From: Amphiscolops sp. MND2022
Lineage: Eukaryota
DNA length: 64,000 bases
NCBI GenBank assembly: GCA_964187785.1
Contig: OZ076410.1
Location: 51,708,001-51,772,000 of the forward strand
Direction of reading: 5' to 3'
Positions within the stretch are counted from its first letter, which is position 1. Each line of letters opens with the position of its first letter. Below are positions 1 through 64,000 of this stretch, piece by piece. A model generated the notes under the pieces. That model was not told where the DNA came from and made no database searches. It worked only from the letters and a program-made list of their open reading frames with translations. Made by a program: the position numbers and the translations under genes.

Positions 1-1584
1 CAACTAGTTGACGAATTCATACAACACCACCATGGCAAATTCGGGAAACACCCAGGTATAGCCAAAACCATCCAGCAATGCCGCGAAAAGTACTACTTCC
101 CGGGGCTAGCCGCCCGAATAGCCACCCATATTGCACAATGCCCAGAATGCGCTCAAACGAAAAGGATACCAAATGCCAACATTACACCCCCGCTCATCGA
201 CATGTCCAAAATAGCAATGGGTCCAGAAGACGCACTACAAATGGACATCGTCCCTTTCGACGACCCTTCAGGAGGATACACTGCAGTCATGACAGCGATG
301 GATGTATTCTCCCGTTATCTATTCGCGTATAGCGTCGCCAGAATCGACACCAAGACTGTCACACGGGTCCTTACAGATATCATCACAAGACACTGCTATC
401 TCCCAACAACGATCATCACGGACAAAGGATCCCAGTTCATATCGGAGGCAATGCAACAAACAACAGCCATTCTCGGAATCCAACTAAAACATGCCACCAC
501 CAAACATGCCCAGACGGTAGGCATCCTAGAAAGGACACACGCCTCGCTCAAAGAAAGTCTAAAAATCATGACGGGAGAGAGGCGAACGATGTGGCACCAG
601 TTCTTACCAATGGCAGTATTAAATTACAACACTTCCTACCACACATCATTAGGCTGCGAACCCAGCCGAGTTTTCCATGGAAGAGTGCCATACAACGTAC
701 TCGACCTAAAGTACGGTCTTAAACCCCAGGCCACTGCCCCAACCAACCACGAAATAGCTGAGGGAGTGTTACAACAAACACAAGAAATCCTCAACCAGAG
801 CCAACAAGCCCTGATGCAAGCCTACGTCCGACATAAGCGTTATTATGACCGGAAAGCATCAGCACACCCCTTGGTAGTAAACGACTACTGCTATGCTTTG
901 CATCCAAAGGCGCATAGCCAAGCGACGAAATTGCCGTTTCGGGAATACCTTTGGACGGGACCATATACCGTGGTCAAAACCCTACCCAACAACAACTATT
1001 TGATACGCAAACTCCAAACCAATTTCACACAGATCCTGCACAGAATCAGGCTACGCCCATTCGCAAGCAGTCACAAGCTGCCTGACATTACAGTCCCACC
1101 CAAGGATTTCCAGCAGGATACAGAGGTAGCCATACAGCACGACGACCTCTTCGCAATGGCGTGGGAAGAACTTTACAAAGAATGCCCTAACCAACCCGAA
1201 AACAAACAATTACCTGAACCTGAAGTGATCCAACCAACCCCAGAAACAATCAATGAACCCACCCACCCCGGCCCCCCAAGCCCTAACCTAATATACGACC
1301 CCGAAATCATTCCTAACCACCCAAGTGACCAGACACAGGACCCACTAACCGATATCGATGATGAACCCGAAAATCATACACCCGCACCTCAATCCCCCCG
1401 GAAATCCCACTACAACTTTCGAAAAAACCCGACGTCAAATTGGAAACCAGATTATGCCTATTACAATGCCCTAACAGCCAATTCAACAAACTTGGCATAT
1501 TCTTCCGACGGACTGGACAACGGCCCAGAATTACAGGTTTTAGCGGACCTCGGCCCAGACGGCAGTCCGAGATCAGAAAATTAA
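1..1584 (+). CDS. pol: Gypsy Pol C-terminus (integrase), 5'-truncated by window edge
   Basis: Frame +1 is open from base 1. HHCC zinc finger (HGKFGKHPG...CPEC), DDE core (MDIVPF, TDKGSQF, ILERTHASLKE), GPY/F motif (WTGPYTVV), then a Pro/Asn-rich tail with no chromodomain. Confidence 0.95.
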   Translation, partial: QLVDEFIQHHHGKFGKHPGIAKTIQQCREKYYFPGLAARIATHIAQCPECAQTKRIPNANITPPLIDMSKIAMGPEDALQMDIVPFDDPSGGYTAVMTAMDVFSRYLFAYSVARIDTKTVTRVLTDIITRHCYLPTTIITDKGSQFISEAMQQTTAILGIQLKHATTKHAQTVGILERTHASLKESLKIMTGERRTMWHQFLPMAVLNYNTSYHTSLGCEPSRVFHGRVPYNVLDLKYGLKPQATAPTNHEIAEGVLQQTQEILNQSQQALMQAYVRHKRYYDRKASAHPLVVNDYCYALHPKAHSQATKLPFREYLWTGPYTVVKTLPNNNYLIRKLQTNFTQILHRIRLRPFASSHKLPDITVPPKDFQQDTEVAIQHDDLFAMAWEELYKECPNQPENKQLPEPEVIQPTPETINEPTHPGPPSPNLIYDPEIIPNHPSDQTQDPLTDIDDEPENHTPAPQSPRKSHYNFRKNPTSNWKPDYAYYNALTANSTNLAYSSDGLDNGPELQVLADLGPDGSPRSEN

Positions 1585-1917
1585 TCAGGCCCAGGCACTG
1601 GCCTGGACCACAATCCTATGACCTGACTTCAAATCTCTTCAAATCACAAGGGCTTTCACTCACTCTACTGTACTCTACAACTCGGATGAAAACAATACAG
1701 AGGCTAAATACTAAATTGAATAACCCAGTGGACCACCGAGCTGCCTCAAATTTTTTCTCCGCTCCATAAAATCAGAGCATGATTTTTTTCTTTTCTACCA
1801 AAGGAATCGACACGCGGAACCTAACTATATGAGAAGAACAATGACTAATTCCAACAAGAACAATAAAAACAAAATACAAAGAAACAGTTTCATCAAAGTC
1901 TCCAGTTACGATATCAT

Positions 1918-4900
1918 TCAACACGACTTTCCTTGCCGAACGTTCTTCTTACTCCTTTTCTTCTTCTCGGATGCTGGACTAGTAGTGCCCTGTTGAGATC
2001 CAGAAGCTACAACAAGAGACGCAGTATCAGCTACAGACGTACCTCCAGAGGCCTCTCCTCGAGAAGACGGGCCGGCTGTCATACGAGCTCTCCACTCATC
2101 AACTTGCCCAGCATAATAAGCAGTATAACGCCGAAAGATACTTCCGAAGACATCTTCATATGGATGACGACTGACTCCGCCCCAGGGATCGAAGGTACTG
2201 CAACCCAAGAACAGATGACCAACTAACAGATTACTCTTCAATTCTGCATTACACTCCACTGTCAAAAGCTCAGTTGATACAAACTTAGGCTGAATAACAA
2301 ATGACTGAACACCACTCAAACCAGTCTGGATCACAGACAGAGGCACACTACAACCACTAGTTGATATTTCAACGTGAGGAAGAGGACGAGGCGCAGGACA
2401 CACAATCACGCGCACGAGACGAACGACCTGCCTCACATGAGCCCGGCACTGGAAGATATCAAGAGACTCCAAAAAACTGAATACATCATCGATTTGGGAA
2501 CAATCCACAGAACGTCCACGCAACTCCACGACCAAAGACTTGAACTCGTTTGATGCGGCCTCACGCTCCACACCATCTAGACAACCAGACTCCTGCAAAC
2601 AGGCAACAAGATCCTGGAATAAGTCTGCGACGTAATCGGCGACCTCGCCCAGCAACATGTCCACACTTAAGGAACTCAACGACCGAGCAATCCGCGAATG
2701 GGCGTAAGGACTGGAACTGAGCTGCTTCAAAAGTTCAAGTAAACATCCCTGACACTCGCGCAAGAAAGAGCGACGAGGGGACTCATCCAACCCTCGGAGA
2801 GCTTTCAAAATAATGGGTTCCCTCTGCAGGCACTCAGCAACTGTCACATTGGCCCAATTATTCAACGGCTTTGACACATACTCGGACCACTTGTCGATTG
2901 AAGGCAATTGGCTGACTTTCTTGACCTTGCTCAACAGACTCCAATAGAAGAAACAGAAATCACTGAAGTTCCTGCAACCGTAGACCCGCACAGAAGACTC
3001 AAACTGTTTTTTACAATTAGAGCGGAAACACAGCAACACCACATGCAATAAAGCAAGACGAGGCAATCCCAAACGATCCGAGCACAACAACGAATCCAGA
3101 TCAACAACGTTAACGTTCTTCTTCATCAAGAGAGTATCATTTGACAGGCAAATCTTGATATCTGACCAATTATCCAGCAGCTCCTGGACCACATCACACC
3201 AAGAGGCAGCAGGTATGACACCAGACTCCAAGCACATACGGAATCGAGGCAAGTTCAATAACCAAGCTTGATGTCGGACTCGCTTTAGGCGCTGCACCAA
3301 GTATTCCACAGTCGCAAAGGGGTCCACTGACCCAACGCACATAAAACTAGCATCATGCATCAAACGACGCAGAACATCACAGTCGAAGACAATAGCAGCA
3401 ATTGGAACAGGTCGACCGACAGCTTGGCACCAATCCACGTAGGCATTGAACAGCACAGGAGGACAACCCTGGATGGAAACGGGGCCCTGACGAGTTGGCA
3501 CAAGCGATAATACCCGAGCCAAACACTGAATCTCCGTCTCACAGGAGACCCCGCCAAACTCCACATCAACCAGACAGATCTCACGTACAGAATCGTCGGG
3601 ACAGCAACGGACGACACACTTCACTCCTGAGAGCGAAGACTGCAGCGCCAAGCTAAAAGGACTGTCACCCAGCCACGATTTCACACGTCGAAGAACGCGA
3701 GGGAAAAGAGTTTGGACAATAACAACCAAAGTCTCCGTCTTACTCCAGCTCACGGAAGCATAGGGACTCTCCACCGGCAAGGTCGTCCGAAATTGGTTCC
3801 AGAGACGACGCAGGAACACTTGTGACCCTCCACTCCTCAGCAACTCGAAGAGGCATCCAACGAGAGTCGTCGGCGGTACATTGGAAGGGACGCCAACCAG
3901 TGCATCGACCTCGTCCTCCACAAACTTGTTCATTCTGCCGAGAGTGACAGGGGGCGTCAGTTCAATTTCAGCCCGTAATTCAGCAGACACCTCAGCAACG
4001 GGGATGGCATCTAAATTCTCGCTGTAAATAACATCCTCATGGTCCAGACGGTAGCGACGGTCTTTCAAATAATGCCCCTTGCATTTAAAATGCCTCCAGA
4101 TGCCCCGGGGACCCCGGGATAAGAAGGAGACATCTTTCCGACAAACGGCACAATTGAAACCATTGGGGCTTTTGTCAGTACGCCTGCTGACGAATAGACG
4201 CGGAATTGGATGATTGACCATAGCTTTAGTCAATACATGACGCTCAGTCTGTTTCTTCTTCCGCTCTTCATCACGGGCCAACAATCGCTCCTTCTTCGCC
4301 TCCACAGGATCCAGGACGCGCCCAGGGTCACTTGCGTCGATCCCTTTCTCTTTTAAGAGCCGTGACAATTCTTCAAATTCTGCAACATACAACACCAATG
4401 AATGACCCAATATACTATGACGAAATATCAACAACCCAAATAAAACAGACAAACAAAGTAGACAACAACACAAGACCAGACGGAAGACAATCAGAATACA
4501 CTACGAAATGAAACAACTTCAGAAAACAACTTACGCTTTGCCAGGGTCTTGGTCTCCTTCAGAGTCTCTGTCCGCTCAGCCCGAGCAGCACTACGAGCGA
4601 GCATCACACACTGGGCAGCAGACATCATCATTGGCGACCCAGGAGAAGCAGTCTTCAGACCCACTGAAAAGACACGAAGATAAAGTACAAGCCACCTGTA
4701 TATTATTTCCCCAGGTCAATACAACAAAACGATCACTAAAGAAAACGCAATCATCAACAAAATAACAGCCTCGTTCAACAATACCTTTTTCCCAGTCGTT
4801 GTATACGACCGAAGGCTCCAGTCCGATTGCATCACGGCCATGTTGCGTCCGAGACGTCTGGACACCCTCGTCAGCGAGCACAGATGCCGGATCACTCCCA

Positions 4901-5749
4901 ACAGCAGGGGTATCACGTGCCTCCTCACAAACGAAAACGTCACTGCCACTGGAGGTAACAACCCGAGGCACCACAGAAGCTTGCATCCCAGTAATAGGAG
5001 TTGGATCAGGGACTATAGAACAAAACGAAAAGTATGCACAAGAGAACAGAACACATGCGCTTAGCACCCTTCTCAAGCAACTTTAAACCAAGAAAGAAAG
5101 AAGACGGAATACCTACTTTCAAGAGTACGGGATGCAGAGACGGTTGGAGGAAAGTAGTCATCTCCAGAACTATCGACCAGAGCAGGTGGCCTGGGAATGG
5201 ACCCAGCCACTACATCTGCCAGCCGCACCCGCTTAGCAGAACGCACACTACTCGTCGACAGAAACCGACTAGTCCGTTGTTTTGAACTGCTCTGAGATTT
5301 CGTCTGACTAGGGGGGACATAATCTTCATCGCTCTCATCATCAGTAGCTACAAAAAGTAGATGAAAAAGAACGCGTTCAAAAGTAACCTAGAAAAGGCTG
5401 GCCACCTATCAATTCCTAGGAAAAGTGTACCTTTCTTCCTTGCCAGGTAGTCCAGATCATGACGCTCCTCACTACAAGTCGAGTGGTAGGATCCAGTCTC
5501 CACACAACTTCCACCGTCCGAAGGCCCAGGACCTTCATCTCCAGAACTGTCCTTCTCGCCAAAACCATGACCAGCAGAGATTCCACCGTCAGTTGCTTCT
5601 CCACCCTCCCTTTTGTCGCCATCCACAATCACTTCTCCACCCTCACGGACAACTGACTCAACCACAGACTCAACTTCAGCTCCACTCTCGACTAACTCCG
5701 CTTCACGACTGCGGTGCAACAATGCACTATCTTCTTCAGTCGAGCACAT
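1918..5749 (-). CDS. Antisense accessory gene of E1: predicted 5 exons (5749-5431, 5347-5117, 5012-4785, 4663-4535, 4379-1918), 1122 aa; BED-like zinc finger plus inactive hAT-transposase-like body
   Basis: Uninterrupted 851-codon ORF 1918-4473 whose first 31 codons are a pyrimidine tract ending TGTTGCAG. Four GT..AG introns, all phase 1, join open exons totalling 3369 nt (1123 codons). Finger motif FNCAVCRKDVSFLSRGPRGIWRHFKCKGH. Basic NLS-like motifs AKRVRL and KKKRSKK. The start codon is uncertain because another acceptor lies at 5760. Confidence 0.8.
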
Positions 5750-5973
5750 AATCAATTGTCTAAAAATAACAAACCATGGAAAAAAAATAAAAAGAAGATG
5801 TGGCGTAAAATCAATGGAAATATTATTACTAAAAGTTATCTACTATATAAGGAGAGTTGTTCAGTCTGCCAGCTGAACAATTCATGGAGTTGACACAAAC
5901 CGTGTGAACAAATTTTCCAAGCGAAGCAAATCAGTTGTACTAAAAATTGACTGACGCTTAGTTTACTACTACA

Positions 5974-6546
5974 ATGAATCGTCCAAATTCAAACAGCAAA
6001 ATGGACGAAGACGTCTTCATTCTCGAACGAGATCAACAGCAGCAGCCCGAACAAAGAGCCGGTACACCGCCACCAGATTATAACCTAATTACCACGCGGC
6101 AAATTAACATTACTTACGAAATCGTTAAAACACAGGACTACCACGTAGTCCTAGTACATGAAGAAACGCCGGCCGATACTACGAACACAGAAAACGAGAC
6201 GGGAGTCATCAGACGTTTCACGCAAGACAACCCGGTGATCCCCGAAGACACATTTGTGAGCCCGGTCAGGCAATTCGACCGTGAAATCTACGATGATCCC
6301 GACAACAACGTTGACAGCCCAATAAGTTTCTACAGTAGCTCAGAAGGCTACTATTCGGGCAGCGATTGGGAGACAGACTCATCTTGGCGATCCTACAATT
6401 CATCAACTGACGATCTCCCAACGCTTTCCAAATCAATTTCCCAATTTCTCCTTCCTGAGGGAACTGGGTACAGAAGCCGAGGACTGTCACAGCCCCGCCT
6501 GAGCTGCGAGCACTGCAACAAACACAACCCAGTCTTCGAAGAATAA
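5974..6546 (+). CDS. Small acidic sense ORF (ORF3) of E1, 190 aa, running into the 3' LTR
   Basis: ATG-initiated ORF, D/E/S-rich, ending GLSQPRLSCEHCNKH. The LSQPR codons span the inferred LTR start, as in E3. Confidence 0.55.
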   Translation: MNRPNSNSKMDEDVFILERDQQQQPEQRAGTPPPDYNLITTRQINITYEIVKTQDYHVVLVHEETPADTTNTENETGVIRRFTQDNPVIPEDTFVSPVRQFDREIYDDPDNNVDSPISFYSSSEGYYSGSDWETDSSWRSYNSSTDDLPTLSKSISQFLLPEGTGYRSRGLSQPRLSCEHCNKHNPVFEE

Positions 6547-8256
6547 ATTGGGAAAAGAACAAAAGAAGAGGAAATAGACAGCTGACAAACAACCAGAAAC
6601 AAAGGAGGTAAACAATATAAATTTGAAGTAATTAAATAAAGAAATATATGCATATTAGTATTATTGTACACTTATATAAATACGTACTTACGGAATAACG
6701 GAGCTATTCGTGCAGTTAATGATAATACAATACCTGGCAGGCAGCCTGAGAATTGCAACCTCAGCGGATTAATATGCAAGCGCGCGCTATAGTGAATACA
6801 TGTAAATGAACTAATGTCTAGTGCAGTGATTTATTAACAATACGAATGCAAATATACCAACAATTGAGATTACTGTGCTAACTTAATAGAACATCACGTA
6901 CCACGGCCTGGGATGCGGCCTGAGAATTAATTACGATAAATCAATCACGAAAGTGAAAGATGATGATGCTACCATGTAACTTTGTCTCAAAATGAATCTA
7001 GAGATTATTAGCTATGATCTTAAACTATATTGTCGTTTAAAATATTACATATAACGTTCTTTTACATGTAAATATTGATTAATCTATAAACAGGCCTGAA
7101 CCGCAGCCTGAACCAAAGATTTAGTACCGAATATTAAACCAAGTGTTAATAACATGTATATCCTGTTCCCTGAATCTGTTGTCGTTCAATTGCATTAAAT
7201 ACCTTTCCGAACAATATATCTGATGCTGTTTATAGTTAATAGTTGCTTTACCCACTGAACATGTTTGTCCGTCCCGGACTATGGCCTGGGACCAGGCTTT
7301 GTGTTATTAACCAAAATCAGAGCTACAAATACTGTAGAAGCAATTCTACTCTTTCATTTAAAGCCTAATGTGTAATTTGTGTTAAATTTCATTCAAATTG
7401 TTGCTGATTTATTTAATTTAGGGAATTATTTGTAAAGAAAAATTGGTTGTCATCATTTTTTCCAAATTTGTGCAGTTAATCAATCTTATTCAGTGACTCA
7501 TTGCGCGTGTCGTTGATAATTTGGAAATTTGGAAATTGGAGGCGAAGGGAAGCGAAGTCGCAACTCAGGCCGGAAGTGGACGCGTGCTTTTCTTCGGAAA
7601 GCATGAACAAGCTGAAAGCCTGAGTTCGACAAAGCGGAACTGAACTTCCTGTTTCCCTGCCTCGGACGGACGCCGGACTGAACAAAATGTGAAGTATGTT
7701 CGTGTCTTTTCCCCGATTTCCGGGATGGAAAGTATAAATACAATGCGAGCTAGAAGCCATTTTTAGTTGAATTTTGTTATTTTGCGAAACAACTCTCTTT
7801 CGTTTAACGATAATTAAAAATCTTGAAACGTCACACTTTGTCACTTGAGAACTTGCTCTAATTTCCTTAAAAAGAAAATCGAGAATTATCAAGCCTAAGT
7901 AAGATGCCAGAACGTAGCTCCAAAAGAAAAGCCAGAAGGGATTCCCCTGTGAACTCTTTAGACGAACCTGAATCTTCTAGCATGAGAACTGAAAACGCTG
8001 CTAATTTGTCTGATAAGGATTTTACGGAATTATCTGAAAAGATAGGAAAATCTGTAAGTAAAAGAATCAAAGACGCGGAAGTCGGACAGCGCGAGATTCT
8101 GAAGATGATAGAGAACCTGACTTCTAAAATCGATACGCTGACAGAAAGACCGTCTAACAACGTGCGTCATGGTCCCGACGACGAGGATGCAGAAAACGCG
8201 GAATATAGATATAGACTAGTTGAACCAAGTGATTTACTCCCGAATCACGGTCAACA
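6485..8256 (+). repeat. 3' LTR of E1 (~1.8 kb)
   Basis: Starts TGTCACAGCC, matching the LTR starts TGTCGCAGCC/TGTCTCAGCC (E3) and TGTCGCAGGC (E2). AT-rich U3, TATAAAT at ~7734 and a gag-like ORF start, as in the other LTRs. No partner LTR in the window, so the ends are inferred. Confidence 0.62.
6732..7297. promoter_or_regulatory. Array of paired GCCTG motifs in the E1 LTR U3
   Basis: Motif pairs 12 bp apart at 6732/6744 (first one ACCTG), 6906/6918 and 7094/7106, then the palindrome GCCTGGGACCAGGC at 7284-7297. Cluster spacing is 174, 188 and 190 bp. Function is inferred. Confidence 0.45.
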
Positions 8257-8272
8257 CACTCCTCCAGTGTGA
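7904..8272 (+). CDS. gag: Gag N-terminal fragment encoded inside the E1 3' LTR (truncated at LTR end)
   Basis: MPERSSKRKARRDSP resembles the E3 gag start MAKKRNRRSTRRQSP and is followed by a coiled-coil-like segment. Same position as the gag starts in the E2 and E3 LTRs. Confidence 0.6.
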   Translation: MPERSSKRKARRDSPVNSLDEPESSSMRTENAANLSDKDFTELSEKIGKSVSKRIKDAEVGQREILKMIENLTSKIDTLTERPSNNVRHGPDDEDAENAEYRYRLVEPSDLLPNHGQHTPPV

Positions 8273-11045
8273 TAGTATATACAACTTTGAACCAATAAAA
8301 CATTTTTAGCCTTTCAGCACGTAATTGTCAAAATGAGGATTTTTTTTTAACAAAAAAACAAGGAAAACCTTTCGGTAAAAAGGTAAAACAACACGTGCTG
8401 GAAATTGGGAGGCTTGAACAGTTTAGCGGACTTGATGATACGGGACCAATCTGCCAAGAAACTAACATTTTCTCTAAAAGTTCCTGGTTTGAGAATCGCT
8501 CAAAATAGTACCCTCCGACATTACCAAGTCTGTTATTGCAAGTAGTGACCGGGGATCTCACATGTAAGATTTTTAGTTTTCCAGTAGCTTTAACTATTTG
8601 TTGAGATTAGCTCCACTACAACTCAATTAAACCCGTAGGTAATCAAACCTTTGCTTGAGGCAAGAACTGGCTGAGTATCTACATAAATTTTTATTTACTC
8701 CGAAGAAGAGACAAATCAACTTAATCGGAGACAGTGGGGGTAAGTGTGACAAGGAAATCACGATCTTTGCAACTCTGCAATCTTGCCTTCATTCGAGGGG
8801 TTTGTCTCGCAACTCTTTAGCTGTTTTAGGGTTTTAGGGTGTCTTTTCACAGGTGTTTCACATCCACGAATAATATGATAACATCGATAATAGCGGAGAA
8901 TAGTACGAATTGTAGTTAGAAGGCATATAACACAAGAAAACAATCAACAAGGGAATCAGCATGGTTTGGTTGTGTATCCGTGAGGAAGGTGCGTGATATC
9001 GGAGATATCGAATAAAGTCACTTGCCGCAAAATCTTTATCGGTCTTGGAGTGAAAGCAATCAGTGAATTCGAGGGCCACTGAACCCGTAATACATGTATA
9101 GACGATAGGCCAACTGTCCACCCTGCTGCTGGGTCAAAATTCGTACAAAGGGATGGCGGATCGGCGATCTGACCGGCAACTTCTAGAAGAAGGCACGGGC
9201 GTCACGGCCAATCAAAGTAAATCTGCAATCTTGATAATGCGGTGCCTGTTGCGGAACGTATCGGCGACGGAAAGTAACCACAGATTCTCCATATTCCAAC
9301 TCGCGCTTATACTAGTCAATAGAAAAAACAAAAACTGAATACAAGATGTCCAGGTTGTGTGTGCGCAATCGAATTGAAGAAAACATTTGACACCAAAAAC
9401 TTCTTCTGAAGCGGTATTCGCCGTAGTGCCATTATTAAAAAATTTTCGAAAGAAAAAAATATTCTATTCTATTCCATTTGCAATTTGCATCTATGGGAAG
9501 ACTTGGCTCCGAGGTATAATCAGATATGAATATCGCATTTGAACAGTTCCAGCAAAATAATGTAATTTTTGTGGGTGTATGTTTGCATTTCATCAAGGGT
9601 ATCTTCACATGAAGAGAAACGTTGATTTTTCACAGAATCTAAACAAACTTTTTGGAGCTTCAATTTTGCACGACCAAGAACGTAAAAAACCAGAATGTCA
9701 TTGGCTAGTTAGTCAATATTGTTTTTTTGTAGCCTAAATTTTTGAAAATCTCAAACGGAAATCATACTTCAAGGAAGCATTACGAACGAAAACTATAGGA
9801 AGCTCCTATACGTGTTTTATCGCCAGAACATTTTGCAATCTCTCTCTTGTCAACATATAAGTTGAGAAAGGTTAAAACATGTCTATGCAATTTTCTCAGC
9901 ACATACTTGATGAAAACACAAACACGTATCTGAAACTGATCACAGAAGAACCTAAATTCGTTCAGTGGTATACCAAGTCCCTCGATTAACGAACATGTGT
10001 TTCCATTGATATGGACCTTGAACATTATAATGTTGTTCGATTTTGTTAAAACTTACTCTTTCATACCTTAGTTGGGTTTTAATTGTTTCTTTTTGGAGAA
10101 CCATAGGTAGAAAACGTACTTGAATTTGGGGTACAATTTCTTATGGCTTGATTTTTGATACTTTAATTTTGATAATTTTATTGGAGCCAACCCGTTCTTC
10201 TTCGAGATTTTGTAACACCATGCAATTTGAAAGGCTTCTGGAAATCTATCCAAGATTGTAGTATTTTGAGATTTTGGCATTTTTATAAAAAGTCCATTAT
10301 GTTTGCTCGAAGCCACATACCGAACTTTTTTTATAACGTTTCTAGTTTCGCCGGTTTAGCAAAAGCAACTGAAAAGCCTGACAATAGATTGATGGGATTT
10401 GGATTATTCGACCTTATTATTATTCTATTGTGTACTTGATGGAAGACACTTTTGGCTCTTCTGAAGAATGCAGATTTACGTCAGCTATGTAATTGTTCAA
10501 ATTGGTCAAATTTAAGTTGAGTTGGTCTCGTAGAGCGAAATTTATTTGGGGCCTCGACACTGGGAAATCAAATTTTGCGTAATTTAAACCCCAACCAAAC
10601 GTTTTTTTTGCTAGGAGTGATAACCGCAGTGACTTTATGGTTGGCACACTTGTACATGCGGACATGGAGTACATGTTTATAAGGTTGGAACCGCTTCGTA
10701 ACCCCGGCCTCAAGATACAAGCACCGGAAATGCAGTAGATCAACCGTCAACGCTCCGGAATAAGGTATAATATACATGGAATCGATTGCCCATCGGATAT
10801 TAGGCCAACTGCGTACAATCGCGGACCCCTAGGATGTGCGTATAGAATGCGCGAACCCAATAAAATATACCCTGAAGGTAAAAATATACTCTTCACCACC
10901 GACAAATGAAAACGACAATTGACGAACTTGAATTATCAGAAACGGATGGCAATAACAAAAGTAATCGATTTCCAACAAATCGAATGTGCAACTATTTTAG
11001 AACCTATGTGATGAAGTTCTCGACGCACCGCAATGATAGATGCTG

Positions 11046-11163
11046 TCGGGAGAACAGAACTCACACGTAGCTAACTTGTAAACCACGTAACCGAAGGTTG
11101 TTGATCAACAACCTTCGGTTACGTGGTTTACAAGTTAGCTACGCGTGAGTTCTGTTCTCCCGA
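11046..11163. repeat. 118-bp near-perfect palindrome with no spacer
   Basis: 59-bp arms centred on TTGA|TCAA (11104/11105) with one mismatch. GAGTTCTGTTCTC is duplicated immediately after it. Confidence 0.95.
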
Positions 11164-11686
11164 GTTCTGTTCTCTGAATCCCTCGAGGGATTGTTTCTGG
11201 TTTAAAAAATTCTAAGAAGATTTGAATCATAATTTCAGAAAAAATACTGAAATATTGAACTATTTTCACTAGACCGTAGAGAACGCTTAGTCGAATTATA
11301 ATTATGTTTGGTTGAGGCTTGCGCTATGTCATAAACGGATCTGTAAACACATGCACTTAACAAATAAACCTGCGGAGGAATTGGTGTCTTCTTGAAAAAC
11401 CAGAATGAGTTAGAAAACTTGGAGCAAATGGAGTATCGTGGTAAGATACTTGTTCAGAAGTATACTCGCACTTCTAGGGTGCGAATGTTAGAGTCTGAAA
11501 AACTTAGTTATAGTTATTGTGTTAGTCGCGAAGCTAGAGTTGCGTTTCTAAATCTAAGTTTCATAATTAATCGAGTTGAGCCCAAAAACAAATTGGAGAG
11601 AAAACTAGCCAAGCTAGGCAGTCGAGCGAAAATCGTATCCATTGAATAAAAAATGAAAACTTTTCTGTTAGAGTTAAGTTCTTGGG

Positions 11687-11688
<2 letters not shown>

Positions 11689-11760
<72 letters not shown>
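11689..11760. repeat. (TC)36 microsatellite
   Basis: Pure TC dinucleotide run. Confidence 0.98.
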
Positions 11761-11763
<3 letters not shown>

Positions 11764-12021
11764 CCTCGAAATTTATATTTATATTTTCCGCCAAAATCCA
11801 AGATCATAAGCTTTCTATAACTAATTTGAACAAATTCGGGTTCATCCCACACTTCAATAATGTGAAATTACAATTGAACACCAACTCAAACCCAGCCGTC
11901 GTTTAAACTCGAGATGATCAAGAAACTTTGTCATGAAAAGTTTCTTTCATCTTCTAGAAGACTTTCAGATTGCTAAAAAGGACTAAAAAATATTAATTAT
12001 TTTTTATTACTAAAATTTATT

Positions 12022-12057
12022 TTATTATTATTATCATTATCATCATCATCATCATCA
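12022..12057. repeat. Compound (ATT)n(ATC)n microsatellite
   Basis: ttattattattatcattatcatcatcatcatcatc. Confidence 0.85.
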
Positions 12058-12855
12058 ACAACATTTTGTCCCTTTCTGTTGTTTGAATATTACAGGTTGT
12101 GGCAACACAACAGTACTTTTCTTGAATGTAGCCAAAATGTTATAAATTCATGATGGATTTTTTGGATTGCAGTATGGATTTCATAGTACCTTAGAAGTTC
12201 AATGGTGGAAATTCTTGGTGTCCTTTGTATTAAGTTGAATAAAGACTTTTGATTTTTTTTCAAATCTCGTTGGCCAGCATAGAAAAAAGGCGAAGAAGGC
12301 ATTGAGACTTGGCAGATGTTCAGAAATAAATTTTTCATTCTTCAGACTAGAAAAGCGTTAAGACTGCTAGACCTCCCCTGAACACGGTATAAAACTGAGA
12401 CGTACATTCATAAATGGATTTACTTGTTTTAAATCTTTAACTGTTACAACAAATTCTAATGGTCACTTACATTTATAACTGATTCAATAGAAATGAAGGG
12501 ATCTGTAGTTAAAAAGTCAACACAAACGTAGGGTACTAATTCTTTGACAATAGTTAGAAAATGAAATGTTAAAAATAAAATGACCAGTTAAAAAAATTTG
12601 AAAAAATGGCTTAAATTAGTAGCTGTATGAAATGTTACGTCATCAAATCGGAGTGTTTTTGGAATAGTTAGAAGGTATTTTTAGTATATTATGTCAAATT
12701 TTTATTTTCAAAAAGTGTGTATTGTAGGAGAATGAAGGAAAAAGTGTCGAATGTCATAAAGTGGCAACATCTATAGACATTTATATATAAAGATATAAGA
12801 ACATTCAAATAAACCAGTAGGCAGCTATACCTATTGGCAGGAACCTGTATGCGCT

Positions 12856-14493
12856 TCATACATTAGTTTCAACTAAGTTATTGAGAGAAATGACGTCAGC
12901 GAAATTTATATTGGCAAGCTCTAACTGGTCTTCCGAATGGAAATCTTCATCGGGTTCAGCAGATTGCGTAGCCGAGATGATGTGCACGTCGATCTCTTGT
13001 GATTGGATGCTAGGGCAGCTGTGCAGATTGCTGTGGGTTTGCTGGATATCTGGGCATGGATGCAAAACAACTTCGTGCAGTTGGGATACACACAAGCTAC
13101 TTTGACAAGTATCTTTGGATTGGGCAGTTGAGCACCGACTCAGATTGCTATCCTTTGATTGGTTGAACGAGGAGTGTGCTTCAACATTCACAATCTCAGC
13201 TGGTGCTTGCCCAGGGATCCGAGGCAAATCATTCATCATTTTTTCAGCCGACTCGTCTTTTGGTAAGTCCTCTTCTTCGTGGTCAAAATTTCTTTCTTTC
13301 CTGCTTAGTTTAGAGGCTGAAGGTGGAATTCTTTGAACGAATCTCCCCAATGCAGATGTCCTGACTGCATTGAAAAAGTTACAACAGTCTTGTCTAAACT
13401 GTTGACTCAGTCCTGCGTAAATGGCGGGCATGAGAATGAAGTTGAGATTGTAGAACATTTGCAGGTACTTACCACTGACTTTGATGAAGTTCGGTGTCCA
13501 CTCCATTTGTTTGTCGATGCCGACCAGGAGGAACAAGCAGCCATTGGGCACAAAGCAGATGATGTACACAGTTGTCAGGGTGGCTGAAATGAATGCAGCT
13601 CGGTCGCGCATTCGTTCTACGGGATCTTTTCGACCACTGCTGCTTTTTGTATTTGAATAGGTGTGAGGTTGGGATTTCTGTGGACCAGGGGTTGAGTTTC
13701 CTGACACATTCTTGTTTCCTGCTTTCTCCTGATCCTTGTCACGTTTCTCCATTTCACCAGAAACTTTTACTGGACAGGAATTCACAACTTTCGAATCTGT
13801 TTTGCGTACACGATGGCTTCTTTTCTTCTTCCGTCGGGATGCTCTGACGCGGCTGCAAAGTTTGCCAAAAACCAGCAGGTAAATGAAGATGATGAAGAAT
13901 ACATTTCCGAAAGCGAACACTGTGTAAATATAATAAATTACGTGGAACGTTTGAAGTAAAAAGATAATAACAACCATGAAAAAGGACAGAATCACATTGA
14001 ACAAACAAAGACACCAGCTTTTGGCATAAGAGAGAACAGTTTTTCGCGGGAAAAAAATTAACAGAGCTCTGTTTATTGCGATGCTTTGGAGAGTCAGAGT
14101 TGATAGTGTTTCCAAGAAAACTGTCATGCCGTATAGTAAGTCCGATTCCAATCCATGGCAGTGATACCCGAAAAAGTCCATTTCCAATGGGAAAACGAAA
14201 CCACAGGCAACCAAATCGATGAAAGTCAAAAATACCATTAGTTGATCAGCCGCAAACTTTGTTTCTTCTTTGCACATTTTGTGCAACAGTATCAAGAGCA
14301 CAAAAACATGACAGGTGCATCCGATGATACTTCCGAACAGGAAGCACATTTTGATAGCAGCGCATTCAGAGTCGGAATAAGCGAGTGCTTCTAGCCACAC
14401 ATTAGTGTAGTTCTCTTCTAAATGGTAACCGTAATCGTAGTAGTCTGTCATTATAAATACAATGTTAGTAATAAATGCAACGGGACTTTTCAC
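12856..14493 (-). CDS. Class A (rhodopsin-like) orphan GPCR, single coding exon; likely start at Met15 (14451)
   Basis: Seven hydrophobic segments. TM2 LTFIDL (D2.50), TM3 IAINRA (DRY-equivalent), TM5 IY, TM6 CFVP (CWxP-equivalent), TM7 MPAIY (NPxxY-equivalent), helix-8 FR then CC. N-glycosylation site NYT, long basic ICL3 and Ser/Thr-rich tail. Confidence 0.92.
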   Translation of the reverse strand: MKSPVAFITNIVFIMTDYYDYGYHLEENYTNVWLEALAYSDSECAAIKMCFLFGSIIGCTCHVFVLLILLHKMCKEETKFAADQLMVFLTFIDLVACGFVFPLEMDFFGYHCHGLESDLLYGMTVFLETLSTLTLQSIAINRALLIFFPRKTVLSYAKSWCLCLFNVILSFFMVVIIFLLQTFHVIYYIYTVFAFGNVFFIIFIYLLVFGKLCSRVRASRRKKKRSHRVRKTDSKVVNSCPVKVSGEMEKRDKDQEKAGNKNVSGNSTPGPQKSQPHTYSNTKSSSGRKDPVERMRDRAAFISATLTTVYIICFVPNGCLFLLVGIDKQMEWTPNFIKVSGKYLQMFYNLNFILMPAIYAGLSQQFRQDCCNFFNAVRTSALGRFVQRIPPSASKLSRKERNFDHEEEDLPKDESAEKMMNDLPRIPGQAPAEIVNVEAHSSFNQSKDSNLSRCSTAQSKDTCQSSLCVSQLHEVVLHPCPDIQQTHSNLHSCPSIQSQEIDVHIISATQSAEPDEDFHSEDQLELANINFADVISLNNLVETNV

Positions 14494-14950
14494 TTCATCG
14501 TGGAAACAAAACTGAAAGACTTACAATCGATCGCTTGATTTTTAGGCAGATAATTTACTTTGAATTGGTTTTCATGTAAAACAGTAATTTTGGGGAAAGT
14601 AGAAAAAAATCAAGTCGAAATCATTGGTCTGTGAGATAGAGTAAATGAAAAAGTATTTGTTTTTGAGAATCTATCAAAATAACGAGATACTGCTCTTGCT
14701 AATAAACAACGGATTCGTTGCTGGATATGAAAAGTGCTGTGAATTTTCAGCCAATAGAAAAGTCGACCATTTTTTTCATTTGTAACCATTTTTACAGTCG
14801 ATGTATGGAATTGGGATTGTTGTCGATTGGGATGTTGAATAACCAAAGAATCACTGTTTGGAGTTGTCACTTGTACAATTCATACAATAAGTAATGTAAA
14901 ATACGTTTTACCAAAAGAACTTTGGAAAAATTATAGGCAGTTGCGAGAAC

Positions 14951-15443
14951 CAGGTCATGGGAAAAATAAATTGCCACCAATTAATTGCAATCAACATATT
15001 GATTTTTACCCGAAATTAATTGATTTTGAAGGACTGTTAATGGCAATTAATTGGCTGGGAAGTACCAGTTATTGCAATTAATTGCTCGGTTATTTCACGT
15101 CAAAAAGGTTGTTGATAAACGCTTATTCAGAACATTTTGACGACTGCCTATTACCACAAAATTTTGAGATGCAATTGTTTTTTAAAATGAATGAAAAACT
15201 TTGGGACGAAAAACTTGTGAATAGCTGTATACACCTCAATGGTGATTAAAATTGTTTGTTTTGTCACTTAAATTGCTGATGAATCAAACTGGAATTTTTT
15301 CGAATAACACGTTTTGTGGACAAACGAGAGAAAAATTGCAATTAATTGCAATAATTGATTGCTTTGGCTAGCAATTAAAATTCATTGACTGCATTTGTTC
15401 TTAATTGATTGGTAGAGGAGCAATTAATTTTTGCCATGCCCTG
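14951..15443. mobile_element. hAT-type MITE (493 bp)
   Basis: 24-bp TIR CAGG(T/G)CATGG(G/C)AAAAAT(A/T)AATTGC, 8-bp TSD GCGAGAAC/GTGAGAAC, and several internal CAATTAATTG-like subterminal repeats. Confidence 0.88.
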
Positions 15444-15739
15444 GTGAGAACCAGACACCGCTGGCAGCAGAATCAAGCATAATTAGCATAAACAGCCTCG
15501 TTGACCAATCAGAGAATAATAACGTCATAAAGTGAGCATAAAACAGCGAGTACGAGTTTTGCAGAATAATTAGGCATATTGCTTTCGATTGTTTGTTTGA
15601 AGAGTTTCCTATTTTGGCAAAAACAGCGCGAAGGGCTATTTGGATTCAACCCGCGTATCCGGAAGTGGAGCGAAGTTTTTCGCTGTTAAACATTGTCAAA
15701 TGTCCGCTGAGATCGCAGCTGCTAGCTCCCAGACGATTC

Positions 15740-16050
15740 TTTGACTTTTTTTGTGAAATTTTTTGGATTGCACCAAAGGGTCTCCCCTTCGTTTGTTTTG
15801 ATATTTTGCAACACAATGGATGTCAAAAGTCCCAAAGGGTCCCCTTTTACATTTTCCGGCACTGTGACACTGTTCAAAAATCTTATTTTGGATTTTTTTA
15901 TCGGAATTTTTTTTAAATTTTCACAAGAGTCCCCCTTCAAATTTTCATTATTTGTAACCAACTGGAGTTCCACTAAGCCCAAAGGGTCCCTCCTTTTACA
16001 ATTTTCAGCCTCATATATAGGGCCGACTTTGGCCGTTCTCGGCTTGTTGT
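15740..16050 (+). repeat. Interspersed repeat family with CCAAAGGGTCCCC motifs (related copies ~23600-23910, ~26000-26230, ~59240-59520)
   Basis: 15775-15810 matches the reverse complement of 23860-23897. Copies share a GC-rich end (TATAG(G/C)GCCGAC...), with a related GC-rich end at 59245-59275 in reverse. Confidence 0.6.
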
Positions 16051-16590
16051 TATTACAATAAACACTTCGTTGAATTTTGACATAATTCAACTCGAAATTG
16101 AAACCATTTGAAAGCTTAGCATAAATAGCATAATTTGAATTTTGTGGCAGCATAATATGTGGTCGCTAGCAGCGTAAAATCGCGGTGTCCAGTGAGAACG
16201 CATCATTATTTGAAGTAAAGATATTGTGGAGTATAGTTGTTTTATATTTGTATTTCACTTCAAGTAGTCATGTTTTCTCACAGATGTTTAATGACTAATA
16301 AGAAAATTGATACGGACAAAAATGGCTGACAAGAAAAGAAAATATAAGAATGAATTCCATCATTTCTTGTTCAATTATTATTATATGAGTTGAACCTTTA
16401 CTCTTATTGAAGTATAGCTTAGAGGACAAACTACTTAAGACATTATTATTAGTTCATATTCATTAATTAATCTGAAGTACTTGCTACTTTTTTATTATGC
16501 TTACGACGTAAACTTTAATCATTAGCAATTGATGAGATACAAAATACAAATTTTGTGCAATACTGAATTCTTGTACCATACAATCAAAAC

Positions 16591-19500
16591 ATGGCGCAGT
16601 CAGTGTCGAACTTACTGACAGTTACATTCAAACCAACAAATAGTTATACTTACAACAACCACCAAAGAATGGCTGACACCAACAACAACTCCTCACCAAC
16701 GGGGGGAAGCCCAATCAACCGATCAATCAACGGACTGCCGGTTGATACACAACGAGACGACAATGAAAACGGGGCATCGAACATGCACCCAACAATTGAC
16801 CATTGCCAGTTCCGAAAAACACGAATGCTCCAGTGCGAACTTTTGGTGGCAGAAAATTGTTCAATACATCAAAATGACAAAATACATCGACTCGTCGGCT
16901 ATGACAAACTCGAATGACATCCTATCACAAAATTGCCACCAACTGGAACTGGAGATCAAAGTTTCATTCTTACGGGCAATCGGACAAAGTTCACTTACAG
17001 ACATTACGAAAACAGTAAGAGAACGAGAACCCAATTCTCTACCGCTAGATAAACTATATACTTTTTTCGGTTACACTTCATAACGGAGAGGACTGTACAA
17101 CACAGCCGAGACGACTTCTTCGACCTAAGAAGAGAAACAAACGAAACAGCAGCAGATGTATGGAAAAGGATATTAGAAATTGAGAAAAACTGCGAATTTG
17201 AAACCATAACAGAGGCGGAACTTTTAGCCTCAAAATTCCTATCACTCATAGGAACGCCCAAGAGACTACGATCTAAAAAGAGAAATGGGAAAAAGCGATA
17301 TATCGGTAAAGGCAATCACAGAAGCAATACATGAGTACATGTATGAAAAACTAAGCGAGTCTCCCGAAACCGGGGAAGAAAAAAATTCGGCATGTGGAGA
17401 AAAGAAAATAAATATAATAAAAAACAAACCGAACGAAACCCAAAACCAAAGACCTGATTGCAGTAAACGTGCAGCACCTGACTGGGCCAAACAGCACGAA
17501 TGTCCCGCAAGAGGGAAGAAATGCGTGAAATGTAGGAAATTGAGACATTATGCAAAATGTTGCCGTTCAAAGCAGCAAATAAACCACATAGCATATGAAA
17601 AAAAATACAGTGCAGACGAAGATGACTGGACGCTAGAGAAAATACACTCTATCCAACAGAACATTGACTCAATGGGTGTCAAAAATAAGAACGGGCCACC
17701 GTATTATACCAAAACACTATTAATAACCGACCAATAAAATTATTTGATGCCACATTAATACTGAAGACATAATTCAACAAAATACCAGCAATCAAACCAG
17801 TAACGAAAGATTATCGTGACGTAAACGATAACAAAATAAAATTCGAAAATAAAACGACCTCACACATCGAAATAGACAGTACAAAAAAGCAACTGGAGTT
17901 TTAAATAAAAATCAGACAAACCCACCATTTACTCGGACTGGATTGGATGGGAAAGCTGGGCATCACCCTAAAAACAGACCAAAACAGTTAAACAGTCATC
18001 AACATAAACAATCTGGACCGAACCAACTGCAAACCGGACCGGGAAATGAAAAGTAAGTTCCACAAACTTATCACAAAAACCATACAATAAAAACGTAGAA
18101 GTTGACATCCAATTAAAACAAGGGGCAAAACTGATACAATAAAAAGGCCGACCAATACCATTTCACCTACAAACTACGGTTGAAAAAGGAACTGAAAAAC
18201 TAAACAAAATGGTGACATATCGAAAAATATTGATGAAAACTGTTTTGGGAGCCCCATAAAATAGAACAAATCAATAAAAAGTGCTCTTAACTATGCCTAA
18301 CATGGAAGAATTATATCGAGAACTTCCAGAAAAAAAACGGAGGGAAAGCAGATGAAATTTGAATTCCAAAATTGGACTTAGACTACGCATTTGGCCAACT
18401 ACAACTTTCGAAAAGAGCAATGGACCTAAGCATGTTTGCAGTGACCGGATGAAAATTCACCGGTTACTACCGATTTCTGAAAGGCTTTTACGCGTTAGCT
18501 GACATCCCAACGATAGGTCCGGGAAAAATTGATCAAACTCTGGGAATAAACACCCCCAGCCTGGCTAAACGATATTTTAGTTGTAACAAAAGGCTCCGAT
18601 CAAAAATAAATGCACGAATTGATAGACGTGCTATCAAAATTGGAAAACGCCAGTTATGGACCGAGGGAAAGCAAACCCGAAACATTCAAAACTGACATAG
18701 AATGAATCAGAATTGACCAGAACGGAATCAAAATGTTACAAGATAAACTACTCGCAATCAAAGAATTGGAAAAAAACTGAAGAATGAAAAAGAACTTATT
18801 TTAGGCGTGATCCAAGACTTGTCTAAAGACATCGAAAACCTCTCAGCACGAACACTTATTCTAAGACACTAACTCAAAAAAGACTATGAATGGAAATGGA
18901 CTGAAGAGCACAGGAAAGCGTTTGAAAATTTGAATTAAAAAATCACGGAAATACCCTGCTTAGCACATTACAATTCCAAAGTTCCGAAAATAATAACTAC
19001 AGACACAAGCACAAAAGGCTTCGGAGCCACTCCATGGCAAGAACAACAAGACGATAAACTAAAAGTGACCGGATTTGCCAGTCGTTTTGTTTCCGACAAA
19101 GCAAAAAAATACGTCTCCAATGAATTGGAAATTATAGCGGTGGTACTTGAGCGTTTTCGCCTATACATATACGAAAAGCCGATAAAATTGGTCACTGATT
19201 ACCAACCACTAGAATGGCTTATTAGACGTAATCGATTTAACAAGACTTACAGCTCACGGCTAACTAGATAACTAGATCAATTAGCGCATTTTAAAATTAA
19301 GGTAAGCCATATAGTCGGTAAACAACTGAAATCTGTCCGAACCGCCGCAAGTGGAGGACGCATACAATGAAGAATACGTTAACAACAAAATCATACCGCA
19401 CTACAAGTTTGTGAGCGTGTATGGTTGCCTTAGGAGGAACCAATACGACTAATCACAGAGCACAAAACCTAACAGCATTCGAAACTACGTGAACAAACAA

Positions 19501-20560
19501 CCATTACTTGTTTTAATCAAACGGAAAAAAAACGTCATGAATTCAATATCAGCACAAGATAAATTGACCATGGACGCATGTACCATCGACAATTTAGAAA
19601 TCGCAGACCACATCTGCAGTAACGAGAAACCTGATCGCCCGATGGAGAGATATCGTAAAACCGGACATTTACCGACAACCCGGCAGCCGTTTGAAAAGAT
19701 ACCACGAGCCAAAATTCCTTGGAAAGAGAGGCAAATGATAAAAGAACAATTGCAGCTAGCTATTCAAAACAACGAAAGCGGACTAAAACATTAGTCTCAA
19801 GGCTTCCAATCGCAGGAGAGGCGTAACGAGCAATGGACGTTGGACCCCTTCTGAGACGTAGACCGTCCACAACGCCAGCAATCGCAACAAGAAAACCAAC
19901 CCGGACCCTCTTCACAAAACGAACAAATCTACCAGGAATACGTTCCGATGGAAGAATAAAAATCGTATCAGATACAGACCAAGACCCGTCAATTTTAGAA
20001 ATTCCGGCAGTCAACTGGGCAAATTACCTGAGCGTTAAAAGCATCCAGTACATAAAGATGGTCCATGCCCCAAAAGTGGAAGTAGATACACTCAATGATT
20101 AGGATTTGGGTAATGCAGTAAGAGAGACGGAAAAGGTTTTCTCTCCCTATCTACAATTACTCACCAAATAACGACCGAAATTTCCTCAAAATACTTGTTT
20201 GCCTCGAACGCCAGCAACACGATAACATGCTCGAGGAGTACATGCTGTACAAAAAGAAGCTTTCAGCCAGATACGGGCTGGTATTCTATGAGGACCGAAT
20301 CACAGTTCCAAAGAATTTTAAGACATCTGTCATCAGCTTCCAGATTTGATGACCAAGAATCAGAAACTATCCAGGAGGAGTGCCATGGTTGCATGCCTCG
20401 GAAGGCGTTCCAGTCACTTCAATTCAGTCAAACCTACGTAAGTGATATTATTAAAAGCAACATAGCACGCGGAACGACCAAGTCTCATCGGCTGATTAAA
20501 GTCTCACACGCCCATTTCATTGGTCGACAGGTGTTTCCAAAACATCATTTTTAATTTTAA
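16591..20560 (+). pseudogene. Degenerate Ty3/Gypsy gag-pol of a different family from E1-E3
   Basis: CCHC knuckle KCVKCRKLRHYAKCC (~17520). RT motifs SKLDLDYAFGQL (~18368) and PAWLNDILVVT (18556-18588). RNase H TDTSTKGFGATPWQ and YVSNELEIIAVV (~19000-19145). Integrase N-terminal remnant ~20200-20470. Many stops and frameshifts; LTRs not resolved. Confidence 0.88.
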
Positions 20561-22818
20561 CCCGTTCACACCTATTGCATTTCAAAATAGTTTTGATAAG
20601 AAAACGCTCCCGAACATTTTGATCCTGATATTGTGGTTGTTTCTCTAATAGACTGTAATATGTAATAGTATGAGTTTCTTTTAGGTAGTTGAATTCCCAA
20701 ATCGTACATGTATTTTCTTCGAAAAAACCAAGATTTACATTTTTTTCAACGATTATCGAAAGATTCCTAAAATAAAACATAGCATGGGTTCCAGAAAAAC
20801 TAAGGGCTACATTTTATGTGTGGTTATATGGAGATCCACATATAAAAGTACCTTGAAAGTTTTGAAGGCAACCGGCTCGAAAGAAACAAAACTTCCTTTA
20901 GATCCATCTTTTTCCTAGTGTGATGAGTTTTTTTAAAGTTTTTTGAGCAATTTAATGAAGATTGAAAACGAACGTTTCGTAATTTGATGAAACGTTGTCA
21001 TTCAAGGAGAGTCCCGAAGGAAACGAAAGTATAGCATAATCGAACTCTCATACAACTCATGCAAGAATCTCGCAAAAGTGGAACATATCAGACATAATCT
21101 GCAAGAATCATCAATGTATCTTACCTATCGGACGAACATGTCCGATTCTAGCAGATCAGACATTTCTTACAGTTTCAGGCGTCTCTTGAAAAAAATTTAA
21201 ACGTCAAGACTTTTCGTGCAAAATTTGTTGACGGATCTTACCAAGACAATGTCTGGAAGTTCTAAGAAATTCTACAATAGGTTGTTTGAAACATACGGAA
21301 AAAGTCAATAGAGTTTTTTCAATCTTAAACCAAGAAAAAGTTCAAATTGCATACAAACCTGAAAGCGAATGTAACAGAAGGCATAACTGCATATAACACA
21401 AAGAAAGTTTAGAAATTCCGGCAGTCAACTGGGCAAATTACCTGAGCGTTAAAAGCATCCAGTACATAAAGATGGTCCATGCCCCAAAAGTGGAAGTAGA
21501 TACACTCAATGATTAGGATTTGGGTAATGCAGTAAGAGAGACGGAAAAGGTTTTCTCTCCCTATCTACAATTACTCACCAAATAACGACCGAAATTTCCT
21601 CAAAATACTTGTTTGCCTCGAACGCCAGCAACACGATAACTTGCTCGAGGAATACATGCTGTACAAAAAGAAGCTTTCAGCCAGATACGGGCTGGTATTC
21701 TATGAGGACCGAATCACAGTTCCAAAGAATTTTAAGACATCTGTCATCAGCTTCCAGATTTGATGACCAAGAATCAGAAGCTATCCAGGTGGAGTGCCAT
21801 GGTTGCATGCCTCGGAAGGCGTTCCAGTCACTTCAATTCAGTCAAACCTACGTAAGTGATATTATTAAAAGCAACATAGCACGCGGAACGACCAAGTCTC
21901 ATCGGCTGATTAAAGTCTTACACGCCCATTTCATTGGTCGACAGGTGTTTCCAAAACATCATTTTTAATTTTAACCCGTTCACACCTATTGCATTTCAAA
22001 ATAAATTTGATAAGAAAACGCTCCCGAACATTTTGATCCTGATATTGTGGTTGTTTCTCTAATAGACTGTAATATGTAATAGTATGAGTTTCTTTTAGGT
22101 AGTTGAATTCCCAAATCGTACATGTATTTTCTTCGAAAAAACCAAGATTTACATTTTTTTCAACGATTATCGAAAGATTCCTAAAATAAAACATAGCATG
22201 GGTTCCAGAAAAACTAAGGGCTACATTTTATGTGCGGTTATATGGAGATCCACATATAAAAGTACCTTGAAAGTTTTGAAGGCAACCGGCTCGAAAGAAA
22301 CAAAACTTCCTTTAGATCCATCTTTTTCCTAGTGTGATGAGTTTTTTAAAGTTTTTTGAACAATTTAATGAAGATTGAAAACGAACGTTTCGTAATTTGA
22401 TGAAACGTTGTCATTCAAGGAGAGTCCCGAAGGAAACGAAAGTATAGCATAATCGAACTCTCATACAACTCATGCAAGAATCTCGCAAAAGTGGAACATA
22501 TCAGACATAATCTGCAAGAATCATCAATGTATCTTACCTAATCGGACGAACATGTCAGATTCTAGCAGATCAGACATTTCTTACAGTTTCAGGCGTCTCT
22601 TGAAAAAAAATTTAAACGTCAAGACTTTTCGTGCAAAATTTGTTGACGGATCTTACCAAGACAATGTCTGGAATTTCTAAGAAATTCTACAATAAGTTGT
22701 TTGAAACATACGGAAAAAGTCAATAGAGTTTTTTCAATCTTAAACCAAGAAAAAGTTCAAATTGCATACAAACCTGAAAGCGAATGTAACAGAAGGCATA
22801 ACTGCATATAACACAAAG
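19994..22818 (+). repeat. Tandem duplication, 1414-bp unit x2 (19994-21407; 21408-~22818)
   Basis: Both copies start TTTAGAAATTCCGGCAG, and ORFs 20195/21609 and 20517/21931 recur exactly 1414 bp apart with only a few substitutions. Confidence 0.96.
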
Positions 22819-22936
22819 GAAAACGTTTTGGGAGCTGCACGTTTGTCACGATGGTGACCGACAGCAGCCCGCTGAGCCACGTTCTAACTTGCAAGGATAT
22901 TGATGAAAGAACAACTCAACTGTACATGTACAATGA

Positions 22937-23900
22937 GATGTGCCATACTTCAGTGCGACCAGTAACTATCAACAACTTCTAATATATAATAGCTAGATCC
23001 CAGAAGGTAACTTTATTGTCGCAGGCAGGCATTTGCGATGTTTATTTGTCTTACCCATGAAGACGGAAGCAGCAGATTACATCTAGAGTAGTTAGCCAAT
23101 GATTGGACCTAATGTCCGCTTGACTTTAACAAACTTGAATCATATATGTCAAACTTTTATCTATAATCTTTGAATACGTGTATATATTTGTTCTTTTTTA
23201 TATCTAGTTTTATTTCACTGATGCTTCGAAAATCACCCAATTGAAGTATTTCAACCTGTTTGTCCAAGTTACTTCCAGGATTCAGGCATTTTCTGGCAAG
23301 TTAACCCTAAGATTCAGGCATTTTCTTCAAAATTACTTCCGAGAGTTGGCAATTTCTTCCAAGATCATCCAAGATTCATTGGTTTCTTGCAAGATCTTCC
23401 AAGAGACCTGCAAAAATAATAAATGGTCTTCCAAGATCTTGGAACTGATATTTGACGGATTCCTGCAAAAAATCTATGGAATTTTGACTAGGGTCGAAAC
23501 CAAAATGCCGATGGTCGCTTTTCTCCTGTTGAAATTTCAATTTCCTAATGTTTGGGAACGTTTATATAATATCAAATTTCCAAAACTTTTTCAGACATTG
23601 TAAACTTACGAATAACTGATAAACAAACACAGCAAAAATTGTCTGAATTGATAAACGAAACAGTTCGGCGCTATAAATAAAGCTCCTAAAAGCGCAAAGT
23701 TTTTACAAATGTTAAAGGGGAACCATTTGGCATTCTGAAAATCCAGTTTGTTGTAAATTATCAAAAAGCTCGAAAAATGTGAATTTTGAAACAGTCTGAT
23801 AGTGGCGAAAAACCCAAAAATTAAATCACTGCGGTCTTTTTGAAACTTCAATTCGCTGCAAAATATCAAACAAACTGAAGGGGGACCCTTTGGAGACAAA
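22937..23900 (+). repeat. ~1-kb block duplicated at ~25288-26230
   Basis: Shared sequence from GATGTG(C/A)CATAC through TTGAAGTATTTCAACCTG to the CCAAAGGG-family repeat. ORFs 23241 and 25588 are homologous. Confidence 0.88.
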
Positions 23901-23929
23901 AAAGAACATTTCAAAAAATCTGCAAAAAT

Positions 23930-25288
23930 TTAGCATCAAGATTTCCTGCATTTTGAATGTCATGTAAATTCGGTTATAGCATGTAAATTCGGGACACCTA
24001 GTCCCGGGGACGTTTCCAATTTACATACTTATTACGTTCAGTTGCAACAAAACTTTGATTTACAAGACAGAACAATTTTGAATTATTCCCTTGTAGCTAA
24101 TTCTTAGGGGTTCAACAAAGAGACAGAATGCAAAAGCCAAGAAATCTAGAGAATAAGACATGATGTCTGATCTTAATTATCTAGACATAATGGTAGGAAG
24201 TGAAAATGTCAACCCGGTAGAAAGGGAGTTGGCAAATACAATTGCGGTTCACTGAACCACTATGACACTGAGTCCAATTCACATCCTAAGGCGAATTCTT
24301 CCCAGGGAATCAAAGTCAGGATTCTGGTCAAGAAAACACAATACCAAGTCAATCAATAGAAACTTTTACAAATGAAATCAAACTGAGCTTGTCTGAAGAA
24401 ATGGAATCCGTGATGTTCATAATGCATTCAAAAATTATTAGTGCCATGAGCTCTGCGATAATTGAGAGAGTTATCCCGGAGATCCAAAATAAGGTGAGTT
24501 CATTATCTTCAGGAAACAGGGACACTGAGTCCGATTCGTCATCGAACAATCAGGACAAAAACAATGAAACGACTGGGTTCGAACTTGTAATTACAAAAAG
24601 GACAATAGGTCTGCCTTCGATCCAAGTGACACGGAGGACCTTAATCCTTACATGGTCACAGAAGCTACCGACACCTAACGGCAACACGACGAATCCACTC
24701 AAATCCGAACCTGGAGAGACAAGAATTGACTCACAATGTCTCTTCTGACACGACTCTGCCAGTCCCAGAGCCCGACGTTTCTAAATCGCTCCAGAACCCT
24801 ATCAACCGATTGGCCGACGTCCTGGTCAATCTGCAAAATAAGCCTCAATTAATGACGATTAGGCCAGTCACGGCAACACCGATGACATTTGATGACAAGA
24901 GCAAGAAATTCGAGCTCTTTGCGGATTTGTTCCAAAAATGATTGAAATGCAACCTGCAATGATAGAACAAAGGAAAAGTAATCAGTTCCCTTCATTGCTG
25001 AGAGAAGGGGCAGGAAGGGGCATTGCAGACATTTGGGAACATAAACCCAATAAACCGGTAAACTTCGTGCTAGTCGAATTCCGGCGAAATTACGTAGAAC
25101 AAGGAATCACAATCTACGGCAAAACAAAAATAGCCTAGGCACATTTTTGACCCTACGGTGACATGGTGTCTTTTTTGGTGAAAATGCCAAAAGCAAGATT
25201 GACAGCTTGTTATACGTTAAGCTGCCTGCAAAAATGAATTGGTCTGTCAAAATTACCTGTCTAGAGAATTGGACATACGATGAGATGT
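23930..25288 (+). mobile_element. Partial copy of the E2 family: 3' ~720 bp of LTR (to 24652), PBS-like site and gag start
   Basis: Colinear with ~27680-29225. The LTR end ...CCTTACA is followed by TGGTCACAGAAG. Gag motif PMTFDDKSKKFELFADLFQ. Confidence 0.85.
24653..24664 (+). other. Putative primer binding site
   Basis: TGGTCACAGAAG lies directly after the LTR-terminal CA and matches 10/12 to the tRNA-Leu-type PBS TGGTGTCAGAAG. The 28607 copy reads CGGTCACAGAAG. Confidence 0.45.
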
Positions 25289-26595
25289 GACATACGTCAG
25301 TGCGACCAGTAACAATCAACAATTTCTATTATATAATAGCTAGAGCCCAGAAGGTAACTTTTTTGTCGCAGGCAGGCCTCTGCGATGTTTATTTGTCTTA
25401 CCCATGAAGACGGAATCAGCAGATTACATCTAGAGTAGTTAGCCAATGATTGGACCTAATGTCCGCTTGACTTTAACAAACTTGAATCATATATGTCAAA
25501 CTTTTATCTATAATCTTTGAATACGTGTATATATTTGTTCTTTTTTATATCTAGTTTAACTTCACTGATGCTTCGAAAATCACCCAATTGAAGTATTTCA
25601 ACCTGTTTGTCCAAGTTACTTCCAGGATTCAGGCATTTTCTGGCAAGTTAATCCTAAGATTCAGGCATTTTCTTCAAAATTACTTCCGAGAGTTGGCAAT
25701 TTCTTCCAAGATTCGTTGTTTTCTTGCAAGATCTTGCGAGATCAGGTTTTTTTGCAAGATCTTCCAAGAGACCTGCAAAAATAATGAATGGTCTTCAAAG
25801 AGCTGGGAACTGATATTTGACAGATTCTTGCAAAAAATGTATGGAATTTCGATCAAGGTCGAAACCAAAATGCTTAGGGTTGCTTTTCTCCTGTTGAAAT
25901 TCCATTTTTCTGATGTTTGGGAACGTTTATTTGATATCAATTTTCCAAAACGTTTTCAGACATTGGAAACTTACGAAAAACTGATAAACAAACACAGCAA
26001 AAAGTGTCTGAATTAACAAACGAATCAGTTCGGCGTTATAAAAAAACTCAAGAAGCGCAAAGTTTTTAAATTTGTTAAAGGGGAACCATTTGGCATTCGG
26101 AAAATTCAATTTGTTGTAAATTGTCAAAAATCTCGAAAAATGTGAGTTTTGAAACAGGCTGATAGTGGCGAAAAACCCAAATATTAGGTCACTGTGGTCT
26201 TTTTGAAACTTCAATTTGCTGCAGAATATGGAACAATTTGAAGATAGTCTCTTCCGGTTTTGTATCTTCCAAAAAAAAGAGTACATGAAATGGGGCCGAT
26301 TGTACTAACTTAGATGCGTTTCCGGTTGCCAGGCTAGTACATTAGTAGTTCTGTACAAAGTGTCCACTACTCATACATTCTGTTGACTGACGAAAAAAAA
26401 TAGTCGGGCTACTTTCTGTATTAGTCGGGCTACTTTCTTTCAAAGGAAAAGGCGCCGACTAAAAAATTTTCATCAAAAATGAATGAAGTTACTACTAGTG
26501 GTATCAGAGAACGAAAAATTTTTCTATTCATTCGATCGAACAAACTTTTTATTTTTCAACAAAAACGAAGTTTTTTCAAGTATTGCAAAATCTAC

Positions 26596-28606
26596 TGTTG
26601 AAGTGAAAGGAAAACAGTAATCAAAGTCCAGGACAATTTGGAGTTTAAAATACATAAGAAAACAAAATCATTCACAAGTGTTACACCATTGACTTTTCCA
26701 GAAGAATGGTCAAAAGAAGTGTCACAGGCGATAGAAATGCCTGCGATCGAAATTTATACTCCATCGCTTACGACTACTATAGTACACTCCGTGGGACAAT
26801 CTCCCTCGATTGAGGAAGACACACTGGCCACCCGCCAACAAACTGCTAACAATTTGGATAAAAACTCTTGCAGTTTAATATTAGTCATGGACGTTTATTA
26901 CTTTCACAAGTAAAAGTTCTTATTCATACAAGTAGAAGTAGTATCGAACACCAAGGCGTACAGGCAAAGGAAACGTGTTCAAAAGCTTTCTTGCCTGTCG
27001 CCTTGGACAAGGCGTCCACTTCATTTCTAACCAATCAGGTGCCGATTTTTGTGCTTTCATTGATTGTGTACTATTTGCAAAAATAGTACTATTTGTGATA
27101 ATAAAGACAAGATGGCCAAGCGGTACTCATTAGCGTCCTTCTAGGACGACAAACCGCTGTGGCTATTGTTTATTTAGGACAGTGCTATTCAATTAGCGGT
27201 TGAAGTGCTATTATTAAATAACCGAGATGTATTTTCAAGCGATGCTTCTTAACGTTATGATGCGTCCCAAACGTCCATTTGTCATCAAGGCTGAGACAGT
27301 GGACTTCAATCTACTTTGCCAGTGAAACATTTTCCCCCTTTCCTGATTTTAGGCATCCCAAGGGAAAAAGACATGGTGGTCATGTTCCAAAATTCTCTCA
27401 ATTCGCACGTAAGTTATTAGCAGTTTATTAATGTTGCCTTATGTAACAATCGTGTTGGCCTTAGGGTCAATAATACACTATTATGTGAAAAGCTCTTGTT
27501 ATTAGTTTTAAAAAGGTTAAAGGAAGTGTTGCAGTTAATATAACGTCTCATGGTAACTGTAAACAAATTGGGCCTATGAGGCTTTGATGCTAAAAAGAGA
27601 ATGTCAAATTACGTCACCAGGTGTCTGCAGTGACACGTTGTATTGTTTGTTACTATTTTAAACTTCGTATTCTAAAAACAGCTTCAAGATTTTCTACATT
27701 TTGAATGTCATGTAAATTTGGGTATAAATACCCGGGACAACTAGTCCCGGGGACGTTTCCAATTTACATACTTGTTACGTTCAGTTGCAGCGAAACTTCG
27801 ATTTACAAGACAGAACAATTTTGAATTATTTTCTTGTAGCCATTTCTTAGGGCTTCAACAAGGAGACATAATGCAATAGCCAGGAAATCTAGAGAATAAG
27901 AGATGATGTCCTATCTTAATAATCTAGAAATAATGGTAGGAAGTGAAGACCAGGTCGAAAGGGAGTTGGCAAATACAATTGTGGGTCACTGAACAACTAT
28001 GACAGTGAGTACAATTCATATCCTAGGGCGAATTCTTCCCAGGGACATTAGAGTGCATAGGCAAGCTAAATTTGCTCAAAGCACAATTTTGCGCTTTCAA
28101 TACCTCGGCTTCCACGACCATACCTTCAACCGTGCAAAAACGGAAAATTACGTCATAAGTCCCAGATTCCACGGACAAGCATGCCACGGACAAGCAACTG
28201 AATTTTCGTGTCCCGGATACCACGACAAGCAGCAAAATAGTTTGACTATGCACTGTAGTGGAACCGAATTCAGGATTTTAGTCAAGAAAGCACAATACCA
28301 AGTCAATCAATAGAAACTTTTACAAATGAAATCACTCTGAGCTTGTCGCAAGAAATGGAATCCGTGATGTCCATAATGCATTCACAAATTATTAGTGCCA
28401 TGAGCTCTGCGATAATTGAAAGAGTAATCCCGGAGATCCAAAATAAGGTGAGTTCATTATCTTCAGGAAACAGGGACACTGAGTCCGATTCGTCATTGAA
28501 CAATCAGGACAAAAACAATGAAACGACTGGGTTCGAACTTGTAATTACAAAAAGGACAGTAGGTCTGCCTTCGATCCAAGTGACACGGAGGACCTTAATC
28601 CTTACA
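26596..28606 (+). repeat. E2 5' LTR
   Basis: Colinear with 54270-56860. Ends CCTTACA followed by a PBS-like site. The start is approximate. Confidence 0.8.
28046..28260. mobile_element. 215-bp CACTA/CMC-like MITE in the E2 5' LTR
   Basis: TIR CA(T/C)TA(G/C)AGTGCATAG, right end ...TGTAGTG, 2-bp GA duplication, internal CCACGGACAAGC repeats. Absent from the 24320 and 56490 copies. Confidence 0.8.
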
Positions 28607-31600
28607 CGGTCACAGAAGTTACCGACACCTAACGGCAACACGACGAATCCACTCAAATCCGAACCTGAGACCAGAATTGACTCACAATGTCTCTTCTGAC
28701 ACGACTCTGCCAGTCCCAGAGCCCGACGTTTCTAAATCGCTCCAGAACCCTATCAACCGATTGGCCGACGTCCTGGTCAATCTGCAAAATAAGCCTCAAT
28801 CAATGACGATTAGGCCAGTCACGGCAACACCGATGACATTTGATGACAAGAGCAAGAAATTCGAGCTCTTTGCGGATATGTTCCAAAAATTATTGAAATG
28901 CAACCTGCAATGATAAAACAAAGGAAAAGTAATCGATTCCCTTCATTGCTGAGAGAAGGGGCATTGCAGACATTTAGTACATAAACCCAATAAACCGGTA
29001 AACTTCGTGCTAGTCATATTCCGCTGAAAATACGTAAAACAAGGAATCACAATCTACGGCAAAACACAAATTGCAAAGGCACATTTTTGACCCTACGGTG
29101 ACACGGTGTCTTTTTTGGTGAAAATGCAGAAAGCAAGCTTGACAGCTTGTTATACGTTAAGCTGCCAGCAAAACTAGAACGATCTGTCAAAATAGCCCGT
29201 CTAGAGAATTGGACATACGATGAGATTGTAGCACAACATGAATGAAAACTAAAACCCAATGCATTGGAGGAATCAGATGTCTTACCAATGGCCACAATGG
29301 AGTCAACATCCACAAGTAGCCGCAACTTGCTGTCCAATGGGTTCGACAGCAACAAAGGTGCCCAAAACTTTTACTGCAAAACTAATGAAGATTTCTGAAA
29401 AAATGTCCGAAATTGAAAAAGAAAAAGGAAATGGTGGACAAAAACGCCAAAAAAAGGCAGCGTCAAACATACCCACCACGTGAAATATGTGGGACAAAAA
29501 ACCACCCAACAGAAAGGTGTTGGCGAGGCGCTGGAGATCATCTACGTGTTAATAGGACTCGACAAGATGATAAAACCTCAAGTGATGAAGGGAAATAAAG
29601 TAGGCCAATAACTCCGAAACGTCCACTTCAGGCCAATCAACCTCGAAGAAGCCTGATTCAAAAAACTAACTTCACCTTGACTCGAAATACAATACGTCAT
29701 ATTAGACCCTTCAACAATCAAACATAGCCAAGTCATAAGGTATACATATGGAACTCCATCCATTGTCTGCCAGCAACACATGGAAAAAACATGTATCAAA
29801 ACCTATTAATTAGTATATAATGATCGTCCAGGCAGATACTATAAAACAAACTGTACTAAAGACTTTAGCACTCAATTTAGACCATTGTAAACTGTCGAAG
29901 ATTTAAGCCCTCATTACAATGACCCCGAGTGCGGCGCAAACCCGTATTGGGATTAAGATCTTTTTGACAAGGAAAATCTGAAATTGAGATGTGACGACTA
30001 CCCTCCAATAGACGACGAGGATGATCCCGTGATTGAAGACAGAAAACATCACGAGCCCTCGTTGAATCATGGCAGCCAAACTCAGAAGTCAACACACTTG
30101 AGCAATAATACAACACGAAAGTGTGCCTCAGGACAAAAACAGATTTCTAAACGAGAATACAAACGAACGATGCTATATTTCCCAATGGATTTTGAAGAAT
30201 TGACCATAGATGGACTAATACACGCTGGGGCCCTATCAAGTGCAAAACCAGAGGCTGACCTCAGGAAAATCCGACTCTTAGCGCAACAGTCAATAACAAA
30301 AAAAAGTTCTTGCGTCCACTTTCCAAATCATGGTCGCAAAAGGTCAAGTAGAGACTCCGAAGAGCACCGTCAAACTCAAATTCGAGATTGGGGATATAGA
30401 GTTCCATGAAATTATCATAGTCATGCAAAAAACTGACTGGCCCAATTGTAGGACTCGTGTTCTTACAAAAAACGATAAAGTCCTGGACATACGACAAAGC
30501 ATACTCATTTTTCCCTATTTCTCTATGCAACTTAAAACGGCTGACCACAAGTATTGAAACGTCATGAACCCATACTCAACCCAGAAGACGTGACAGTCCT
30601 GTCGATACACTCACAGTTTACGCGGCGGATGCAGTCACGGGCGTATTACAACCCAGTGACCTCCTGCATGAAGAAGAAGACAAAGTAACAATATGCGCTG
30701 CAATCGTCACCTTGACCAAAAGAAATGTAAAAGTGCATGCCAATGACTTCACAGACCAGCCTTATAAAATTAAAAAGGGATTGTCTGTTGCCTAGTTCTT
30801 CGTGATGACTCCTAAGCAAATGAAACCAGTCGAACCAATAGACACAGTGTTCACTTTGCATCGACTGAAAGAAAACGAGGAAGACGCAATTTATTATATC
30901 AGCAGGCTTCTCAAAGCTAACAGAAACAATGATCAATACGAACAATGTTAGGTTCCGACACCAGAAAATCCAGGAGACGAGGAGTCTCACACGCCAATAC
31001 AACAACGAATCCTAAAAGAACTCCGCAACTTGCAAGAAGCGAAGAAATTATTTCTGCAAGATGATCAAAAATCTAGACGCAAGTTCCTCAGCAACTTTGA
31101 CTGGAAGGACTCACGGCTACAGCAGTATGAGATCAAACGAATTGAATCGCTTTCATTAGAGTAGGTAGAGTTTCATGAAATCTTTGCCCGTCATAGATTT
31201 GACAAACTAACCCTGAAAAACGATTCACCTGCAAAAAGCCAAAGTTTGCCTACCTCAATCAATTCAAAACAGGACATGCTGGATGAATTGGCTGTACTCA
31301 CCAAATACGGCATTATCACAACTCAAGCATACTCTAAATATGCGAGCCCCATATTTGTGCAGAAAAGGCCCAATGTGAAACTAAGACTGCTGGTTGACCT
31401 GCGAAAGAATAATTATCTTATCTCAGATCATTACTTTAACAATATTCACCCAGTCAGTATCCTGACGGACGCCGCAAAACACATGGCGAGGAAAAACTTC
31501 TATATAAACTCAACTGCTCGCAGGCCTACCATGGTTTGCAAATGGCGGACCAACGGTCCATTGAAATACTAGCCTTCAATTGCGCAAGCAGAACTTTCGC

Positions 31601-34070
31601 CTACAGGAGACTAGCTCAAGGACTCAATAGATCCTTGTCGGCCTTTTCCAGTTTCATGAAGGAAACATTGGACCAAGTCGTAAAGGCGGACCAAGGTGCA
31701 CAATATGTGGACGATACTGGAATCGCAGCTAACGACGCCGACCACTTCATCAAAAACCTGAGGACGACCTTTGAATGCATCAGAGAAGCTGGACTAAAAC
31801 TAACGATTCACAAATGCCATTTTGGCGCAAATGGAAATGATTTTTTGCAAAGGACCAGCACCCTAGAAGGTGCCAAGCCACAAATAGAACGCATCCACAA
31901 CTTCCTGGAAAAAAGTCCAAGAAGGCATTACAGCAATGTTTTAGCTTCCTCAACTCTTATAGGAACGACATACCAAGTTTAGCAGAAAAAGTAGCACTGT
32001 TTTTTCATCTCTTTCAAAAAGAAGAACCAGTTCCAGTTACCACAGAGCTGGCACAGCAATTCAACGAGAATAAACAAGATCTTGACAGGTGTAGCCAACT
32101 AGCCATGAAACTTCCGTTACCGAATAAACCACTGGTCCTGACGTCAGACGCAAGTTTCAAAGCAGCCGGTTATGCCATTCTGACCGAAGATGACCCAAAT
32201 CAAGAGTATACTTCTGCCAAAAAGTCCTACGCCCCAATCGGCAATGGATCGAAAACATTATCTCCCTCACAGTTGAAAATTTTAATATATGCAAAAGAAT
32301 TCCTAGCCATATATTACGCCTCCAAGGAGTTTGTACATGTTTTTTGGGGAGTACCCGAACCAATATCTTTTCTCACAGATACAAATTCGGTCACGAGGTT
32401 CTTCCAGACAAAAATTATATCACCGCTGCCCTGGAATGCTTGTGATTATGTGACACTATTCAATTTTATCATAGCTCACATTGCAGGCAAAAACAACACA
32501 GAGGCAGACTACCTGTCGCGTGTGGAAACGGATCCAAACAAAACATTGATCCTAAAAATACGCGAGGATGTCGAAACCAGGCCCATCGAGGTCAATGTCA
32601 ATGTCCAATCAGCCGGCGTGTCCGAGGAGGAATAAGTGTTCTTCACAGAAGAAGATTAAGAAACAGAAAAACAGATTTGTGAAATTGTCCAAAACAGAAA
32701 AAATTGTCCAAAACGGGACACAAGGTCGATAAGACTGTAATACAAATTGCCGTGATATCCAAAAGCACAATGGATGAGATTATCAATTTCACCTAGAAGT
32801 TACACAGAACCAAACAAATAATGTTTGGAACAACCTAGATACCCGATTTTACTCCCACTCAAAACGAAAATACAGAAAAAAGAATGTTCAGAAAAATTCT
32901 TCAACAAGACATTCGGTAGAAACACTATTTGAACAACTTAGACCGATAAGTCCTTAAGGACGAAATTGTCTCGAGGCAAGTACCATCAGATACTACTTCC
33001 TAAACACTTAATAAAAAGAACTGTTGCAGGCCTTACTAACAAGTCACGGCACACAAACGCTACAAAATCTACAAGAAATCCAACAAGAAATCCACCCAGG
33101 CATAGCAAAACTTGATAAAAGATGGGTATGAAAATAAAAACGTGTGCCAAGGACAATAGCGTCCCAAATAACGCAATAATGCCTGAACTGCCTAACTTGA
33201 CGGAATGGGGATTAGGTCCAGAAGACGTCATTCAAACTGATTTACTGTCAAATTTACCCACCAGTGGCGGATACCAAACAGTGATGACAGCAATTGATGT
33301 TTTCTCAACATACTTATTCGCCTACCCGCTAATTGAGGCGAGAGCTTCAAATATAGCCAAAGAGTTATTTAATATCATGACAAAAAACTCAATTTTGCCA
33401 ACAACCCTCAACATAGACAAGGAGTTTGCATTTACGTCAACAATTGTAGCAGAAACTGCTCAAATTTTGAGAACAACACTCGAATGCGCAACAACTAAAC
33501 ATTCCCAAACTTGGAAGGACGCGTGCAACTCTCAAGACAAATTTGAAAATGACCTCGGGGGAATACCGTCATCAATGGAACCAAAACTTGCCACTAGCAG
33601 TGCTCAACTATAACACTACATATCACTCTAATATGGGATGTGAGCGGAGCAAGGTATTCCAGTCCCTACAACGTTCCAGATTACAAATTAGGAATTACCC
33701 CTATTAAAAAGTTCCTGCAAACAACTGAATTTGTGGGAGACTAAAAGGACTCAAAATTTGACTGTAAAACCAAAAAAACAATGCAGTTGTATCAAACTAC
33801 AAGTATTACTATGACCGGAAGGCCAAGGCTGCCTCGCTTAAAGAAAACGATCATTGCTTTACTGTACAATCTAAACCCGACAGCCAGGGATCAAAAATAC
33901 CGTTCGGAGACTTTAGATTGATGGACCATTTGTCATTCAAAAGGTGTAGTCAAATAACAATTACATTGAACGTCGACTAAATATCAACAAAACACAGATT
34001 TTACACTGAATCAGGCTCAAAAACTTTGTCCCAAACACGCCCAAAAAGGACAAATTATCCGAAGAGAAAC
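28343..34070 (+). pseudogene. E2 gag-pol pseudogene
   Basis: Gag (TFDDKSKKFELF; degenerate knuckle ICGTKNHPTERC), protease (LTIDGLIHAGALSS), RT (QYVDDTGIAA ~31700), RNase H (LTSDASFKAAGY, YAKEFLAIY), integrase (VIQTDLL, DVFSTYLFAYP). Many frameshifts. Confidence 0.92.
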
Positions 34071-34599
34071 TACAGCCAGTAGAAACTATTTCGATTAAGA
34101 GCTGTTTGAACCGAGAAAAGATAAATAGCTGGATACGGCCACACGCCTACTGAACGACGCCACAAGCGACAGAGTGGACTATTACGTCAGTGAAGAGAAT
34201 GAAAGCCGCAGCGCGAATGATACCGAAAGCTGCAGCGAGGAAAAGAATGAAAACGAAGGCAGCGAGAAGTAAAAGGTCCAAGACCAGCCAGCAGCCGAGA
34301 CGTGACGTCCCCGCTGAATGAACCGGTGGCGAAAATAATACCGTGAAGGGAGTATCAGAAAAGGAAAATCCTAAAGAAAAGAAACTTTTTGCCCCAGATG
34401 AGGAAAATTTAATCTTCAATCTAACCCCATCCCAACTTCACTGAAGAACACAGATACTAGTCAGACATGTAAATTAAGGTCCTTTTTGTCCTTTTGACTA
34501 ACCGACTCACTTTGCTTGTGAATAATCTGAATACCCAAAGTACTCATTGGCGATCATAACAAAAAATAAAAATCCAAACGACAATGAATACCATAAACA

Positions 34600-35187
34600 C
34601 AATCAAACTGCTGAAAAGTAAATACAAATACTCATAACGGACAGTTTGGAGACACACAACAACAAAAGACAAATGTACACTATGTACATTTTGTTTTTAG
34701 AAGAGCTGCAATCAGAGTTCCTCGAAAGTTGTACGGCATCAGTTGACTCAGTCGATCGAAATGAACTATCTTCTTGCTTTTGCAAGGAGAACGTTTGGAT
34801 TGCTTACCATCAGCACTAGAAGAGGATGAACTAGCAGAGCGAGTGATTGGTTTCGGCTGCTTTTCCAGAGTGTTCTGAAAAAAACATGAGACTTTATGGA
34901 AACTGGTTTTTCCAAAAAGGTCGCCATGAGACCAAGGGTCACCGGGAACACTTCCACTACTGAAGTTGGCCCAAGGTCTCGATAAGTGTGCAGGGAAGCC
35001 TCTGTGGTACAAATAGCAACAGAGTCCGGCACGTTAGCAAGATAAGATTGGGCAGGCATTGTTACCTCGGAAAGCCGACTTCGGGAATCTCCACTGTCCA
35101 CCCCAGGGAATTTGACAGCTGTTTCTCCTGCTCTAAAGGCAACGTTAACAAGACAACGGGATCGGAACTATTTAGCCCACGTACAAT
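34600..35187 (-). pseudogene. E2 antisense gene, C-terminal piece left of the E3 insertion
   Basis: Continues in frame from ORF 48619-49026 once E3 and one TSD copy are removed (...FLADISLNAV|IVRGLNSSDPVVLL...). Confidence 0.75.
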
Positions 35188-35192
35188 GTCGG

Positions 35193-36676
35193 TGTGATAA
35201 TCCTCCTCTGCGCAGTTTTCATTTATCTTTATAGTATCATCTAAGTCGAGATTTTGGATGGGTGGAAATCGGTTGAATTGGAGTTCTAAGTTCGTTTGTT
35301 TCTGATGGCCTAAAAGAAAAAGCCTGCATTCTGTTTTCTCAATTTTCAGTATCAGATGCGTTTATTCCACCGTCATCGCGGTTTTTGTGTTTGGGCGTTT
35401 CTATTCTCGATGTAGTTTTTCTATTCATTATCATTTCTACTGGGAATTGATTGTGTTCTTCTACTGTTTTTCACTTCTCTTAACATCCTTTCTAACTTTT
35501 CGTTCATCTCTTTCCTTAGTTCTGCCATTTCTTTGTTCGTATTATCCGTTACTCTTTGTGTTCACACTTGCATTTGGTTTTCATTTTGTCTAGAATCATT
35601 TAAAACAACTTCTCGTAACTGAACCAACATTATCAAAAATACTAAGATGTTCAATCATAGTCTTATTACCTTGCGATGCCTCTGCTTCTGAAGCTCTTAG
35701 GTATTTCTCAAGTGAGGGTGATTGTCTTCGTCTGGATCTCCTATTTCTTTTGTTTGCCATCTTAGGTTGGTTAAACTAATGTTTGTTGGAGAGAAGAATT
35801 TCGATTGATTCGGATGATGAAATGAAATAGAGTTGGGAACAAAGTTGAGAAAGTTGTTACTAGGATAACACAGACTCGTGGTGAGATAATTTGCAAAAAG
35901 TATTTCCAAAAAGGTAAGAAAAGTAGGTTTCATCAGTTTGGAAGTTTTTTGAGGAAGGTAATTTTATGGTGTTTTTCTGACTCTCTTTTTTATCGCGGTC
36001 TATTTTTGGCAAAATGACATTACGTGACCTGTAAAAATAGCGCCATTTTATTTTACTTGACATAAAAAGAGGTTCTTACATGACATCATTCCAATGAATA
36101 GGATTGTCCATGACGTGATCATCTGCCTTATGATTGGCAACAGCAATTCAATTACTGTAATGTTAACAAAGCGTTAATGGAAGTGGATGTATAGTACAGT
36201 ATGACTCATTGTTTTTATAAATCGTTTGATGCTGAATGTTTTCGAAAAAACACAGAATAGTCATACTGCTAAGAAGTTACGTCGGGAGTAATAAAGGAAC
36301 AAAATTATCTTGCATTATACTGCAAGCTCAATCCTGCAATCTGATTGAATAGTTAATTCAATATAAATTATGCTCGTACAAAGATGAGCACACTTCTTTC
36401 ATTTCACTGGTAAATGAACGGAGTAGCATCATGAATAAGGTCATTGTTTAATTTATACCGTATGTTTGTTTACACACGGCTCAGCATCAATGGTGGGATT
36501 TACGAAACATAAGCAACAAACAAGTTACTGCATTGCTGGTGTTAAAACATTACAAATAAGTTTACATGACTTAAGTTTGGAGCGATAATGAGTTTTTAAT
36601 GAGTTTCTGCTGACTGGTTGAAATATTTGCCTTTAGTGTTGCACTACGGACCCAACGCAAGCTCTAGGCTGCGACA
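35193..36676 (-). repeat. E3 3' LTR
   Basis: Homologous to 47166-48696 (roughly 80% in stretches compared by eye). Contains the gag start and ends ...TTATCACA. Confidence 0.88.
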
Positions 36677-37450
36677 GGTCAGCATTCTTAAAGCAAATAG
36701 GTGCAGCTTCAATCCCGTCTAAATAGGCCCGTGACCTGATATTTCTGTCTCTAACTGTTTCGTCCGGGTACTCTGTGGCGACTGTATAGTCGGCCAGTGC
36801 GTCGAGAGCGACCTCGTCAAACGTCCTTCCGCACCAGTGGCAGTTCCCGGTGGCACGTGGGGCATCACTGGCTGTCCGGTTTTGTTGCCCGTGAATTGTC
36901 ATATTTCTGGGTAAGATAGGCCCCAGTCACTCCAGGGTTACTATGTACCCCTTGAAGATCCAGGTACAGTTGGCCAGTAGAGTTTTAGTAGTATCCAGCA
37001 TTGCTGAGATTGTCAGGGTGCTATATGTTGGTAACCCTGCTGGGCCAAAATTGGATCGCATCTTGAGAGACTAAGTTCGCCTCGTGCAAAAGTGTATTCG
37101 GGGCATTTTACTGGTCTCTAAGAGGTGTTTGTAAGATTCCTCTGCCATGATTATTAGGCTGTATTCAGTTAGATACCGGTACTTCCCGTGGAATTGTATA
37201 GGGGTTAATGGTTGAATCATAGTAGGACCATTCCTACTAGTAAAGTAGTGGCGTTTTTGGGGTTGTTGTCTGATGCTGGTGGTAATTATCTTATGAACCC
37301 TTCAGCACGGGTCCGGGGAACGGCTAATTTTGGTCTGCCGTATTTATTTCTCGCCTCTTTTGCAAAATTGGCGTTTAGTAGCAAATCATCCTATGTTGTA
37401 TCAACCGATACGTTTGGTGAATAATCGCAGAATGAAACCCTTCCACTTTA
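36633..37450 (-). pseudogene. E3 ORF3 remnant overlapping the 3' LTR
   Basis: ORF 36633-36902: GNCHWCG...NIRSRAYLDGIEAA...DLSQPR, homologous to E2 GCSDC...RIRKRDFLDGISAG. The upstream limit is uncertain. Confidence 0.6.
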
Positions 37451-38466
37451 TTTCAATTGATGTCGATTTTCCCAATTTTGGGGTACCGTAGACAATTCTC
37501 GATATAATCTTCTTTCTAGTTTACTGCTTTGCCGGTGTTTTGAAGGCGGTTGCCGGGTAGTGCTCCTATTTCTTCATTTAAATAGCTCCATAACAAGAGA
37601 TAATTCACCTTCTGATTTCTTTTCATGGTGACAATCACTTCAATTTTCATACTCCACAAGGTGTCAATGATGGAAATTATTTGTAAACAATTCATGAATG
37701 GAAACTTGAACGATAAATTTCGTCAGAAAGTAGGCTTATTTTTTTGGTTTTACATTTCTTTTTTTGGCGATATTGATATTACATGTGTTCTAACTAACAT
37801 CAAAAAAATGAAAACAATTTCGTGACTCGCAAGTTTCGAAATCGATTTTATCAGTCTTCCTAAATCATGTACATATTGCCTCATAATGCCTATTCCAGCA
37901 TTAAAATGTCAAATATTTGATGCATGATGGTCAGTTTACGATGAAGATGAAGCATGTAATCATATGGTGTTGATCTGTTTTAGGTCAATCTCAGTTAATT
38001 CTTTACTGCATGATGCATTCTGCTTCCGCAAATGACCTTAAGCTGCCATCAGAGGGCGGAGAATCATGTGCGTGTAATTTGTTTCAGCAATGCCGTTCAG
38101 GACAGCAACCTTTCTGGCAGTTTTTATTGGTCCGTAATTAGCTCATCCAATCAGCACACAGTATTTGCGCAAATATGTTAATTTGTCATGCTCGAAATCT
38201 GTTCAGCCGGAAGCCACGCCGCAACGTTGTTTGTTTTTGTGGTCGAAGTAATTCTGTCCAGTAATTTCCAAGTTCGTCGTAATTGCAACCAACTTGCTGC
38301 GCATTTTCTTGTTTTTTTTTCCGCAAATTCGTATCTTTTTATGTTTTAGTCAATTCTTTTATTCTTGTAGCTCTGTTTTTCATGCATAAATACATAAATC
38401 ACAACACTCCATTACTACCCCTCTAGTTTTCATTGTTGATTACTCCCATTCTTTCTAATTTCAATC

Positions 38467-40900
38467 ATGGGCAAACCTGGACCATCAGCAATCCGCCGCA
38501 AGCAGGGTGCTCCTGTCTTTTACCCAGCCACGCAGCCAGCGGAGTCACGAGCCAACGAAGTTGATACAACGAATGGTGAGCTTGAATTCAATTCTTTTCT
38601 GACACAGTCGGACGATATGTTGTTTTTTGAGACGTCTCAATTTTTTATTACAAGTTGGCCAGACTGACAATTATGTTGACTATCTTAAGATCTGTCAACT
38701 TCCGGTTTCGAATTTTGAGCGGAAATATCAATTTCTTGTTGCTGGTTTAGGCACAATTTCCAAATTTTGTTTCCGATTCTTCCCCAGCTAAGCCAACGCG
38801 CATTGAAACAGGCTCTGTGATATCTAAAGTGGCCGTTGCAGTTCCGAAGCTTCTCTGTGAACTCAATCCTAAATTCAGTCTTGACAACTTGCCTCCAGAA
38901 TACACGGGTTTTATTGGATGACGATTTCGATCAATATGTTGAGACTTCAGGTTCTCCGAAAGAAAACGTCACAAAATCTGACAATTCTTCTGTAAAGCAG
39001 CCTACGAATACTACTAACCTCTATCTCGATGATGCACCTATTGACGGGTTGCAACCTACTACATCATCACGCAAACTTCTGGACAAAGTTGCCATTGTAT
39101 TACCATTGGAGTTGATTTCTAACTTTGTCAGTTTTCTCGATCTAGAAAGGATCACCGTTCTCCCGCCTCCTCACCAGCGGCAATCCCCGCAAGAAGAGGT
39201 CGTTAGAGAGGAAATCAGCGGACCCCGATTGTTCTACTGATCGAGGTGATCCGATCAACTCCCCCAGCACACCCAAAGACACTGGAGACACCAGACTAGA
39301 AAGGCTTCTAACGGAGGCATCAGAACAAGCAAGTGCTAGGTTACAACGAGCATGCTTCAGTGTCACTTCTGGGACTCCACCTTATTCCGCTGCCATCTCC
39401 GAAGCCATGGGAGATACTGGAAAAACGTTTCCCTACTCAAAAAGGTTACACCAGCTCAAGAAGAAGAAGATTATTCAAATTCTTCTGATTCAAAAATGAA
39501 ATTGAATCGGATTTCTCTTCAAGTGAAGAAAAAGATCGAAAGGAAAAACCAATAAAGCGACAGAAGAAAGAGAACAAAAGTGCCCTCACTGGAAAACGTG
39601 CAGAAGCACGTCACACTTTGTCAGGCTGGTTGTACCATAAATACCCAGTCATCAAATTTTTAGCTACTGCTTTTTCTGGTGCAGTCCGATACCCCACATG
39701 TATCACTGCAGAGTGTTTTTGTAGAACTCTCTCTGAAGACCAAGGGGCCATTAGAAATCCTTCAACTCTAGCGCTCAGTTGCTCATTTGTTTAAAGAGCA
39801 CCGAATCAGAATGGAGACGCCTGCGCTACCTTTGGTCGACGAACACTGCAACAAACTGACTAGAATGCCGCTCAAGTACGCAAAGGACAGTGCTAGGAGA
39901 GAGTATCCCATAGCGAAGTTGGGGAAATTGGACAACGGGAAGAACCTGGAGGGACATCAGTGAGTTTACCGAACAAAGAAGTGCAATCCCAGCTCAATTT
40001 AGTCAAGTTTGGTCTAGTTTACGGGGGCCATTTAGACACCATCATCGCTTTATAGCACGATATCTTCCGAGAGAACAAGACAATTGAGCCGATATCCCAG
40101 TATGTCTGGAGACCTCATCGCGTTCTTCTAAGTTAATTCTTCTTTGTAAGTGTTTTTCTTTTGTTCGCCATAATTGTTAGTCGCTTGTTGCAGAGACTCT
40201 TGACGCACATGTTCCGGGAAGCGCTGTCTTAGTGCAAAACTTCAGGTGAGGCCAGTGGCAATCACTCTCTTCGCTTGGCTTCACTTCCGAGTGAGACGAG
40301 ACTTTTCATCAGTTCCTGATCCAGAAATTCCCTTCACAGCATGTGTCTTGCCACTTTCCCGGGGAGGATGTGTACCCCATCTGAGCTAATACCATCCATC
40401 AGCAGTTTCCTCGCTTTGCTGGACAAAGACGCTCAACTCCCATTTGTGTCAGGCTTCACCCAGCGTTTTATTTGGACGGTGTCCCAGGTGTTGCCGCAAC
40501 ACAGAAGTGTCTGTCAAGTCCGCAAGTTCGACGAAGAGGATCTAGAGGAAGCCCTTCTGGTACCAACAGTCCAAAACCCTGAGAGACTTGATATCTGGGG
40601 AGTTCTGGTTTTTCTGATGGTACGATAATGGTCGGTTTGCGCTAATTTATGGCTAACAGCCTTGCCTTGCCCAGACTTTCAAAAGGTAAGTTCATCACTT
40701 CATTCCGTGTTTTCCATTAGTCATTTTGTTCAACTTTATTTTATAATCAGACCAAGTCAGTCCGATTCAAATTTTTCTGGATTTTCTATAGTCCGTTTTG
40801 ATGGTTTTATCAACTTCAGGTTTTATGCAGATCAAACTTCAAATCCGCAATATCATATTCGATCTTTGCTTCTGAATGCTTTTCTTTCTTTTGGCGTGTG
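38467..40900 (+). pseudogene. E3 antisense gene remnant (antisense to E3 pol)
   Basis: Low-complexity N-terminal ORFs 38467-39555. Frameshifted finger YHCRV-x-FVELSLKTKGPLEILQL*RSVAHLFKEHRIR (~39710-39815), then YGGHLDTIIAL*HDIF...YVWRP and MCLATFP, which align with the E1 protein. Confidence 0.78.
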
Positions 40901-41899
40901 ATTGCATTGTAGCGCATTGCAATTTCGTTTTCTTTTTCTTTTAAACCTAAAAATACTCATTATGCAACATAAGGCTTGCAGCATAATCCAGCATTTTTAG
41001 TCTTCTCAACCCATTTTATTTCTTCTAATTTCAGCTGTGACTCAATGTTACACAATACAATAAGCAATTAGATATGTTGTGACGTAACACGATTCGATTT
41101 TCGTTGAATTACGCACGTTCAAATTTAGTCAGCGACTTTTCCAGTCATGTATGCGTCATCTTTGACCACGTGACAACCCGCTCGTTCGATTTCATTATGA
41201 AAATTATTCATTATCAGTTTGCTTTAGAGCGTCCCTAACTTCGATTAGGATCTGGTTCGAGCAGTAGAGATTCTGGATTATCTGATTTCGAATTAGGATA
41301 AAATTGTGAGCCATTTGCGTAACAGCAGAAGAATCCCCGCCATCAGATTCCATATACAAGAGGTTTATATTTTCGATTATCTTTTCCTACGCTTCCTGAT
41401 CAATATGTATTGGGATGGATGACTTAATCATCAAGGATCGCGTGTTTGTTGGGCGCTTCTTCATCACCCGTAACATTCTTAGCCAGCGTTAGTTTCCTTT
41501 TCCCTAATTGTTTAATGTTCAATTCTTTTCCTTTAGCGGTTTTTGTATCTCGTCAGTGGTGTTTTGTCAGTGTTTGCTTGTTTGCTAGACTTTTAGATTC
41601 ATTTCTGTTTTTTGTTTCAAAAAAGTGCGTGCCAGTGTCTCTTCTGGTGTCAGTATCTAAATGAATATGAGAAATTGCAGTTTGGGTTAGGTCTTAAATT
41701 GTATTTTTCATCACGTTTATTTGTGGGTAGTTTTTCTCTTTGAATCTCAACAACATCCTCTGATAATGTTGTTACTTGACTTTCATCTGTATTGTTTGGG
41801 GAATTTTCTGCATCCATATTAGGAGTAGGCGGTAAATCTTGTTGATCGTCATTTATATTATTTTCATTATCTGCACTTTCTATAGGAGGTTTCCTATTT

Positions 41900-44800
41900 G
41901 GCGCAGTAGTTTGTTCTACCGTGGTCCCACAATTTTTTTTGCAATTTCGAGGGAGGGAGGGTGCGTGATTTATGGAAACAAATTCTTGTACATCATCTTG
42001 TTCATGATCGGGGAGTTCTATATCAAATGGGTTTGTACCAAAGTTTGTGTCCCAAGTGTGGGCGTACAGATCGTCACTGCTATGTTATCGTCTTTTTGCC
42101 AGTCTGTTTCTCTGACAAAGTTATCTGCTGGCGGTGCGCTAGGTGTGAATTTCCGAAAACGTACTCTGTGTAATAGTTGTGTTTTGTTGGTCCCCAGTCT
42201 GCGTACAATGTAATCATTGTTAGGCAATACTTTTTCAACTTTGTAGGGGCCAACCCATCTAAATTCTGGATGGGGAATTTTTGTTACTTGTGTGTCTGCT
42301 TCCGGGTTCAGTATGTAGAAATAGTCCGTTGTTGTTAACCGTGATGCTTTTGTTTGCGGTCATAGTATGCTTTGTATTTTAAGTATGACTGCTTGATGTT
42401 CTTATTAGTTTGATCATTCAATAGCGTCATTCTGCGTTTTACTTCCTCTGCAGTGTCGGATTGCGGAGTATCTCTTGGGTTTGGGTTATCCCCTAGCTTG
42501 TATTGTTCTAGTATGTTATTTGGTATTCTGCCGTGGAATACCCGAGTCGGTTCGCATAGCAAACTTGCATGGTGTCTTAAGTTATGATTGAGAACAGCCT
42601 GGGGCAGAGAATTGTGACAATTATGGTGAAAATCTCCGGTTGCTGCTTTCAACTGTGTTTTTACTATAGCATGAATGCTTTCTAGCAAACCAATTGTCTG
42701 CGCATGTTTTGTTGATGCATGTTTTAATTCAACTCCGAGTACTGTGGCTACTTCTCGTGTAACTTGTGAAACAAATTGGGTGCCCATGTCAGTTATTATT
42801 GTTTTTGGCAAATACGAATGTTTGCACAGTATGTCCATAAAATCTCCGAAACTGCAGGAGATTCGGTTTGTTGAATATGCAAATAAAGATCTTCAAAAGA
42901 CATCAATTGTTGTTATTATGTTGTCAAAACCTCCACTAGGTGGTAGATTAGGTAAAATGTCTCTTTTAGGTATGTTTTTTGGACAAAGGGCCCTTTCAGG
43001 GCAATTGAGAAGTTCGGTTATAAATAAATATTTTATGGGTAATAAATATTTTTGTCGAGCTTCTTGGATCTACTTCTTTATGATGATTTGCATTGAGCCC
43101 ATAAAATGCATGTAACAATTCATGTAGGAATTGTTTTGGAAGTAGAATTTGATAATGGGAAATTTGCCCAATACCATTGTTGAATTTTCGAGCTAGAATG
43201 TCTTGTCGAATTTAAGGATAAGGCATATTTTGTTGATAGTAATGAAATCGATTGTCTTCGGTGAATGGTGATTCATCAAACGGTTCTCCTTCAATCGTGG
43301 CTCTTCGGTTTCGAAGAAATGAATCAATGTTTTGTTCTAGTCGGATTTTTGCAGTGGTGTGACGGAAATGTCCTTCTCGATAGTTTACTGTACCCACTGT
43401 GGGTTTGTGGAAATGGTGTAGTTCCGTGACTTAATTTTCAAGTTCGTTGTGCGTTTTTGTTTGTGCTTGATGACGAAAAGTATCGTTTTGATTCCAATGG
43501 GTTTTTTCGTCAGTTTCGTCACCGTGGAGGAAGTAAAATTGTTCCTCTTCCGTTATGCCTGAGGACTGTATATTAACTTCGATAGCTTTTGTTTGTATAT
43601 CCTTTCTGAGGTGCATTTCAAGTTTTTCTGTTGGATTAACTTCTGTGCGTGATAAGAAACCAGCCGCTGTATTCATTGCTCCTGCCACATGTGCTATGAC
43701 GATGTTATACTGCAATACGTATTCACATGCATTCCATAGTGCGGGTGTATTTGTTTGGTCTGAAAACCGGTTGTCAGTGAAGAGAATTACTGGAAAGGTA
43801 CTACCACACATTAGGTGTCCAAATTCAGAAAAAAAAACTAAGAAAATGGTTAAAAACTCTTTCGCGTGGATAGACATTTTCAACTGTGTGGGGTTGGAGG
43901 TTTTTGAACCAAAAATTTTTGGCGCATACGTCTTTTGTTTTGATTGTAGTTTTTGTTGAGAATCATCTTCAATCATGATTGCATATCCTGCTGCCGTAAA
44001 GCTTGCGTCTGACATGAGGATTAATTGTTTGTCTTTGACTGGCTGTTTCAGTGTCATTTGGCACGACTGCAAAAGCAGTTTCTTGAGTTGTTCAAAATTT
44101 GCTGTGAGGTCGGTTGGGATGTATAATTTGTTGGTTTCTTTGAGTTTGAGTCATTCTGAGAGTCGTGGTATATAAGTTCTGTAATAGTTCAGAAGTCCAA
44201 TGTATCTTTATAGTTCTTTTTTTAATTTTTGAAACTTTGAGTTTATCCAAGAAATTTTTATTCGTCAACTTGTTGATGTTCTGCCAGGAAATCTACCAGT
44301 TTTTGACATTTTGACATTGACAATTCCAGTCCTGCATTTCTTATGCATTCCAAGGCTGCTTTGATGTTGACGCACAGTTGTGTGACAGTGTTCGCTGCGA
44401 TTCTGATGTCATCGACATATTTTGCACATTGGTCAGTTTTTATCAGTGTGTTTAAATATTCTCTCATGAAACTTGAGAATGCTGATAGTGATCGGCTTAG
44501 GCCTTGGACTAATTGTCGGAATGTGAAAGTTCGACTAGCAGAATTAAAGGCCAGCATTTGGATTGTTTGGTAGTCTGCCATTTGTAGACAATGGTAAGCT
44601 TGAGAGCAATCAAGCTCACAAAAAAATTTTCACTGCCATATATTGGGCAGCGTCAGATAGTGTACTGACCGTATGGTTGTTGTTGACGTAATCTGTGGTT
44701 ATTAAATTGTTGATTTTCCTCAGATCTACCAAGAGTAGCAACTTGCCATAAGACATTCTTTGTGCCACGATTGGACTCCCATGTTTCGAAATTGGTAAAG

Positions 44801-47732
44801 TGGTTAATATTCCATACTTGGGAAGTAGGGCAAATTTCACTGTGATATCGTCTTTTAGGTTTATAAAAGTTGAGAGACTCTGGCTGTATGCTGGTCGATC
44901 GTCGTTCGATATGAGTCTGACTCTGAACTCTCAATTTGTTCCAATGTCAAACCTCGGTCTTGCAAAAATATCAAGAATTTCAATGATATTTTTTCCAACG
45001 TTTTCGCGTTCGAAAGGAGTGAGCGTAGTGTGACTCCAATCAAAATGGTCAAAGAATTGTTTTCGTGATTTCTCGTCGTCATGTGGATTGAGTTTTTTTA
45101 AATGTTTTTAGTTCCAATAATTCAAGGTATTTCGTTTTTGTATTGGTGTATAAATTCTCGTGTCACCTGGGTGTTCAGATGTCGGGAACCAGTTTTACTC
45201 CGCTTTGTTATTTTTGTCATTAATTTTGAGAAGTTTCATGAAGTATACATCTGTAACTTCAATATGTTGATGCATAATGATAGTTGGTATTGAAGGACTA
45301 ACAAGTTATATATACTTGAGTTGTTCGGAGGTTGGGACACGAAAAAAACCTGTTGTCGTGTAAGGTAGTTCTGAGAAATTACCGATTTGGTATCCTATTG
45401 CAATATTAATGACTGTGCTGAGTGAGGAAACCAAACAAAGTGGATTGTGTTCTTCGAGGTGTTCAGAAGGCGTTACATTGCCTGTTGCATCATGATCAAT
45501 TAGATGTGGCATTCGGCTTGCAATGGATCACGTTTCACCTAGTTGTAGTGTGTATGTTGCCTCTGCAAGTAATGGGGTTGTTGGTCGTGTTTGGAGTTTG
45601 TGTTCAGGTTTCAATTGCATCGACAAATTTGGGAATGTTAAAACTCCTTGTCGAAGGTCAAAAATAGCATTGTTTCTTTTCAGAACACAACGTCCAATTA
45701 GAGGATTGGGAAGGACTTTCAATATGATAAAGTTATCTTTGAACATGAAATCTGCCACTGGGAAATAATACACAAGATGTCACTATTCAAAGTGAGGTTT
45801 ATTTGATAGTAGAAAGACAGATGTGTCCGTTTCTTTATTGATTGTAAGATGATTTTGTATTTCATCATCTATGGGGGGTAATGTTTGTAGTGTTTGTGTT
45901 GATGCAGGGTCGTTTGGTATTGCGGGTGTGTTTTGTGTTTGTAGAGGTTCGATGTCTTTTACTGGAAGAGGTTCTGATAACGTTTGTGGTGATTGTTCCG
46001 TTTCATTTTCATACAGATTATTGAGGTTTCCCTGTTTGTCATTATCAGGAGTTCCTGTTATGTATCTTTCAGGGGCATTTTGGAAAAAAGCATACAAATT
46101 ATCCTCTGACTCATTGTGTTGGATCTTGTGGGTCTGTAAATCGGTGTGTTGGGTGAATGTATCAAGTTTCGTAGGCTGAGGGGTTGGACGCTGGCAGTCA
46201 TCATCTCCTCGGGTTTTATGATGCGTAGCTGTATTTGTTTATATCCTTCAATGATGAAGGTTGAGCTGTGGGTGCTTTTAGATTTATATGTTTTTAGGAA
46301 TTTTCATAGCTCTTAATGGTTTTTTTTGTGTTTCCGTGAGTGTCCACTTGATAGGACGATTTTCCATGCTTGCTCCGAAAGAGCATGTTGGTTCGTTGTG
46401 TCCTGGTGCGTTACAATGCGTACATCGGGCGGCGTTCGTGTCTTCTTCCATCTTGCGGCGTTTGGCCAATTTCGGCAATCGCTCGCTTTGTGACCCATAT
46501 TTTTACAGTAACGGCATTGGTTGTCGTGAAGTGTGATATTGGGCAGTGTTTTTGGTGCTTGGTGTTTTTTTTGGAAGTTCCGACTTCTAGGTGGGCTTGA
46601 TTTATAAATTTTCTCAAATGTGATGGCTTTTTCGCGTATAAAAGACTTTCTATCATTTCTGATGCTATGTCACCAAAAACATTTTGTGCCTTCTTGTAAT
46701 TCCTCAAGGAAATCTGGTAGTTTTTTGTTTTCCGGGTCGAACGTCAATCGATGAAATCTTTGTTTCGCAGATGCGCTAGATTCGGGCTTAACATATTTCT
46801 GACGATAAACTACCAAAACGTCTTTCAAGGGTAGTTGCGGGCATTCGTTGGATGTTTTAAACGTTTTCAATGCCAAATCTCTCAGATGTGCGTAGAATTG
46901 ATTGATTTTCATTTCCTATGTTAGGTAGGGTTGCATTCGGAAAGTGGTATGAAAAAGATCTTCGAAGAATTCGAATTTTTCATTTTTTTCCAAATTCCCG
47001 TCAAACGTGAGTGTGTTTTTTGGGTGGACAAATGATGGTTGGGAGTTACATTTCGCAAATTTCTCAATTGCCGAAGCTATTTGGCTCACTGGAAAATGGG
47101 GGATGTTTATTGGTTCAGCATTTTGTGCATTTTGTAAAACTGTTGTGTTGTTTGAGTCTTCACGATGAAATGGTTTAGTAGCGCAGCTTTCATTCATGAA
47201 AATAGTATCATCTAAGTCGAGAATTTGGATGGAAATCGATTGAATTAGAGTTCTAAGTTCGTTTGTTTCTGATGGCTTAAAAACATTATCCTGCATTCTG
47301 TTTTTTTTTGATTTTCGGTTTCAGATTCCACCGTCTATTCCACCGTCATTGCTGTTAATGTTTGAGCGTTTTTTATCTCGATGTGGTTTATCCATTATCT
47401 TTTCCACTGGGAATTGATTGTGTTCTTCTACTGTTTGTTACTTCTCTCAACACCTTTTCTAACTTTTCGTTCATCTCTTTCTTTAGTTCTGCCATTTCTT
47501 TGTTCGTTTTATCCGTTACTTTTTGTGTCCACACTTGCATTTCGATTTCATTATGTGTAGAATCATTTAAAACAGCTTCTCTGCCCCTAACTGAACGAGA
47601 ATTATCAAAGTTTCTAAGAGTTTCAATCATAGTCTCATTACCTTGCGATGCCTCTGCTTCTGAAGCTCTTAGGTATTTCTCAAGTGAGGGTGATTGTCTT
47701 CGTGTGGATCTCCTATTTCTTTTCTTAGCCAT
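41900..47732 (-). pseudogene. E3 gag-pol pseudogene
   Basis: Gag (TFDGNLEKNEKFEFFEDLF; knuckle CTHCNAPGHNEPTC), protease C-terminus (DLRQGVLTFPNLSMQLK), RT (KYVDDIRIAA), RNase H (MSDASFTAAGY), integrase (TDMGTQF, QTIGLLES, WVGPY ~42250). Confidence 0.92.
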
Positions 47733-48696
47733 CTTAGGTAGTTTAAAATAATATTTGTTGGAGAGAAGAATTTCCATTAAGTCGGATGATGAAATGAAAT
47801 AGAGTTGGAAACAAAGTTCAGAAAGTTCTACATATCAAATTACTAGGATAAAACAGACATCGTGATGAGATAAACTGCAAAAGTTTTTTCCAAAGAGGTA
47901 AAAAAAAAGTAGGTTTGATCAGTTTGGAAGTTTTTTCAGGAATGGCTTTTTTGGGGGTTTTCTGACTCTCGGGGTCTGAACTTATCGGGGTCTTTTTTTA
48001 GCAACATGACTTTCACTTTTCAGAAAATCGTTATAACATCATATTTACGGAACTTCTGAAAAAACTGCCCCTTGTTTAAATGGACTTAAAACTAGGTTCT
48101 TACATGACATCATTTCTTCGATTAGAATTATGCATGACGTGATCAACTGCCTTCTGATTGACTACAGCAATTGCTGTAATGTTAACAAAGCGTTAGTAAA
48201 AGTGGATGTTTAGTACAGTGTGACTCGTTGTTTTTATATATCGTTATATGCTGAATGCATTAGGAAGAACACATATAAGCCATTCTGACAAGAGGTAACG
48301 TCGGGAGTATAAAAGGAAAGAACCTATCCTGCTTTATACTGCAAGCTCAATGCAGCAATCAGATTGAATAGTTAAGTTCAATATGCATTTTGCTCGTACA
48401 AAGGAGAGTATAATGTATTCGTTTCACTGATAAATGATCGAAGTAGCATCATGTATTAGGTGATTGTTTAACTTATATCGTGTGTTTGTTTTAACACTGC
48501 TTATCATTGAAGAAGGGGTTTACTAATTATAAACAACAAACAAGTTGCAACAATGCTGGTGTTAAAATATTACAAACAAAATTACACGACTTAAGTTTGG
48601 AAAGACAATGAGTTTTTACTAAATTTCTGCTGGCGGAGTGAAATATTTGCCTTTAGTGTTGTTTTCCGGGCCCAACGCAAGCTCTAGGCTGAGACA
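47166..48696 (-). repeat. E3 5' LTR
   Basis: Partner of 35193-36676. The inner boundary is approximate. Confidence 0.85.
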
Positions 48697-48701
48697 GACG
48701 G

Positions 48702-51700
48702 CATTGAGGCTGATGTCAGCTAGGAAAACCTCCAACAAGAAGACCACGTAGTTGCGAGCCTTTGCAGCGAACTCGTCCCGATTCTTCTCAGTCATAACAT
48801 CTACCTCAGTGTTGACTGAGTTCCTTCTTACTGTTCTCTCGTTGGCCCGTATCCGACATATAGCATCAAGGTCAACTTTCAATTTCAGCCGATGGATGGA
48901 ATCTCGACTGGATAGTTGTCGCAATTCTTGTCCTTGGAGGTCAGGTAAAAACGGACGAAGTTTTGTAACTCCATATAAGTCAGGAACGCTGCGTCCTTTC
49001 GTCGGGGGAGGCTGCTCTCGAAGCACTTGTTATCTGAGAAACAAATAACGGATGCAAGTTAACACTATCCGCCAAAAGCAAAGTGTCGACGATAGGGCTA
49101 CAAGACAACAGGGGTACTGGAAAGATTGGTAAAGTTGGAGTTGGATCATGTAAAATGAGGTGAGACTGAAATGGAAGGAAAATACTAACAATGTCCGACG
49201 ATGTGACCAAAAAGTTCCAATTTGAAACGGAAAGTTCGTCGTTTATTATTTCCCATTCAACACTCTGCGGCTGAAACACAATGATGCATTGTGTAAAAGA
49301 TCTCTGGCCTGCTCCTGTACTTTAACTTAGAAGAAAAAGGGGCAATAAAGGATGAAATAGGATTTACCTTGTGCTTCACTCCTTGATTAGATTGGGGAGG
49401 GGCCACTTAAGTTAGGTAGGTCGGGCTTCAAATTATTTATATGAGCTCAGAACATATTGCTGCGATGGAGAGGATTGCCAATTTGCAAGACGATATCGCC
49501 TATGAAAACAAAGCCCTTTAGAGCATCCCGTGAGGACTTGAAACCTAGTCATTGTGAAATTCTATTCTTTGACAATTCGGGTATCGATTTGATCCAAACT
49601 TGATTTTGGCACCCCTCCATGAACGTAATCGGAAATCTCATTTGAGAAAAGAAACTGATACTCCCAAAGAAACTGTCCTAACGTTAACGCATTATGATTG
49701 GGAGCGAGAAAACGTCAAAGCGAAAGAGGTACTGGAGCCCGTTGTCGAAATAGGAGGACCTCTCCAGCTGGGGCACAAGGTCCGCAAAACACACAGACAC
49801 GCTAACAATCTGAGGTCAAGAAGAGATTACAGAGAGGAGCCGGGAAATAGCGACCAACAGTTCAGACATGAGCTCGGAAGCTAAACCATAACGATAATGC
49901 CTCACGGTGCAAAGAGTATCTGCCTTCAAGAAGCGAATGGAAACTAAGCGAGAAGCTCCCACTGATTCGAACTCCAATGAATATAGACCGGTTGTCGCGA
50001 CAATGTGGAAAAGGTTCCGCGATCATGCAGAGAAAGATGTGATGAAAAATTGGCCTAAACAAAACGGTTTATACAAAACTTAGCGTTATGCTATATGGCC
50101 TGGAAAGACGTCCATGATGAAAGCATAAAGAATACTTACCGTAAGTGTAGTGGCTCCCCAGTCGAAAGATGCGAAAAGTGCCTGATGCTTTGTGACTGTG
50201 CACACTTGATTTCACAAGGTCCGGAGTAAATTCATGTCACCACAAAAGGGAGTGAAGCTTGCAACTAAAAAGATCACAAACGGAGTTCTTCACACTTGGA
50301 ATACGAGTCAGACCCCCCCATGAAGTCGTCGTAGGAGGGATACTTATCCCCTACGTCGACTCAAGGAGCAATGTCGAAGATTGTCTTCTCCTTCTGCAAT
50401 TCTGTGGGAGTCAGGACGTGTCCGTTTTTCCTCCTCACTTCGTAACAAATCTGGCCTGTGATCTTGTATGACTTGCGTAAATGTTGGTAACGCCATCACT
50501 GGTCTTTACGGAGGTGGGACTCAGCTTGAAAGTGTCTAACTTTCCCTCGACCACCCATCGAACAAATGGATACATTTGTTTTGCATATCTGGCTAAAGAA
50601 CCTATGCATGTTTTTTCGGCGTCAAGTGGGACAGTTACAAAAGTTCTTTTCCAGTTTATACCTTTTATAAACATAGGCGCGACGGCATGTCGCGCTTAGG
50701 CACGAGCAGAAACGTTCAATGGTCTGCTGAAGGTGTTACAAATTCTTTGTGTTCCAGGGCCCACAACCTTGTGAACTTATCCAGTCTCAGATGAGGATAT
50801 TTTGATGAAAGAACTAAAAAGACGAAGGAAAATTTTTTTTGAGAAATATAAAAATATGTATTTTTGGCAGAAACCCGAAGGCGGCATACTTCATGACGGA
50901 AACTTTGATAGTACAAAAAGTAGCCTACATACTTGCCTCACTTTGTGAGGGAGAAAGGTTTTCATATCTATTTCCAGTTCGGAGAAAAATCAGCTACAAA
51001 TTGGAAAAAAATGGAAAAAGCAGAAAAAATGTTTCATTACTTTATTTGCTAAAAAAAATCCAGAGCGAAAAAAATTTCGACATCACTTTTAGCCTAAAAC
51101 GTAGCCTACACAAGCCTCGTAAAATTAACGAAACCATGAACCCCATATTTGGTCTCGGTCATGATATATACGAATTTAAGTTAAAAAGAACCAAGAAATT
51201 TTTTTGGAAAAAATCGAAGCTTTTTTGGCAGAAAAACGAAGGCGTCATACATGATGACGGTAACTTTGTAAGTCCAAAAAGTAGCCTATATCAATGTTGT
51301 TCCTCTCGAAAGAGAACAGTTTCTGTATCTTTCATCAGTTTTGAGAAATATGAGCTACGAATGAGAAAAAAAAATTTCGAAAAAGTTTTGTCTTCTGTTT
51401 TGCCCAAAAACACCAAGTATGAAAAAAAATTTTGACGTCATTTTTAGGCCAAAATGTAGCCTATAAACCGCTTGTACAATTTACGAAACCATGGACCCTG
51501 TATTCGGTCTCAGTTCTGAAATATAGGTGATCAAAGATGAAAATTGGTCTAAAATAGCGTTTTTTCAAAAGTTCGTTTGAAAAAAAAAATCCATGAAGCC
51601 GAATTTTTTCGAAAACTTTTTTCGACGAAAATGTAGCCTAAGATCCTGCGCAACTTTTAGTGAAAACATGGTGTCCGTATCTGTTCTGGGTTTTGAGAAA

Positions 51701-52746
51701 ATTGCCTCAAAAGTTTGAAAAATTGGCACATGTCCTGAAATCTGCAAAAAAAACGTCACCATATGGGCATCTCGCAAAGCTCGTGCCCCAAAAAGCGTCC
51801 TTCATGACTTTGCCGGGGCGACCAAGAAGCCGGTGTTTTTCCGTGAAGGACTAGGGGTCACGTGGATAGAGTGTGTTGTTTGTCGTAACTCGGCCAATGG
51901 TTCACTGCTTGAGTTCGGTTTAGAGTGGGGCGCGAGATCTTCAGCCGCCCTTGCACCCTGCGAATCGAAAGTGTGAAATTCGTCGTCAGAACTAAGAGCA
52001 CCGTTTGTGTATCTTCCAACGTTGTCCTGGCCTTGGCTAGATTTCCCAATGGAGGAACATTGGACCCTAGTTCCCACCCGAGTTTGAGCCCACCTCGTAT
52101 CACTTCTTCTAGAACGGATTTCATCGTTTGAAACGAAGAAATGATCAAAGACATTGTGGATCCGGCGTCCGCTGAATGCAATAGTGGGGTGTCCCATGGG
52201 GAAAGAGATTGGAGCGCTTCTCCCTGATGCGGAAATTTGTCTAGAAGGACTGGACGGGTGTGGCATGGCTGATGATGCAGTGATCTCCTTAATTCCGGAT
52301 TTAGGAAGAACAATACTCTCAGATTTTGTGGCAGTTTGAAAACCTGGACCAATGAGTGTAGCCTGATTAGAACACGTTTCAGCTCCTGAGCTATTCAAAA
52401 GGTCTTCTACATCACTAGTGTGGTTCCGGAAGCATTCAACCTTGGGCTGTTTAAAACTAGACTCACTCATCAGGTCAATTTGAACCTCGGGAGTGGCAGA
52501 CTCATGGGTTGAAGCATCTGGGTTTCCCAAAATTCTAGTGATTGCCCGGGATTCAGAAGCTCTTGTGGTATCTTGGACAAACTGATTGGCATCCATTGCT
52601 GCAGGACTTTGCGGTAGAAATGTTACGCGGTGGTGGCCAGTTTGTTCGTCTTGTGTCGTTAGAGTACGCTCAATACAGGTTGTTATGCTTTCGTTCGGAG
52701 AAGAACATTTAACTAAGAGACTGGCCTGATCTGCTGGGAATGTCAT
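48702..52746 (-). pseudogene. E2 antisense gene, N-terminal and middle part
   Basis: 314-aa Ser/Thr-rich ORF 51802-52746, then INWKRTFVTVPLD and the frameshifted finger FFSQICKTNVSICSMGGRGKVRHFQAESHLRKDQ*WRY (~50490-50600), then LLRTL*NQ...FASFDW and YSLEFES, aligning with E1. Confidence 0.8.
50668..51789 (-). mobile_element. Helentron/DINE-1-like non-autonomous element (~1.1 kb)
   Basis: Subterminal inverted repeat GGCACGAGC (50699-50707 / 51779-51787), 3' stem-loop GCGCGAC-GGCAT-GTCGCGC (50677-50695), insertion in a T-run with no TSD, and an internal ~357-bp diverged tandem duplication. Removing it plausibly rejoins KVMKDAF and (L/FI)KGINWKRTF. Confidence 0.6.
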
Positions 52747-53709
52747 GTCCTTGTCGATTACTTCAGCAGTGTTCTGTGTGACAGATTTTTCTGACAGTTA
52801 TGGATGACTCTCAGATAAATTTTCTTTGGGCGACAAATCTAAAAAAAAGAAAAAAAACTAAAGCGGGAACCATCCGTTTACCGCGTTTAAAGTCTTCCGG
52901 AAGTAGACAGAAGTGAGCATTTGTGAAAACTTGTGTTAACTAGACAGGAAGTATCTGCGGATAAGATCTGCCAGAAACAACTTTATTATATTTCATGTGA
53001 AAAAACTTTGCTAATTTTATCAATTTTCAATTATTTTTCCTTATTGTATTAAATTCTTGATATGGAATTACGGCCTTGGGTGGCCAAACAAAACTTACTG
53101 CGATCCTATTGGCTGCACACGGTGAAGGTAGACAGCGTGGCCTTCAGCCATATCTTCATCCAGTTGAGATTCTCAAGTGATTTATGAGTGCCAATAAACA
53201 CTCATCACGACCCTTCAGGGCGACTTGCCGCCTCAGAGTGTTGAAAGAGTAATTGGGTGTCAACAATGGTCTTGTCGGCCTTTTCAAAGAAGGCTCGTTG
53301 GCGGGCTGGAGGATGATCACGAGGAAAATTTGTTATTGAAAGTTTACTTGAGGAATAGGATTGTGAACTCCCGGAAAACTCAGACTCATTTCAAGAAAGG
53401 AAGAAATCGTGAAAAATTCATTCTGACTTCCTTTTTACCAGTAATCAGTTGATACCGGAAACTACTGAACAACTCTTGCTCAGCAGAAACGTTGTTCTTC
53501 AAATCCCTCTAATTTGCTACGAAATTGTTGGAACTTGGAGCTGTGTCTGAATTGTTCCCAATGGACTTCGTCGGCGCTGCCCAGTAAGACAGCACCGTCT
53601 TTTATCTATCAAGAGACGAAGATAAGGTTATGGAACGGTTGAGCACGAGGAGGTCTCCTTCCTAGAAGTACTCTCATCCTCTGAGGATGAAGATGAAGAA
53701 GTCGAGATA

Positions 53710-54589
53710 ATGGCACGTTGCGCGGAACGCCAACTAGGAGAAACGATGTCAATTCCCAGTTCTGGCTCAAAACCCAACGTAGTGAGAGTAGCAACATCAA
53801 GACTCAATGTCCCAGTGAGGCAATCAACAAGTCAACTGTATCTTGAGCAAGGACGCGGAAATGCTCCGATAAGGAGAGACCACGATGTTCAGACGAACCA
53901 TCCAATCAACATCTTTAGAACTGTGGTTCCTCTTGTGGATACACCCATGTCTCCTCCACTGAGCATCGAAGACATGTGGCCGTCATATGACTCAATGTTA
54001 CCCAATTATTCCTATGGACCTAGAGCTGACAACGTGGAGAGTGTGTCAACACACTTTAGTGGAATGGCCCTCACGCAACCAACGCCACTAAGTGGTTGCT
54101 CAGACTGCGTGGTCTGAGGGGAATCAGTGGCGTACATACAACAAGAAGTGGCAGGGGAGTACCTCAGCAAAACTGTCACCATAGCCAAAACACCCATGAA
54201 GACAGAATAAGAAAGAGAGATTTTCTGGACGGGATATCTGCAGGGACATTTTTATTAATGATAGGGTTATGTCGCAGGCTCCCGGGAAAACACTAATCAA
54301 GATCCAGGACATTTTGGAGTTTAAAATACATAGGAAAACAAAATCACTCACAGGTGTTACACCTTTGACTTTTCCAGAAGAAAGGTCAAAAGAAGTGTCA
54401 CAGGCGATAGAAGTGCCTGCGATCGAAATTTATACTCCATCGCTTACGACTACTATAGTACACTCCGTGGGACAATCTCCCTCGATTGAGGAAGACACAC
54501 TGGCCACCCGCCAACAAACTGCTAACAATTTGGATAAAAACTCTTGCAGTTTAATATTAGTCATGGACGTTTATTACTTTCACAAGTAA
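53710..54589 (+). pseudogene. E2 ORF3 remnant running into the 3' LTR
   Basis: Fragments 53710-54117, 54096-54296 and 54269-54589: CSDC, RIRKRDFLDGISAGTFL, then MSQAPGK spanning the LTR start. Confidence 0.6.
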
Positions 54590-56860
54590 AAGTTCTTATT
54601 CATACAAGTAGAAATAGTATCGAACACCAAGGCGTACAGGCAAAGGAAACGTGTTCAGATGCTTTCTTTCCTTTCGCCTTGGACAAGCCGTCCACTTCAT
54701 TCCTAACCAATCAGGTGCCGTTTTTTGTACTTCCATTGATTGTGTACTATTTGTAAAAAGTACTATTTGTAAAGTAGTACTCATTAGCGTCCTTCTAGGA
54801 CGGCAAGCCACTGTGGCTATTGTTTAATTAGGACAGTGCTATTCAATTAGTGGTTGAAGTGCTAATATCAAAGAACCGATATATTTTTTCAAGCGATGCT
54901 TCTTAACATTATGATGCGTCCTAATTGTCACACTGCCATCAAGGCTGAGACCTTGGACTTCAATTCAATTTGCCGATTAAATATTTTCCCCTTTCTTGAT
55001 TTTAGGTCCCCCTTAAGGAAAAAGGACATAGTGGTCATGTTCCGAAATTCACTTAACTCGCATGTATATTATCCGCACTTTTTTAATGTTGATTTATGTA
55101 ACGATCGTGATGGCCTTAGGGTCAAAAACACGCGAACATGTAAATTGCTCTTGTTATTACCTGTAAAATGGTTAAAATACGTGTTGCAGTAATTTGAAAG
55201 TCTCGATGTCACTGTAAACCAATTGGGCCTATGAGGCTTTGATGGTAAAAAAATGACAAATTACGTCACCAGGTACCATAATGTAAGAAATGAATTGGAC
55301 CCCTGATTGTAAAAAATGAATTCGACTGAAACTAAATTAGCTCGAAACCCGAGTGATTTTCAAGGTAGCCACAAATCGCTTGATCAAATATTATTAAATT
55401 AGTAAAAACACTTCAGAATCACTTTTGTTAACAATTTTGGAGCTTTGTAACATCACTTTCAACAACTTCTATTTACTACTAAATTTCAATCTAGGAGCAA
55501 ATTTTTGCAAAATTAGACGTCTAACAGACGCAGTGTTGCAATTTTGGAATATTGACAGAGACTAATCAACCCACTAATGATGATAATATGTTTTGTTTAC
55601 AGAAAACTTGATGAAAACTATGATCATATAAGGGTTCTTTCAAAAAGAAATTTATGCCCTATCTTAATACATTGCATTCAAGTTTCTTTCTCTGAAATGT
55701 CCTGTTCAAGAAAGTTTGTTTTCAAAGTTTTGCAATAAAAATATTTTAGAGGATACTTTTGTTGAAAAAGCGTCTGAACAATTGAAAATGAATTCGTTTC
55801 TACACTCATGGCTTTCGAAAGTTGAACTAAAATAGGTTAGAAACAAAATCACTACTAAAATGCATAGTTTCAAGAAAATACAGAGTTTTTGTATATTGAT
55901 CTCAGAATTTTCAAACGAAAATGTTTGTATTCAACGTTGAAAATTAATGAAGTTTTAGTTATACAGTTTTCCAAAATAATTTTTCGTTCAGAAGATTTTG
56001 GTCTCTTTTGATCCAGTCCGAATCATTTTTTACAATCAGAGGTCCATTTCAATTATTGCAGTATGGTATCTGTAGTGACGTTGTATTGTTTGTTACTATT
56101 TTTACACTTCGTATTCTAAAAAGAGCTTCATGATTATCTACATTCTGAGTTTTAAGTAAATTTGGGTATAAATGCTCGGGACACTTAGTCTCGAGGGGAC
56201 GATTTTGATTTACATACTTGCTACGTTCAGTTGAAACGAAACTTTGATTTACAAGACAGAATATATTGAATTCGTCCCTTGTAGCTATTTCTTACGCCTT
56301 CAACAAGGAGACAGAAAGCAAAAGTAAGGAAATTTCGAGAAATAGAGAGGTTGTCTGATCTCGATAATCTAGACATGATGGTAGGAAATGAATATGTCCA
56401 CCCTGTCGAAAGATAGTAGCCAAACACAATTGTGGTTCACTGAACCACTATGACACTGAGTCCAATTCACATCCTAGGGCCTTTTCTTCCCAGGAAAACG
56501 ATTTCAGGGAGTTTAGTCATGAAAACACAATCCCAAGGCAATCGATAGAAACCTTTACAAATGAAATTATTCTGAAGTTGTCGCAAGAAATGGACTCCAT
56601 GATGTCCATGATGCATTCAATACTTAATAGAGCCAAAAGCTCTGCGATAGCTGATTCCCGAAGATCCCATAAATTGTCTTCATTAATATGGAGATGAAGA
56701 TATGGAGTTCATTATCTTCAGGAACCAGGGACACCAAGTCCAGCTCGTCATCGAACAATCGGGAGAATATCAATGGAACGACTGGGTTCAAAACTAAAAT
56801 TACAAAAAAGGAATGTATGTCTGCTTTCGATCTGAGACACGGAGGACCTTAGTCCTTACA
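54270..56860 (+). repeat. E2 3' LTR (with 791-bp MITE)
   Basis: Starts TGTCGCAGG. Similarity to the 5' LTR stops exactly at CCTTACA (56860). Confidence 0.88.
55276..56066. mobile_element. 791-bp TIR MITE with TA target duplication (Tc1/mariner-like target)
   Basis: ~55-bp imperfect TIR CCATA(A/C)TG...GGACC(C/T)CTGATTGTAAAAAATGA with TA on both sides. The empty site CAGG-TG-TCTG is seen in the 5' LTR at ~27616-27625. Confidence 0.88.
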
Positions 56861-57199
56861 AGAAGTAACAACTTCATACTTTATGGCACCGTATTCAACA
56901 TCACCGAAACATTGAAAACACGCAAATCCTTTTACCCGATCAACAATTTGCGGAACTTGCTGAACTCGGACCCCAGGATCGCTCTTAAATGTTGAATACA
57001 CGTAAAAATATAACGATTTGGAAGATGACAAATCTTTCAACCTAGTTCAGGAAAATTATGAAAAGAAGTAACCAGGAAAAACTGTGAAACATGAGAACAA
57101 CTAGTATCAATGTTTCAGCTTCCGAGATAAGTAACAAAAACTGTTGATTCACCAATTGAAATTGAACCAACAACCATACTCTACAAAAAAAATTAAAAA

Positions 57200-57780
57200 G
57201 ACGTAGAGCATCTGTCTGTCGAATATTTGGAAAAAAATGCATAAAACCTTGAAAATTGGAAAATTTTGGGATTTTTGTCATTTTCGGTGTCAATTTGATT
57301 TATTTTGAGGTAAAAAAAACTGCAATAAATTCTTCTGGAACGCCTACTGGACAACCAAACCTTTCCTAGTTGAGCCCTTAAAACATTCCAATCCACGAAG
57401 TTTGTCGAAAATATGGAAAAAAAACGCAGAAAATCTTTGAAAATTGGAAATTTCTGGGATTTTTGTTGTTTTCGGTGTCAATTTGAAACAATTTCATTCA
57501 GAACATTGCAATTATCTCTTCGTAAAGACTACTGGACAACCAACCCTTTCCTGTTTGACCCTTTAGAACTTTACAATCCACGAACTCTGCCGAAAAATTA
57601 ACAAAAAATGCATAAACACTTTGAAAATTGGAAGATTTCGGGTTTTTTGTCATTTTCGGTGTCAATTTGAGATTTTTCCACTTGGAAAACAGCAATTATC
57701 TCTTCATAGAAGTTTATTGGACAACGAGTTTGTGCCTTGTTGAACGTTTTTAACATTCTAAAATACGATATCTATCAAAA
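57200..57780. repeat. Diverged tandem repeat, ~186-bp unit x3
   Basis: CGGTGTCAATTT recurs at 57285, 57473 and 57657 with colinear flanks. Confidence 0.85.
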
Positions 57781-58020
57781 ATTTGACAAAAACTGCCTTA
57801 AAACGTACAAAATTGAAATTTTTTCCTTTTGGGGTCATTTTGGGTCATTCTGTGGTCCTTGGAGTTAACTAAAAAAAGCCCAGAAATCTCCGCAAAAACA
57901 AATCGCACGAAGCTAAATTTACGTGCGTTGAATTCTATGGGTAACACCCTTAAAGTTAAATATAAATTTGGTGCTTGGCAAATTTTGTAAAAAAAAAACG
58001 TTTGATTTAAATAGTTTCCT

Positions 58021-58059
58021 TTCTCATATGAACTTCTCATATGAACTTCTCATATGAAA
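58021..58059. repeat. 13-bp minisatellite (TTCTCATATGAAC) x3
   Basis: Direct read. Confidence 0.9.
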
Positions 58060-61000
58060 TATGGGCGGAAAATAACAACCAGATTAAATAAGATTAAATA
58101 GGACTCCCCTCAGAACGCAGCAGCTTTCAAGGATGGAACAATTCCTTTCATTTTTCAGTTTATCAACATTTAGAGTAATGATCTTAGGGTAAAAGATTCA
58201 GCGGACTTGCATTTTCTATTTTTTAGAAAGGAACAATTTTAGAAAGGAATCAGAAATTAGAAAAACTATTATCAATTATTCACCATTTGAAATAAAGAAC
58301 AGGAGTAGTTGATTTACTAATTTAGTAAATAGAAAATTTTTAGTTTAGGTTGGATTACGTCGTTTACGATATCACTGGTACAAAAAAGTGTACAAAAAGA
58401 TCTTATAAAATCGAGAGTTCTAGAAGCAGATACATTATCAATGGCAACCATTTTATCAACAACTCATCCAAAGTACTTTAATTCGGAACCTTATAACTTT
58501 TTGGTCTCATCAAAACACGCTTCGCGAAAGGTGTTTTCCAATAAAAAGTTATTAGGCCGAAGCCTCATTGAAGCGACATCAATCCCGGTAATGATTATAC
58601 TTGGCGTTACTATTGCAAGCTCAATAAGGAATGTATGGAACTTCAGTCAAAAGAGGAGTAATGGAGACGTGAAAATTTTCAATTTCTAATGCTTGAAAGA
58701 TCTAAGAACAAGTTGGTTAGTAACATTGTTTTGTCATTGCAGACACAATTGTATCCTTGATCCTTGAAATATTTTGTCATTGAGACACATCAATAAGTTG
58801 AGGGTCTGTTCTGTTTTGAAGCAACTATTATTGTCGATAGTGGAACTAGATGATTCGGTGAATCTCTTTTCAGCCTATGGGTCTTATTTATATCAGAAGA
58901 GAAGCAGCTACAAAATTATATATCTGAGATTCTGAGCTTCCGCTGATTCAGACCAATTTCAAAATTTTCGTTCAAAAACGGTAATATGTCGCAGGAGTCA
59001 AGGCTACTCATAAAAATTGGTTTATTACAAAAACAGGAAACGCGCACTAAGTTCATTTTTTATGAGAGATCGTTTTGATACTAAATATTCCAGTCTCTGA
59101 ATAGTTGTTCTCTCTGAAAATTTTTCTCAGTGGTCGAAGTTGTAAAAACGCTTTATAGATAAAAGATTGTTACTAAATCTGTATACTTATATGGAAAGAA
59201 ATCCTACGTAATCCTACATCCTGTATGAGGATGTCATTATAACCAAGCCGGTAACGGTCCCAGTCGGCGCCCCGCAAAAGGTTCAAAAAACAGTTTTAAA
59301 TATGCAAAGGGACACTAATTTGAAATTTTAAAATGAAATTTACAGTACCAAAAAACACCCGAAGGGATCACCATAAAGCTCGAAAATAGCCTTTTCCGTA
59401 ACTCGAAACATCAAAAAACCCTATTTTCTGGGAAAACTTTGGAAAAATTAATTTCCTTCAAAAACTTCTCAGTGCCAAAAAACTCAAAAGGAGGCCCTTT
59501 GAGCTCCCAAAACGCTTTTTCCGAGCCGAAAACATTATTGAAAGTGAAGGAGGTAGCCCTTGACCATATTTTTCTCCACAAAAAGTTGCACAGTGCAGAA
59601 AAAAAGATCATATACTTGGGAACAATTTTTGAGAAACACCACAGGACCTAAACAACCATAGATGTTACCCTTAAGACTCAGTAAACTGCTTACCCAAACA
59701 AGAAATCTCAAGCAACGCAAAAGTTTTGTGGTGATTTTTTTCGGGCAGCTAAAAAACTTGGTTTTGTGCGGGACTCGAAACCACATAATCCTCTTTCTCT
59801 GGCGCGCACTTGCTATCCACCCACGCACACATTCACTACGCTGATGGTGGTAAAGAACTCGACATGAAATAAATGAAACTGAATAAAACCGGACGTTACA
59901 TGGTGATGGCGAAAAAAGAACTTGCAACTTTAGGAATTTTGCCGTATTTACTATGAAAAAGCTCCATCTAACAAAATATTATCTTGTAAGGGTGTTCAAT
60001 AATACAATGATATATGGAAGAAAAAAATCACAACCATACTCTTGATAACAATTTCCCTAAATCTGCTGCAGGGACAGGATTTCTGCGTACATATATAACC
60101 TATATAGGATCCCCAGATTCGAATATAAATGTTTAAAACACATTTGCATATTTTGAACTAATTCCTCAAAAAAACCAAATTTGCGAAAAGTGGAGGCTTA
60201 TAATTCTCGGGAAACATATTCTACGTAAATTTCAAATCAACTACAACAATATTGGCTGATTTTGCAGCCAAAATAAAAAACTGTCTTGTAATTTCTGCTA
60301 AAATTCAATGAGAATTACCCGTTTTGACAACCTTATAATCTCCTCGGAGACATGAGAAATTGATTATTGAGAAATTGCAAAACCATGTTACCATGGAATC
60401 GAATGCATTTGAAGGAAAATGAAGAGCCGCCTCTAATCCTTCAAATATTTGAGTTTTTCAACCTTAACTGATCGCCATATTTCGTTCAATTTAAACAGAT
60501 ATAAACCCGGTCTCTGATCTGGAATCATCGGGATAAAATTAATTCCAATGAATGAATTAAAATCGTCGATTACCTCTTTGAAAACGGATGTGTATCCACA
60601 AACTGATATTTGAGCAGCACGCAAATATCTATCACAAAATTCCAGTGAAGAACTTTTCGAACTAAATTCTCGAATCTTTTCACTTCAAATGATATTCATT
60701 GGAAATGTGGGACCATGTGCCTTGAAAAGGCCTGAAAACCAGTTCACAAAAAAGGGCCTCAAATTGTGTGACTTTGAAGAGTCAAACTACCGGGACAGCA
60801 CGAAAAACTGGAATTCGAAGATTTTTGTAGAAAAAACTTTTCTGGGGAGTTTTTTGGACGTTTGAGCAATATATTACTTTTGAGATATTCATTTCTTTCA
60901 ATTTCCTGTTTAACCCGCCTTAGCCCTCATTTTTGTTTGTGAGGTGTTATAGGAAAATATGTGAGTTTTTCTAACCAATATCAGTCAACCAAGATAGGCA

Positions 61001-61142
61001 GAAAGAGCCCAAAGTGATGTACTTACTGATCACGGACGTGTAGTTTGATGTGGTAAAAAGGCGGATATCTCTCATAATTTCATACTTATGCCAAAATATT
61101 TGCTTCTGTATTGTTTACTCTTTTAATTACACACAGGTGACT

Positions 61143-64000
61143 CTGTGATGTTGTATAACCGTATTAGAACGGGAAATTGACGTCTTTAAAGCAAGTTGAG
61201 AGTGTTTTGGAAGTGACAATTTCTTCAGGTTTCAACACGGCTTTGTATGGTTTGCGGGGACTCTGCTAAAGTTCCCAGTGATATTCATACAAAAGACACG
61301 CCGACGGTTCGAACGCCTTAGCTATTAAAATCAGCCTTCACATGTTGGTGCCGCGAACCGGAAAGATTGCAGTATTACTCACTACCTTTGGCTTCTTCTG
61401 TTCCTTAATCCTCAGGAAAAATAGAGTGAAATTCCTATTTTACGGGACATGGCATTCAAGTCACAGAGAACCTGAGTCACTGTCTGTCGAGTTGGACAAC
61501 TAATACACAGCAGATATTTCGGCAGAAATTTTTGCATAGAAATGGCAACGTTTGACTCAATCGACCACAACGTAATAACGGTGAAGAAAGTTGGAACAAC
61601 TCAAGTGTTGTTGTTTTCTGACGCCTTGAAGAGTTCGTTCAACTCCGCAAAATGAAAAAACCACAAAGTGTGGTTTGGTAAAACAATTGAAGTATTGGCC
61701 GTGACAACCGCGAAGTTTGAGGAACTGATAGCTGAAGGAAAAGATTACCAGCCCAGCATTCACGATTTGGGTAGTCTTTATCTAGACTATAGTAAGTCAA
61801 TTGAAGAAATGAAACACGAATTTGAAAGTTGCATTCACTTGTTCAAAAACAGGTATCAGTCAGAGGCAGTGCAACACCAGACGGGTAGTGTGAAAAAATT
61901 TTACCAAGAATTTGTAGCTTTATTCAAAACCCTACCCGGTAATTCTGTAATTTAACAGCAAAAAAAAACAATCGAACACAGTTTTTGTGTCATTTTAAGT
62001 TTTCAGATCAAATCTTCGGAGCTCGTGATAAAGTCCTTGAAGAAAAGGGATGACAGACTCATTGATGGCACAAGGCGCCAAATCTAACAGAATCAAATCG
62101 TCTCTACCTAAAGTTCGAGACATTAAAGATGAAATGTACTAGGCGCTGAATGAGCAACGAAGCCTAATTAAACCGGACTTTGGCAATCGAAACTTCATGT
62201 CATCGAGGGAAGCTGTCCCAGCTGAAGTTGAATCGAAATTTCAGAAAGCAACAATTGAATGGATTTGCTGTGTACATCCAGATAGCAAGAATAAAACTTA
62301 CAGTCGGCAAAACCTGCAGCTGACGATGAAACGGTAGTCGAAGAAAGTTCGGCAACTCCGGGTCTTGCAGCGAATGCTGAAAAAGATCATGACAGACGCA
62401 ATAAAGGTGCTCTAGTGAAAATGGACCAGAGCTTCAATTATTGCGTAGTCCTAATAAAACAACCTCGTGGGACGAACCTATTAAATTTGAGGGAGACTCT
62501 ACGATTAACGACGCTCCAGCAGAGTCAAGAGCTGAAGCAATCCATCAGTTAAATTTTATCCACGATGGAGAGTGCAGAGAGCAAGCCTTCCAAGTATCAA
62601 CAGTGCAATGCCGATTCTCGATCTCTACGACTCAAGAGTCGCTAATGGCAATTCAGAAACAAAAAAAAAAACAAAAAATAAAACTTGACCCAGAACGCAA
62701 ACAGTGGGGGATTGAAATCAAGGCAATGCAAGCTAAAACCGAGTCAGCTAATTCACGGGATCAAACTCTGCTGAAAAAACAGGAAATTAAAAATCGAATC
62801 GAAGAAGTAGAAGGCTCTTGTCATGGAACAACTTTTTGTCCCCGTCTGATGTCTTTATCAATTGATGAGGATAAATATTGCGGTACCAAATTTTTTTTGA
62901 AAAAAATCATTGACGTCATGGAGATTCAGAAGGATAAATCGCAGAATATAGAGAATGCCGGAAAATGAAAAACTGCGGTCAGCAATGCACTAGTTCACAA
63001 TGTAGAAAACAACGTTTGGAAGTATTTGAGAGGAAGGACCCTTTTTCGGAACGAAAGGGTGGACAGTGAAATGACCGAGGTGATAGAAGCCAAGGTCGTT
63101 CAAAATCATTGACGATATCACAGGAACATCTCAATGCGAACGACGAAGTACCTGAAAGAGCGTCACGTCTCGACACTTTACTTTTACAGCAAGCTGTCCA
63201 TCCTCAATGGACAGTTCAAACATCAAACGTATTGAAATTGAAGATGACTGAATTTGCTGGTGGACGCGTCTGTAGTGGCCCAAATGCTCTAGTCTGTTTA
63301 ATGTAGACATATTCACAAGGCACAAATCGAATACAATGAGAAGATGCAAAGGGCCAATTTAACACGTTGGTGAAAGGCAACTAAAGCCGCGATTGGAGGT
63401 CTAGGCTACTCAGGGTCATTATGTCACATTGCCTGGAATACGTTAGCGTGCTATTTCATTTGTTGACCCCAGAGAGTAGTTAATGCTCAAATGAAATTGA
63501 TCCACACGCATCTTTTCATCAAATCGAATGACTCAGCTGCAACTATAAACTACGGTCAGGTTAATTTAACGTCTGTCAGTGAGATTCATCAGTATGGGTT
63601 CTCTGGAGACCTTACAAATGTGATTGAATTATGGCCATGTGCAGCTCTCAAGACGCCTAACCCGTCTGACAGTTACAAAAAAGGTAAAAATAGCCAAATT
63701 GGGTTTTTTCTGCCTGCGTAGCGGACATCCCCTGAAAGATTGCAAAAATAACAATTGTGGAAAACGGACACAACCAGTTGCTTCACAAGTCAGATTCTTC
63801 CTCAAAGCCAACTACCAAAGCAACTGCTCGCTTTATTCGACAGTGGATTTAGTCTTTCATGGATTGGATCAAAAATACCTTGGCCGATTAGCTGAATTTG
63901 CATGGTGTAAATCCAAATCATATAATCAGTGGTTTTTTGGCATCGAAAACCATGACACTAAGCTGGTACACGTTACTATCAAAACTGAAGATTGTAGAAG
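61143..64000 (+). mobile_element. Degenerate BEL/Pao LTR retrotransposon, 5' part
   Basis: Gag DUF1759-type motifs LKLKMTEFAG and KAAIGGLGYSG...AWNTL...PQRVVNAQMKLIH (63230-63530), knuckle FFCLRSGHPLKDC (~63705-63745), protease LFDSGFSLSWI (~63833). Possible short LTR ending CCTTCACA (61342); LTR start is a guess. Confidence 0.82.
61346..61363 (+). other. Putative tRNA-His primer binding site
   Basis: TGGTGCCGCGAACCGGAA matches 14/18 to the complement of the conserved animal tRNA-His 3' end (TGGTGCCGTGACTCGGAT) and lies 3 nt after an ACA end. Confidence 0.55.

Follow-up and report, generated by a model that had tools for sequence, protein, structure and literature searches.

A conserved, intron-containing antisense gene of Ty3/Gypsy retrotransposons encodes a protein with a predicted hAT transposase-like fold

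A large gene situated antisense to the coding region of a Gypsy element, between the integrase and the 3′ LTR, is a constant part of an entire group of these elements, and the purifying selection acting on it is as strong as that acting on integrase. Structural modeling indicates that its product has a Hermes-type hAT transposase fold, with an RNase-H-like core and an all-alpha insertion. On balance, the gene is probably an anciently captured and probably inactive hAT transposase that serves the element as a nuclear DNA-binding accessory factor, a reading that is held here with moderate confidence.

The carrier is a Ty3/Gypsy LTR retrotransposon, the 3′ half of which lies in the window, i.e. 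the whole 64,000-nucleotide stretch of DNA that was analyzed. Of pol, the window includes only the integrase end, and of the two LTRs only the 3′ one. The ORF at positions 202-1584 matches rve with E = 1e-15 and gives a weak match to Integrase_p58_C (E = 2.6e-5; 24.6 bits, which is under the Pfam cut-off of 27 bits). Pol in the window aligns to pol of two relatives (loci L002 and L008), and the order of domains in pol of L001, L006 and L009 is Asp_protease, RVT_1, RT_RNaseH, Integrase_H2C2 and rve. The features of the element are as follows.

1-1584 (+): 3′ end of Gypsy pol (integrase core and C-terminal domain); the window begins inside pol
1585-1917 (no strand): convergent spacer of 333 bp, from the pol stop to the antisense stop; presumed 3′ UTRs
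1918-4379 (-): exon 5, 820 codons plus stop; zinc finger and hAT-like core; dN/dS 0.09-0.19
2074-3741 (-): predicted hAT-transposase-like core, ORF residues ∼245-800, from AlphaFold models and Foldseek
4072-4152 (-): BED-like zinc finger C-x2-C-x16-H-x5-H, ORF residues 108-134
4380-4534 (-): intron 4, 155 nt, GT..AG, phase 1
4535-4663 (-): exon 4, free of indels in comparison with relatives
4664-4784 (-): intron 3, 121 nt
4785-5012 (-): exon 3
5013-5116 (-): intron 2, 104 nt
5117-5347 (-): exon 2, acidic and Ser-rich, with a basic KRVR patch
5348-5430 (-): intron 1, 83 nt, conserved to an unusual degree (identity of 91% with L008 and 85% with L002)
5431-5749 (-): exon 1, with the start ATG at 5749; acidic, probably disordered N-terminus
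5750-5973 (no strand): divergent intergenic region of 224 bp, from the antisense ATG to the small sense ORF; candidate bidirectional promoter
5974-6546 (+): small accessory ORF of 190 aa, which extends into the 3′ LTR
6485-8258 (+): 3′ LTR, TG..CA, which aligns to both LTRs of L002 and of L007; the 5′ LTR lies beyond the window

The antisense ORF occupies positions 1918-4473 (-) and is free of stop codons over 851 codons, the chance of an open frame this long being ∼(61/64)^851, or roughly 1e-18. An earlier note on this DNA had described it as convergent with pol and 333 bp past the integrase stop, and both points were confirmed, the gap being that between the integrase stop (1584) and the stop of the antisense gene (1918). 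The figure of 851 codons holds for the open frame but not for the coding sequence. The frame begins with a TTG, which is a start in the bacterial code only, and its first ATG is codon 85; the conserved coding sequence of the last exon begins at the splice acceptor at 4379, giving 820 codons. When five exons were joined, with the ATG at 5749, a CDS of 3369 nt with zero internal stops was obtained, and the 1122-aa product put forward previously was reproduced exactly. The four introns (83, 104, 121 and 155 nt) are all of the GT..AG type.

Intron positions are shared across clades, being common to L001, L002, L007 and the copy in the window, and for intron 4 both position and phase are common to L001, L002, L003, L004 and L007. 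Intron 3 is found in L001, L002, L007 and L008 and is precisely missing in L003 and L004, where the genomic reading at this point equals the predicted spliced reading of L001. At the end of exon 1, a short conserved block (H-S, then R-H-D-[LI]-D-Y-L) is common to the copy in the window, L001 and L002. In comparison with relatives, nearly all indels in the exons are multiples of 3, whereas most of those in the introns and in the spacer at 1585-1917 are not. Conservation of this kind suggests that the antisense gene is transcribed, spliced and translated.

Values of dN/dS were 0.09-0.19 for the antisense gene and 0.093 for integrase, the latter in comparison with L008. Given this purifying selection (dN/dS 0.09), the ORF is coding. 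The ratio had been named beforehand as a check on the gene, and at ∼0.1 it is not near 1.

The position of the gene was compared among relatives. It is convergent with Gypsy pol (RVT_1, RNase H and rve) in eight of eight informative loci (L001, L002, L003 and L005-L009), which span three clades, 25-98% amino acid identity and two ENA samples. In all seven loci with enough flanking sequence, it lies within a pair of LTRs that are 98.5-99.9% identical, and the LTR pairs of L001, L002 and L005-L008 measure 1.9-2.3 kb. In both insertions that were checked, the LTRs have the form TG..CA and the target duplications (GTATT and GTAGG) are 5 bp long. The gene is thus, as had been claimed, intact and integral to the Gypsy element, with the same place and orientation in every informative locus, and its location between integrase and the 3′ LTR is true of all loci examined. 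Neither TIRs nor a TSD of its own, the marks of an independent insertion, were seen around the gene; a search for terminal inverted repeats around 1585-5973 gave short, chance-like pairs only. No stand-alone host copy was present in the nine loci. The earlier assignment of the ORF as something other than gag, pol or env was upheld, and a reading of it as env was considered and rejected.

The antisense gene is kept in the youngest and most numerous lineages, among them the P0020 cluster, which has 104 member sequences and LTRs that are 99.9% identical. In L007 the antisense gene is intact and pol is fragmented, which could hint at selection independent of the mobility of that copy. A scan of JGI metagenomes gave no relatives of the gene. 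Of 5.8 billion proteins searched with a profile, 118 matched, all of them unnamed and ENA-only, and in an exhaustive representative search the best 150 of 806 matches were all fragments of the antisense-gene family.

The zinc finger C-x2-C-x16-H-x5-H noticed previously in the ORF is present and is conserved in all three clades. Its ligands (C108, C111, H128 and H134 in ORF numbering) are invariant in 12 aligned relatives (alignment A1) and near-invariant in 23 relatives (alignment A2, with the first His in 22 of 23), and they are retained in the third clade at 25-33% identity. A beta-beta-alpha unit is predicted at the finger in AlphaFold model 2. The spacing agrees with the general BED pattern, and no Pfam match to zf-BED was obtained at the finger. 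The N-terminus of the protein is acidic, with 37 D/E vs 20 K/R in 183 aa, and the C-terminal tail is basic. In combination with the predicted hAT fold, the BED-like finger, the acidic N-terminus and the basic tail make plausible the nuclear DNA-binding role proposed in the earlier note, in which the hAT transposase-like nature of the predicted fold was not recognized.

No named homologue of the antisense product was found in sequence and profile searches, and searches of PDB sequences with the single sequence and with a profile gave chance matches only. In Pfam searches at E ≤ 10 with the ORF and 12 relatives nothing relevant was obtained; the hAT dimerization domain (PF05699) and BED (PF02892) were absent among the matches of the 12 members, and four weak, unrelated families matched one or two members. 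The fold was identified through predicted structure, and the link to hAT is entirely a structural one. Two independent AlphaFold models had pLDDT values of 65 and 79, with a core of ∼90 in the second. In these models the core comprises an RNase-H-like beta-beta-beta-alpha-beta unit, an all-alpha insertion domain and C-terminal helices. When both were compared with the PDB using Foldseek, the top 12 matches were all Hermes hAT transposase, with E-values that are modest (1e-4 to 1e-2), probabilities of 0.96-1.0 and TM-scores to target of 0.37-0.53; the next-best folds had probabilities of <0.25. Overall likeness to the Hermes fold covers about 600 aligned positions, and the sole significant match in BFVD was a protein annotated with a hAT C-terminal domain.

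Catalytic positions were assigned from the predicted strands, and on this assignment the acidic share does not exceed 0.3 in the columns of predicted strand 1 or in the eight that follow strand 4. Three residues ahead of strand 1, 92% of sequences have an Asp; two clusters have Asn or Leu there, and the most abundant lineage has Asn. A single Glu does not vary among the sequences (34 of 34). In terms of these predicted strands, the evidence leans towards absence of a conserved DDE catalytic triad.

Upstream of the antisense ATG, the 224-bp region at 5750-5973 is better conserved than the exons, with 92% identity to L008 and 86% to L002 as opposed to 88% and 70% for exon 5. Its minus strand carries an 18-nt conserved motif (5860-5877) and a TATA-like box (5844-5849). 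The element in the window and L001, L002, L007, L008 and L009 each have a single copy of the motif. This region is a candidate internal promoter, perhaps a bidirectional one. No canonical AATAAA for the antisense gene was seen on the minus strand of the spacer at 1585-1917. The 190-aa sense ORF has no Pfam match and is conserved in L001, L002, L008 and L009 (40-67% amino acid identity; dN/dS 0.16), and its indels relative to L002 and L008 are multiples of 3.

These observations can be accommodated by the following model. An ancestral Gypsy element would have captured a hAT transposase long ago, and the antisense gene would descend from it. The captured transposase would no longer cut DNA, a loss suggested by the first two canonical catalytic positions, which are without a conserved acidic residue, and by the integrase-type 5-bp duplications. 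A promoter of its own in the conserved region upstream of the ATG would drive the gene, and the transcript would be spliced; the antisense orientation would let the introns survive passage through the sense-strand RNA of the element. The protein would then enter the nucleus, bind specific DNA and act in trans as an accessory factor. By analogy with transposase-derived ZBED-type factors, which act on host genes, it would most likely regulate the expression or the chromatin state of its own element, with a role as an integration tether being less likely. A more specific version, that a retrotransposon lineage “domesticated” an ancient hAT transposase as an intron-bearing, trans-acting gene with its own promoter, which has been retained over a long period and the product of which shields the element against host silencing or directs where it integrates, is possible and is advanced only tentatively.

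The same DNA-binding architecture would also serve a negative regulator, either a transposase-derived repressor of its own or competing elements that controls copy number or a factor kept for the benefit of the host. Such a role would fit the intact gene of L007 despite its fragmented pol, and an upstream region that is conserved and independent of the LTR. However, retention of the gene in the youngest and most numerous lineages, of which P0020 (104 sequences; LTRs 99.9%) is an example, fits a factor that helps the element, the acidic N-terminus is more like an activation region, and none of the nine loci holds a stand-alone host copy; a repressor is considered unlikely. Rather less credence still is given to an integration-targeting tether that would bind genomic sequences or chromatin and guide the integrase complex. 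Chromodomains guide integrase in chromoviruses, and here the finger looks sequence-specific, the transposase fold is of an oligomerizing type and the gene is co-inherited with integrase in all clades, but no insertion-site preference is evident from the two target duplications read (GTATT and GTAGG).

That the product is a still-active hAT-type transposase or nuclease, providing the element or a partner element with a second, DNA-level way to move or cut, appears improbable. The hAT fold is present, as are the invariant Glu (34 sequences) and the Asp near strand 1 (92%), yet strand 1 and the stretch after strand 4 are without a conserved acidic residue, and the most abundant lineage has Asn in place of this Asp. 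hAT elements have TIRs and 8-bp target duplications, whereas the insertions described here show 5-bp duplications and TG..CA LTR ends, with no TIRs around the gene. Nested insertion of an unrelated transposon or host gene is a frequent event in repeat-rich regions such as the window, and an open frame could also be incidental to a functional non-coding antisense RNA. Both explanations are very improbable and were rejected: position and orientation are constant in all eight of the informative loci, which represent three clades and two samples at 25-98% identity, TIRs and a TSD were not seen around the gene, dN/dS is ∼0.1 and the exon indels keep the frame.

As a captured hAT transposase turned accessory factor, the antisense gene can be compared with several known systems. 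Plant Ty3/Gypsy elements of the Tat/Retand type carry antisense genes termed aORF-3R, including gene23 of Grande, that of RIRE2 and ORF4 of Retand with TRP28/Transposase_28; their products have been predicted or shown to bind DNA and to be located in the nucleus, and in Grande the gene was shown to have an upstream promoter of its own (PMC7264820, PMC11963269). The gene described here is likewise an accessory gene that lies between pol and the 3′ LTR, antisense to gag-pol, and is lineage-wide. Unlike the gene of Retand, it has no match to TRP28/Transposase_28 (PF04195) or to any other Pfam family. Unlike the plant genes, it has four to five conserved introns, encodes a product with a predicted hAT fold and a BED-like finger, is followed by a second, small sense ORF, and resides in a host that is probably an animal and not a plant.

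Likeness to hAT transposases such as Hermes, and to their ZBED-type derivatives, lies in the predicted RNase-H-like core split by an all-alpha insertion and in the N-terminal Cx2C...H..H finger. Domesticated hAT proteins are sequence-specific DNA-binding regulators. In contrast to hAT transposases, the antisense product has no detectable sequence similarity to the family and no conserved acidic residues at the first two catalytic positions, and in place of a TIR element with 8-bp duplications the carrier has LTRs and 5-bp duplications. The presumed adopter is also different from that of domesticated hAT proteins, being a retrotransposon and not the host. VANC, the anti-silencing protein of the Mutator-like VANDAL elements of Arabidopsis to which the earlier note drew an analogy, belongs to a DNA transposon, and only the concept is common to both, namely a DNA-binding accessory protein that is encoded by a transposable element and acts in trans on its own family. 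No similarity by sequence was found between the antisense product and VANC or any named family, and the likeness may be taken as a functional hypothesis, not as a relationship.

Among animal retroelements, the ORF3 genes of bdelloid rotifers presumably lie in sense orientation. Those captured by LTR elements of the Juno/Vesta type (env, DEDDy, GDSL, CC and TM) are likewise extra genes acquired by an animal retroelement; none is reported as a transposase in the source, in which a search by terms gave no sign of an antisense gene (PMC5408684). Unlike HBZ of HTLV-1, the gene described here is large, putatively transposase-derived and putatively promoted internally. HBZ is a small bZIP protein and is transcribed from the 3′ LTR. 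It is a precedent in that a retro-transcribing element carries a regulatory gene that is both antisense and spliced (as cited in PMC7264820).

A limited literature search found no published animal equivalent, in agreement with the statement in the earlier note that none is described. To our knowledge, nearly all described cases of an LTR retrotransposon with an antisense accessory gene come from plants. The present product can be placed structurally, as a likely hAT-transposase derivative, and apparently occurs in an animal, a placement of the host that is based on a GPCR-like ORF elsewhere in the window. If the proposed origin is correct, adoption of transposases is not confined to host genomes, and a selfish element can take over a gene from another one. 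Should the anti-silencing or targeting role also apply, the protein would be an animal counterpart of the plant transposable element proteins and would represent a new class of retroelement accessory gene. The element further provides a natural example of the rule that an intron-containing gene in a retroelement must sit antisense, and its antisense product, which has a finger and a known fold, is a tractable one for probing the function of accessory genes. Because neither Pfam nor named protein databases detect the family, the antisense gene would be missed or masked in standard annotation of transposable elements.

Beyond the element, the window is repeat-rich. Rfam and tRNA scans of the window found nothing. 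An intronless GPCR-like ORF is located at positions 12856-14493, and a relative of it, P0253, carries 7tm_1.

An antisense gene that is conserved, under selection and interrupted by introns lies inside LTR elements inserted by integrase; it encodes a finger and hAT-fold protein. In the window, the minus-strand ORF of 851 codons described in the earlier note is open at 1918-4473 and lies, as stated there, 333 bp past the stop at 1584 of the plus-strand integrase ORF, which carries the rve integrase core domain (E = 1e-15). The reported finger is likewise present (C108-x2-C111-x16-H128-x5-H134). The start of this ORF is TTG, which is valid under the bacterial code only. Upstream on the minus strand, four short GT..AG introns were read from the window sequence, and the exons joined unaltered give a CDS of 3369 nt and 1122 codons with no internal stops, matching exactly the 1122-aa product length given earlier. 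Conserved coding sequence begins at the acceptor at 4379, before the first in-frame ATG; therefore, an upstream exon is required, as the exon model supplies. The window copy has no breaks in the antisense gene or in the visible part of the integrase.

Features of the element in the window
5749-5431, minus strand, antisense gene exon 1
5347-5117, minus strand, antisense gene exon 2
5012-4785, minus strand, antisense gene exon 3
4663-4535, minus strand, antisense gene exon 4
4379-1918, minus strand, antisense gene exon 5 (all junctions GT..AG, CDS open)
5974-6546, plus strand, small sense ORF of 190 aa, divergent from the antisense gene and extending into the 3' LTR
6485-8258, plus strand, 3' LTR (5' part of the element outside the window)

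The exon model was compared with homologues at related database loci. L002 (∼72% amino acid identity) has GT/AG at all four homologous intron positions and an open product of 1127 codons. L007 (∼96% nucleotide identity) has 1123 codons, with one acceptor dinucleotide non-canonical, and L001 (47% amino acid identity) has 1171 codons, interrupted where the window gene is by introns of 90, 113, 111 and 153 nt. L003 and L004, from another sample, have intron 4 in common with the window and in the same phase, but not intron 3; translated straight through that point, their genomic sequence matches spliced L001 as predicted, residue for residue. Given that precise absence is the expected product of intron loss through spliced RNA, this comparison supports, at the level of sequence, the predicted junctions and real splicing. 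An extra intron is present in L005 and L006 (third and deeper-branching clade, 25-33% identity).

Intron differences among relatives
L003 251-445 and L004 694-888, precise absence of intron 3 by comparison with spliced L001
L005 ∼8355-9692 and L006 ∼8348-9657, region with the extra intron, within a single exon in the window

Exon indels relative to L007, L008 and L002 are multiples of three, the sole exception being one frameshift in the L008 antisense gene; those in introns and spacer are mostly not. The introns contain 47% A on the plus strand.

A protein search returned 31 clusters with ∼726 member sequences (45-98% identity), every one of them an unnamed ENA protein. Eight loci (L001, L002, L003 and L005-L009), representing three clades and two ENA samples, were read with flank; L004, too short for its flanks to be judged, was left out of this count. 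In all eight, the antisense gene is convergent with pol, 150-400 bp apart; the check proposed earlier, whether further copies keep it between integrase and LTR, came out in favour of the proposal. The adjacent pol carries RVT_1, RNase H, Integrase_H2C2 and rve, except in L007, where it is fragmented into several called ORFs with RVT_1 and RNase H only. Gag (DUF1759) lies beyond pol in most of these loci. At all seven loci with flanks of sufficient length, the whole unit is enclosed by LTRs of 1.9-2.3 kb with 98.5-99.9% identity between them. In L001 and L002, the LTR ends are TG..CA, with flanking duplications of 5 bp (GTATT, GTAGG); such ends and duplications are the signature of integrase. 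No inverted repeats bracketing the antisense gene were found in the window, and a nested insertion is effectively excluded by this result together with the convergent arrangement at eight of eight loci.

A copy ∼96% identical to that of the window occupies L007 10001-12559 and 13443-18598, with the antisense gene open and pol split. Two degraded Gypsy pol fragments in the window (31285-33613, plus strand; 42335-44861, minus strand), where short ORFs match RNase H and rve, are relatives of this Gypsy group at 62-70% nucleotide identity.

Values of dN and dS were obtained by the Nei-Gojobori method.

Substitution rates
Window and L008, last exon: dN 0.043, dS 0.48, dN/dS 0.09
Window and L007, last exon: dN 0.019, dS 0.10, dN/dS 0.19
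L007 and L008, last exon: dN 0.051, dS 0.476, dN/dS 0.11
Window and L008, integrase: dN 0.104, dS 1.126, dN/dS 0.093

The antisense gene thus shows dN/dS of 0.09-0.19, far from the value of ∼1 that the earlier note had named as telling against its proposal, and its constraint equals that on a core replication gene, the integrase. No overlapping sense ORF able to account for the low dN/dS was found in the antisense region of the window. Non-coding function alone is effectively excluded as an explanation. Separately, the antisense genes of L008 and the window are close (dS 0.48), with integrases much further apart (dS 1.13), and the small sense ORF of L008 shares 95% amino acid identity with that of L002; this mosaic pattern suggests recombination between element lineages in the ancestry of L008.

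Sequence searches gave no transposase, BED or hAT family match in Pfam (12 members, E ≤ 10), no PDB match with a profile and no homologue bearing a name in a set of 5.8 billion proteins. Structure models were obtained for the window protein (pLDDT 65, residues 245-800 forming a well predicted core) and, independently, for P0020, a cluster of relatives 47% identical to it (37-sequence alignment; pLDDT 78.7, pTM 0.68, core ∼90). In each, a beta-beta-beta-alpha-beta-alpha unit precedes a long domain made entirely of helices. With either model as query, Foldseek placed chains of Hermes, a hAT transposase, in all of the first 12 PDB positions (best E 1e-4, probability 0.96-1.0, ∼600-670 aligned columns, TM to target ≤0.53), and matches below Hermes had probabilities <0.25. 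The sole significant match in a viral structure library was a Pandoravirus protein annotated as having the hAT C-terminal dimerisation domain (E 4e-4). BED fingers are common in hAT enzymes, and the modelled Hermes-like fold and the N-terminal Cx2C...H..H finger together make up a hAT transposase architecture. The product of exons 1-2 is acidic and Ser-rich (37 D/E and 20 K/R in 183 aa); the C-terminal tail is basic.

RNase-H-like transposases place their first two catalytic carboxylates at strand 1 and just after strand 4. An Asp near strand 1 occurs in 92% of sequences, although the lineage that is youngest and most abundant has Asn there, and one Glu is invariant (34/34). An active transposase is nevertheless unlikely, given that the alignment contains no conserved acidic residue in the predicted strand 1 columns or in those just after strand 4, and the modelled protein is likely to be catalytically inactive. 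We propose that a hAT transposase was captured anciently by the element and subsequently lost catalysis. The gene would be expressed from an internal promoter, and its antisense orientation may be the condition for intron retention, since splicing would remove sense-strand introns from the genomic RNA. The protein may be a nuclear, sequence-specific DNA binder acting in trans for the element. Its tentatively favoured role is as a regulator of transcription or chromatin state in the element itself; repression or copy-number control and an integration tether rank next.

The known systems most similar to this one are antisense aORFs in the plant elements Retand, Grande and RIRE2, which are alike in position, orientation and lineage-wide presence (PMC7264820, PMC11963269). 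Their products are suspected nuclear DNA binders (PMC7264820, PMC11963269). By contrast with the hAT fold and finger of the window gene, the plant aORFs carry TRP28 or no recognisable domain. Extra ORFs captured by animal LTR elements were named ORF3 in a rotifer paper (PMC5408684). No account of a spliced, hAT-derived gene lying antisense in a Gypsy element of an animal came up in a literature search of incomplete coverage; this is no more than absence of evidence.

Between the antisense ATG (5749) and the small sense ORF lie 224 bp that are conserved above the coding exons: across 5750-5973, L008 shares 92% identity and L002 86%, compared with 88% and 70% for exon 5. Intron 1 (5348-5430) is likewise conserved above the coding exons between lineages. 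Blocks within 5750-5973 are invariant even in L001, and a partly palindromic 18-nt motif (5860-5877, minus strand; one per element) is unchanged between clades with proteins only 47% identical. In the window clade, a TATA-like box precedes the antisense ATG by ∼95 nt. The region 5750-5973 may constitute an internal promoter, possibly bidirectional.

The small sense ORF is a second accessory gene of the element. It is conserved in L001, L002, L008 and L009 at 40-67% amino acid identity (40% in L001), with dN/dS of 0.16 and frame-preserving indels. Its product is acidic and Ser-rich and has no Pfam match; a PPxY motif occurs in it solely in the window and L002. At this position, the third-clade loci L005 and L006 carry an ORF that shares only short motifs.

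Window 1-6000 exhibits strong strand asymmetry on the element sense strand (AT skew +0.2 to +0.3, GC skew -0.15 to -0.26), which runs on through the antisense gene; flanking DNA is symmetric. The window is largely repeat DNA, including a tandem duplication of 1.4 kb at 98.8% identity and, at 79-93% identity, several dispersed repeats 0.6-1 kb long.

Tandem duplication and dispersed repeats
19991-22822
22929-29226
26609-27622 and 54285-55274
35210-36677 and 47181-48697

The sole host-gene candidate noticed in the window is an intronless 545-codon ORF (12856-14493, minus strand) with the look of a seven-helix receptor (GPCR-like); together with its relatives, it points to an animal host. Only four relatives, all from ENA, were present among 5.8 billion proteins (93%, 91%, 46% and 39% identity), one of which matched Pfam 7tm_1.

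Follow-up and report, generated by a model that had tools for sequence, protein, structure and literature searches.

A gene with a predicted hAT-transposase fold lies antisense to pol in a Ty3/Gypsy lineage of Amphiscolops

Which gene lies opposite pol in three divergent LTR elements of Amphiscolops sp. MND2022, where could it have come from and what might it do for its carriers? The elements share a window of 64,000 nt, the whole stretch of DNA analyzed here (GCA_964187785.1, contig OZ076410.1, 51,708,001-51,772,000, forward strand). All three are Ty3/Gypsy elements with the common order LTR-gag-pol-[antisense gene]-ORF3-LTR; E1 is intact, and E2 and E3 are decayed (Table 1). E3 (35193-48696) is nested within the E2 antisense gene, which is missing ~70-90 codons adjoining the insertion; the E3 flanks, GTCGG and GACGG, agree at 4 of 5 positions. 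The window contains no tRNA gene.

Table 1. Coordinates of E1, E2 and E3 features, counted from the first letter of the window
Feature	Position	Strand	Evidence or remark
E1 integrase end of pol	1..1584	+	Pfam rve, Integrase_H2C2
E1 pol frame, 1,950 codons; gag and 5' LTR upstream of window			whole element mapped
E1 antisense exon 5, CCHH finger and predicted hAT-transposase fold	1918..4379	-	860-codon open frame, model, fold searches; core without introns
E1 BED-like finger C-x2-C...H-x5-H	4072..4152	-	C76, C79, H96, H102 conserved in 5/5 lineages
E1 antisense predicted exon 4	4535..4663	-	AG/GT ends, phase 1, no stop; sites kept in 7/7 aligned copies
E1 antisense predicted exon 3	4785..5012	-	donor kept 7/7; acceptor aligned in only 3/7
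E1 antisense predicted exon 2	5117..5347	-
E1 antisense predicted first coding exon, ATG at 5749	5431..5749	-
E1 head-to-head region, antisense gene/ORF3	5750..5973	.	TATATAAG at 5844, TCTGCCAG at 5865
E1 ORF3, 190 aa, acidic, Ser/Pro-rich, extends into 3' LTR	5974..6546	+	no Pfam match
E1 3' LTR, TGT...ACA	6485..8258	+	97.5% identical to 5' LTR; TSD CTCCT (5 bp); includes copy of gag start
E2 5' LTR, eroded start, then degenerate primer-binding site	26609..28606	+
E2 decayed gag-pol	28607..34310	+	RT to integrase core 31204-34069
E2 antisense gene 3' remnant, left of E3	34859..35187	-	E 7e-20, E2-type profile; gene picks up again here (~35187-34859), beyond E3
E3 3' LTR	35193..36677	-	85% identical to 5' LTR over aligned columns
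E3 ORF3, decayed, matched part	36639..37525	-	tblastn E 3e-68
E3 antisense gene, decayed	38766..41484	+	finger near 39710-39815; last exon absent
E3 antisense gene predicted introns	near 40122-40193 and 40707-41248	+
E3 decayed gag-pol	41650..47180	-
E3 5' LTR with gag start	47181..48696	-
E2 antisense gene, decayed	48702..52716	-	core 48702-50774, finger 50481-50615, N-terminal part 51970-52716
E2 ORF3, decayed	53522..54290	+	tblastn E 3e-40
E2 3' LTR	54270..56860	+	insert interrupts at ~55270-56072

The gene order of the family fits Ty3/Gypsy elements: gag precedes pol, and integrase lies at the C-terminal end of pol with RNase H upstream. Pfam domains for protease, RT, RNase H and rve occur in relatives. 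The LTRs are of the TG...CA type, with 5-bp target duplications readable in 8 of 9 elements and in at least 8 of 10 in a second set. A primer-binding site, TGGTGACAGG, immediately follows the 5' LTR in lineages A, C and D. The 3' LTR is preceded by a G-run in lineage C and by a mixed purine-rich stretch in A; none is obvious in D. The lineage yields at least ~630 matches in the 1.07-Gb genome. It is a young and very abundant family, in which identity between paired LTRs reaches 100%.

The first-pass annotation had proposed that the three elements share the antisense gene, opposite pol and between integrase and ORF3. The strings it quoted are all found at the places and on the strands it gave, and the gene occupies this position in E1, E2 and E3. 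A profile trained without the E2 and E3 of the window recovers both elements, with matches in E2 at 50627-50319 (E 9e-17), 50262-50107 (E 8e-7) and 49995-49516 (E 8e-26) and in E3 at 39721-39927 (E 8e-10) and 39984-40667 (E 1e-35), while the best control score is 2.5 bits (reversed window and four block-shuffles). Lineage profiles without window copies likewise match E1 (E 4e-45 for the E2 type, 5e-37 for the E3 type). Plain tblastn with the E1 protein matches the E2 finger (50666-50481, E 7e-5) and misses that of E3. The E3 finger and downstream block are present but spread over frames by frameshifts; some of the frame breaks, which the annotation had repaired as frameshifts, are predicted introns.

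The gene has a fixed position and orientation well beyond the window. Pol is in place on the other strand at 39 of 40 systematically sampled antisense loci, and the 40th is flanked by LTR-like repeats and has no pol; two decayed E2-type loci (L097, L099) are outside this count. Conversely, 20/20 and 15/16 loci selected by integrase carry the antisense gene (35/36 in total), and none of the 36 has it on the sense strand. In maximum-likelihood analysis, pol and the antisense protein yield trees with the same branching at depth, the nodes that define the lineages have UFBoot 100, and patristic distances correlate at r = 0.92 over 67 elements (best of 999 permutations, 0.09). These trees omit L091 (poor pol), L209 (no pol) and the broken L077, L097 and L099, and L148 is represented by a short pol piece only. 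Nine conflicting pairs of well-supported splits fall within lineages, which suggests that the module has been swapped between close relatives; the pols of E1 and L069, for instance, are 97% alike and their antisense proteins 76%. The earlier view of an old, vertically inherited, lineage-wide module is supported, qualified by these swaps within lineages. The module probably goes back to a single ancient capture; its hAT-like character and its predicted introns had escaped the annotation, as had the nesting of E3.

The antisense protein evolves ~3.9 times faster than pol, and its frame and predicted introns are retained across lineages at 17-30% protein identity. As judged from codon substitutions, the gene is under strong purifying selection: dN/dS is 0.04-0.09 wherever dS is unsaturated (7 of 20 pairs; the other 13 are saturated).

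The antisense gene is predicted from its sequence to contain GT-AG introns at shared positions, and five predicted exons give 1,122 codons in E1. When splice sites are scored neutrally, GT-AG comes out ahead of the decoy dinucleotide pairs, six in all, in 18-24 of 24 elements. Among 58 introns at the top five sites, donor position +4 is A in 42, +5 is G in 46 and +6 is T in 43 (background 22, 23 and 33%), and a pyrimidine occupies position -3 in 58/58. In 21 elements from sub-lineages outside the training set (39-44% identity), an intron is placed at 217/218 in 20, at 381 in 20, at 422/423 in 13 and at 451 in 14; these counts come from a finder that forces GT-AG with a profile trained on GT-AG paths, and related copies are not independent. 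The lineage-A protein is continuous through positions 217/218, 381, 422/423 and 451. The pol tree is unrooted, as one very distant outgroup gave support of 40-44, so intron loss in lineage A and gain elsewhere are not polarized; such differences between lineages are open to study. Introns of this kind would survive retrotransposition because they are antisense to the genomic RNA, a natural route by which several spliceosomal introns could persist in a retroelement.

What the protein resembles emerges from its predicted structure. The AlphaFold2 model (pLDDT 84) has an RNase H-like core with a helical insertion domain, as in a hAT transposase. Foldseek places Hermes at ranks 1-10 (best E 9e-5), and VIA gives Hermes a Z of 13.5 over 399 aligned residues, with the next match at Z 7.1; the rmsd (5.5) and TM-scores (TM ~0.3 of query) are modest. 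The single BFVD match under E 0.001 is a hAT-domain protein, and Atlas feature matches are hAT-clan families (0.87-0.94). We conclude that the protein is predicted to adopt a Hermes-like hAT fold. At the sequence level this homology is undetectable: there is no Pfam or PDB sequence match, hhalign against nine hAT frames of the same genome gives a probability of 0.5%, and the family profile matches none of 40 hAT loci of that genome. A DUF4371 search found no match, with its controls silent too, and database searches return unnamed family members only. TRP28 (PF04195) has no match at E <= 1 in E1 or its relatives, and no inverted repeats of >=40 nt flank the antisense gene in the window.

The CCHH finger is invariant across 65 copies from five lineages. 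It fits the BED signature CX2CXnHX3-5(H/C) as given in part of PMC7471704; Pfam zf-BED gives no match. The same 65 copies have no conserved acidic residue following either strand 1 or strand 4, nor any conserved CxxH, R-W or E-helix motif, positions being set by secondary-structure order and one local anchor rather than by residue-level superposition. The model thus predicts that the catalytic D/D/E and R-W residues have been lost.

Copies that share 59-85% identity in exon 1 share 85-92% in the region between the antisense gene and ORF3 (5750..5973 in E1), and TCTGCCAG is found in 13/17 elements. On this pattern, the region is likely an internal promoter region. The motif C[AC]GCATA occurs in all three Db elements 9-18 times in the LTR, 4-10 times in the intergenic region, 24-27 times in an intron array and 0-2 times in pol. 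It is enriched in 4/4 Dc elements, where the intron cluster lies in a different intron and 3/4 have tandem arrays. Lineages A and C lack motif clusters and Da has weak ones; all three elements of the window belong to these lineages. The motif of lineage B is another one, CRE-like, for which a host factor could account, and a universal GC[AG]TA motif across lineages is not supported.

Across elements, ORF3 encodes an acidic product of 186-382 aa that is rich in Ser and Pro. It matches no Pfam family at E below 0.1 and is unlikely to be an env membrane fusion glycoprotein. Its C-terminal domain model (pLDDT 75) has no clear fold match (best Z 5.0) and no convincing Pfam match. The lineage-A ORF3 shows no clear homology to that of C and D and does not have the SUMO-binding-like motif. 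The 'LSQP' common to ORF3 ends was rejected as protein homology, being the LTR start read in frame.

We consider the chances about even that a Gypsy element domesticated a hAT-type gene whose protein binds DNA and regulates the element's own family, switching it on or shielding it from silencing. The protein likely binds the DNA of its own element, and such self-regulation is supported by the motifs that two sub-lineages have clustered in LTR, promoter region and introns. A hAT transposon or hAT-derived gene would have inserted into the ancestor in opposing orientation, between pol and the 3' LTR. Genomic RNA would carry the introns as reverse complements, leaving them unspliced to be copied by reverse transcription, and a separate antisense mRNA from the head-to-head region would be spliced normally. 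Lost catalysis would have removed the risk of cutting the element, with finger and scaffold retained. The protein could then bind short motifs in the LTR, internal promoter region and introns and promote transcription of its own family. In the weakest step, the acidic ORF3 with its SUMO-binding-like motif may act as a partner. We tentatively speculate, at well under even chances, that a whole class II (hAT) transposase was domesticated as the spliced antisense gene and that this gene and a SUMO-binding ORF3 together counteract silencing in a sequence-specific way, with target motifs in LTR, promoter and introns that co-evolve with the pair. Such a system would be the counterpart of VANC outside plants, and it could account in part for the spread of the lineage through its host genome.

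Other histories and roles can be weighed against this. Rather than a free hAT transposon, the captured gene may already have been a domesticated, intron-bearing host gene of the ZBED/FAM200 kind, taken at the DNA level. Atlas matches include ZBED1-, FAM200- and GTF2IRD2-type clusters, and the sampled hATs of the genome are single long frames whereas the antisense gene has shared introns; yet the sampled loci include no element-free copy, although only the best candidates were scored and a lone host copy could escape. We regard this origin as possible but doubtful. With the same origin, the protein could instead bind chromatin or LTR ends and tether or escort the integrase complex in targeting or nuclear import. 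Transposase scaffolds by nature bind both element ends and target DNA, E1 has a basic C-terminal tail and co-inheritance with pol is strict. The motif clusters, however, extend beyond LTR ends into introns and the internal promoter region, modules are swapped between near-identical pols, and the 5-bp duplications, inspected by eye, reveal no target preference; an integration role is improbable. Slightly less probable again is a repressor or competitor that dampens its own family or blocks rivals, for example as a dominant negative on host hATs or by sub-lineage exclusion. Dead transposases can inhibit active ones, the genome contains intact hAT frames of 597-697 codons, and the protein diverges fast between sub-lineages, but it has no sequence similarity to the sampled hATs and the family's abundance and youth speak against damping. 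Passive cargo, be it a nested hAT, a hitch-hiking junk frame or a role limited to antisense RNA, is very improbable and already largely refuted by the dN/dS values and by frames and introns kept at such low protein identity, even though nested insertions are common (E3 within E2) and antisense RNA roles are proposed for plant elements in part of PMC7264820.

Domestication as a self-regulator would have one mobile element taming the enzyme of another class, and the motif clusters make this function directly testable. LTR retrotransposons with antisense accessory genes have long posed a puzzle, and in this case a disarmed protein with a predicted hAT fold would be a concrete origin. We found no description of such an antisense module in the literature searched. 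Antisense ORFs are described for the plant Ty3/Gypsy elements Retand (TRP28/PF04195), maize Grande (gene23) and rice RIRE2 and for the fungal Boty, and the available parts of papers on the plant ORFs treat their origin and role as unknown and mention no resemblance between them and other TEs. The word 'intron' is absent from the text of PMC11963269. Unlike the Retand-type ORFs, the gene described here has no PF04195, its modeled fold points to a full-length hAT transposase, and an extra sense ORF3 lies head-to-head with it.

With Hermes, the antisense protein shares the predicted N-terminal CCHH finger, helical domain and RNase H-like core, into which a large helical stretch is inserted. Residues D180/D248/E572 and R318/W319, essential in Hermes according to passages of PMC6027215, have no conserved counterparts in it; identity is 9-12%, and the gene is carried along by an LTR element that has 5-bp duplications. 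The modeled BED-type finger and hAT body, and the proposed reuse as a DNA-binding regulator, resemble ZBED1/DREF, FAM200 and GTF2IRD2, of which ZBED1 keeps its targets active by SUMOylating Mi-2alpha (PMC7471704, in part). Here, in contrast, the domesticating host would be another transposon, and the copies are mobile and number in the hundreds.

The closest functional parallels are VANC of VANDAL elements and TnpA of Spm. Transposases can be sequence-specific activators and lose the DDE when co-opted, and TnpA is derived from a transposase (bioRxiv 10.64898/2026.08.24.746577, in part). The target motifs of VANC are short and form clusters and tandem repeats within introns and in intergenic and terminal regions (PMC5735166, in part), which is the layout of the motifs in Db and Dc. 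Both systems, like the one proposed here, combine an element-encoded, fast-evolving protein with clustered short motifs. They belong to plant DNA transposons with their own or unrelated proteins, whereas a retrotransposon here seems to employ a class II enzyme of foreign origin, with motif clusters in some sub-lineages only. Were binding and activation proven, element-encoded, sequence-specific anti-silencing would extend to retrotransposons.

The window carries three Ty3/Gypsy LTR elements, one intact (E1) and two decayed (E2 and E3), and all three have a real antisense gene lying between integrase and ORF3 on the strand opposite to pol. E1 encodes a gag of 506 codons, a pol of 1,950 codons, an antisense frame of 860 codons and an ORF3 of 190 aa; its LTRs end in TGT...ACA and it is flanked by a 5-bp target duplication. 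The gag start is carried by each 3' LTR, in E1 and in all full elements. The LTRs reach several hundred bases into gag, so that the primer-binding site falls inside the gag frame, and in E1 the primer site TGGTGACAGG is located after the 5' LTR, within gag. The motifs quoted by the first-pass annotation were all present in the window. Its claim that the three elements share the antisense gene holds by profile searches (E 1e-9 to 1e-45; best control score 2.5 bits), and pairwise search links E1 and E2 only (E 7e-5).

Features of the window (G000:C2:51708001-51772000; eukaryotic host assembly of 1.07 Gb, presumably from an animal)
Feature	Window position	Strand	Description
E1	1-8258 (3' half)	+	Whole element 15.5 kb; LTRs ~1.8-1.9 kb, 97.5% identical
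E1 antisense frame	1921-4500		
E1 first predicted intron	5348-5430	-	
Gag start in E1 3' LTR	7871-8258		
Palindrome	11046-11163 and 11689-11761		Loop-less, near-perfect 59-bp hairpin near a (TC)36 run
Long frame	12859-14520	-	One frame of 554 codons with multiple hydrophobic stretches, resembling a GPCR by eye; only a weak, unrelated Pfam match
Tandem duplication	19991-22821		1.41 kb, 98.8% identical; downstream of coding DNA that by eye resembles a decayed RNase H, apparently of another retroelement
Partial second copy	23932-25286		E2 5' LTR plus the beginning of gag, at 87-93% identity
E2	~26609-56860	+	Decayed
E3	35193-48696	-	Within the E2 antisense gene; flanks GTCGG/GACGG
MITE-like insert	55270-56072		67-nt imperfect inverted ends; splits the E2 3' LTR
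AT-rich repeat	57214-57845		185-bp unit, ~3.3 copies

Five genome searches targeting different sub-lineages gave at least 125, 150, 150, 150 and 55 matches, with scores computed for just the best of 5,469-10,962 candidates in each, and the five match lists may overlap. E1-type stretches have an LTR pair in nine of ten cases and pol, antisense frame and ORF3 in all ten. Among 20 E2/E3-type stretches, an LTR pair surrounds the same gene order in 16, some partly decayed, and four are broken or duplicated. Linkage of the homologues to Gypsy pol, whose general absence the first-pass annotation had named as refuting its claim, was found in both directions. A full RT-to-integrase pol lies on the opposite strand at the expected distance in 39/40 antisense loci, sampled at fixed steps down four match lists; the single exception is an internally deleted copy flanked by LTR-like repeats. 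Conversely, loci were selected with an integrase tail that has no close match among the candidates scored in this genome. The antisense gene was present in 20/20 of those taken at every seventh row and in 15/16 hand-picked for unusual match lengths, with scores of 399-950 versus 16-26 for the sense-strand control. The gene was missed only at L285, where the integrase is truncated as well. Matches 13.6 kb apart at C10:2574444-2602678 and the repeat layout of another locus (L142, 1-17062) suggest tandem elements with common LTRs.

The elements fall into lineages A1 (with E1), A2, B, C (with E2) and D (with E3). Between intact representatives of these, identity is 56-74% for pol and 16-50% for the antisense protein, which evolves ~3.9 times faster than pol (67 elements). 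Maximum-likelihood trees of both proteins from 14 representatives agree except for the placement of E3 within its sub-lineage, and patristic distances correlate at r = 0.92 (67 elements). This congruence supports an old, vertically inherited module, as first proposed, with one qualification inside the lineages. Fifteen well-supported splits are shared and nine pairs conflict, every one of them within lineages, which points to swapping of the antisense module among close relatives. The spliced antisense frame has a dN/dS of 0.04-0.09 in the 7/20 pairs with measurable dS, dS being saturated in the other 13. Among the candidates scored, the best matches in this genome to the database proteins P0110, P0230 and the pol P0508 reach only 33%, 52% and 49%, and the element family is therefore probably present in other organisms too. 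The P0110 frame shifts in character at the first core intron position (by eye). NCBI labels P0572, a pol fragment of the same clade, a cyanobacterial MAG protein; it is probably host DNA inside a metagenome bin.

A custom spliced aligner predicted GT-AG introns in the core, the part that is intron-less in E1. The predicted site at core 217/218 (phase 0) is shared by B, C and D, and those at 381 (phase 0) and 451 (phase 1) by C and D; another, at 422/423 (phase 0), occurs in D and part of C. Intron lengths at these sites are 52-1,088 nt. Lineage B has a second predicted intron near 427-451 of inconsistent placement. In the lineage A core no introns are predicted, and the frame continues straight across the sites of the other lineages. 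Under neutral scoring, 18-24 of 24 elements favoured GT-AG over the six decoy dinucleotide pairs, with concentrated positions, and the consensus GTRAGT / T-rich-YAG arose unprompted; this test is partly circular because GT-AG paths had been used to train the profile. Recurrence of the four core positions in 20, 20, 13 and 14 of 21 elements from sub-lineages outside the training is stronger evidence for the predicted introns. The E1 5' part has four more predicted introns, all phase 1, giving a stop-free spliced gene of five exons and 1,122 codons. Its donors are kept in 7/7 aligned copies, and one acceptor is aligned in only 3/7. The first of these introns is 78-91% conserved, above its flanking exons, and could contain a regulatory element. 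Just ahead of the antisense ATG, 7/7 copies have an AG resembling an acceptor, which suggests a noncoding first exon or trans-splicing. Introns would be retained through retrotransposition because of the antisense orientation: the packaged sense RNA holds them as CT...AC and would not splice. Indicator cassettes of retrotransposition follow the same established logic.

Searches of Pfam, PDB sequences and database homologues gave no named family for the antisense protein, and language-model features pointed to hAT-clan families, a lead only. An AlphaFold2 model from 66 sequences (pLDDT 84, pTM 0.69) retrieved Hermes at Foldseek ranks 1-10 (E 9e-5 to 0.012; next E 0.13). VIA-align likewise placed Hermes first (Z 13.5, 399 residues, rmsd 5.5), followed by ISCth4 (7.1), Tn5 (5.9) and RAG1 (5.7). 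The finger residues C76, C79, H96 and H102 are among just 28 columns conserved across five lineages (65 copies). In the same copies no catalytic residues are conserved at the strand 1/4 ends, CxxH, R-W (LDNW-anchored) or the E-helix region, sites located by the secondary structure of the model. Counting against the hAT assignment, comparison of the family profile with the Ac-type hATs of this genome was negative. As modelled, the antisense product has a hAT fold without being an active member of that group. At five loci (L176, L177, L178, L179 and L180), an Ac-type hAT transposase is encoded in one intact frame of 597-697 codons; some of these exist as near-identical copies, so hATs have recently been active in this genome.

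ORF3 and the antisense gene are arranged head-to-head, and the spacer between their starts is more conserved than the adjoining exon. It carries a single TCTGCCAG in 13/17 elements of A, C and D and in none of B. In two sub-lineages of D, Db and Dc, C[AC]GCATA clusters in the LTR, the spacer and one intron, with hardly any copies in pol. Different introns are involved, 381 in Db and 451 in Dc, and the intron clusters are tandem arrays in 3/3 Db and 3/4 Dc elements. In lineage B it is TGACGTC that clusters in the LTR and the spacer, but pol also contains 4-5 copies. No comparable clusters were found in A, C or Da, the lineages of E1, E2 and E3. ORF3 is acidic, and those of C and D have a C-terminal CxxC domain in common. 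A hydrophobic-then-acidic pattern, fitted post hoc, occurs in 16/23 ORF3s (15/17 in B, C and D; 1/6 in A) and resembles a SUMO-interacting motif.

Taken alone, the element anatomy and an origin from a hAT fold appear highly probable. For function, the most probable reading is that a hAT-type gene became fixed head-on in an ancestral element, that its protein lost catalysis, and that the dead protein was retained as a DNA-binding trans-regulator promoting transcription of its own family; as a whole it is about as likely as not. A role as an integration tether is unlikely, and one as a repressor or competitor somewhat more so. Passive cargo is very improbable. Whatever the role of the proposed trans-regulator, its donor could have been a host gene domesticated beforehand, a possible if doubtful origin.

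No published hAT-derived, intron-bearing antisense gene of an LTR retrotransposon was found in mainly open-access literature (main texts). The literature compared comprised PMC7264820, PMC11963269, PMC6431247, PMC5408684, PMC5735166, PMC7471704, PMC6027215 and PMC9911081, as well as bioRxiv 10.64898/2026.08.24.746577, in which the terms 'LTR' and 'retrotransposon' are absent. The window elements are members of Ty3/Gypsy. Their antisense module would function in the manner of plant antisense ORFs, and possibly of VANC or TnpA, but it is a member of neither.
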